DNA of 52,195 nucleotides. Source: Macrostomum lignano (taxonomy: Eukaryota). The notes beneath the pieces are model-generated. The model did not search any database. It was not told where the DNA came from and saw only the letters and a program-made list of their open reading frames with translations. The stretch covers positions 1 to 52,195 of the forward strand of contig NIVC01001766.1 in the NCBI GenBank assembly GCA_002269645.1. The letters are read 5' to 3'. Numbering within the stretch: the stretch's first letter is position 1; each line of letters opens with the position of its first letter. The position numbers were made by a program, and so were the translations under genes. Below, piece after piece: positions 1 through 52,195 of the stretch.

Positions 1-124
1 TTTCCAAATGTGTTTCGAATATGAAAAAATCAAAAAACCTAAAAAAATTATGCTAATGTAAAAGAAATACAACTTTTAAAAAGAAAATCAATTAAAAAAC
101 AAGAACACAAAATTTAACATAGTG

Positions 125-1623
125 GGGCATTTCCGCCAATTAGGCACTATCGGAAAATTACACTTCAACAAACAGAAAATGATGAATTGTAGCTTAAGCC
201 AGCTAATTAAAGTCAAACAAGGACTTAAACTGAAAAATACAACCACTTTTGCTCAATTTAAAGCTATTTAAAGATTGTTAATCGGCAAAATTAATGTTGA
301 AAAACCATTTTAAACTTACGTAGACGCCACTTTTTTGGATGTCCAAACACACAATTTTTAACTTCAACATTGAATAAAAGAGCGAAAAAAACATTCTTTA
401 TAGTAATTCTCTTTGTTTCATGAAAAAAAAATATTAAACTTTGTTAAAATCATTCCTTTTCGTCACAAAACCTGCAAGAAGTCATTGATTTTTGTCAGTT
501 TTCTTGCTATACCAAAAAGTTTAAACGGTAAGTTTTTTCATTTGTACTCATGTTGTACCCTCTCATTTACTCATAAGGCTTTCAATCTTCACGTTTTTTA
601 GCTTAAATGAAGGAAAACATCTTTGCGATGATGTATCAGTATATTTTTTAGCAATAGAATTTGCTTAATACATTTTTCTAAGACATTAATTTTTTTCGAT
701 GTGACATCTTAACCACAAGATTGTACTCATGTTGTACCCAATAATTTTTTTAGTGCTTTTTATCAGCTGAAAACGATATATTTATGGATTGCTGACATAC
801 AGAGCTTCACAAAAAGTGGTCTGCTGAACCTTAATCTGTCAAAATACCTTAAATATTAACATTTAAATGTAGTAAGCACACTACTTACACGAGATGTATT
901 TTCATGTTGTACCCTTTATTTTATTTTTTGCTAGTTTTTTTCTCAAAATCAGTCTTACAAGACTATCATTAGGTATAAAAGCTGGAAAATAAAACAGTTT
1001 CACCTTAATTTCTTGTTTATTTATCAATAAAAATGTAATTTACATTTTGCACTATAGTATGTAGATAGTAATTTACATAGTATTAAATCAATTTTCCCCA
1101 CATTTACTTGTAATATTGCTTCAGAAAAACTTTCTCTAGATTGTGGAAGCATATGCATTTCTTGCTGCTTGCAAAGTTGCACTGGAACTTCTGAATAATT
1201 ACGGTGATCGGCTAGTTACTGAAAAGTAAAATTAGAGATTTACATTCGGTATATCGCGCAGAAAAAACATTTTGACAAAGTTAAAAAATATTGTATGAAC
1301 TTATGCGCAAAAAAAACAAAATCTGAATTAAAAAGTTGATTAAAAGCATTAAGAAACAATTAAAAAATTATTGACTGAAAGTTAATTATAAGCAAGCAAT
1401 TACGCCTCAATATAAAATTTTATTCTCCTACGGTATTAATCGTCTTCTTAGATCAGTATAACTTTTATCGGCAACTTTTATTGTTACCAGAAAATTTCTT
1501 GTGCTTCTACAAGATAAAAAAGAAATTTAATAACAAATTCTAGTTAGATTTCCTGTTTTCAACATTTTTCTTCTTCTTTGCACACTCGGACACAATTTGT
1601 GTCCCTATTTGGCGGAAATGCCC
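125..1623. mobile_element. Degenerate AT-rich DNA-transposon-like element bounded by 15-bp inverted repeats
   Basis: GGGCATTTCCGCCAA at 125-139 and its exact reverse complement at 1609-1623, with partial pairing further in. No target-site duplication or transposase ORF recognised. Lies in PABP intron 1. Confidence 0.4.
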
Positions 1624-2010
1624 AATGTTGTTCATTTTTATAATTGTCTGTTTTTGCAGTATCTACATTTGGTCTTTCACTAGTTTAGTATGATTTCTGT
1701 AATCTTATAATAGGCCTAGATAATTAAAATCATATAAATTATAAGCAAGAATTGTGCTTAGCCAATACAAAATTATATTGAAATAAAATCATGCTTCTAG
1801 TATTAAAAACTACCTATAAAATTAAAAACATCTTTTTAAATAAACTAAGACTAAGTTAAGTAGCAAACTTGTATAAAATAACAATTAAACCTCGAATAAA
1901 ATACATAGCCTAGGGCCTAAGTAAACTTATATATGCTATATACACACAAATAGATTCCATCCCTAGTGACATTGACATTAACTTTACTTCGAATACTATT
2001 TTAAACTTAC

Positions 2011-2242
2011 CATCAGCAGGCTGCTGGAAATTGACATAGGCATATCCAAGTGATTTTCTAGTTATCATATCACGGCACACCCGGATAGACAGAAGCAGGG
2101 CCAGCCTGTGAAAACTTTTCAAATATCATCGCTTCAGTAACCTCGGGTGAAGGTCACCAACGTACAGGGAGGCCATTGGATAGGAACTGGGCTGTCCAGA
2201 AGCTCCAGACTGGTTAGGGTTAGGGTTAGCTTGCACTGCCAT
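2011..2242 (-). CDS. PABPC1: Cytoplasmic poly(A)-binding protein, first coding exon (RRM1 start); two compensating 1-nt indels in this sequence
   Basis: Reads [76 protein letters not shown], the diagnostic PABPC N-terminus. Followed by a G|GTAAGT donor at 2010. No further exon recognised in 1-2010. Confidence 0.92.
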
Positions 2243-3329
2243 CGCACTGACTGCACTGTTCAATGAGTTGTGTCTTCAGATACAAAAACAATCCGACAAT
2301 TTTTTTATTCCAAGCAACGTCCTTATCGATCGACGACAAAGTGGTCGAGAGGTAAAAACGTTCCGGTAAGTATTAGGTAAGGAAGAAGCAAAATTTTGTA
2401 GAGAGTGAAGTGAAAAATAGGAGCGGGCTCCGTTTGAATTGTATTAGATCCAGTTTACAACGTAAATGTAAAACAAAGTTTTATTGCACCACAACAGTTT
2501 ATATAATAATACTCTTGATAAGTATATTTATCGAAAAATTCAAAACAGAATATTTAGCTAGTCTTGTTTAAAGTTTATAAAATTTGAGAATACTTTTTTA
2601 AAAAACCTTTTCAAACTGCCGTGATGAGGAGGCACATCCGCCCGGCCTGTCCACCAGCAGAGCCCATGATGTGCGCGAAAAGGTATGTTAATGCGAAAGT
2701 GATTTATCAATGCATTTCACGATTCGTGGAGTATGAGACTGCATGAATACATGCCAAAGGTCGCGACTTTTTATATACTATGATGGGTAAAAACAGAAAG
2801 TTCTCGCTTTTTTATATAAAACCTTGAAATGAAGTACAGCTTATTTGAAGATATATTTGGTACCGTGGCGTAGAATTCGGGTTGCTCTACATCAGTCAAT
2901 GGCCTTTTTATAACTGCACACGAGGCTTTCAGAAATTCGTAGTCTTTTATCCTCATAAACGTTAAACTGCGAGAACTTTTTGTTTTACCCAACTACATGT
3001 ACGTACTTTTTAGTACATGTATGCAACTATGTAACTGTAGTTGCAAGTAGCGCTAGCTAGATAAATCTACATAGACATAGACATTTATATATTTATATAT
3101 GTATACATATGCATGTCTATACTCGTACATGGTATATAGACCACAAGTAGAGGACCAGCTTTATACATGTACATGTAATTCGTCCATGCATGATTTGGTA
3201 CGTGTACTTGCATTAATTTACTATTCACAGTCAATGCTACAGTACAGTTACATGTTGATGTGTAATGCATCATATGTTTGGATCCGGGTACCAATATCAC
3301 TCAAGGACAACTCAGGACGGTTACACTCG

Positions 3330-4965
3330 CGAGTGGTAGAAATTCTAGAAAAGGCCGCTTGCTTTAGCTGTGTCTATATGTGACCGGCCTAGCGGGAGCA
3401 GCATCAGGTATGGCAAGACGACCCCCGCGATTCGGCAAGCGAGGGAAGAGCTGGAGAGACGTCTGTTTGAGCAGGCGACCAACCCGCGAGGCAGAGGAGG
3501 CCTTGGCGGCTGTCTATCTGTCGCGCAAACAGGCTGTTGATGATGCCATTCTGGCCGCCGCTGGGCCTGATGCCCCCAGAGGCCGTGTGGCCTGCAGATC
3601 GGCTATCAAATCTCTGACGGGGCGAAAGCGGCGCATTCTACTCAACCTGACAGGCGACTCTGCGGACGAGCGCAGGAACGAGCTGCATGAGTTCTTCGCC
3701 GCCATTTGTCAACGCGCCGCCACTCCGCTGCCAGACAGTCTGACACGTCGGAGATGCCGTTGCCGGCAGAGGAGAGCTTCAGCCCAGCACCAGTCAGCAC
3801 AGCCGACGTTGTGAGGCTCGCCCAACAGTCAACGGGCGGGAAAGCGCTGGGTCCGGACGAGGTGCCCATCGAGGCGCTGCGCATCCACTGTGTGGCCAGT
3901 GAGGTCGCCAGAGTGATGAATCGCGTGCTCTTCGGTGAGGAGGCACCCAACGAGTGGACCACGGCGCACATCGTCGCAGTTCCTAAGAAGCCGGGCACCA
4001 CGAGGCTTGAGGATCGCATCGAGGTATCTGCCTGCAGTCCTGCGCCGTGAATTTGTTCAACCGGATGCTGTTATCGCGGTTGTAGATCGTGCTGGATCCG
4101 TACCTGCGTCCTGAGCAGAACGACTTCCGGTCCCATCGCGGCACAGTGATGCAGTTCCTGGCTCTTCGCCGAGTCATGCATCGAGGAAGCACGGATACGC
4201 CAGTCGATCCTGATTGTTATCTTCATAGATTTCAAGAAGGCACTCGTCTCGGTGGTCTGTGCTCCCATAGTTGCTTCTCGTGCGTAAAATGTGCCAGAGC
4301 AGCTGATTTCCGCCATCATGGCGATGTGCCGTGATACGAAAGCTGCTGTTTCAACACCGGACGGCCTATCGGACTTCTTTCTTTGTGCTTCAGGGAGATA
4401 CAGTACACTTGCACCGTTCCTGTTCGTTCTAGTGCTTGACTGGGTGCTCTTCCTACCAACGACGACGGCTTTCTGTTGCGGCGACTCGTGGGTCGACGTC
4501 AACTGGAGAGGCGGCTCAGCGTGCTTGGCTACGCCGACGATCTCGCCCTGCTGTCCTCAACTGGACAAGCTAGTTGCTGTCGGCCTGGTGGTCAACACGC
4601 AGAAGACCGTCGTGCTCTGCGTGCCGGACGACATCGAGGCTGCGATTTTGTGCCGAGGTACTGATGGACAGGCGACAGAGCTTCCGCGTTGTCAGCAGTT
4701 CGTCTACCTCGGCGGTCTGGTTCCCGGCGTCTGCGGGCTCGCCTGTGCTGCCTTTCGTTCTGTGAGGGCAGGGACTACTCAAGCATGTTTGAGTAGTCCC
4801 TGTGTGAGGGCTGTCCTGCAGTCCGAGGCCTTCCTGACGGCGTTGTTCCAGGAGTTGATCGAGACCGTCCTGCTGTACAACGCCGAGACCTGGACGCTAA
4901 CGGAGTCGCTCGAGGAGGTGCTGTTGCTAACGCTGCAGGCACCCTACCGGCGGGGGCAGGCGATA
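3330..4965 (+). mobile_element. Decayed RTE-type non-LTR retrotransposon (reverse transcriptase region, frameshifted, internally deleted)
   Basis: RT motifs spread over shifting frames: GKALGPDEVPIE, EWTTAHIVAVPKKPG, LRPEQNDFR, FIDFKK, TLAPFLFVLVLDWVL, LGYADDLALL, GLVVNTQKT, ETVLLYNAETWTL. Confidence 0.88.
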
Positions 4966-5453
4966 TAAAATATATGTACATATATAAGTGTCCAATCCTC
5001 ACAAGATCCAATTTCCACCCGCCTAAAACTCCGCGAAATTTTTATTCAAAATCACTGTACGTAGTAACGCACTTTCATTTAATGCATCGAAATGATCCGC
5101 GCCAATTTTTATATCCCACCGATCGAGGTTTTGTCCACAAAGTACATGTATGAGCGTACAGCATACAAATTTATTTTACAAAGACGTGGAAATTTGTCAT
5201 GACGTACTCATTTTAAATGCATTTGTACTTCTTTAATCACAGACATATATATGGAGCATGTTGATCATTATTATAGAGAACCTTTTTCTGATAGATTGTA
5301 GATACATACTCGCAGTAGTGTACGGCACTGAGATGTACATGAACACTGATTATTAATTCTATTTTCTTCGATAAATTATAAAGTGCTTTAAACAATACTT
5401 AAATATTTTGGTACAAATTTTGACCCGACATTTATTAATATCAAATAGCGCAG

Positions 5454-5988
5454 GCACCAAGAGGCGCCAGCACCAAGGGGCGCCAGCACCAAGGGACGCC
5501 AGCACCAAGGGACGCCAGCACCAAGGGCGCCAGCACCAAGGGACGCCAGCACCAAGGGGCGCCAGCACCAAGGGGCGCCAGCACCAAGGGGCGCCAGCAC
5601 CAAGGGGCGCCAGCACCAAGGGGCGCCAGCACCAAGGGGCGCCAGCACCAAGGGGCGCCAGCACCAAGGGGCGCCAGCACCAAGGGGCGCCAGCACCAAG
5701 GGGCGCCAGCACCAAGGGGCGCCAGCACCAAGGGGCGCCAGCACCAAGGGGCGCCAGCACCAAGGGGCGCCAGCACCAAGGGGCGCCAGCACCAAGGGGC
5801 GCCAGCACCAAGGGGCGCCAGCACCAAGGGGCGCCAGCACCAAGGGGCGCCAGCACCAAGGGGCGCCAGCACCAAGGGGCGCCAGCACCAAGGGGCGCCA
5901 GCACCAAGGGGCGCCAGCACCAAGGGGCGCCAGCACCAAGGGGCGCCAGCACCAAGGGGCGCCAGCACCAAGGGGCGCCAGCACCAAG
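5454..5988. repeat. 16-bp GC-rich minisatellite (GCACCAAGGGGCGCCA)n, about 33 copies
   Basis: Near-perfect head-to-tail array. The 16-aa periodicity of the overlapping ORFs (3 x 16 bp) confirms the unit length. Confidence 0.97.
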
Positions 5989-7393
5989 AATTAAGCACCA
6001 AGAATTAAGCACCAAAGTCAAAATAGTCTAGCTGCTGGCTAACCGCCGGCACAGATTCAATATAAGACGAAGTTTCAGCTTTTGTAGCTTTGCTCGAAAT
6101 TTGTTTGACTTGCAAACCGCATCCGCGATGGACATCGCTATACCACATTGCGTTTGTTCTACGGCAGTAGGAAGGGTGCAGATGGAGAATTTCTGTTCCC
6201 TTCGACTCTTCATATCTGTATATGCGAGCAGCGCTGTTTCGCCATTTGTTTCGCTGACCATGCAAATCAACATCTTCGACTTCTTTCTAGCAACAAATGC
6301 TACGTTGTTAAATACAAAGAGTTTTTCGTTTAATGCACATTTTTTACTCTACATGTACATGAGAGATAAGACATAGGCCATAGACTATGGCATTTAATGC
6401 ACGCTTTTACACATATCATGTTTCAATTTATTTGTATAACATATACATGTACGTCATGTACATGTAAGAATGAAGATCAGTGAGCAGACTGCAGTCTATG
6501 GTCAAAATGTGAATGTCCCCGAAAGCTTTTTGGCTGCGGCTGCGGAGTTGGCATTCTATCTTCTGATCGGTATTACACCATTTTACCTCCTATTTTGAAC
6601 AAAGTCTTGTTCAAATAACAGCCCCTGCGGAAATTCAATTCAAACAAAGTCCCTTTCTATTGAAACAGAAGAACTTCAATTCAGACTGTCTGTGGCTAAA
6701 ATTGTCCCCGAGTGACGCGTATGCGCAAACTTGAAATTCAACAGAAACAAAGTCACATTCTATTTCGACAGAGATTTTTGCACATAGGTACAAGTACATT
6801 TTCAGTATGATGAGGACGCACTTTTTCCCAAATCCCGCGCTAGCACATGGGCTCGAAACTTATTAGCCTACTAACAGTGGGCGATGGGCATTTTTATCCT
6901 TTTTCTGCAAATTGTCATAGAATCTATACTAGATATAATTTCTGGCCATACTAGTAGTCATAATAACATAGGCATTGCTTTTTGGGTCATAAATCATCGC
7001 TTTCGAAGCTGGTCTGACAGCCACCTGCGCCTCACTCAGTGTTGAGACGGGCGCCAGATGGTCTGAGAGGATGCGGGCGGTAGCTTTTTTCTCATCATTT
7101 TGACAGGCCATCAAGATTTATGAGGTCAGAGCCTATTGTTCGGATTCACTCAAGCGTGTGACAGCTTTGACAGCTATGCGTTTTACCCCTAAAAGTACTT
7201 TGGGATTAGCGATTAGCGATTTCTCTTCATTATCTTCACTTTTTATTTAATAAGAGCTTTCTAATGTATATTTTTTCATTAATTTCTGTCAATCCTACGC
7301 GAAAAGTCATAAATCATTTTGTTGCGATTTTGAGTGATTTATGGCCGCACCTGTCATCTTTTTACGACCCTGTGGGAACTGATAGGATCTCTC

Positions 7394-7856
7394 GGTCACG
7401 TGATTCTGGGTAGCAACAAGCTTAGCCAATCAGAAAATTCGGCGCTCATTTTAACAAAACGGCTCAGCCAATCAGAATCGACGTGTTCCGTTATAACAAA
7501 CTGCGGTCCAGTTGGCGGCTATTTAAACCGGAGTTTTTGGCCCGCTCGGACTAACTCTTGCTCGGGTCCAGCACGCAACTTCTGGTTCCCGGAGCGCGAC
7601 CGTCGTTTCTTGATCCCCGGATTGCGACTTCCCCCCATCATCATCAAGGACGAATCCCCCGGTCGTCAGCAGCGAACATCAAGCGAAGATCATCACCTGC
7701 TAGCTATTAGCGAAGATTGTGTCAGCATCATCCCGAGTCTACAGCTACAGAGCATCAAGCCGATTCGGTCACTGTGGATTACCTGGTCTCCGGCTGTTGA
7801 GTTTCTGATTGGTTGGGTGAGAGGCTACCTAGACTTGCTTGATTGGGTGATTCCCT
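7394..7856. promoter_or_regulatory. Promoter-like module: CCAAT boxes in opposite orientations around a TATA-like site
   Basis: AGCCAATCAG at about 7424 and 7467, TATTTAAA at about 7520, and reverse-oriented CTGATTGGTT at about 7806. No associated gene identified. Confidence 0.3.
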
Positions 7857-8893
7857 GTCTGTCCCCTGTTTCAGTAGCTGGATTAGGCGCACACTTTTGC
7901 TCATTTTGTTCAGTAGTGCTGGTACTGAGGCAGAAATCACTTAATAATACTGCTAGTAGTCTGAAACTCCAATTCAATCTGAGGTGTGAAGTGATTTAAG
8001 GAGAAGGCTAAATCTGACAGTTTTTTTTTATCGGTTTTAGTTCTTTGTTCGCCGATGGCTCAGATGAGTAGCTAAGCTAGTAGGCGCCGGTCACAGTGGA
8101 CCAATGGCAAGGCAGTTCTCAGTCGATCAATCAATCAAATCAGTGAACAAAACTGCCAGAAGTGCAGAATCGGCGCCAGAGATGTACTTTGTGCACTCTA
8201 GGTTAGCCAAGCGGCTCGGGTAATGAATCATGCGAGATCTCTGAAGTTCGAGTTAGTCTATCATCAGCGCTATGAGAGGCTAGTTGGCGCGTTGAAGGCC
8301 AAAAGTACATATCTTCGTATTTAGCAATGTAATAGTACATGTAGCTACCCCATAGACTCGCCACTGCAAGAATCCCCTGCACAAGTCCCCTCTGTACCTG
8401 CATGGCCAATGCGATCTAGTCCCAGCAGTGTCCCTTATCATCGGCTATGACTTCGAGATTGACAGCAAAAAGACACTAGTTGGCAGGTAAGGTGCAAAGC
8501 CCCTTCTAGTCGGAAGCCCGATTTCGAAAGTCCCGGTGTGGTGAGCCAGGACGCACGGGCTGGTGGCAGCGAGTTAGCTTAGTCTGCGGATTAGCTAATT
8601 TCTACCTTCAAAATTCTCCCTGCTTGTCTCTCGCTGTCCCTCTCTTAGCTATAGGACCTAGACTGCTCGCCACACGATCAAGCTACCATGGGGCTGACCA
8701 TCTGACAGGAGTGGGGGGCCAGGACTCTAATTGATTTATTTCTGAGGCCTGAGGCCCGAAGGTTCCCTAACAAGGGACCCGAAGGTCGAAACCCATCAAG
8801 TACATTAATCTAACTTTTTTGTTTTTCCTGTACTGCATAACTGTACAATCGTTGCGCAATAAGAAACGATATGAATGCTGAAGATCAGATTGA

Positions 8894-10071
8894 CAGTGAT
8901 AGGCACCGCTAAATATTTTTGTAGCGCCGCTATATAGCGTTTCCGCTATCAAATTTAAAAAAAAGTTAGCGCCGCTACGTAGCGGCCGCTATTTTAGTTT
9001 CAAAATTAGCGAACTTAGCGCCGCTAAATATGAAATTCGCTAAAGTTCAAAATTTCCTAAAAACATGAAAAAAGAATCATTTTTACCGTTTCTTTTGTTT
9101 AGTTTAAGCAGTGTAAATATTAGAAAGATTTTACTTTATATTTATTAAAATAAAACGCAAATTAGTCAAAAATTCGTCAAATTGAAAAAAGTAACTTGTT
9201 GTACTTATACTGCGCAAAGCCAAAGGATAAGGTAAGGTAACCGGTACAGTTAACACTAACACTAAAAGACAGTAGTACCGTAGTAAGTTTAAGTAACTTT
9301 ACTTAGTAAGTTGCCACTGCCAGTCGCCAAGTCGGTCACCGTCGCCGGTTGGCAGTCAGTGTTGGTAATTGACGTGACTATTTAAATTCTACTCGTACTA
9401 TCGGAATTGATTGAATTGCTGATTTACGGAATTGTATTGTAATTACGGCACTCGCAATTGAATGAATTGAATAAATTAAATAATAAAATGAACATTTATA
9501 GATTTATTTAGGAGATAAAATAATTATTCAGACAAAAAACAAACAGCAAGAACAACAGCAGCAAAAACGGGACAAGTAACAAAAACAAAAACAAAAGTTA
9601 GACTCATCACTCATCAGTCATCAGTCATCACTATATCGTCTATCAGGCATCAGGATCAGTCTATGATCTATCTATGAGTCCTATGACTATGAGTATGACT
9701 GATTATCAATTTATTTTATTTCTATCCCTATCAGTATCAGTATGACAGTATCAGTGAGTACAGTATACATGACTTGATTGTAAATTCTAAATACTGTCGT
9801 TACGTTACGTACGTTAAAAAAAAGATTTTTAAAATTAAAATCAGTTAAACAAAATTGTTTAGAAGACTGAAAACACTAAAAAACGATGTAAAAGAAAATT
9901 TGTTGCCTAAAATTTAGCGAATTTCAATTTTTAGCGAATTTGAGCGAAACGTAGCGGCGCTTTTGTAGCGTACGCTAAGTCAAAATTCAATTTAGCGATA
10001 TTAGCGAATTTCAAAAATCGTAGCGGCGCTATAGCGAATTTCAAATTTAGCGCCCGCTATGCCCATCACTG
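8894..10071. mobile_element. Non-autonomous hAT-type DNA transposon
   Basis: 12-bp TIRs CAGTGATAGGCA / TGCCCATCACTG (1 mismatch), perfect 8-bp TSD CAGATTGA (8886-8893 and 10072-10079), many subterminal TAGCG/CGCTA motifs, no ORF. Confidence 0.92.
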
Positions 10072-10763
10072 CAGATTGAAGAAGACGATGAATTGCTGGA
10101 AGAAGATAATATCGATGAATTTGAAGCAGAATTCGATGAAGATATCATGGAACAGCAGCCTCGGCAGTGCGCTATTGTTTAAGGAACAATAGAGTGTGAC
10201 CATATGACACTTAAAATCATTTGTCAACGGGATTCAAACCGTTTTTTACGTACTGCTCCCAGCATCTTCCAGCGTGCACTGGAAAGCTTAATTAAATGAC
10301 TCAAACAAAAATGCAAAACAAACGATACGCTCTTGCGTGCTTAGCAATTGCAGAGAAAATAAGACTAAAAACTAGAGAATATTTAATTGAAGTTAAATTG
10401 GAGCTAGTAAGTGGGCGCAGGGCCCAAACCGATATATTTATAAAACATTAATAACTTTGGGGGGTTGAGCCCAGAATAATGAGGAGAGGGGTGGGTGGAG
10501 TGTGCGAATGAAGAGAGAGGCGAGAATGGCATGCACTAACTACATGATTAATCTGAAATTCGTTGGCTCATGTATGTTGCTACATCGATAATGTTTATAG
10601 AAACAATGAGACAATAATGATTTAAAAAGTGCAGGGGATTATTTTAGTTAAAATAGTTCCTTTAAACTATAAGATAAAATCAACTACATTCGTAGGGCAA
10701 AATTCCTCACATATAACTAATCGTACAGTCAAGCGTCATTGGACAATGTACATTTACAGTTAA

Positions 10764-11022
10764 GGCCGGTTCACATTGTATGCATGTCATACTTTTTCAC
10801 CCGGACACAATTAGCCATTAGTTTTGACCATTATGCCATAGTAGATTCAAATCAGGGTAACCCAGTAATGGTTGGGACCTTAGATCCTGAAAATTGTGGT
10901 CTCTAAGGATATCTATGGTTTAGACCAAAGATCATATAAGATCTATGGTTTAGACCCATTTAAAATATTGTGCATTTTTTGCCCACAGAGCTATACTCAT
11001 GAGAGTAATGTGAACCGGGTCT
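10764..11022. mobile_element. Small MITE, possibly PIF/Harbinger-like
   Basis: Perfect 12-bp inverted repeat CCGGTTCACATT (10766-10777) / AATGTGAACCGG (11007-11018), TAA/TTA-like flanks, about 260 bp, non-coding. Confidence 0.45.
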
Positions 11023-11096
11023 TTATCTAAATTATAAAGTTGTCAGTGATTACCTCTCTGGCATTGTCACACAGTCATCGAGTAAATCTCTTCACT

Positions 11097-11508
11097 CTCT
11101 CTACGCTTCCTCAGTATCCTTGAGTCTGCCTCTCCGCTCCCTCAGTATCCTTGAATCTGCCTCTCCGCTCCCTCAGTATCCTTGAGTCTGCCTCTACGCT
11201 TCCTCAGTATCCTTGAATCTGCCTCTCCGCTCCCTCAGTATCCTTGAATCTGCCTCTCCGCTTCCTCAGTATCCTTGAGTCTGCCTCTCCGCTCCCTCAG
11301 TATCCTTGAGTCTGCCTCTCCGCTTCCTCAGTATCCTTGAGTCTGCCTCTCCGCTTCCTCAGTATCCTTGAGTCTGCCTCTCCGCTCCCTCAGTATCCTT
11401 GAATCTGCCTCTCCGCTCCCTCAGTATCCTTGAATCTGCCTCTCCGCTCCCTCAGTATCCTTGAGTCTGCCTCTCCGCTTCCTCAGTGTCCTTGAGTCTG
11501 CTTCTATG
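11097..11508. repeat. 31-bp minisatellite (CTCAGTATCCTTGAGTCTGCCTCTCCGCTCC)n, left part
   Basis: About 13 tandem units; the array is interrupted by the copia insertion. Confidence 0.95.
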
Positions 11509-11730
11509 TGTTGGCTTTTCAAACGCAGTAGTGTAGCTGATCGAGTATATTTCTTAGTCAACGAGCAAAAGGGGAAAGTTAAGAGAGGATGAAGCCAGAG
11601 GCTGATTTAATAGCTTTAGTTTTAGGCATAGACAAACTTATACAGTATCGTTCTAGAAAGTTCTAAGACTTGGGGAATCTAACGAGTTACTATAATTAGC
11701 ATAGATACAATTTACATTACTTTTTCAACA
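11509..11730 (-). repeat. copia 3' LTR
   Basis: Matches 15891-16112; preceded on the minus strand by the purine tract TAAGTGGGAG (11731-11740). Confidence 0.97.
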
Positions 11731-11827
11731 CTCCCACTTAATGAAAATTGTCTATCTATGCGGTTACAAAATTTGTCCAGTCTTCACAAAATTCTGATTA
11801 AGATGTCAGTAAATTCAAACTCCTCTG

Positions 11828-14800
11828 TTACATTTTAACAACTCCAAGCATTGTTCGCAGTTGCATGAACTTGTCCTTCGGTAACGGCTTAGTAAGCGCA
11901 TCTGCAACCATATCGCCAGTTGGACAGTAGACCACCCGAATAGTCCCATTGCTGACGGCTTCACGAATGAAGTGATGTCTGATATCAATGTGCTTTGTCC
12001 GTCGACTTCCAGCAGAATTCTCAGAAAGAGCAATGGTTCCTTGGTTGTCCTCGTAGATCACAGTGGGTCGCTCAGATCCTGATCTTTCAAGATCACTTAG
12101 TAGCCGCCGTAGCCACATGGCTTCTTGTGCTGCAGAGCTCAGCGCAACGTACTCAGCTTCCGTTGTCGAGAGTGAGACAGTTGATTGCTTCTTGCTAAGC
12201 CAGCTGATAGCGCCACCAGATAGCTTAAACACGATGCCAGAGGTGGAATGTCGATCATCTACGTCACTCGCCCAGTCTGCATCAGAATAGCCGATCAAGT
12301 TCTCTACACTAGAGTTGTACTCTAGGCCAAAGTCGATTGTTCCCTTTAGGTATCGGAAGATGCGTTTTACTGCGGTTAGATGTATCTCTCTTGGTTTGTT
12401 GTTGAACTTGGAGACAACTCCCACTGCATACGAGATGTCTGGACGTGTAGCAGTTGCTGCATAGAGCAAGCTTCCAACCATTGACTGGTAAACTGTAGAG
12501 TCAACTGGCTTGCTGCCCTCGTCGTATTTAGCTAGTTTTACGTTGGGATCCATCGGAGTTAAGGCTGGGTTCGCCTCTGCAAGTCCATAGCGTTCAAGCA
12601 GTTTGGTTATGTACTGCTTCTGATTAAGCTTGATACAGCGGTCCTCCTTGTTTGCTTGGATGTTGACACCTAGACAGTAGTGCAACTCGCCCATGTCTTT
12701 CATCTTGAACCTTTTGGAAAGTTCATCCTTGATTTGTTGCATTTCCACCAGACTCTTCGTAATTAGTATTAGGTCGTCAACGTACACAGCTAGGGCCGTG
12801 AGATCCTCCCTTTTCCTAATGAAGACACAACTGTCGGCTGAGCTTTCCTCGAAGTTAATTCTGGCTAGGTAGTCGCAAAAGGCTTTGTTCCAACAGCGGG
12901 GCGCTTGCTTAAGTCCATAAAGCGACTTCTTTAACTTGCAGACCAGCTCTTCCTCTCCTGGCTTGACGAAACCGGGTGGCTGCTCCATGTAAATTTCTTC
13001 GCACAATTCGCCGTTCAAAAAGGCAGTTACAACGTCCATCTGGTGAACGTGTAATCCATGTTTAGCCGCTAATGCCAACATTGCACGAACTGATGGGAAT
13101 TTTACAACTGGCGCGAAGGTCTCTTCATAATCAATGCCGAACTTCTGTGAATAGCCCTTGGCTACAAGTCTTCCCTTAAAACGATCTACCTTGCCATCAC
13201 CGTCATACTTGACCTTAAAGATCCATTTGCATCCGATTGCCTTGCGTCCTTCAGGTAGTCGTACGAGATCCCAGGTTTCATTCTCCATCAGGGAATTATA
13301 CTCTGAGTCAGCGGCAGCTTTCCATTGCTTCGCGTAGTCACCTTTCAGGGCTTCGTCGATCGTTTTCGGTTCGACAATTTCGGTCATTCTGAACGCAAAG
13401 TGTTCGGTTTCAGATGCCACTTTTGCACCTTCATATTTGAGACGGTCAGGGGCTCTCCTTTCACGTTGAGGATATCGCTTCTGATCAGTTTCTGTCGACT
13501 GTTCCTGTTCTTGACCTGGTGTCTCTTCTGTCATATTGGGCTCATCAAGTTCCAAGTTGAACCAGCTCGCGTCCTTGTCTCTTGCTCTATTCTTTGAGGT
13601 TCCAAAATCAGTCTCGTTGAACACCACATCGTAGCGGATGACTGTCTTTCTCAACCTTTCATCAAACAGTCTGTAGCTTCTTCCATCCGTATTGTAGCCA
13701 ACGAACCGTAGCTTTTCGGCCTTCTTGTCTAGCTTCTTTCGCTTCACATCTGGTATGTGGGCATAGGCTACGCAGCCGAAAACACGAAAGTGCCCAGCGT
13801 TAGGTTTGCGCCCATACCAACGCTGGTACGGCGTCATTTGCGGAGTAAGAGCAGTCGTCACGACTCTATTTCGCACATAAGCTGCGGTGTTTACTGCTTC
13901 TGCCCAGAACTGGTTGCTTACTCCAGCATGGGCCATCATTGTGCGGGCTGATTCAACGAGAGTGCGATTCATCCGTTCAGCAACGCCATTTTGCTGAGGT
14001 GTATGAGCCACGGTAGTCTCATGCCGAATGCCCTTCTGCTCCAGGAATTTTGTAAATTGGCTTGATGCATACTCTCCGCCGCCGTCAGTTCGCAGTGCTT
14101 TGATATTGAGTCCTGTTTCTGTTGTAACCATGGCCTCAAACTTCTTAAACTTATCAAGCACTTCTGACCTTTGTCGCATGAAGAAAACCTTAACGCAGCG
14201 TGAGTAGTCATCAATAAAGGTGACGAAGTACTTGTTTCCACCAAATGACTCTGTTTGCATAGGACCGCATATGTCGCTGTGAATTAGTTGTAGCCTTTCG
14301 GTAGAGCGGATTTCGGAAATCGACCTATGAGGCTTGCAGTGCATTTTGCCCTCGATACATCCTTCACAGAAGTCTACACATGCAGTCTGCAACTTGGGGA
14401 TGCCACTCACGAGTTGGTCTTTGCTCATTTGATTTAGCTGGTGTTCGTTGACATGACCAAGGCGCTGGTGCCATAAAGTTGCACTTGTGTCTGGTGAATC
14501 AGCATTTGCTACTGCCGCAGTGTTCGCCGGCAATTTTACTTCACAGTCAAGCTGGTACATTCTGTTAACAACAGATCCCTTTCCAACAAGGAGTCCATCC
14601 TTGTTGCGAATCCAGCATTTAGAGTGACCGAACTGTATCACTTTATCCTTTGCTGCTGCTGCTCGAACACTAAACAGATTGCACGACAGCTGAGGCACTA
14701 GAAGTACATCTGTTACAGCTGTCTTGAAACGCTTGTCATGTGGCAGGAGCATAATGAGTTTTACCTGACCACTGCCGCAGGCCTCGACTGTTCGACCATC

Positions 14801-15787
14801 ACCTAGGCTGACCCGTTCAGGTCGTCCAAACTGCTTATAGTTGACTAGTAGCTCTCTAGAGTATGTCATGTGGCAGGACGCTCCAGAGTCAATTATCCAG
14901 GTGGATATGTCAGAGCTGGTCTTCGCGGGCGACACAAAGAATGTCTCGTTGCAGCTACTTTTAGGTCCGTAGTCATCAAGCGAGGTTTCAGCGATGTCCC
15001 GGGTCGCGGCACCATCGGCTGTTTTGGCGACATACCGTGCAGGTCCTTGGTCCTTGACGAACTTTTTCGCTCCTCCTGAACGACAGTCTCGGGCAAAGTG
15101 ACCCATCTTTCCGCAATTAAAACATTTGATAGCACGACGTGGCAGACCTTGGCCTTTTTGGGTCTTCAGTGCAGACTCTCCACCCTGTGTACCACCAGAC
15201 CCTCGCTCACTTAATTCACTCCGCTTTTGCTCCTCGTTGATGAGTGCTTGGTGAACCATCTGCAGTGTAAGATCATCACCGCGAGCTTCCAAGGCAGTAA
15301 CCAAGGTAGAGTAGCTCTCAGGCAGGCTGCTGAGCAGCATGACCACTTGGTCCTCTTCACTGACGGGTGCGTTGATAGAGGCTAGTTTGTCGGTCAGCTC
15401 CTTCATATGGCGTATATGATCCTGTACGCGGGTCCCTTCACTCATCTGCAGCCGGAAAAGCTGTTTCTTCAAATAGATCTTATTCGCAGTTGATTCTCGT
15501 TCGAAGTGCTGTTGGAGAGCTTGCCACATACGATGTGGATCTTCGCCACACGAAGTTATTAGATAGATTAACTCTTTCTTGATTGAAAGAACGATCACTG
15601 CAGCAGCTCTCTGTTGCTGCTCTCGAAAATCGTTTTCTTGCTCCTGAGTGGCATCCTCTGCGAGAATTACAGAACCGTCGACGACTCCCCAGAGCTTCCT
15701 CGCTATAAGACAGAACTTGATCTGGATCTTCCAGGTAGTCCAGTTTCCGCTTCCCAGCTTGTCGACTTGAAACTTATCATCCGCCAT
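11828..15787 (-). CDS. copia Gag-Pol polyprotein, 1319 aa (Gag zinc knuckle, protease, integrase, RT, RNase H)
   Basis: CFNCGKMGHFARDC knuckle, WIIDSGASCHM protease, HQRLGH..CEGC plus DDE integrase placed before RT (QMDVVTAFLNG, YVDDL), RNase H (YSDADW, DNQG, ADALTK): copia domain order. Confidence 0.98.
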   Translation of the reverse strand: MADDKFQVDKLGSGNWTTWKIQIKFCLIARKLWGVVDGSVILAEDATQEQENDFREQQQRAAAVIVLSIKKELIYLITSCGEDPHRMWQALQQHFERESTANKIYLKKQLFRLQMSEGTRVQDHIRHMKELTDKLASINAPVSEEDQVVMLLSSLPESYSTLVTALEARGDDLTLQMVHQALINEEQKRSELSERGSGGTQGGESALKTQKGQGLPRRAIKCFNCGKMGHFARDCRSGGAKKFVKDQGPARYVAKTADGAATRDIAETSLDDYGPKSSCNETFFVSPAKTSSDISTWIIDSGASCHMTYSRELLVNYKQFGRPERVSLGDGRTVEACGSGQVKLIMLLPHDKRFKTAVTDVLLVPQLSCNLFSVRAAAAKDKVIQFGHSKCWIRNKDGLLVGKGSVVNRMYQLDCEVKLPANTAAVANADSPDTSATLWHQRLGHVNEHQLNQMSKDQLVSGIPKLQTACVDFCEGCIEGKMHCKPHRSISEIRSTERLQLIHSDICGPMQTESFGGNKYFVTFIDDYSRCVKVFFMRQRSEVLDKFKKFEAMVTTETGLNIKALRTDGGGEYASSQFTKFLEQKGIRHETTVAHTPQQNGVAERMNRTLVESARTMMAHAGVSNQFWAEAVNTAAYVRNRVVTTALTPQMTPYQRWYGRKPNAGHFRVFGCVAYAHIPDVKRKKLDKKAEKLRFVGYNTDGRSYRLFDERLRKTVIRYDVVFNETDFGTSKNRARDKDASWFNLELDEPNMTEETPGQEQEQSTETDQKRYPQRERRAPDRLKYEGAKVASETEHFAFRMTEIVEPKTIDEALKGDYAKQWKAAADSEYNSLMENETWDLVRLPEGRKAIGCKWIFKVKYDGDGKVDRFKGRLVAKGYSQKFGIDYEETFAPVVKFPSVRAMLALAAKHGLHVHQMDVVTAFLNGELCEEIYMEQPPGFVKPGEEELVCKLKKSLYGLKQAPRCWNKAFCDYLARINFEESSADSCVFIRKREDLTALAVYVDDLILITKSLVEMQQIKDELSKRFKMKDMGELHYCLGVNIQANKEDRCIKLNQKQYITKLLERYGLAEANPALTPMDPNVKLAKYDEGSKPVDSTVYQSMVGSLLYAATATRPDISYAVGVVSKFNNKPREIHLTAVKRIFRYLKGTIDFGLEYNSSVENLIGYSDADWASDVDDRHSTSGIVFKLSGGAISWLSKKQSTVSLSTTEAEYVALSSAAQEAMWLRRLLSDLERSGSERPTVIYEDNQGTIALSENSAGSRRTKHIDIRHHFIREAVSNGTIRVVYCPTGDMVADALTKPLPKDKFMQLRTMLGVVKM

Positions 15788-15876
15788 TTCTTCGGAAAGT
15801 TCGTGTCGAGAACAAGCCTATTTTCCGTCTGAGCGAGGCTTCTGGATCAGCACCACTTATGCGCAGTGGAAGCGTG

Positions 15877-15890
15877 CTGGGCCCATAACC
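15877..15890 (-). other. Primer-binding site GGTTATGGGCCCAG (half-tRNA-iMet type)
   Basis: Directly abuts the 5' LTR; same sequence as the classical Drosophila copia PBS. Confidence 0.9.
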
Positions 15891-16112
15891 TGTTGGCTTT
15901 TCAAACGCAGTAGTGTAGCTGATCGAGTATATTTCTTAGTCAACGAGCAAAAGGGGAAAGTTAAGAGAGGATGAAGCCAGAGGCTGATTTAATAGCTTTA
16001 GTTTTAGGCATAGACAAACTTATACAGTATCGTTCTAGAAAGTTCTAAGACTTGGGGAATCTAACGAGTTACTATAATTAGCATAGATACAATTTACATT
16101 ACTTTTTCAACA
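15891..16112 (-). repeat. copia 5' LTR
   Basis: 222 bp, TG...CA, followed on the minus strand by the PBS. Confidence 0.97.
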
Positions 16113-16117
16113 CTATG

Positions 16118-16244
16118 CTCCCTCAGTATCCTTGAATCTGCCTCTCCGCTCCCTCAGTATCCTTGAGTCTGCCTCTCCGCTCCATCAGTATCCTTGAGTC
16201 TGCCTCTCCGCTCCCTCAGTATCCTTGAGTCTGCCTCTCCGCTC
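16118..16244. repeat. 31-bp minisatellite, right part
   Basis: About 4 units of the same motif as 11097-11508, directly after the stop codon of the ion-channel gene. Confidence 0.93.
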
Positions 16245-16248
16245 GAGC

Positions 16249-17598
16249 TCAACCCCAACGAAAAGCACTCTCCGGTATGATGACGCACCAGTAGACAACG
16301 TTGAACAGCGCAAACGCTGTCGGATAGGAGAAAAGAAAGATCAAATCCAGCTTTGCTGGTGTCAGGCGCCAAGTGTTTTTGCACATCATTCGTCTTCGCA
16401 CCCTCATGAGCACAGGTATCGCAGCCGCCGATCCGTTGTCTTCCACGCCTGCTGCTGCTGCTGCGGAAGTTGTCGGCCCAAGGAACTTGGTCTCAGCTTC
16501 TTTGTCTGATCTTCTCTGATCTGTACGCTCATCGACAACAGCCCGCGGTGGTCGACGCTCTTGCCGACGCTTCAACAAATTGATAACCATGTACTCCAAT
16601 AAGGACAGATGAATGAAAGCAATGCAACAAATGTGCCAGATGCCAAGAGCAGTTATGTAGGAGACTGGCGGCAGTTTCCTCTCCATGGCAACGGTCTCGG
16701 TGAGCAGAGCCAGCAGGCTGAGTATCGACAGCGACACTCGGGCTGGCGCGGCGTTGTAATCAATTGCAAATGACGACCAGGTGATCAGAACGATAAATAT
16801 AGACGGCAGGTAATCGTTGATTAGATAAGACGACTGACGACGCTTCAAAGTGAAATCGGCGTGCAAGTAGCTGAAATTCCGGCCCGTGAGCAGGGAGAAG
16901 CTGGTGCCGGTGCTGTAGTTGCACAGCGGCGGATAGTACTGGTTGAGAAACGTGGCGATCTGGCTGAACATCACTTTGTCGACCGCGATGCCCGATGCGG
17001 TGTCCTCGCTAGCCCAGTGCAGCAGTAAATCGTCGTTGCTCATACCGAAGCTAGTCATCTTCATGGGGCACGTTTGCACGTCGAATGGAAAATCTTTTAG
17101 ATCCATTGGACAGTGCAGACGCAGCTGCAGCTTCTGGCTGAACAGCAGAGTGCCGTTCGGCTACAGCCACAGAAGGAAGTTGCTCGACGGCAAGTCGTGC
17201 CGCTGAATGCTTTTAGCGTTCTGAAAGAACACGTCGGGCCGCCAGACTCTTTCCAAGAGCTGACTCAGCACTATTCGATCGTTGTGACCTTGGAAGGCCA
17301 GCCGACTGTCAATCCATCGCAGGTGCAGAACGATCTCGGCCGAGAAGTCCATCCTCATCACGTTGATTGGCCCGAAGCTGTCGATATGGTAGCAGGCGTA
17401 GACGTCCGTAGCTCCGCCGTCGGATGGTACCGGACGAAAGTGTCGATCGTAGCGCTCGGGTTCGACCAAATCGTGCGTGAAAGATGTCATGCTTTGATTG
17501 GATTGTTTCACTAGTGAATGAGTCCGCTCACTGCCGACCGTTATTCCTAGCAAGAGGGTTGCCAAAGCAACCATGTTCCCGAAGGTGTTTTGGCGCAT
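16249..17598 (-). CDS. Intronless Cys-loop ligand-gated anion channel subunit (GABA-A/glycine/GluCl superfamily) with one in-frame TAG at 17161-17163
   Basis: ORFs 17161-17622 and 16249-17106 are in the same frame: ...[37 protein letters not shown]. Signal peptide, YDRHFRP, VWRPDVFF, Cys loop, four TM helices and the anion-selective PAR motif before M2 are present. The start ATG could be 17598 or 17574. Confidence 0.92.
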
Positions 17599-18474
17599 GT
17601 TGTTGATAACAAATTTCCTCAATTATTTAATTCGTTTAGGTAAACTTTGCTTCTCTAATAGCTCTTATAGTTTTGGGGCGTTATATGTCTTTCGAATGAT
17701 AAAATTGGCTTTTATATGCATATAGCAGCTAGGCCACATTCAGGACTAGCATTAGTTCGCTATAGTTTAAAGCGATTGGAAGAGTCGCGAGAGAGGGGAG
17801 GAGAGACATACTGAGAGCTATGGTTGAACGAGAAAAATTGTGCATGGTGCCAATTGTGTGAGCTGTGTTGAGCACTATATGGGAAGCCAGTTATGGTGCT
17901 GCTTCCCTTTAGCAGCATAAAATACAACTTTGTGGAAAATTTTTTTGCATATATTGAAGTGCAGCTCTTAGCAGTGCAGCTCTCTTATAAAGCTAAACGC
18001 TTCTCTGTGTGTGGCGTATTCATTTTTTCAAATTTATACTATTGTATTACGAGTATTATATACGGCTTACTCATTCTGGGACACTGCCTTGGTGTAATGC
18101 ACTGTATAGACCACCTAGCATTTGCCCAAAATAAAGCACCATATAGGGGTAGTATAATTACCATAGCCAAGTTTAAACTAACGCTGTCAATTATTATCAT
18201 ATTACGTAGTAATATATCTATAAGCATTTTGCTATATACTGGTGTTAAAGCTGTTACAGTTTTAAATGAATTGATTTTATTGATTCACTTTATTAGATTG
18301 GCACTCAGCTGTGAATGCATAACTGTATGGAATAAGGCAGGATCATGCTTCCTGACCAAGAAATAAACTTGAGTTTGATGTTTAAAAAATCGAGTTTCTC
18401 GTAAAAGCAAAATCTTTATTCTTTTGTAAGCAAACTGAAGGTAGAAAGCAGGGGACAAAATCTTAAATTTAAAG

Positions 18475-19280
18475 AGTCAGTCAGTCAGTCAGTCAGTCAG
18501 TCAGTCAGTCAGTCAGTCAGTCAGTCAGTCAGTCAGTCAGTCAGTCAGTCAGTCAGTCAGTCAGTCAGTCAGTCAGTCAGTCAGTCAGTCAGTCAGTCAG
18601 TCAGTCAGTCAGTCAGTCAGTCAGTCAGTCAGTCAGTCAGTCAGTCAGTCAGTCAGTCAGTCAGTCAGTCAGTCAGTCAGTCAGTCAGTCAGTCAGTCAG
18701 TCAGTCAGTCAGTCAGTCAGTCAGTCAGTCAGTCAGTCAGTCAGTCAGTCAGTCAGTCAGTCAGTCAGTCAGTCAGTCAGTCAGTCAGTCAGTCAGTCAG
18801 TCAGTCAGTCAGTCAGTCAGTCAGTCAGTCAGTCAGTCAGTCAGTCAGTCAGTCAGTCAGTCAGTCAGTCAGTCAGTCAGTCAGTCAGTCAGTCAGTCAG
18901 TCAGTCAGTCAGTCAGTCAGTCAGTCAGTCAGTCAGTCAGTCAGTCAGTCAGTCAGTCAGTCAGTCAGTCAGTCAGTCAGTCAGTCAGTCAGTCAGTCAG
19001 TCAGTCAGTCAGTCAGTCAGTCAGTCAGTCAGTCAGTCAGTCAGTCAGTCAGTCAGTCAGTCAGTCAGTCAGTCAGTCAGTCAGTCAGTCAGTCAGTCAG
19101 TCAGTCAGTCAGTCAGTCAGTCAGTCAGTCAGTCAGTCAGTCAGTCAGTCAGTCAGTCAGTCAGTCAGTCAGTCAGTCAGTCAGTCAGTCAGTCAGTCAG
19201 TCAGTCAGTCAGTCAGTCAGTCAGTCAGTCAGTCAGTCAGTCAGTCAGTCAGTCAGTCAGTCAGTCAGTCAGTCAGTCAG
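18475..19280. repeat. (AGTC)n microsatellite, about 200 perfect copies
   Basis: Uninterrupted tetranucleotide array of about 800 bp. Confidence 0.99.
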
Positions 19281-19299
19281 TTTGTCGGCAATTTGATTT

Positions 19300-21570
19300 T
19301 CACGCCTCGTGAGGGAATTGAGTACGTCGCTCATCTCCGGCAAGAGCATCGGCCAGGTGCCAACGGAGCCGCCGCAGCGCGCGGCGCAACCAAGCTGGCG
19401 ACTCACAGGGGACGACGGAGTCAGGAGGCTTCCAAAGCGGCGCCGGCAGCCCTTAAATGCGCGGCGCAAAGAGCTCCGCGCCAATGCTCGTCGGACTCAC
19501 CAGGACTCGCGGCCTGCCAAGCCGGAGCCTCAACGGCCAGTGCTTTCACCCAACTCGGCCCCCGCAATGCACGCACTATAGCAGAGCCAAGAAGGAGACA
19601 AGTCGGCCGCATCTTCAAAACCAGATTCGGGTCGCCACCTTCAATGCCCGCATTCACAGTCAGACATGGAGACTGCAGGAGCTGACAAGCCTGGCGGCCG
19701 GCCTCAACATCTTTATCCTGGCAGTTCAAGAACATCGGCGGCAGAACTCTGATGAGACTGTGGATCTAGGCCTAAGCTGGCAATTCAAGGCTGCCTCAGC
19801 CACCTCACCCGCTCTGGGCCGACCTGAGAAACCCGGACACGCGGCAGGCCTTACTACGCAGCTGCTCCTGCTCCAGCCAGGTCCTTCGAGTCTTTCCATC
19901 ACGCCGTCGAGGATGCTGCAGCACGTCTCCCCACAGAGACAGGCAAACCATCCAAAGGCCCTGTGGGACCTCATTATCTCTCAGGCAAGGCGGCATGTGC
20001 AGAGCACTGCTGCACTCCACAGCCATGACAGCGACCAAGCCAGTGCTGCCAGGGACGAGCAATTGCCGCGCATTTACGCCCAGCGGACTGAATGAAGTCT
20101 TCATCGAAGAGGCTGTGAGTAAAATCTAACTCGCCACTGACAACTGCCGCCATAGTGCTGCCTGGAGAGCCATCAACCAGCTGACTGGTAGGAAGCCCAG
20201 GCCAACACCATCGTCGGCGCTGATTTCACCGCAAGGCCCTGCTGGCCACCCACTACCGCGAGGTGCTCAACGCGTTTGCTTCAACTGCACCTCTTCTGCG
20301 AATCCCCTCAAGCATCAGCAACAAGGCTGCCTCAGCTCCTCAGCAATGGCGCACCTTCAAGATTGTATCCGTCCGGAAGAAAGGCGCCTCCACCCCAGAC
20401 AATCCCTGCCTGGCCTCAATCCGCTGCTGCTGAGCCTCCAAAGCGGCTTCCGCCCGGGCAGGTCCACTACCGAGCAGGTTGCCACCATCCGCTCTGTCAT
20501 CGAGGCCTGCAAGACCCGCCAGCGCTTCGTGTCAATCATCTTCGTCGACTTTCGCAAGGCGTTTGACTCGGTGTCCAGGCCTGCGATCGCGTGGCTTCTA
20601 TCTCATTGTGGCGTACCTGCTGCTCTGGTGAGCGCGGTGATGGACATCTACCGCGACTCCAGGGTTTTTGTCAGTCGAGCGACGGCCCCACAGAAGAGTC
20701 CGGCACCAGCTCAGGCGTCCTTCAGGGCGACATGCTCTTCCTCGTGGTTGTGGACTACGTGCTTCGTCGGTCCCTCCACGAGGATGACAGCCACTTGCTG
20801 GTCTCACGCCGATGCTCCAGACACCCTGCTGTTTCGCTCCCCGCTCTCGCGTATGCTCAAGACATTGCGCTGCCCTGCCGCGATCCAGCTGCTGCCCAGC
20901 GTGCTCTCACAAGGCTTTACGATGAGGGCGCCCGTGTTGGGCTGCTGGTGAATGCTCGCAAGACGGAGGCGTGGGCACGAATACCGCCCCAGCTCTCACG
21001 CTGTCCAATGGAGACCGCATCCCGGTGTGCGAGGACATCCACTACCTTGGCGCCCTGGGGATGAACCCTGATGCCATTGTCTCCAACAGGAGAAATCAGG
21101 CCTGGTGCTCCACGCACCTCTAGAGGAACATATTCAATTCAGCTGCCAAAGAGAGGTGCGCCTGTTCCGCGCGGCCGTAGAGCCGATCCTCCTGTACGGC
21201 ATGGAGGCTGTGCCGCTGAACGAGATGCGAGAGCGAGCCCTGGATGCGCTCTACCGATCACTGCTGCGCTACGCGCTTGGGCGTGCACTACCCGGAGCGC
21301 CTGCCGACCAACGCTCTGGATGGCCCGCGATGGATCGAGCTCCGCCCCTGAGCGCTACACTGCGCCAGCGCCGTCAGATGCTGCTGGGCCACTGCCTACG
21401 GACCCTGGGCCGCGGTGCGCCCGTCCCTCTGGCCCTGGCCATGCTGCACCGGCTGACCGAGCAACTACGCCGGGGCCCGGCCCGCACTGCCACTCTGACT
21501 GCCTCAACGCTGGCTAGCTGGCGCCCCCTCCCCTCCCACCTGTTCTTCGAGTGCAAGGGGCCTCCCCTCA
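19300..21570 (+). mobile_element. Decayed non-LTR retrotransposon (APE endonuclease plus RT, RTE-like), second family
   Basis: APE motifs IRVATFNAR...ILAVQEHR; RT motifs LQSGFRPGRSTTEQV, IFVDFRKAFDSVSR, SGVLQGD, LAYAQDIAL, GLLVNARKTE; many frameshifts. Ends approximate. Confidence 0.88.
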
Positions 21571-21858
21571 TGTATTATTTCATAGTCAGTCAGATAGCCA
21601 AGGAGAATACATGTGCTTGCACAGTTCGCCTACTTAAATTTAGCGTTCCCAATTTTGCTGACGATATCGAATTCGCTTGCTAAACTTTCTTATAAATTAT
21701 TCTATAGATTTAACACCAAAAAGCACTGCAAACATTCCTCTTGATTGCAATTAATTGTATACATACTTACATATATACTTCTAGATCTAGTAGTATTTTA
21801 GATCAATTATAATTTCTTTTAGCCTATCATCTTCACTAACTTTAGATTATTCCTTATA

Positions 21859-22030
21859 CGCCGTCGGCGACTCCAGCTGGCAGGCCAAATCATCCGCGCC
21901 GAGTCGTACTGCCCACAGCCGGTGCAGGAGGTGCTGCTGCTAACGCTGCAGACACCCTACCGGCGGGGGCAGGCGCGCACTTGGCGTTTCGTCGATTGCC
22001 TGCTGGCTGACGCCCCGGATTCGTTGTTGT
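21859..22030 (+). mobile_element. 3' fragment of the same RTE family as 3330-4965
   Basis: GGAGGTGCTGCTGCTAACGCTGCAGACACCCTACCGGCGGGGGCAGGCG nearly matches about 4914-4962. Confidence 0.8.
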
Positions 22031-24023
22031 TTTTGAATTTGCTATAATATATACTACGAGAAGAGTTTTGTATATACAGTACGAAAATACTTCATAGAAT
22101 GACCAACATGTATTTCATGTATACTGCATGTGAGATCAATGTGTACGTACATGTACATGTGCATGTATAGACACAAGTTGATCTGTGCAGTCATATAGTA
22201 TGTACTATTAATTGCATTCGAGAATTCAAAGAATTCTTGAATGAAAGAATTCAAGAATTCAAAATTTATTTAGCAAAGAATTCAATCAATAATTCGATTG
22301 CGGCTTCTTGAGTTAATTTTCTTGATTTACATGTAATTTTTAACAAAAGAAAATGTTGTGCACGCGTATACTGCATGTACATGACGATTTTGTATGTTTA
22401 TGAAATGTTACATTACAGTCGTCCTAATTGAATTACCAACGTGACACGTTTGGTAGGGTCTTCAAGAACTAAAAACTCTCTCGTATTGGTCTTATTGGAA
22501 AAAACGTTTAAAATAATGACAAGACCAATTTAACATGAAAAATCGATTAATGCGTTAGAGCAGCATGTGAGGCACAAAATAGTGTGATTAGGACTTTCTC
22601 TGACACTGTTAAGAGACCCAATCACTGTTTTAGTGTTGAAAATCGTGAAATTTCCTATCTCCGTAGTGTATTTTTCCGTGAAACCTGCCTTTAAGACTAT
22701 TTCTGAACAAAAAGCTTTATGAATATCGATAGAGCAATAAGAAAGGCACAACATATCAAAAGATGAACAGTGGATCTGCCTTCTATCAAAAGCAATAACA
22801 ATTTTTGTGCTGAAAAAAATTAAAACCTCCTATCTCTGTGGTGTATTTTTCGGCGAAAAGTTGCCTTTAAAACATTTACCATAGATTTCGAGTGTTGCGT
22901 CCTTTTACTTAAGTTGTCCTTGAAATGGTGTGAAAAAAATATACAAGAAAAAAAGCATTTAGTACAACTATTTTTAGGCAAGCATTTGACTTGACAGAAT
23001 CGATGCCGTATATGCCTACGTTGTGCTACATCGACAGAGCGCATTGAGGGTCTATTGAAAGGCATTAAAAGGTTCTTGGCAATGCCGAGATAATTTGTAC
23101 TGCTTTATTTGATAAGCTCTTCTTCCAATTAAATATATTTAAAAAAAAATACATATTCCTTTTTGGTAGTTAAGTAATTCTTAAAACTATATTTAAAATG
23201 TCACCTAGTTGTACTTTGTTATTCTTTATTAATAAAGAATTTGGGATATTTAAAGCCAGCTGTTTGCTCGGCGGAACGCAATTAAATTGGATCGAGCTCC
23301 GCGTCTACAGTCTCAGACTGCTTTTTATCTTGGTTCTCGGCTGGGGCCTGGGACAACCAGCGAGGGTATAACTCTGTATATTCATTCTCAGATACGATTT
23401 CGAATTATGGTAGAGTATTGTGGTTCTGCTCTACTGTACTTAAGTCGTAAAGACAGACTTGTATAGTTGTGTTGTATCATAGGTAACTAGGGCGATTTTT
23501 CGCAATTATTTTTTACTATATTAGTGGCGGTGACTCTCTCTAGTACTATTATAAGTTGATTCAAAACCTTTAAGTAAACATCAAAGAACTTAAATGAAAG
23601 CCCATTACATTACATTATCTATATCTATTATTATATAAACCTGGAGTCCTGGACTTGTGGTTTTGAATTTGCATTTTTACTGCTATGCCTATTGGCTATT
23701 GCTTAAGCCCTATACAAAGACCTTATCGCTGATGCTTATTTCGATTATGTAAGGCCAGTTTAGCCAAGTTTAGGTTACTTTTTTATTCCTAATTTTGAAC
23801 TTAAATAAAGCCTCTTTATTGTCATTGATTATGCTTTATTGTTTTTTTTCCAAATTTAGGCTATGCCTCTAATTTAATATTTGTATTATGTTTTGGGAAT
23901 AAATAAATTTGTTATTTTCCTTAAATAAATTAAATCTATAATTGTAAATGCTTTATAAATCTAATATAAAAATCTAGGTTTAGAATCTAAGATAGGCCCT
24001 ACTTACTAACCATAGTCATAGTC

Positions 24024-24904
24024 GGTTCCTGGACACTTCGTCATCTTACCACTTCGTCATCCACTCATATTTCTAGACACTTTGTCATCTTACCACTTCG
24101 TCATCTACGATACTATTGTGGACACATCGTCATCTACTCCCTGGACATTTCGTCATCCACTTTGTCTAAAAAACTTATTGAATAGGAATAGCTATATGTA
24201 ACTTCGTCAGCTAAGTTGTATCGAGTAGTCATAAATATAGGTGGCTACACTGAGGATTAACTAACTGATTAACTAACTGATAATTAATGAGGATTAACTA
24301 CGACGGGGGAAGAGCTGGAGAAGAAGAGAAGAGATTGCGATCGCGATCAGTACAAAGTAGTAGTAGTAATTAGTAGTATTTTTTATTTCTTATTCAACAA
24401 AATTGAATTCTACTCGCGGTTTAAATCATACAATATCTTAGAATCATACACTAAAACAAAAATAACAATAAATTGGAAATAAGCATACCTGAATAGCAAA
24501 ATTAAATGCAACTTAAAAAACATAATAATAAATACACAAAAACACACTATTCATAAACATATTTAAATCTACATCATTACAACTCCACACATGTTTGTGG
24601 AAGCGAAGCTATAATAAAATTACAATGAACACTTGTACACATACAGCGTGCATTTAGATGCCAATTATAGCAAGAAGTTGAATCCCTAAATGTGTATTTA
24701 ATCCTATATTTTACAGACTATTGATCGAATCGAATAACAATTTTACAGCTTTGCAAAATCTTGGGATGACGAAGTGTCCTCAAAATTTGGTCACTTCGTC
24801 ATCTAGATTTCTAACAATTTCTTTGTATGACGAAGCGTCCTAAAACCATAGTCACTTCGTCATCTGGATGACGAACTGGTAAGATGACGAAGTGTCCAGG
24901 AACC
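24024..24904. mobile_element. Non-autonomous Mutator-like (MULE) element
   Basis: About 40-bp TIRs starting GGTTCCTGGACACTTCGTCATCTTACCA, perfect 9-bp TSD GTCATAGTC (24015-24023, 24905-24913), repeated subterminal CTTCGTCATC motifs. Confidence 0.88.
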
Positions 24905-25193
24905 GTCATAGTCAGCCATATAGAATAACTAGTCTATCCATCTTAGGCATTGTTGGCATTAATATGAACTATTCTTTATAGGCTTTAACCAGTAGTTAAA
25001 TTAAATTATAATTAAAAATTAATTATTATCAAGGCTTTTTTTAGCTATTTTAGATAGAGCTAAGGCAAAAAGGTTTGTAGGATAATTGTTTATAATTTAT
25101 CAAATGTTGCTTTGAAAATTTCTTTTATACATTCATTGTTTTTTCATTTTAAATCATTTTGCTTTTCTTTATCTTCATGCTCTGTTACTAACT

Positions 25194-25824
25194 ATGAATG
25201 CCCAGTCAACTAGCTTTGACCCACTGTCTGTCTCAGCTGACAGTGGCGCTTACCTTCTTGAAAGTGTTCTCAGCAGTCTTGACTGCTCAGCTGACTCGGC
25301 CAATAGCTCTGGCTTTTTTGATGGTGCTAGTAGCATCTCATCGCTAGAAGACCTAGCTGCCAAGGATGCTCTGCAGCATCAGCTTCAGCAGCTTCAGATT
25401 CAACAGCAGCAGCAGCCACAACAAGTTCAAGTTAAAAGCCAGCCAGCGGCATCAACTTTTGACAGTGACAATGTTTGGCAACTGTTTTCCAATTGTGCCA
25501 CGTCTAGTCCAATGAAGCCGCATCAAGTTTCTAAGCAGGCGTCGTGGCCGCCAACAAGTGACTGGTGCTCGCAGCAGCAGCAGCACAAGCAGCAGCCGCA
25601 GTATCAGCAGCGCCAAGCTGGCCAGCACCAGATTCGGCAGCCGATCATTGCCCAACGCCAGCTAAGCGCCGATCCCTGGGCCCTTGGCGACCCGTTGCAG
25701 AGTCTGCGCAGCTGCCTAGGCGATGTTATGGCCACGGGCGGAATTACGCCGTCTAGCGGAGCTGGGCGCGAGTTGTACAGCCGCAAAGTCTTTGTTGGCG
25801 GCCTGCCGCCGGATGTTGACGAAG
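25194..25824 (+). CDS. CPEB: CPEB2-4/Orb2-type cytoplasmic polyadenylation element-binding protein, exon 1 (S/Q-rich region and RRM1 start)
   Basis: ...YSRKVFVGGLPPDVDE then G|GTGAG donor (phase 1). Four exons total 1404 nt (467 aa) in frame. An upstream non-coding exon is not excluded. Confidence 0.9.
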
Positions 25825-28070
25825 GTGAGCTGTTTTGGCAATGAATTGTTCTCAAATTCGGCTTGTTATCGAAATCGTATAACCCATCACGACCCTCTAG
25901 CTGTAGCTTAGGTCTATTATATTTCTGTTTGCAGACCCTAAAATATGTATTCAGTCATTTGCAACTAAGATTATTATTATTACGGTATGATTCATCATCA
26001 GGCCCAGATATCGAATATAAGTCACTATGATTCCATGCTAGACTTTATTCCAACAAGCTTAGATAACCCCGGACGCGGAACCCTTGCTATTAGTTTAAAC
26101 TATATAAGTCAAGTGACTTTATTTATTGCTAACTGATGGCTGAATGTTTATTAAAGCAGTTTATTTTTAGTACAAGTCATCATTCATCCTGCTACTACTT
26201 TTAAAACGTATAGAGTATATTATAGTAGAGTATAGTAATTTTAAGTTCAACGATTTCATAGATAACCGGGCGCCCTCAGCTGATTTAAAATTAGCCGGCC
26301 ACCACATCCGCTTCTCAAAGCGCCCCACATTTATGAGTGAGCAAATGAATCAACCTTTACCCCTACCCTAATCCCTCCCTGCCGTGTCGGATTACAATAA
26401 ATAAAGCACAGGACAGCAGTAAATTTATTTGACGGGGCTGTACTTAAGTTTGAACCCAGGGAGAGAGGGTCATGGGGGTCAGTTGACCCCCCCCCCCGGG
26501 AAATTTCCTAGGCCCGTCCGTGTTTAGCTTCTGCCTCTTATTGTATTAAAGCTGTTGCTGTTAATGATTCACGGGGCCTCCCACGCGCACATGTGTTACT
26601 CAGCTTTTATAACTCTTCTTCGCTTGAGTGCTTGTCTGCGCTGTATTAGTCCTGTCTTATACGTGTAGTGCCGTGTGCGTGCTCAGGCACCGCCGCGACT
26701 AAAGCTGAAAGCTAAAGGCAATAACAAACAGCTGTTACGCGTCTTTCTATATCATAATTGTAATACCTAATTAATATAAGCATATCGGTAGAATATAGCC
26801 GACTATATTGAGTCTAATTGTATGATTGTGCGAATTTAGGAGTAGCTTGAATTGGAGAATGGAGGCCTCTCTTGTTGGTTTTTGGTTCTCTGTTTCTCTC
26901 TCTCTCTCTCGTCTCGTGCCACCGCCTGTTTGAGACTCCCCCCAGTGCCCCAGTGTCCCCGCTGTTGGCCCCCATCTGCGCCGCAACCCGGCCCCAGAAA
27001 TCTAAACTTAACTACTAAGAAGAGTTAGTTAAACCTGGCGCACAACACATACGCCACATGCGCAGGCAGCTAGAAGGTTTAGAACTGGAAAGAAAGAATG
27101 ACTCATTCATGCACGCACCTACGCGTGCGCCAACACTTTACTGTATATGTTACTATATGGTACTATTTATAACTATGTTTATTGCATGTATATATATAGG
27201 CTACGTGGAAAGGAAGTACTGGGCTTGGGATGTTAGCTGAGGGGTTTGTATTGTATCGGATCTAACTAAAGCATTCTGAACTGCGCTTCCCTATGGGCCC
27301 CCGTGACCGGGGTCTGGCGTGCTTGTGCACGCTAGAAATTGTGCTAAACTGTGTTTTTCTCCCCGTTTCTCTTTCTTCCCCTCTTCCCCCGTCCCGCACT
27401 GTGCTGAGTCAGGAGAAGGGGTCACGCGAGGTTTCTTCCCAGTTCTCCCCTCGTTCCCCCTTCTCGTCGTCTACCCTTTGGTCCTGGCTGGAACGCGTGG
27501 GCACGCGAACAAAAAAAGCGATGAGTAATGCTGCAGAGAGGGCAGAGAGGGATGAGGATCGGGGCTTTTGCCCCGGCGGTGACTCACTGTTTTCGTCTTT
27601 CTCTCGTCTCTCTCCCCCCTCTGCTTCTAGCTGTCCGTCTGGCCCTAATCTCCTTTCTCCGTACCCCTGCCCCCGAAGCCTCTCCACTAACTAGGCTTTG
27701 CCTCCTCGGGTTTTGCCCCAGCCAGCTCAGGTCAGGCTGGGGTCACGCCGAGGATAGGCATCGGCCTGGCTGCCTTATTTTTAGGCCTAAGAGCGACGCG
27801 AGGGAACGGGCGGTGCTACAGCTGGCCGCTGCCGAACCCTGGGAAGAGCGGACAGGGAGAGAAAAAGATGACTCGACTGAGGCGTCTCCTCCGCAGCCCC
27901 TACCCTGTCTCCTCAGTTTCTGGGGTCATGTCCCCTGGCCTTGGCTGCCTCTGCTTTTCTCAGGTTTCAGTTTAGCGGAAACTAGGCGTTTTTTTACAAA
28001 TCCTATAAATCAACTTTTCTAATCGTCATATTAATTAATAAATCATTACCCCTTCCTTTTTAACTTTCAG

Positions 28071-28160
28071 AGGAAATTGCCTGCGCGTTTCGTCGTTTCG
28101 GCAGCCTGACAGTCGATTGGCCGCACAAACAGGAGAGCCAAGCCTATTTTCCTCCGAAAG
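28071..28160 (+). CDS. CPEB: CPEB exon 2 (RRM1)
   Basis: TTTCAG acceptor; EEIACAFRRFGSLTVDWPHKQESQAYFPPKG; GTAAAT donor; 90 nt. Confidence 0.95.
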
Positions 28161-28283
28161 GTAAATTGAAATATTGAATTATCTTTACCTGTTCGAGTGT
28201 TTGGGTCCATCGGGCTGGCCCTCGGGTCCTTTGAAACTTTACCACAGAAATCCGGCCTGCTCAAGCTTTGTGTCTCTTCTCAG

Positions 28284-29105
28284 CTCCTCTCCTCTCCTCT
28301 CCCCTATTCTCTCCTGTCTTCTCTCTCCTCTCCCCTATTCTCTCCTGTCTTCTCTCCTCTCCCCTCTTCTCTCCTGTCTTCTCTCCTCTCCCCTATTCTC
28401 TCCTGTCTTCTCTCCTCTCCCCTATTCTCTCCTGTCTTCTCTCCTCTCCCCTATTCTCTCCTGTCTTCTCTCCTCTCCCCTATTCTCTCCTGTCTTCTCT
28501 CCTCTCCCCTATTCTCTCCTGTCTTCTCTCCTCTCCCCTATTCTCTCCTGTCTTCTCTCCTCTCCCCTATTCTCTCCTGTCTTCTCTCCTCTCCTCTCCT
28601 CTCCACTTCTCTCCCCTATTCTCTCCTGTCTTCTCTCCTCTCCCCTATTCTCTCCTGTCTTCTCTCCTCTCCCCTATTCTCTCCTGTCTTCTCTCCTCTC
28701 CCCTATTCTCTCCTGTCTTCTCTCCTCTCCCCTATTCTCTCCTGTCTTCTCTCCTCTCCCCTATTCTCTCCTGTCTTCTCTCCTCTCCCCTATTCTCTCC
28801 TGTCTTCTCTCCTCTCCCCTATTCTCTCCTGTCTTCTCTCCTCTCCCCTATTCTCTCCTGTCTTCTCTCCTCTCCCCTATTCTCTCCTGTCTTCTCTCCT
28901 CTCCTCTCCTCTCCACTTCTCTCCCCTATTCTCTCCTGTCTTCTCTCCACTCCTCTCCCCTCTCTTCTCTACTCTCCTCTCCTCTCCTCTCCTCTCCCCT
29001 CTCTTCTCTCTCCTCTCCCCTCTTCTCTCTCCTCTCCTCTCCTCTCCTCTCCTCTCCTCTCCTCTCCTCTCCTCTCCTCTCCTCCCCTCCGTCTCCTCTC
29101 CTCTC
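28284..29105. repeat. 29-bp pyrimidine-rich minisatellite (CTCTCCTCTCCCCTATTCTCTCCTGTCTT)n grading into (CTCCT)n
   Basis: About 22 units in CPEB intron 2; the overlapping L/S/P-rich ORFs are artefacts. Confidence 0.95.
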
Positions 29106-29410
29106 CTTTATTCCCTCGCCTCTTATTTCTCTCTTTTATATCTCTCCCCTGCCAAAAAGTTTTCCGATCCTTGTTCCTTAGTTTTGTTTTAGAGGACCCC
29201 GACCTCGGCTTTAATGCCGCCAACAACAACTTATCGAGTTTCTTTGGCCTTTGTTCATTTGCTTTTGTTTAAAAATCGGATCGCTTTTCAGTGTTAGTTT
29301 ACATCGGTGCGCCCAGGAAGTTTACTAATTAGTTCACAGTAACTTCCGTATTGAGCGAATGGTAACGCGGTATATGTAAATCAAATTCATTAACCCTCCG
29401 TGTCTCGCAG

Positions 29411-29529
29411 GCTACTGTTTTATTCTATTTCACGACGAGCCAAGCGTTCAACGACTAATGGACGTCTGCATTGCCGAGGGTGACAAATTCTACTGGTGCG
29501 TCTCGTCACCGACTGTCAAGGACAAGCCG
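29411..29529 (+). CDS. CPEB: CPEB exon 3
   Basis: TCGCAG acceptor; GYCFILFHDEPSVQRLMDVCIAEGDKFYWCVSSPTVKDKP; GTGAGT donor; 119 nt. Confidence 0.95.
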
Positions 29530-30219
29530 GTGAGTAATACGCTGCTCTGTTCTCTTCTTGTAACAGTAAATATTGACTGTGGTGGCAGTCTGCCAGATTT
29601 TCTGACTCATTTTTTTCATAATCATCCCCAATAGTCTACTGACCTCGATCAGCCTCCGTGATGCACTTTTCTCTATCTAATATTCCGTATCGTTTTTGAA
29701 GACCAACTAATTAATCATTTATAGGTTTTGTTTATTGCAAGGGGGAGATCCAGTGGTGGCTGGATCTAAAAGAGGGTCAACTACCCCCAATCCACCTCAG
29801 TAGCCAAATCATCCAGTACAAGGGGTCGGCTAACTCTATCGGCGAAGCCTCTCTATCCGGCTCTCGGGTCCTTTGCAACTTCACGATAGCAATGCGGCCT
29901 TCTTAAGGTTTTTTGTGTCTCTTCTCAGCTCTCTTCTCTCCTCTCTCCTCTCCTCTCATCTCCTTTCTTCTTTATTCCATTTTTAATTACTTTCTATGAT
30001 TCAATATTGAGTCCATTTTGTAAATATCTGTAAATAAGATACCACAATGGTCTACAATGGTAGGGATTTAGTCATGTACATGTTGAATTCTTATCTTTGT
30101 CCTACCACCATAAAATCCATGGCCCCTGGTACTAACCTCGACTATCTTCGCTTAACCTATAACGCTGTTTGCTAATAAAAGATTCTTACCAACACCCACC
30201 CAATCAACCACGCCCACAG

Positions 30220-30783
30220 GTGCAAGTCCGCCCCTGGCTACTGTCCGACTCCGACTTTGTGCTGGACTCTCGCCAACCTTTGGATCCGCGCAAAACTGTC
30301 TTTGTTGGCGGCGTGCCGCGCCCTCTGCGCGCGCGCGACCTGGCCGTAGCCATGGAGCGCCTATTCGGCGGCGTCTGCTACGCCGGCATCGACACCGACC
30401 CGGATCTGCGCTATCCCAAAGGTGCCGGTCGCGTCGCTTTCGCCAGCCAGCGCTCCTACGTGGCCGCGGTTAGCGCTCGATTTGTTCAACTGGCCGGCTT
30501 TGAAGCCGCTTGCGGAGCTACGCCTACTACTACTAATAGTAGTAGCAGCGGAAGTAGTACCAACAACGGCAACAAGCGCGTTGAAGTGAAGCCGTTCGTA
30601 CTGGACGATCAGTCATGCGACCGCTGCCATCTGCGCAGCGCTCCGCTGTTCTGCGCCAGCCCAGCCTGTCTGCGCTATTTCTGCGACCAGTGCTGGCCAG
30701 AGGCCCACGCCGGGCCAGGCGGTAGGCAGTACCACCGGCCTACGGTCCGGGACGCCGGGTCCAGGATGACCTTCCTAGGCTAA
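30220..30783 (+). CDS. CPEB: CPEB exon 4 (RRM2 and ZZ-type zinc finger)
   Basis: VQVRPWLLSDSDF, PRKTVFVGGVPRPLRA, YPKGAGRVAF, CDRC...C...C..YFCDQCW..AH...H. AATAAA at 30796. Confidence 0.96.
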   Translation: MQVRPWLLSDSDFVLDSRQPLDPRKTVFVGGVPRPLRARDLAVAMERLFGGVCYAGIDTDPDLRYPKGAGRVAFASQRSYVAAVSARFVQLAGFEAACGATPTTTNSSSSGSSTNNGNKRVEVKPFVLDDQSCDRCHLRSAPLFCASPACLRYFCDQCWPEAHAGPGGRQYHRPTVRDAGSRMTFLG

Positions 30784-30869
30784 CTATAACAGCGCAATAA
30801 AGCGGACACTTGCTTTAGCTGGTGTGTTAATTATTACAATTCGCTTGTAAGCTTCTCTTGTCTCCCATT

Positions 30870-30872
<3 letters not shown>

Positions 30873-30929
<57 letters not shown>
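30873..30929. repeat. (CT)n microsatellite
   Basis: About 28 dinucleotide units just downstream of CPEB. Confidence 0.97.
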
Positions 30930-30932
<3 letters not shown>

Positions 30933-32934
30933 TGTTAAATTTTATCATTCTCGTTTCCTGTTATTCGCTGCTGTTGGCTGTTTTTATTAATTATAAAACA
31001 ACAATTAGTTTATTACATTAATTAGTACACATTTCTCTATACTGCGGACTGTTATATCATTAATTATAGGAATTCTTCTAGGAGATAAAAAGAAAGCTTT
31101 TCCTGTTTTTGGTTCTGTTAGCTTTTTTCTGTTATTCTTTTTTTAGCTTATTTGAATTCTGCTATTTTTCGCCTACTTTTTTCTACTATTGTTACTGTTA
31201 GTAGCGTGAAGTAGCACGCATTGTTTCTTTTCTTAGCTATCGTATTCATTTCCTGTTCGTTGTCACGGCCAAGGCAAACTACTTAATTGACCCCGTGACC
31301 GAATTTCAATCCAGTCTTAAAATTGCCCCGTGGTTTTGTATTTTTTTCTCAATCATTCATGAAACTGAACAAAAAACCACAAATGACTTTCTGCAAGATT
31401 TGTTATCAAACTTTAAATTTATAAAATATACTATTTTTGAGTAGTACATTGTGTTGCGCTTTTGTTAATATAATCTGTCCTTTTGTAAAGCTTTTGTTAG
31501 TTTTAATTAAAACAACGCCGCGTGCTTATCATCGCCACTTCGTCGCTGCAGCTAAAAAATAATTCTAATACTATTAATATTAAGTCTTTATAATGTTTTT
31601 AGCCACTTTTTTATTTATAGACTAAACTGCAAAAGCATCTTCATTATTGAAACAGAATGCTTTTAATTTTGGTTTTGTTTAACAATTTATTTAGCCTAAT
31701 TGTTGCATAAGTATTTAATCGTCTATTTTTGCTAATATTTTGTGCCATTTTTGTCTCTTTAAATATTCAACTGCGCTTGCTAGCAATACACACATTAATC
31801 TGTTGTTGTTGTTTCACGCTGTCTTAGGGTGTATTTACTTTGTTTTAATTGTTATTGTTATTTTTCCACAAAACAGCCATCGCACTCTGTCAATAGCCAC
31901 CCAGTTGAGCAGTTTATATTTTCGTAAACCAGTTTTGTGTCGCACTCTACTCTGTTAGTAGCATATATTGCCGCTTTTTTCTCTTTTCATTTGTTTGTTG
32001 TTTACTTTGCTAAAATGACAGGCTTTTTAAATTGTTTTTGTTATAAAAAATGTAAGTTTGCTAATGTCATATAATAAACTACTTAACACTTGTTAATCAT
32101 CTCAGTTCGCTCCTATTGTTGTGTTAACGAAAAATCACCAATATTTGATACAAGTTTATTTTTTCATAATTCTTGTTTCCTGGTTTAGCTACAGTGGAAA
32201 GAGTTGTAATGAATCTGTTTAATTTAAAAGCAAAAACCATCTTTAAGTCTCATTTAGCGGTTATTTTTCTAATCAGAATTCATTGAGAACAAACAGTTTT
32301 GATAGTTTTAATTTACACACATTGTTCTCAGCGGCTGTTAACTCCTGTCAATAATACCTTTAATATATGCCTTTCAACTTTGGTGTTGCATATCCGCCCA
32401 CACTTCATTAAATTTGTATTATTATAAAATTGACTGGCAAGAAAATTGATATTTTTATTAATGAGCCAAGTTTTTCCAATAATTTTCATTTTCAAATCCG
32501 GAACTTTCTCCGTTTCACATTCAGGCCAGGTAAATATTAATTCGCTCTTTGTTTTACTAATTGCTGCCGTGTCTTTGTTTTTCTATTGCAAGCTGTATCT
32601 CCTTTCTCTCTTTCAATTCGCTGTACTCGCACATATAAAAAATTTCCCTGTGTGTTTCTATTTTAGCCTGCTCTTATTTTTGTCATTATATTTAAACAAA
32701 ATTGTTTCTCTAGCCACCTTTTGTTTGTTTGTGCTCTTTTTTCTTCGAAATAATAAAAATACACATTGGTTCCACGTTGTTATAATTTTTCTAATGATAG
32801 TTAACTAATTCAAATTGATAGCCCCCATTGTTATATACAATTTTATCTGTAATATCTTGTTTGATTCAATTAATTTCATGCCTGTTTAACAGTCACCCTT
32901 CTACTTTTACTCTCGCCGAAAATCGCCCCTTGAC

Positions 32935-33795
32935 CCTCCTTGAGAATCGATCCTTCACACTTGAGAATTGCCCTTTCACACTTGAGAATTGCCCTTTCAC
33001 ACTTGAGAATCGATCCTTCACACTTGAGAATTGCCCTTTCACACTTGAGAATTGCCCTTTCACACTTGAGAATCGATCCTTCACACTTGAGAATTGCCCT
33101 TTCACACTTGAGAATTGCCCTTTCACACTTGAGAATTGCCCTTTTCACACTTGAGAATTTCCCTTTTACACTTGAGAATCGCCTCTTCACACTTGAGAAT
33201 CGCCCCTTTCACCACACTTAAGATTCGCCCCTTTCACACTTGAGAATCGCCCTTTCACACTTGAGAATCGCCCTTTCACACTTGAGAATTGCCCTTTCAC
33301 ACTTGAGAATTTCCCTTTCACACTTGAGAATTGCCCTTTTCACACTTGAGAATTGCCCCTTTCACACTTAAGAATCGCCCTTTCACACTTAAGAATTGCC
33401 CCTTTCACACTTAAGAATTGCCCTTTTCACACTTGAGAATGGCCCCTTTCACACTTAAGAATCGCCCTTTCACACTTGAGAATTGCCCTTTTCACACTTG
33501 AGAATTGCCCCTTTCACACTTAAGAATCGCCCTTTCACACTTGAGAATTGCCCCTTTCACACTTAAGAATCGCCCTTTCACACTTGAGAATTGCCCCTTT
33601 CACACTTAAGAATCGCCCTTTCACACTTGAGAATTGCCCTTTTCACACTTGATAATTGCGGCTATTGCCCTTTCACACTTGATAATTGATCTTTCACACT
33701 TGAGAATCGACCCTTCACACTTGAGGATCGGCCCTTTTAAACTTGAGAATCGACCCATCACACTTGAGAACCGACCCATCACACTTAAGCATCAT
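32935..33795. repeat. 21-22-bp minisatellite (TTTCACACTTGAGAATTGCCC)n
   Basis: About 40 units with small variants, degenerating at both ends. Confidence 0.95.
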
Positions 33796-34595
33796 CCCTT
33801 CAAACTACCTGAGAATCGCCCATCAACCTCCGAGTTGTCATTCTCTTATGCAAAAACACAAACAACAAAGCTGGTTTATAAATGAGAGTAGGATTTCATC
33901 AAAGTTGTTCTGTATTCATTCCTTACTATGGTTGAATATATGATAAACTATGTATTGTTATAACTATACTATAATAGTGCTTGAACTAAAACGTACAAAT
34001 TAATTAGACCTACAAACACACGTGTTGCCTGTATCTGTAAGAAGTGCTTCGTAAATTTTTTTGGGAAATCTAAAAATGACTATTCCTTACCTATCGAAAT
34101 AGCATGATTTCGCAGATTTTCAAAACTGATTGCCAAAATAAATATAGCCTATTTGTCATCAAAGAGTCATTCAACTGATACATTTAAAATTAGGTGAGCC
34201 TAGTAGTTTCTAAAGCTCTTTAGTGAAAGTAGTTTTCTTAACATTATACATTATACATGTACATTTACATGGGTAGCAACTAGTGAGAATGGATCTAGTT
34301 TTAGGAAAGATTAGCTTTTGTGCTCAGGTTTCCAGACCTTCTATCTATAGGAACGGTCATGCTAAGTTTGATAACCGAGTTCTAAATGATATATGTCTCT
34401 AAGGCTTGGAAACAACCACAGACACTAAAATAAGTAGATGGGCCACTCATAACATTTGCGTGTCAGCTACTTTCAGTTCAGTAGCAAGTTAAACCAAAGC
34501 ATTTTAATGTATTTTTAAAGCCAAGGCTCACTTATTGGCTCTTACACCCCCAGCTGAGACCCTCCAACCGCGCCTTTCCACACTATCCCCCGCTC

Positions 34596-35052
34596 CGCCC
34601 CAATTTTTATTGCCTTTCCCGGAATTCTAGCCTAAAGCTGCCATGTACATTTCAGTGGACTGGCAAATGTACATTATGGCTGAACCAATTAGCAAGTTGT
34701 TTACGGCTGCAAGCTTGGGCTTCTAAGCTTATCAAAGCCCCCCTTGCCCCGCCCCAATTTTTATTACCTTTCTCGGATTCCAGCCTAAAGCTGCTATGTA
34801 CATTTAGTGGACTGGCAAGTTTACATTATGGCAGAACCAATTAGCAAGTTGTTTACGGCTGCAAGCTTGGGCTTCTAAACTTATCAAAGCCCCCCCTCTT
34901 TTGACCCGCCCCAATTTTTATTGCCTTTTCCGTAATTCCAGCCGAAAGCTGCCATGTACATTTCAGTGGACTGGCCAATGTACATTCTGGAATTTCTGGC
35001 TGAACCAATTAGTATACGCCTGCAAGCTTGGCTTATAAACTTATCAAAGTCA
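34596..35052. repeat. About 155-bp tandem repeat, 3 diverged copies
   Basis: CCGCCC(C)AATTTTTATT...AAAGCTGCCATGTACATTT...GCAAGCTTGG...TTATCAAAG recurs from about 34596, 34750 and 34906. Confidence 0.85.
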
Positions 35053-35293
35053 TTTCAGCCGCCTTTGTTTTTATAAAATAGCTTATGCATTCTTCCTGCT
35101 ACTGAGCTGAAAGTAGAAAGCTGTTTTGCTAAGTATATACGCCTGAGTGGCCCCATCTAGTTACTTTAGTATCTGTGGAAACCACCAAGAATTTACGATA
35201 GACATCACTTATAATGCAACAGGCTCCCCTCTAAAAAGCATTGTCCTCTTATGTTTGAAGTTGAGAGCAGCTCGCCTGTACTGCAGGCTATGC

Positions 35294-35685
35294 TCAAAGT
35301 TCGACAGCAACAAACAAGCGCCCAGCTAGCAGAGCGGCCAGAATGAGGCCGACAGTGCTCAAAGCGCTTGGCGCCAAGCCGGCAGCCCCGGCCGAGAATG
35401 TCCGGTAGAGCGTCCTCGGCGTGCCTGGCCGGTTGCCCGGGTTCAGCGGCAGCGGTGGCCGGAAGTTGTTCACCATGCTACTGTTGTCGGAGTAGTGCAG
35501 GCGGCGTAGCATCTGCAGCTGTCTGGCGCTGATGGGTACAGCCTGGCGGTACACTGTCCACAGCACCGACTCGTAGCAGACTGGAGTCGTCAGGCTGCCG
35601 TCATAGCGGAAGAACTCGTCCTGGTTGCTCGGCAGGAATGTGCTGAACATGTTGAAATCGGTCCTGGCTGCTACCTCAGCGGCAC
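35294..35685 (-). CDS. Alpha-carbonic anhydrase exon 3 (active-site Thr loop, GPI-type hydrophobic tail)
   Basis: AAACAG acceptor; FFRYDGSLTTPVCYESVLWTV, QLQMLR, NNFRP, hydrophobic C-terminus. Three exons total 996 nt (331 aa). Confidence 0.95.
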
Positions 35686-35723
35686 CTGTTTAAGGGCGGA
35701 TGGAATAATGTGAAATATTCTTG

Positions 35724-36230
35724 TTTTTATTAGAGGCAGGGGGCTGTCAACAGCACATTCCTGCCAAATTGCTGCCTATTCCGCCGAATACCTTGAGTCA
35801 TACGCACAGGCACACACTCACACAGGAGTGTACAGCAGCCCTAACTTTATTTATCGTTAGGCATGTACACCTCACTGTGCCTTGGGGGTTGGCCCTCAAG
35901 GGCCCCCACAAGCCGAGAATCCAATTTAGCTTCAATAGATTACACCTGCCCTAATTGGGACAGATGTGCAACCGACAGCTCAGCCGCAGCTATTGCGCGG
36001 CGCATCTGAAGGCTGAGTACGGCTGTTCAGTCCGCTGACTGGGGGGTCGCCACACACCCTCAATTACCCCAGCTAATGCTGGCACCCATTTTACAGCTGG
36101 GTGGACTGAAGCAATGCAGAGTTAAGTTCTTGCTCAAGAACACACATTATTGTTCCAGTGGGACCGGGAATCGAACCCACGACCTTCAAGTCGTAAGTCC
36201 GACGCTCTAAGCCACTAGGCTACGCCTCCC
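35724..36230 (-). mobile_element. tRNA-derived SINE A (tRNA-like head, CORE-like centre, shared 3' tail)
   Basis: Head GCGTAGCCTAGTGG...GGTTCGATTCCCGG (A and B boxes, 36160-36225), then TGTGTTCTTGAGCAAGAACTTAAC...CCACCCAGCTGTAAAATGGGT; tail ends CTCTAATAAAAA. Confidence 0.75.
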
Positions 36231-36520
36231 TTACATGTATGTCTGTACAGTTGCTAATTAAACTAATCGAATATCATATCATTTTCTGAGGTCTGTGGGC
36301 AAACTGCATGCTTCAACGCCTTCGGAGACCTCCTCCTCCCACAACCAGCAGCGCTGGGGCAATTCTGCCCATTCCACTGACTCCATGTCCTTGTCCATGT
36401 CCATGATAAATCATAAAAAGCAATTCACCAAAAGTTTTTAATAATTTGCACGCATTCTAATGCATACAGTCGGCACCAAAAACTCGGAGAAAAGTCTATT
36501 TCCTAGAAGCAATTATTATT

Positions 36521-36875
36521 TTTTTATTAGAGGCAGGGGGGTTGTGTGCACCCTGGCGCACTTTAAGCGACATAGGCACACAACCGGCGAGAGGCATTAC
36601 TGCCCATTCCGCCGACTTCCCTGAGCAGGCATACAAGCGCGCGGATACGTACGCAGGCACACACTCACACAGGAGTGTACAGCGGCCCTAACTTTATTTT
36701 ATCGTTAGGCATGTACACTTCACTGCGCCTTGGGGGTTTGGCTCTCAAGGCCGTTAATTGCACGAGCAGAGCCAAGCCGAGATTCCAATTCAGCCCAAAT
36801 TAATGTGACTGCACTTGGAATCGAGCCTGGGTCGCTGGCACACCAGACAGCAGCGCTACCGCTGGGCTACGCCCC
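36521..36875 (-). mobile_element. tRNA-derived SINE B (different head, same 3' tail as SINE A)
   Basis: A box TAGCCCAGCGG and B box GGCTCGATTCC (36817-36827); about 230-bp tail closely similar to 35724-35945. Confidence 0.7.
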
Positions 36876-37101
36876 CCCCCCCCTACGCAATTAACTGCTT
36901 TCCTGTCCCCTATTCGCTTGGTCAGGAAATTGAAGAAGTTTGCGAATTTTCTTTGTTGCTTTCTGTATGCCTCACTTAGCAGAGGAATGTTAGCCTGCCG
37001 TTGATGGCTGGGAAACAAAGTCCGCTTCTAACTTCTTTTTTGGCACCAAGGAAATGCTTTGAGTCTTCGCGCTTTTTCTATGCCCATGCTTGTCCTATGC
37101 T

Positions 37102-38043
37102 GCAGATTGACATTCCCCAACCCTATCCTATGGTGCAGATAGACATTCCCCAACCCTATCCTATGGCACAGATAGACATTCCCCAACCCTATCCTATGGT
37201 ACAGATAGACATTCCCCAACCCTATCCTATGGCACAGATAGACATTCCCCAACCCTACCCTATGGCACAGATAGACATTCCCCAACCCTATCCTATGGTA
37301 CAGATAGACATTCCCCAACCCTATCCTATGGCACAGATAGACATTCCCCAACCCTACCCTATGGCACAGATAGACATTCCCCAACCCTATCCTATGGCAC
37401 AGATAGACATTCCCCAACCCTACCCTATGGCACAGATAGACATTCCCCAACCCTATCCTATGGCACAGATAGACATTCCCCAACCCTATCCTATGGCACA
37501 GATAGACATTCCCCAACCCTACCCTATGGCACAGATAGACATTCCCCAACCCTATCCTATGGTACAGATAGACATTCCCCAACCCTATCCTATGGCACAG
37601 ATAGACATTCCCCAACCCTACCCTATGGCACAGATAGACATTCCCCAACCCTATCCTATGGCACAGATAGACATTCCCCAACCCTACCCTATGGCACAGA
37701 TAGACATTCCCCAACCCTATCCTATGGCACAGATAGACATTCCCCAACCCTACCCTATGGCACAGATAGACATTCCCCAACCCTACCCTATGGCACAGAT
37801 AGACATTCCCCAACCCTATCCTATGGCACAGATAGACATTCCCCAACCCTACCCTATGGCACAGATAGACATTCCCCAACCCTATCCTATGGCACAGATA
37901 GACATTCCCCAACCCTACCTATGGCACAGATAGACATTCCCCAACCCTACCCTATGGCACAGATAGACATTCCCCAACCCTATCCTATGGCACAGATAGA
38001 CATTCCCCAACCCTACCCTATGGCACAGATAGACATTCCCCAA
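37102..38043. repeat. 33-bp minisatellite (CAGATAGACATTCCCCAACCCTATCCTATGGCA)n, about 28 copies
   Basis: In carbonic anhydrase intron 2; 11-aa periodic ORFs reflect the 33-bp unit. Confidence 0.97.
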
Positions 38044-38060
38044 ATGACACGCAGACTCAC

Positions 38061-38412
38061 CGCCCATATTAATCAGCGTGTCATTTGCCAGAGCCTTTTC
38101 AAGGTCTTTAAACAGAGGATTATCGGTGGCCGACACTTCGTAGAAAACGCCCAGCACCGCCAGGCCATTGGGCCGACTGGCTGCCATGCTGATATTGGCA
38201 TAATCTTTGGAATTGTAGAACACCAGGTGACCTTCGGCTGCGTAAGATTTCTTATCCAAGGTGTGCTCGGAACCCTGCTGATCAGAGCTGCCCCAGTGCC
38301 AGTGCAGCTGAGCAGCTGTGTACATCTGGTCCGCGGCAGTCTGGCCCATTGTGATTGATAGCTCGGGCGACCAGTTCAATTCGATTTTGTGACCGTCGTT
38401 TTTCAGCGTGAA
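38061..38412 (-). CDS. Alpha-carbonic anhydrase exon 2 (zinc ligands)
   Basis: CCAG acceptor; FTLKNDGHKIEL, QLHWHWG, GSEH, EGHLVFY, GLAVLGVF; G|GTGAGT donor. All three Zn-binding His present. Confidence 0.96.
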
Positions 38413-38443
38413 CTGGAGTTGATATTGAATTATAGATTTAATA

Positions 38444-39118
38444 GAAAATAGGAGAGGAGAGGGGAGAGAAGAGGGGGAGGAGAGGGGGAGAGAAGAGGGG
38501 GAGAGAAGAGGAGGAGAGAAGAGGGGGAGAAGAGAGGGAGAGGGGGAGAAGAGAGGGAGAGGGGGAGAAGAGGGGAGAGAAGAGGAGGAGAGAAGAGGGG
38601 GAGAAGAGAGGGAGAGGGGGAGAAGAGAGGGAGAGGGGGAGAAGAGAGGGGGAGAAGAAGGGAAGAAGAGGGGAAGAAGAGGGGGAGAAGAGAGGGAGAG
38701 GGGAAGAGAGGGAGAGGGGGAGAAGAGGGGAGAAGAGAGGGAGAAGGGGAGAAGAGGGGGAGAAGAGGGGGGAGAAGAGGGGGAGAAGAGAGGGAGAGAA
38801 GAGGGGGAGAAAAGAAGGAAACAATAGGGGAAGAACGGGGAGAGAAGAGGGGGAGAGAAGAGGGGAGAAGAGAGGGAGAGGGGAGAAGATAGGGAGAAGA
38901 GAGGGAGAAGAAGGGGAGAAGAGGGGGAGAAGAAGGGGAGAAGAGAGGGAGAAGAGGGGAGAAGAGGGGAAGATAAGAGAAGGAGATAAGAGGGGGAGAA
39001 GAAATAGAAAAGGGGGGAGAAAATGGGGAGAAGAGAAGAGAGAAGAGGGGAAGAAGAGAAGAGGGGGGAAGAGAGGAGAGAAGAGGGGTAGAAGAGGGAG
39101 AGAAGAGAGGGAGAATAG
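38444..39118. repeat. Low-complexity G/A (polypurine) tract
   Basis: About 670 bp almost entirely G and A; fills most of carbonic anhydrase intron 1. Confidence 0.95.
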
Positions 39119-39183
39119 ATTATGCATGCATAAATACATAATCAATAGATCGGCCCAGCCCCCAGTATCCCGCTCCGCTCCAC

Positions 39184-39435
39184 CTTAACGCCAGCCGCAA
39201 TGGATGACTGGTGGAACACGTATTTCCTAATCAGCGAGCTCTGCAGCGCAGTCTGCGTGCTCAAATCGATGGGGCTCTGTTTGTCTCCGGCGCAGAATTC
39301 CGGAAACAACTCGGCCCATCGGTTCGGTCCGTTCTTGCCGTAATCCCAGCCGCCAGCCGCCAAACTCGCTTGCAGTTGGGCAGCAACCAACAGCGACAGC
39401 ATGGTGACCCAGGATTTGCTTCCAGCAGATGCCAT
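39184..39435 (-). CDS. Alpha-carbonic anhydrase exon 1 (signal peptide)
   Basis: MASAGSKSWVTMLSLLVAAQLQASLAAGGWDY...GPNRW...CAGDKQSPIDL; AAG|GTGGAG donor, phase 0 matches exon 2. Confidence 0.92.
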
Positions 39436-40287
39436 TGTCTGCAAATAAGTGAGACAGACTACTGGATGAATATTATAAATCAACAGAAAAACCACAAGTG
39501 ACTTCATTAACAACAACAGTCACCCACAGCGCGCAGGAGCTGCGTGTAAGGGTTAAAAAAATCTAGTACGAAGCGACCTGCTTTATTGTGTTCACCATTA
39601 CTTGGTAAGTATTTTTCTAGAGTTTTTAAAAAATCTGCCGATGTCAAGCTCCACAATCAGTAAATTATTTAATTAGCATTAATTGCATGGCGAAAGGGGT
39701 CTAAACAAGTCATGATTTTTATCCAAGGACCATTGATATTTTAAGCTAGGGTCGTTGCACTATTACATGCATGTTATGTATAGTGTATTATATAATTTTT
39801 GTGACAGTTTATTGTATAAATTCGTGTGCATAGCCTAGAATTGGAAACAATTTATAGTGTTAAATAAATAGAAAGTAAGTTACACATAGTAATAGAAAAG
39901 TATAACTAAAAAACAGTAAGAAATACAGATAGGCGACAAATTTATGTCTTTTCAAATTGTAGAAAATAATTTTAGTTCTTGGTGTAGCCACAGTTGGAGT
40001 AAAGCCGAGAGAAAATTTGTGGCAGAATGTCCATAGACTTTCGTGCCATGAGAGTCTAAAACACTGCATGACATGAGAAGCCTTGCTGTGAAGTTTCAGG
40101 GGTTGATTTGTCTATGACCAGACCTCAAAATAGAGAGCTCCAACTGTAACCTCACCAAAAATTAAACAAAAAACCTGAATTTGTCCCCCATTTGTCAAAA
40201 CAAGAATTCTGGTGCACCAATCGGTTTTAAAGTAACTCGGATATTATTGCACCTTCAACAGAACTGCTTACAGCACAGTAGCCCATT

Positions 40288-41979
40288 TTACAGATGCCGC
40301 GAGCTGTACACCGTGATGCACCTGAGCAAACGCCGAGCATACTCCGGATGAGTTGCATCCACCTTGAAGCGTTGACTCCACATGTCGCTGAAGTCGCGAT
40401 GTGCCGACTCCATCGCCTGCTCAGACCAAAACCCAAGGCCTCGGCGACACCCATATTGTACTGCCATCGCTTCCAAAAACTGCGGCACGTGGTCAATGAG
40501 GGCATGGGCCTTCGGAGTGATGTTGATGGCCAGAGCGTGGTATGCCGCCTCGAACTCTTTGACTGCTGTATCGTAGCCTTCAAGCAGTTGTTGGCCGAAG
40601 CACTTCTGCTGGACAGCTCGCAGGCAGCTGAATGCATGGGCGACAGGCACTCCGCTGAAGGCAGCGTGGTCAGCGAGGATCTGGCGCAGGCTGTCGACTC
40701 CACCAAGCAGTCGGTCGCACTCATTGCCATTGAACTGGCTGCCATGATACGGTGAGCGCCGTACGTGAAGAGCCTCAGCCCACTGTGCAGCACGGACTCC
40801 GTCGGGACCCAATGCTGTCAGGCGCTGCTCAAGCTCGTCGTACAGCCTGTTGACAAGGCCTAGCAGCAGGTGGAGCTCCATGGGTGGCACGGCTTCTAGC
40901 GTGTTTGAACTGTCTGGCCAATTCAGCAGTGGTTGCCTGATGCAGTTGTGGAATGGCTCTCCTGATGGCTTTGAGCTTCGTTGCCCCTCGATGCGCTGAT
41001 ACTGGGCAGCTTGGCTGCGAATAGAGCCAAAAGTCCGCAATCTGACACTGCGATGGGGATTGGCGAACTCTTTTCGAGGCGTCTCGCACCACGGGCAGGG
41101 ATGGGCGCTGCTGGCGCTCTGCAGTCCAAGAAGCACATTTGCAAGTTTCATGTCCACGGAGCTGCAGAAAGACACGTCTTCTAGGTTCAGCAGATTTAGC
41201 ACAGTTTGCACGTTCTCATAGTACTCCGGTACTTTTTCAACTGCTGCGATAATTAATAGCTTCTTTACACCACCTTCGGCAAAAGGGCTGCTGCCGGCCT
41301 CGGTGACACCGCCTAGTAGAACAGATGACTGCTCCCCGGACCGGACCAATGTCATGCAAACTTTAAAAAAGCCGCGTCCTCCATCAATACCAATCTTAAG
41401 TAGGAAGCTGCCAGGATCAGGATCCATTCTCCGCCGTGCCAGCACGTAGCCCACCAAGCCAGAGACGTTGGAGCAGAACACAACAGTCCGCGTTTCAAAT
41501 TCGCCCGTGCTGCAACGGACTTGGACTGACTCTGTTGCATAAAATGGATCCAACTCGCTATTCAATTCTGCCAGGCGATGCAGGAGGTTTGGCTCGATCG
41601 AACTGCGACCCTTCCACTCACGGAAGAACTGGGCCGCCTGTCTGGTTTGCCGACCACTCAAACCGATCGCATCCTGCATCCTGGCAATCTCACTAGCCGG
41701 CACTGATATGTCACCACCCGCGGAGCACCTGCTACTCTGAGCGGACACGCTTAGCGTGATTGGGCGGCCTCGAGTTGCCAGCCGAATAGGCGAATCGCCA
41801 CCTGCGTCTGTTAACTTGGCTTTGAGGACGTCACTAGCATGAATTTCTGAACCACGCGGATCACGTGACAGCTCAGAGCAGATGTTATTTAGCCAGCGAG
41901 ATTGCGTACAGGTGTGGCTAAGACCCCTGCCAATGGTGGAGTGACATCTCTGGCAGATGGTGATGGGACGAGCAGGTGG
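40288..41979 (-). CDS. Transib/Chapaev-related (RAG1-like) DDE transposase, 5'-truncated
   Basis: Frame open from 41979 (PPARPITICQRCHSTIGRGLSHTC...LATRGRP) through GIDGG, VDMKLANVLLGLQSASSAHPCPWCE, ELHLLLG, FNGN, TPKAH..IDH, SEQAMESAH. No ATG before the viral terminus. Element ends not identified. Confidence 0.8.
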   Translation of the reverse strand, partial: PPARPITICQRCHSTIGRGLSHTCTQSRWLNNICSELSRDPRGSEIHASDVLKAKLTDAGGDSPIRLATRGRPITLSVSAQSSRCSAGGDISVPASEIARMQDAIGLSGRQTRQAAQFFREWKGRSSIEPNLLHRLAELNSELDPFYATESVQVRCSTGEFETRTVVFCSNVSGLVGYVLARRRMDPDPGSFLLKIGIDGGRGFFKVCMTLVRSGEQSSVLLGGVTEAGSSPFAEGGVKKLLIIAAVEKVPEYYENVQTVLNLLNLEDVSFCSSVDMKLANVLLGLQSASSAHPCPWCETPRKEFANPHRSVRLRTFGSIRSQAAQYQRIEGQRSSKPSGEPFHNCIRQPLLNWPDSSNTLEAVPPMELHLLLGLVNRLYDELEQRLTALGPDGVRAAQWAEALHVRRSPYHGSQFNGNECDRLLGGVDSLRQILADHAAFSGVPVAHAFSCLRAVQQKCFGQQLLEGYDTAVKEFEAAYHALAINITPKAHALIDHVPQFLEAMAVQYGCRRGLGFWSEQAMESAHRDFSDMWSQRFKVDATHPEYARRLLRCITVYSSRHL

Positions 41980-42303
41980 CAGTAGTATATAAAAAGACGC
42001 TTCTAGACCCAGAGCACTTTTTTAATGACCGTTTTAAGGGTCTAGAGGGGGGACACGGGGGGTAAATAAAAAAACACATCTAAACACCATTAATACATCT
42101 AATCACCCATAATCACCCCTAACAATAAAAATCATTCCCAACACTTCCAAACACTCCCCAACACCCCCTCGCGTCCCCCCTCTTAAGACCTTAAAAACGG
42201 CCATTAAAATAAGGTCTGATCTGTAAGCGTCTTTTTCTATACTACTACTCTATAACCCCTTGCCCGCGCCGCAGGCGCGAAGGGTCTTTTTCTGTTACTA
42301 AAA

Positions 42304-42618
42304 ATGACCCGAGTTTACACCTTTTCTGTTAGTGATACTTTTGAGACTGTTGCTAAAAATGCAGAGATAATAAAACAACATATTTTGAATGGAATAATTG
42401 ATGAAGTTTATTTAAAATATGACGACAAGCATGACCTAAAGCTTTATCCATTAGAGCTAGATGAGATGTATGATTTAGAACAAGAGGGTGAGTTAATATT
42501 TCAACTTGGAGATTATTTAAATTCGGATGATTGGGAGGTTAGATCAACAGATTCCGAATCAACAAATAGTTCATATGAAACCAGTGATTCAGAGAATGAA
42601 AGTGAAATTTTTATGTGA
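42304..42618 (+). CDS. Viral hypothetical acidic protein, 104 aa
   Basis: AAAAATG start context shared with other viral genes; no recognisable domain. Confidence 0.6.
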   Translation: MTRVYTFSVSDTFETVAKNAEIIKQHILNGIIDEVYLKYDDKHDLKLYPLELDEMYDLEQEGELIFQLGDYLNSDDWEVRSTDSESTNSSYETSDSENESEIFM

Positions 42619-42634
42619 AAAAAATATTTAAAAA

Positions 42635-42859
42635 ATGAACTATTATTCTATAACAGAAACGACGTTTATTATGAAAAATATATATAAAAAAATGAAGGTA
42701 AATTATTCCTACATCGGAAATGTTCCAATTAATGAACTTAATGAAAATTTAAGTTTGATAACAGTTGAACAAATGTCAATAATAATATTAGTAACAATAA
42801 TAGTAATAATATTGTTTTTGTTTGTAATAAAAAATTTACTACCATGTTGTCTTAAGTAA
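42635..42859 (+). CDS. Viral small membrane protein, 74 aa
   Basis: Hydrophobic helix IIILVTIIVIILFLFVI followed by KNLLPCCLK; AAAAAATG context. The true start may be a later Met. Confidence 0.55.
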   Translation: MNYYSITETTFIMKNIYKKMKVNYSYIGNVPINELNENLSLITVEQMSIIILVTIIVIILFLFVIKNLLPCCLK

Positions 42860-42869
42860 CTGTTTGAAC

Positions 42870-44018
42870 TTAGTTCGCAGACATTATCTGGTTCTCATAA
42901 AAAGAACCCAATATTTCTTCACCATCCTTATCAGCAATTATATAGGTTGTAGGATTTGTATTTAAAACTTTACTGATGGTAAATTTCTCACTTATTTTCC
43001 AATATCCTTTTCTTCCCTTTTCAAACTTATCTTTCCATTTATAGATATAAACAGAATCACCAACCTTAAAACCTTTAGTTTTCTTTTTTTCAAAATCTCC
43101 AAAAGTAACCCTAACATTTTCAGGATTGTTATAAGCTTGTTGAGGAGTCATCTTTATCGCCGAATGATATGAATTGTTATAATCTTTCACTACGTCTGGT
43201 AATATTTTTACCCATTTTTGGTTACCATTAAGACTAAACTGAAACCATAATTTCTTACCTAAAGTTCTATTAAATCTTTCTATTAATGCGTTTTTACTCT
43301 CTCCATAAATAGAATAAATTTTATTAATATACTCCCCATTCGCGTCCTTTTTCCTTTCTTGTCCTTTTTCAAAATGATACAATTTATACATGTGAGGATT
43401 GTAAAATTCTTTTCCTTCGTCAACACACAACCTTTCACTTTTTTCTCCAAGACTTCTAAAAGCAGCAGCAACCTCCTCTCCCTTTTTGGATTTTAAAGGA
43501 ACAGCCCACGCGTATCGAGTAAAACCATCTAATATGGTTAAGATATATTTATATCCTCTTTCGTTCGGCATCGACATTAAATCAGCATACCAAATTTCAT
43601 TCTTTTTGAAGTTCATGATTTTTCTATAAAATTTAGGTTTTCGATATTCTTTATGAAGAATCTTTGCCTCATCAGAACTTAACCCGCCGCCACTTAACAA
43701 CAAACACTCAACACAATTATTTCCATGTTGATTATAATTAATTCCCAAACCAAATTTAACTTTAGACTGCAAGATCTTTTTAACCATCCACCTAGTTAAT
43801 TTTTGACCTACCGATAATCCCTGCAAGTTATCTAATCCTTGAATCATTTTTTGATCGGCTTCATGTTTTAATCTTAATGCTTCCTCGGGTGTGTTCTTAT
43901 CAGCATCTCTGTATGCTAAGTCATGATAGTATGCTAACCAATCAATTCCATTTATGGGAATTGAATCGGCTTTTGGGGTGTCATCAGGATTTAATCTCAA
44001 ATCTAAGCGAGTGCCGGG
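42870..44018 (-). CDS. PLA2-integrase fusion protein, exon 2 (PLA2 catalytic region and rve DDE integrase)
   Basis: PGTRL...DWLAYYHDLAY (parvovirus-type PLA2 HD motif), then WYADL, LCVDEGKEF, IERFNRTL, YNNSYHSAIKMTP, FKVGDSV: Polinton-type integrase. Confidence 0.92.
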   Translation of the reverse strand, partial: PGTRLDLRLNPDDTPKADSIPINGIDWLAYYHDLAYRDADKNTPEEALRLKHEADQKMIQGLDNLQGLSVGQKLTRWMVKKILQSKVKFGLGINYNQHGNNCVECLLLSGGGLSSDEAKILHKEYRKPKFYRKIMNFKKNEIWYADLMSMPNERGYKYILTILDGFTRYAWAVPLKSKKGEEVAAAFRSLGEKSERLCVDEGKEFYNPHMYKLYHFEKGQERKKDANGEYINKIYSIYGESKNALIERFNRTLGKKLWFQFSLNGNQKWVKILPDVVKDYNNSYHSAIKMTPQQAYNNPENVRVTFGDFEKKKTKGFKVGDSVYIYKWKDKFEKGRKGYWKISEKFTISKVLNTNPTTYIIADKDGEEILGSFYENQIMSAN

Positions 44019-44351
44019 TAGTTTACCCTCAATCTTTCGAAAGAGGCTGGAGCACACCTTAAGCGGCGATAATTACCGCCCATCTCCGTCTGCTCTCTGA
44101 ACCTTCTCCTTATATTTAAAATACTTAGGAGCTTGGCTGCGCATTGCCACCGTGTCTTCAAGCTTTTTACCATCGAACCATAGGTTCGCGGACGAAGTCC
44201 GATTGGGAAGAGGAGTTACCTCTGTTCCTTCAAAAGATTTCTCAATTGAAGTGGTACTTGAAGCTGTATGACGGGTTTCACGCAATTTGGAGATGTCGCC
44301 ACAAATAGTGACTAGCAAGGACATTGCCTTCCTCACTCAGGCCACGGGTTA
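44019..44351 (-). ncRNA. Group I intron, subgroup IC1-like, 333 nt, no internal ORF
   Basis: P AAAUUGCGUGAAA (44276-44288), Q AAUGCGCAGCCAAG (44132-44145), R GGUUCAGAGAGCA (44091-44103), S UUAAGGUGUGCUCC (44049-44062). P3 CAUCUCC/GGAGAUG, P7 GAGCA/UGCUC, P1 with U.G wobble and P5abc all pair by hand. Removal restores NFTG|PGTRL in frame. Confidence 0.9.

Positions 44352-52195: not shown

Follow-up and report, generated by a model that had tools for sequence, protein, structure and literature searches.

A group I intron that ends naturally in A (omega-A) is described from hexacoral mitochondria, where the obligatory ND5-717 intron leaves correctly ligated exons and where the authors, in the available passages of their reports, propose that the terminal A suppresses 3′ splice site hydrolysis and circularisation (PMC8146996, PMC6545197). 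The intron analysed here, which lies in a 52,195-nt stretch of DNA (the window), resembles ND5-717 in joining a terminal A to a protein-coding gene and an animal host, although the ND5-717 exons are ligated in vivo whereas splicing in the window is only predicted. According to the same passages, ND5-717 is mitochondrial and obligatory, with a compact core and genes inserted in P8 (PMC8146996, PMC6545197). In contrast, the window intron interrupts a nuclear-integrated viral gene, is optional and patchily distributed, measures 333 nt with a P5abc extension and has family members ending in omega-G, so that the two are set apart by description.

A second precedent, Cbu.L1917 from the 23S rRNA of Coxiella burnetii, reportedly has a terminal A and splices more slowly, and is said to carry its own homing endonuclease in a bacterial rRNA gene. 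The window intron sits instead in a protein gene, and it is likened to Cbu.L1917 by description, not by sequence. The available part of the Coxiella report presents Cbu.L1917 as a self-splicing group I intron (PMC4990558). The original prediction regarded omega-G as nearly universal, with a rare omega-A case in Coxiella; this exception is not the only one, as hexacoral ND5-717 shares it, and omega-A itself is not unprecedented, being commoner and less novel than had been implied. A search of the literature for further natural omega-A introns gave nothing useful, and an IStron paper (PMC4227781) deals with the 5′ site.

Regarding the host, protist Polinton-like viruses have RF00028 introns of 309–376 nt in a protein gene; in the accessible text these are confined to Rhodomonas, Paulinella and Desmodesmus and to a short gene that precedes the capsid gene, and that text is silent on the terminal base (PMC12220804); the window has an animal element and a PLA2 motif. 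Nuclear rDNA IC1 introns of the Tetrahymena type, as outlined in the consulted sections of a 2013 review (PMC3679873), share with the window intron a P5abc with an A-rich bulge, GAAA loops and 3′ site selection by P9.0 and P10, but the latter differs from them in its lack of P9.1/P9.2, its non-consensus P7 and its terminal A. In those sections nuclear group I introns are confined to the rRNA genes of eukaryotic microbes (PMC3679873), and excerpts of a 2024 review describe them as absent from most metazoans (PMC10964413). The PLA2X genes of adintoviruses likewise place a parvovirus-like PLA2 domain in the virion module of an animal Polinton, but in the part of that report consulted they differ from the window gene, in which PLA2 is fused to an integrase and split by a ribozyme; the sole use of the word intron there concerns another element (PMC8502044). 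The available texts of PMC8502044, 10.1101/2023.08.22.554363, PMC11296320, PMC3984707 and 10.64898/2026.10.13.758929, the supplements of which could hold such annotations, do not mention an intron in the PLA2 gene of an animal Polinton, and searches of open-access literature turned up no description of a family of introns that interrupt this motif in Polintons of animals.

The intron and the gene that it interrupts

A focused Rfam scan matched RF00028 at 44361..44028 on the minus strand (61.1 bits, gathering threshold 50; E 6e-15), a match that scans of the whole window and of 9 kb had overlooked through their filters (Table 1). Further introns in the Polinton element were not detected in the Rfam scans, of which the 9-kb one had overlooked the known intron too. 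The first codon of the intron is an in-frame stop, and the ORF list holds no homing endonuclease ORF inside its 333 nt. Exon 1 is 69% identical to the intron-less protein P0001 and aligns with intron-less relatives up to the end of their Asn-Phe-Thr-Gly stretch. Exon 2 matches PF08398 (E 0.008) and PF00665 (E 1.6e-7) and retains the His-Asp and DDE motifs, which we take to be the functional motifs of PLA2 and integrase; the same fusion is present in many homologue matches. Given the stop at the head of the intron, splicing is required for a complete PLA2 and, from the exon 1 start codon, for the integrase fused to it. The neighbouring Eco47II-like nuclease is a candidate helper of intron homing.

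Table 1. Coordinates of the intron, its host gene and other features of the window.
Feature	Position	Strand	Evidence
copia LTR retrotransposon, intact 1,319-aa ORF, identical 224-nt terminal repeats	11509-16114		Pfam, repeats
Polinton/adintovirus-type element, left end about 41982, runs off window	41982..52195	.	Pfam, terminus, gene matches
Exon 2: remaining parvovirus-like PLA2 domain and rve integrase fusion, open frame	42870..44018	-	Pfam, homologues
Terminal intron nucleotide (omega), A	44019..44019	-	Sequence, P9.0+P10 score, homologue junction
Group I intron, 333 nt, phase 0	44019..44351	-	RF00028, ORF list, splice-border tests
Second tail difference: A (Lys codon) where 7/7 related tails imply G (Glu codon)	44024	-	Tail comparison
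P9 hairpin, GAAA loop, two U.U mismatches, contains in-frame G44028	44027..44046	-	Sequence, Rfam alignment
P9.0 5′ side (A44048, G44047), pairs with U44020 and C44021	44047..44048	-	Sequence, P9.0+P10 scoring
P7 3′ strand, including C44050 of the G-binding pair	44049..44054	-	Rfam alignment, tail peptides
P7 5′ strand, including G44095 of the guanosine-binding G-C pair	44091..44097	-	Sequence reading, Rfam alignment
P5abc extension, A-rich bulge 44167-44163, GAAA-capped P5b	44156..44263	-	Sequence reading; helices in fold
P1: 5′ exon end and internal guide sequence, U44352.G44342	44331..44361	-	Sequence reading, Rfam alignment
P10 guide	44343-44348	-	P10 score
Exon 1, 42 codons, last is the Gly codon whose U forms the U.G splice-site pair	44352..44477	-	ORF list, alignment
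Free-standing Eco47II-like nuclease gene, overlaps exon 1 start	44458..44961	-	PF09553 E 4e-4; ESM Atlas 0.94
Adenain-like protease gene, frame break near 49310	48991-49418	+	Atlas match
Fibre/lectin-like gene, frame break near 50915, 57-nt tandem repeat, F5/8 domain	49429-51119	+	Pfam, repeats
94-aa ORF, Cys-rich, no Pfam match	51160-51444	+	ORF list

In the sequence and the Rfam alignment, the U.G pair at the 5′ splice site is followed by four Watson-Crick pairs in P1, and the core shows 7/7 pairs in P3, 6/6 in P7, a canonical guanosine-binding pair G44095-C44050 and a bulged A44096. Core helices P3, P7 and P8 are fully paired in both the Rfam alignment and the fold, two lower P7 pairs departing from the Rfam consensus through compensatory changes, and the region folds better than 100/100 shuffles (z −2.5). 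A P5abc with an A-rich bulge is a hallmark of IC-type introns, and on this feature the intron is assigned to subgroup IC (IC1-like), Rfam having one general model. As far as can be judged from sequence, it is a genuine IC-type group I ribozyme that splits the PLA2 motif in the PLA2-integrase gene of a Polinton, and it is predicted to self-splice.

Several side observations were made on the intron. Across P7 and J8/7 (44049-44058 and 44091-44097, minus strand), the compensatory departures from the Rfam consensus lie in layers below the G pocket. A small GC-rich palindromic hairpin is common to the P5abc of the intron (44188-44200) and to an intergenic part of the element (51449-51461). The repeats listed for the window (the largest 20 of 30 families) include no second intron copy. 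Blastn searches with the intron as query, covering phages and plasmids, returned only 50-nt core matches (E about 0.3). An unannotated group I intron, probably with an ORF in P8, was seen after the DNA polymerase gene of Flavobacterium phage FpV21 (L004, 659-819); its 3′ end falls outside the stretch examined, so that it provides no omega control.

Terminal nucleotide and 3′ splice site

On the minus strand, A44019 is preceded by C44021 and U44020 and followed, from 44018, by Pro-Gly-Thr codons. We scored candidate 3′ sites by P9.0 (A44048, G44047) plus P10 (44343-44348), the maximum being 8. Position 44019 came first among 34 candidate terminal positions with 6 of 8 (P9.0 2/2, P10 4/6), a score of at least 6 at a preset site being obtained in 0.44% of random draws; the runner-up, G44014, scored 5 and is out of frame. 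Among 267 homologous proteins examined, 207 fit the motif pattern and 60 did not, and Gly stood immediately before Pro-x-Thr in 189 of the 207. Protein homology, P9.0 and P10 thus converge, confirming 44019 as the last intron base, and this base is A. The prediction that the intron ends in A and not in omega-G was therefore correct, as was its argument that the junction restoring Gly-Pro-Gly-Thr and the one indicated by P9.0 are the same site. The nearly universal terminal G is missing here, and in view of the published omega-A exceptions A44019 leaves the intron within the group I class.

A different 3′ site had been named as one of the findings that would overturn this assignment. The nearest upstream in-frame G, G44028, scores 1 of 8 and lies inside the P9 stem; as had been anticipated, its use would insert three residues, and exon 1 followed by a three-residue insert was found in 0 of the other 18 motif-bearing homologues. 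No combination of a U at the 5′ site and a G at the 3′ site kept both exons intact in the ranges tested, and two length-neutral U/G pairs read from the sequence would replace the conserved Thr-Gly, without a proper P1.

Because the pocket pair is canonical, the first step would be expected to be ordinary, with exogenous guanosine bound at G44095-C44050 and cleavage after U44352. In the second step, P9.0 and P10 would chiefly guide the reaction, both choosing 44019/44018, with A occupying the pocket instead of G; accuracy would be kept while the rate would probably be lowered. Results from Coxiella and Anabaena, which reportedly show an accurate but slower second step, are the basis of this proposal. 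According to consulted excerpts, P9.0 and P10 contribute to the definition of the 3′ site (PMC6155759) and increase the affinity for the substrate (PMC2588497).

Intron tails in related proteins

Where gene callers begin the exon-2 frame inside the intron, the end of the intron becomes visible as a protein N-terminus. Seven proteins carry such tails at the same site (P0002, P0017, P0174, P0192, P0251, P0252 and P0253). P0002 and P0017 share 11/12 residues after the start codon with the tail of the window, and over the last 8 codons they imply 1/24 base change from it, a closeness reached by 0/23,230 background 8-mers. The remaining tails, those of P0174, P0251, P0192, P0253 and P0252 (4 residues), come from a distant PLA2 clade. 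Here three independent peptides each have a possible coding sequence that folds into a perfect GAAA hairpin of 8 pairs where P9 lies (background 11/1,400), and four proteins have an S-element peptide pattern, written post hoc, that is restricted to them among 71,542 residues. On these grounds the distant-clade tails are group I tails as well. The 3′ strand of the non-consensus P7 in the window is compatible with the peptides of its closest sisters, P0002 and P0017, and not with the omega-G subfamily, which is compatible with the consensus P7 instead.

The last base can be read in two of the seven clear tails and is G in both: P0174 and P0251 (cluster of 14), both of a single distant subfamily, have as last tail residue an internal Met, encoded by ATG. 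The other five, including the closest P0002 and P0017, end in a Leu codon, in which A and G are indistinguishable. An Ile-ending tail, which could indicate A, did not occur among the 267 proteins, and a search for omega in sisters through a 56-aa frame with omega in mid-codon gave no candidate among proteins of 30-98 aa. Six more proteins with Met before Pro (P0198 and five Met-Pro starters) are tentative omega-G cases; we rejected them as firm ones, as a deletion between repeated Pro-Gly codons could produce an identical start and the P0198 tail is too short for P9. Since the same-site relatives include omega-G members, the A is most likely derived, having arisen from G within this family.

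In a tree obtained by a quick method, with 8/46 rows filling less than half of the columns, intron-bearing and intron-less genes interleave, the window grouping with P0001 and P0002/P0017 with P0004, both partners being intron-less (support 98-99). The intron tail is also much more conserved than exon 2 (about 61% identity), and interleaving and conservation together suggest homing or repeated loss. Whatever A44019 proves to be, the tails reveal that animal Polintons harbour a family of group I introns in their PLA2 motif. The family occurs in no fewer than two distant clades, with a patchy distribution, and with a nuclease gene alongside it merits as much interest as A44019 itself. The intron DNA pattern had 0 matches in bacterial and archaeal genomes, and a protein-guided scan recovered 3 Polinton-like loci among 56 candidate stretches, with the PLA2 motif uninterrupted in 3/3 and no group I match. 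These loci (L001, L002 and L003) are Polinton-type contigs in prokaryotic MAGs, probably through binning contamination, in which PLA2 and integrase are separate ORFs.

Origin of the terminal A and surroundings of the intron

The original prediction offered a natural omega-A, an inactivating change or a base-call error as the cause of the terminal A. All three stand, but the A need not inactivate the intron, because ND5-717 with omega-A gives correctly ligated exons. We give close to an even chance to inheritance, in which the A would already have been present in the replicating element and the intron would still splice. Compatibility of the closest sisters with the non-consensus P7, and the published precedent of ND5-717, which is naturally omega-A, is spliced and lies in a protein gene, argue for it. 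Against it stand the G in all readable related tails and the endogenous state of a copy with two frame breaks, and the difference at 44024, 5 nt upstream, could be a clustered private mutation.

The amount of decay bears on this choice. With no nonsense codon over 7,551 nt of coding sequence, neutral decay d would be below 0.85% (95%), and if substitution:indel ratios of 5-12 are assumed, the two frame breaks place it at roughly 0.1-0.4%. This leaves a random G-to-A at 44019 a chance of roughly 0.04-0.2% and no more than about 0.4%. Among five clade members the exon-2 protein shows the smallest number of private changes, 4/130 otherwise shared columns versus 5, 11, 11 and 10. Its 90th rank by deviations from columns conserved in 92 homologues was considered as a sign of host-gene decay and discarded: the clade mates deviate as much (11/78 versus 9/78, 9/61 and 7/59), so that the rank reflects clade divergence. 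Natural omega-A is put, by estimate only, at between a few tenths of a percent and 1% of intron families. The chance of a random hit on 44019 and this rarity are of the same order, inheritance keeping a slight edge.

A private substitution is a serious competitor. Here the active element would have ended in G, as intron family members do, and the genomic copy would have mutated after insertion, with the second step slowed or blocked; A44019 would then be an ordinary mutation in an endogenous copy. The frame breaks fall in virion genes and at least one of them is unexplained by a long homopolymer (longest runs nearby 4 and 3), and 44019 and 44024 are both G-to-A-type differences in TpG context on the same strand. 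Such a substitution is opposed by the slight decay with its low chance for this exact base, by the host gene being free of excess private changes, and by the element having no CpG depletion (O/E 0.96) and 44019 not being a CpG. A base-call or assembly error at 44019 is improbable, the least likely of the three causes. This is one unreplicated sequence, and assembly indels could account for part of its two frame breaks, but 44019 lies outside any homopolymer, and the resolved long tandem arrays and the lack of N in the window point to a modern assembly, in which the substitution error should be well below the rates of the rival causes. Splicing at a nearby G (in-frame G44028 or another 5′/3′ pair) is more improbable still, for although the pocket pair is G-specific and in-frame G sites are present, omega-G relatives terminate at the homologous position, and the sites considered above fare poorly in pairing and homology.

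An inherited omega-A would be a compact, protein-gene, nuclear-context addition to the very short list of natural omega-A ribozymes. Its same-site omega-G relatives would offer a comparison for how far P9.0 and P10 replace omega-G, and the selection of A to suppress 3′ hydrolysis and circles, as proposed for ND5-717, would become testable. A more elaborate scenario, which we consider rather unlikely, is that a mobile omega-A subfamily with a remodelled P7 has moved among the Polinton lineages of animals, where it gates the expression of PLA2-integrase in the host nucleus and homes via the adjacent nuclease, while sister subfamilies at the same site kept omega-G. If true, it would supply a natural paired series for a group I intron giving up its terminal G.

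The element that carries the intron begins with an AG-rich terminus at about 41982, the first part of which (41982-42004) has a short inverted copy about 250 nt inside, at 42228-42250. PolB and the second terminus are absent from the window, off the right end of which the element runs. Besides the rve integrase, its genes include an A32/FtsK packaging ATPase (both by Pfam), a penton-like gene matching L001 and L002 and an adenain-like protease, the pieces of which are recognised by the Atlas match and not by Pfam, PHROGs or PDB; a 490-aa product would be the capsid, to judge from size and position. The 94-aa ORF presumably begins with a GIY-YIG-like motif, and stop-rich sequence lies to its right. 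Elsewhere the window holds an anion-type Cys-loop receptor exon, whose best match is a glycine receptor (E 3e-37), and a copia retrotransposon whose insertion is recent, as its terminal repeats are identical.

Follow-up and report, generated by a model that had tools for sequence, protein, structure and literature searches.

Known group I introns and intron nucleases in viruses and animals

Group I introns of metazoans have been described from the mitochondria of Cnidaria, Porifera and Placozoa (PMC8146996), and a 2013 review places nuclear group I introns only in the rRNA genes of microbial eukaryotes, together with His-Cys enzymes (PMC3679873). Both sources agree with the first-pass annotation of this DNA, which held that group I introns of animals are essentially known only from mitochondria of early-branching groups. 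The IC1 introns of nuclear rDNA share the P2.1 and P5abc core with the intron described here (PMC3679873).

Among viruses, group I introns matching RF00028 and measuring about 310 to 380 nt have been reported in a protein gene of protist Polinton-like viruses (PLVs), with endogenous copies (PMC12220804). They come from Paulinella, Desmodesmus and Rhodomonas, lie upstream of the capsid gene and have no nuclease assigned to them, whereas the locus studied here has an animal host, a PLA2-integrase gene, a partner nuclease and a site purge. Intron nucleases have been proposed as weapons in Bodo saltans virus (PMC5871332), and such a weapon has been shown in phage PhiPA3 (PMC12908238; see also PMC11620839). 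As in the arrangement proposed below, the intron there masks its own target and the nuclease harms intron-less rivals, but those are described as HNH or GIY-YIG homing enzymes acting at one locus, while here an enzyme like those with short sites is accompanied by site loss over the whole element. The chloroviruses, also DNA viruses of eukaryotes, have restriction enzymes with short sites as well as protein genes interrupted by self-splicing introns; each enzyme is described as paired with an adjacent methylase and the introns, of group IB, as unconnected (PMC7019647), whereas here no methylase ORF was seen and the intron covers the site. I-Ssp6803I, too, is a small nuclease of restriction fold whose gene lies in a group I intron, but it is cyanobacterial, has a 23-bp target and is described as PvuII/Hjc-like (PMC3384342); it is absent from the fold matches listed for our model, where EcoO109I comes first. 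Collaborative homing, for which PMC11296320 cites Bonocora and Shub (2009) and Zeng (2009), also pairs an ORF-less intron with a free-standing nuclease; unlike in the cases outlined there, a single genome here contains homologous nucleases in both positions, within the intron and next to it.

As far as their accessible text goes, papers on a coral polintovirus, a nematode Polinton, adintoviruses, an entomopoxvirus-PLV and mosaicism contain no such intron. The first-pass annotation knew of no description of the arrangement, and our literature search, with subscription papers and supplements outside its scope, returned neither a case from an animal nucleus nor an intron enzyme of restriction type that is linked to a genome-wide site purge. 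Group I introns in PLVs are already on record from protists (PMC12220804), and the ncRNA supplement of that paper could list animal elements.

An integrated Polinton in the Macrostomum lignano genome

The window, by which we mean the whole stretch of DNA analysed (52,195 nt), is one whole contig of the 764-Mb M. lignano assembly. It is composed of a host part and an element part:

11828-15787, 16249-17598, 25194-30783, 35294-39507 and 40288-41679, strand not given: host part, from ORFs and Pfam
41981..52195, no strand: element part, 10,215 nt and 2,589 codons, free of GGNCC and of Gly-Pro
41981..42286, plus strand: left terminal inverted repeat, starting AGTAGT, host junction at 41980/41981, 97.7% to the far end of another copy
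45696..47168, plus strand: probable major capsid protein, 490 aa, named from size and gene order
47252..48007, plus strand: A32-type packaging ATPase (Pfam Pox_A32, E 4.7e-7)

The element shows the features of a Polinton, with terminal inverted repeats starting AGT, a 6-bp duplication, an rve integrase, a packaging ATPase and, in another copy, a protein-primed PolB. The PolB-like ORFs, recognised by eye, belong to a sister copy's other half, and PF03175 matches lie about 10 to 11 kb from several intron loci. The 490-aa ORF has no Pfam capsid match. The terminal repeat pattern has 65 matches genome-wide and 0 in the control, and the target duplications are perfect in three of the four copies with both ends, the remaining copy being without matching ones. 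Host exons of CPEB, a Cys-loop channel and carbonic anhydrase lie on the same contig. Copies of the intron number at least 40 and are spread over many contigs, 40 out of 212 candidates having been scored, and the stretch itself occurs in 19 runs from seven studies, with one organism label throughout. The first-pass reading of a Polinton-like virus integrated in an animal nuclear genome is thereby upheld.

Several further observations concern the same contig. The terminal repeat in turn has the structure of an inverted repeat (41981-42246), and pairs of the end motif about 265 bp long on several contigs (e.g., G000:C21, C255, C2171, and C2840) look like solo ends or miniature elements. A fibre-like ORF of 532 aa (49429-51027) combines seven 19-aa repeats with an F5/8 type C domain. 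The host part contains an open copia-type retrotransposon ORF, exons for the Cys-loop channel, the CPEB gene, carbonic anhydrase together with a minisatellite of 33-nt units (37004-37933), and a 463-aa ORF adjoining the insertion.

The PLA2-integrase gene and its insertion site

The intron and its surrounding genes all lie on the minus strand:

44458..44961, minus strand: free-standing PD-(D/E)xK nuclease, 167 aa, overlapping the start of exon 1 (residues E49, D65, E76-x-K78)
44352..44477, minus strand: PLA2-integrase exon 1, 42 codons from the ATG at 44477, ending NFTG at the initial Gly of the GPG loop in PLA2, from homologues
44019..44351, minus strand: group I intron, IC1-like (P2, P2.1, P5abc), in the ORF-less form of lineage A, from RF00028, helices, covariation and at least 40 copies
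42870..44018, minus strand: PLA2-integrase exon 2, starting PGTRL, 382 open codons with the rest of the PLA2-like domain and the rve integrase, from Pfam

The insert of 333 nt has an in-frame TAA at its start and, as the first-pass annotation described, splits the PLA2-integrase between NFTG and PGTRL; exons and frame agree with this. Exon 2 matches rve (E 1.6e-7) and Phospholip_A2_4 (E 0.008). The uninterrupted homologues P0174 (71% to lineage A) and P0177 (75% to lineage B) continue across Gly-Pro, and the splice position is therefore fixed independently of the intron. The motif [FY]xGPG is found in 50 of 120 among the homologues listed. Alternative 3' splice sites ending in G slightly downstream were rejected, as they would disrupt either the reading frame or the GPG loop, which is conserved.

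The comparison of copies with and without the intron, which had been proposed as a check, yields the intron-less form as the protein relatives P0174 and P0177; in this genome, a degenerate pattern covering lineage-A codons only found no intron-less allele. The PLA2 part is under purifying selection among the copies, with 17 synonymous to 5 nonsynonymous changes in those with an A at the intron end (omega-A) and 15 to 4 in those with a G (omega-G). The claim that integrase expression depends on splicing is uncertain: the intron splits the PLA2 loop, and an in-frame ATG at 43847, in an AAAA-ATG context as in the other viral ORFs, opens a 325-codon frame with the entire integrase core. This internal start could supply integrase in the absence of splicing.

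The environmental PLA2-integrases P0181, P0184, P0198, P0207, P0176, and P0213 are called from PGT or just before it. These gene calls suggest further introns at the same site.

The insert is a group I intron

The following parts of the intron were located:

44338..44342, minus strand: internal guide sequence GCCUG, pairing with the final five bases of exon 1
44138..44284, minus strand: P4-P5abc scaffold, with the A-rich bulge at 44163-44172, a GAAA-capped P5b at 44228-44251 and P5c at 44209-44223
44174..44203, minus strand: double hairpin of 30 nt, an optional insert that some copies of lineages A and B carry
44050..44095, minus strand: P7 (5' strand 44091-44095, 3' strand 44050-44054), with the P3 3' strand and P8 between
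44019..44019, minus strand: terminal intron base, A in place of the canonical omega-G, its position set by the uninterrupted homologues

The local Rfam scan that the first-pass annotation had called for gave 61.1 bits for the insert with RF00028 (E 4.1e-15), above the gathering cut-off of 50. The intron has no match when the whole window is scanned at the gathering cut-off, and in a scan of 15 loci three short lineage-A copies also went undetected. In the window copy, pairing is full in P1, P2, P3 (7/7), P4, P5a, P5b, P5c, P6/P6a, P7 (GAGCA/UGCUC), P8, P9 and P9.0, the strands being assigned by hand and those of P2.1 located but placed outside the pairing score; the full core folded by hand in the first reading is thus recovered to that extent. 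P1 has the U.G pair at the 5' splice site, and P7 retains the guanosine-binding G-C pair. The minimum free energy has a z of -2.3 against 100 dinucleotide shuffles.

P7 occurs in four versions across four lineages (GAGCA/UGCUC, GACUU/AAGUC, GACUA/UAGUC and GACUG/CAGUC), each paired at 5/5, in agreement with the compensatory change and preserved G-C pair noted before. Covariation across the four lineages is also seen in P5a, P5b, P5c, P6, and P9.0. P2.1 and P5abc with its A-rich bulge are features of subgroup IC1. The P9.1/P9.2 extension of that subgroup is absent from the window intron, as only 8 nt remain after P9. On these grounds, the insert is a group I intron of IC1-like build. The earlier account has nothing on the omega-A end, nor on the nuclease that partners the intron, the related lineage B or the purge of GGNCC, and these last three are the more surprising parts.

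A 13-nt palindrome of the optional hairpin recurs in a hairpin that lies between genes (51449), and small hairpin modules of this sort are found as in-frame inserts in several copies.

The omega base and splicing

An omega-A has a precedent in Coxiella. Here, 45 lineage-A loci were inspected, chosen by similarity and end pattern and so not a random sample, and the intron ends in A in 25 and in G in 20. Lineage-B introns end in G wherever readable (27/27), as do those of the metagenome contig L086 and the IMG/VR contig L096. A genome-wide pattern count gave 71 matches ending in A, inspected in part and five of them with variant ends, and a backwards control gave 57, making that control uninformative; for G-ended introns, there were 27 matches with 7 by chance. 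All 25 inspected omega-A loci have a 5-bp perfect inverted repeat across the 3' splice site, formed by the omega-A and a linked exon change, which together resemble what one template-switch mutation could produce. P10, read from the sequence, pairs at four of five positions with the omega-A exon start.

None of the 19 runs holding the stretch is on record as RNA, and four of them, from four studies, are probable RNA. The contigs of these four contain no spliced exon joint, including the junction of the ACAGGT/CCCGGC type that had been put forward as a check, and splicing may be rare or conditional; one contig of run X1 continues unspliced over both splice sites. Such contigs neither show nor exclude splicing, because they drop rare forms and may be DNA. 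Two apparent transcript signals were discarded: a coverage drop above 44484, resembling a transcript start, is due to the swapped upstream cassette, and a contig beginning exactly at 44352 is due to a variant at 44382.

An omega-A is also present in the sea anemone ND5-717 mitochondrial intron, which is described as spliced (PMC8146996). Judged from their sequences, the G-ended copies probably self-splice, and the A-ended copies, including that of the window, probably splice poorly or need help. The A-ended copies may spread with the products of other copies.

A sister lineage and environmental relatives

The genome-wide RF00028 search gave 28 scored matches of 72.7 to 91 bits, which form lineage B. 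They are copies of the same intron in a sister lineage of Polintons, where they interrupt the identical codon boundary; they are 836 to 895 nt long and have a canonical P7. Their P2.1 loop carries a homologue of the window nuclease at 25 of the 28 loci, the other three having one unreadable end. This in-intron ORF matches the window ORF at 44458-44961 at 58 to 71% in its best segments and is open for 211 to 233 codons in 14 of the 23 loci with a start found.

In lineage A, the slot upstream of exon 1 holds either this nuclease (11/45 loci, all omega-A) or an HNH-like gene (34/45; 14 omega-A and 20 omega-G), and none of the 45 loci has both or neither. A copy of the alternative gene, 189 aa long, lies at L019:1940-2509, equal to about 44498-44946 of the window; its HNH label comes from a motif read by eye and from Atlas neighbours at 0.87 to 0.89, and it has no Pfam match. 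Lineage A would have lost the in-intron ORF, one upstream slot then taking up this nuclease or the HNH-like gene. The free-standing protein is nested among the intron-borne ones in the nuclease tree (support 88/84). Monophyly of the intron-borne nucleases is not rejected (AU p 0.11), and the nuclease may have moved either into or out of the intron.

Related introns were also found outside the genome. The metagenome contig L086 has the lineage-B layout, with 80.6 bits and a nuclease ORF inside the P2.1 loop, and the C-terminal tails of six of nine environmental nuclease homologues are translations of the same intron core. The closest IMG/VR relative, L096 (35%), an environmental Polinton-like virus, has an ORF-less intron at the same Gly/Pro. 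This group I-like intron of 302 nt, which Rfam leaves undetected in both modes, has a GIY-YIG-like ORF upstream (L096:3280-3581 and 2804-3145). Queries of IMG/VR using the nuclease, using the P9 motif and using the single integrase gave no matches.

The next relatives of the intron core are introns in giant-virus-like contigs, a plausible source pool of the Polinton intron by sequence relationship. Such contigs in IMG/VR (L134, L138/L140, L146/L147, L153/L154, and L155) contain as many as about nine matches to related introns of IC1-like type within 10 kb, apparently in a major capsid gene, the N-terminus of which was read by eye. Two related matches lie in a ubiquitin-like gene (L130 and L142).

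The partner nuclease resembles restriction enzymes of the GGNCC type

The window nuclease matches the Pfam family RE_Eco47II (PF09553) with E 3.8e-4 and 20.6 bits, under the cut-off of 25.9; of the six family members that hit it, the homologue P0003 is over the cut-off with 30.2 bits and the other five are under it. E49, D65, E76, and K78 are invariant in 10 sequences. In a comparison of the structure model (pLDDT 89) with 48,161 chains, the best match was EcoO109I, with a Z of 9.7 and an rmsd of 3.6 Å over 165 residues, the next row having 6.3. Foldseek matches under E 0.001 were DdmD, EcoO109I (E 2.7e-4), and AvaII. EcoO109I recognises RGGNCCY and AvaII GGWCC. The predicted structure assigns the window nuclease to the PD-(D/E)xK fold, in an Eco47II/EcoO109I-like form.

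At the sequence level, the nuclease profile has no PDB match. Similarity to a real Eco47II-family enzyme is limited to one motif, ELK..NT.NSSS (pairwise E 0.005), and the profile search does not pick up that enzyme. P0039, a distant member, is a natural fusion of a C5 DNA methylase to the nuclease family, the methylase having as its best plasmid match a pair of dcm and an Eco47II-family enzyme. Eco47II cuts GGNCC (PMC10305163). Specificity often changes within the PD-(D/E)xK restriction fold. No cognate methylase lies beside the nuclease, and none was recognised among the listed ORFs of two copies, both partial. The window nuclease lies outside the intron, so that the window copy is without an in-intron ORF.

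GGNCC is absent from the element

Exon 1 ends with Gly and exon 2 starts with Pro, so the uninterrupted gene must contain GGNCC; the intron thus sits on a Gly/Pro codon pair that is an Eco47II site. The absence of this sequence from the element was predicted before counting, and the element (41981-52195) has 0 GGNCC against 14.4 expected, which makes it the most depleted of 256 gapped 5-mers. The Gly-Pro dipeptide is missing from all 2,589 codons (5.3 expected). The host part of the window has 96 GGNCC against 103.9 expected. A Markov null expects 6.0 in the element (P 0.002), shuffling of synonymous codons with fixed proteins gives a P(0) of 0.032, and shuffling of codon order gave 0 of 2000. 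CCNGG is also low in the element, with 5 against 14.4.

The same loss is seen in other copies and relatives. In another copy, the half with the polymerase has 0 GGNCC against 9.4, and 69 of 79 intron-bearing loci are free of it, these being 77 stretches of about 3 kb and two shorter ones from overlapping homologues; where sites do occur, in the remaining 10, they are close to the ends of the locus or belong to broken copies. In both lineages, the viral DNA examined shows a complete purge. L096, with the intron at the same Gly/Pro, has 0 against 6.2, and nine IMG/VR relatives with an intact GPG loop, several of them close kin, have 85 against 76.3. Control sets of AT-rich viruses have GGNCC ratios of 0.68 and 0.80, with 4/30 and 2/30 loci without any, and some integrase relatives without a detected nuclease are also depleted (L104, L112-L114, L124, and L125). 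With a background ratio of 0.7 and a dinucleotide null, zero GGNCC in about 17 kb has a P of about 7e-7.

A proposed restriction-like system and competing explanations

This Polinton family carries, at the Gly/Pro of the PLA2 loop, an intron akin to those of giant-virus protein genes, and we propose that its small nuclease, drawn from a GGNCC-type restriction fold, would cut GGNCC or a short extension of it. Because every Gly-Pro codon pair spells GGNCC with any wobble base, the conserved GPG loop of intron-less relatives would be an unavoidable target. The element would have purged all dispensable GGNCC, and the last one, required by the protein, would be masked by an intron that is removed only from RNA. 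An intron-less relative, once cut, would be destroyed, as in competition, or converted by repair, as in homing, and the intron would serve as the immunity half of a restriction-like system in which no methylase is seen. An enzyme that cuts at 5 bp would be toxic in the host nucleus if it were not kept under tight control; expression limited to virus production, as for the chlorovirus enzymes that degrade host DNA (PMC7019647), is one possibility for how it could be tolerated. We consider it fairly likely that GGNCC, or a site that extends it slightly, is what the nuclease reads, and that the element escapes by purge and intron. The more specific proposal, in which a methylase-free restriction system of an animal-integrated virus cuts GGNCC in rival DNA while the intron works as a self-splicing mask, is tentative and falls somewhat short of an even chance.

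The locus might instead harbour an ordinary mobile intron, with a homing endonuclease reading a long site at PLA2 only and a GGNCC deficit with another cause, such as composition or the restriction enzymes of a giant virus or another ancestral host. Long sites are typical of the homing enzymes known, I-Ssp6803I with its PD-(D/E)xK fold among them (PMC3384342), the host-toxicity problem would be avoided, some viral loci without this nuclease are depleted as well, and L096 has another nuclease type. This account seems rather unlikely to us, as it needs a coincidence, in which a single 5-mer out of 256 is fully purged and happens to be the site of the nearest named family of the nuclease as well as the sequence that the intron splits, and as the purge is complete in the examined viral DNA of both lineages but absent in relatives with an intact GPG loop. 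L096, which combines intron and purge with a GIY-YIG-like gene, implies that the selecting enzyme could be someone else's. The intron would then mask the site against a GGNCC cutter of a competing virus or a former host, with the resident nucleases being interchangeable selfish passengers. Nucleases of PD-(D/E)xK, HNH-like, and GIY-YIG-like types are indeed found beside or in the same intron site, most inspected lineage-A loci (34/45) are without the PD-(D/E)xK nuclease, and the purge holds in copies with the HNH-like gene. However, the in-intron nuclease belongs to just that family for which reading of GGNCC is expected, and copies recombine, so one nuclease in the population would select on all of them, which leaves an outside cutter improbable.

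Two further explanations concern the window copy itself. Its intron could be a dead relic, unspliced because of the omega-A, with PLA2 lost and integrase supplied from the internal ATG or by other copies, and we take this as a serious possibility that stays below probable. The omega-A itself, the X1 contig unspliced over both splice sites, the AAAA-ATG at 43847, and an inverted repeat at the 3' splice site that would fit one template-switch mutation are all consistent with it, while the core helices intact across copies, the splicing described for the omega-A intron of ND5-717 (PMC8146996), and the P10 pairing with the omega-A exon start (4/5) argue for function. A relic would concern the omega-A copies alone and is compatible with the GGNCC explanation for the family. 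An assembly chimera or a protist or algal contaminant could be suspected from the nearest intron relatives, which are in environmental and giant-virus contigs, and from the one full-length copy of four without matching target duplications, but it is hardly credible given at least 40 lineage-A copies and 28 lineage-B matches on many contigs, some of hundreds of kilobases, the perfect 6-bp duplications of the other three copies, and the 19 runs of seven studies under one organism label.

Significance

The default Rfam search missed the introns of the window and of L096, so more such introns may be hidden in animal assemblies. A multicopy protein-gene intron in an animal nucleus makes ribozyme function in animal nuclei directly testable, with natural omega-G and omega-A forms side by side. 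One genome holds both stages of the association between intron and nuclease, inside and outside. The match between nuclease family, site, and purge gives a specific prediction of the cut site and suggests a self/non-self system with an intron in place of the methylase. If true, a group I ribozyme would be operating on a nuclear-encoded animal mRNA.
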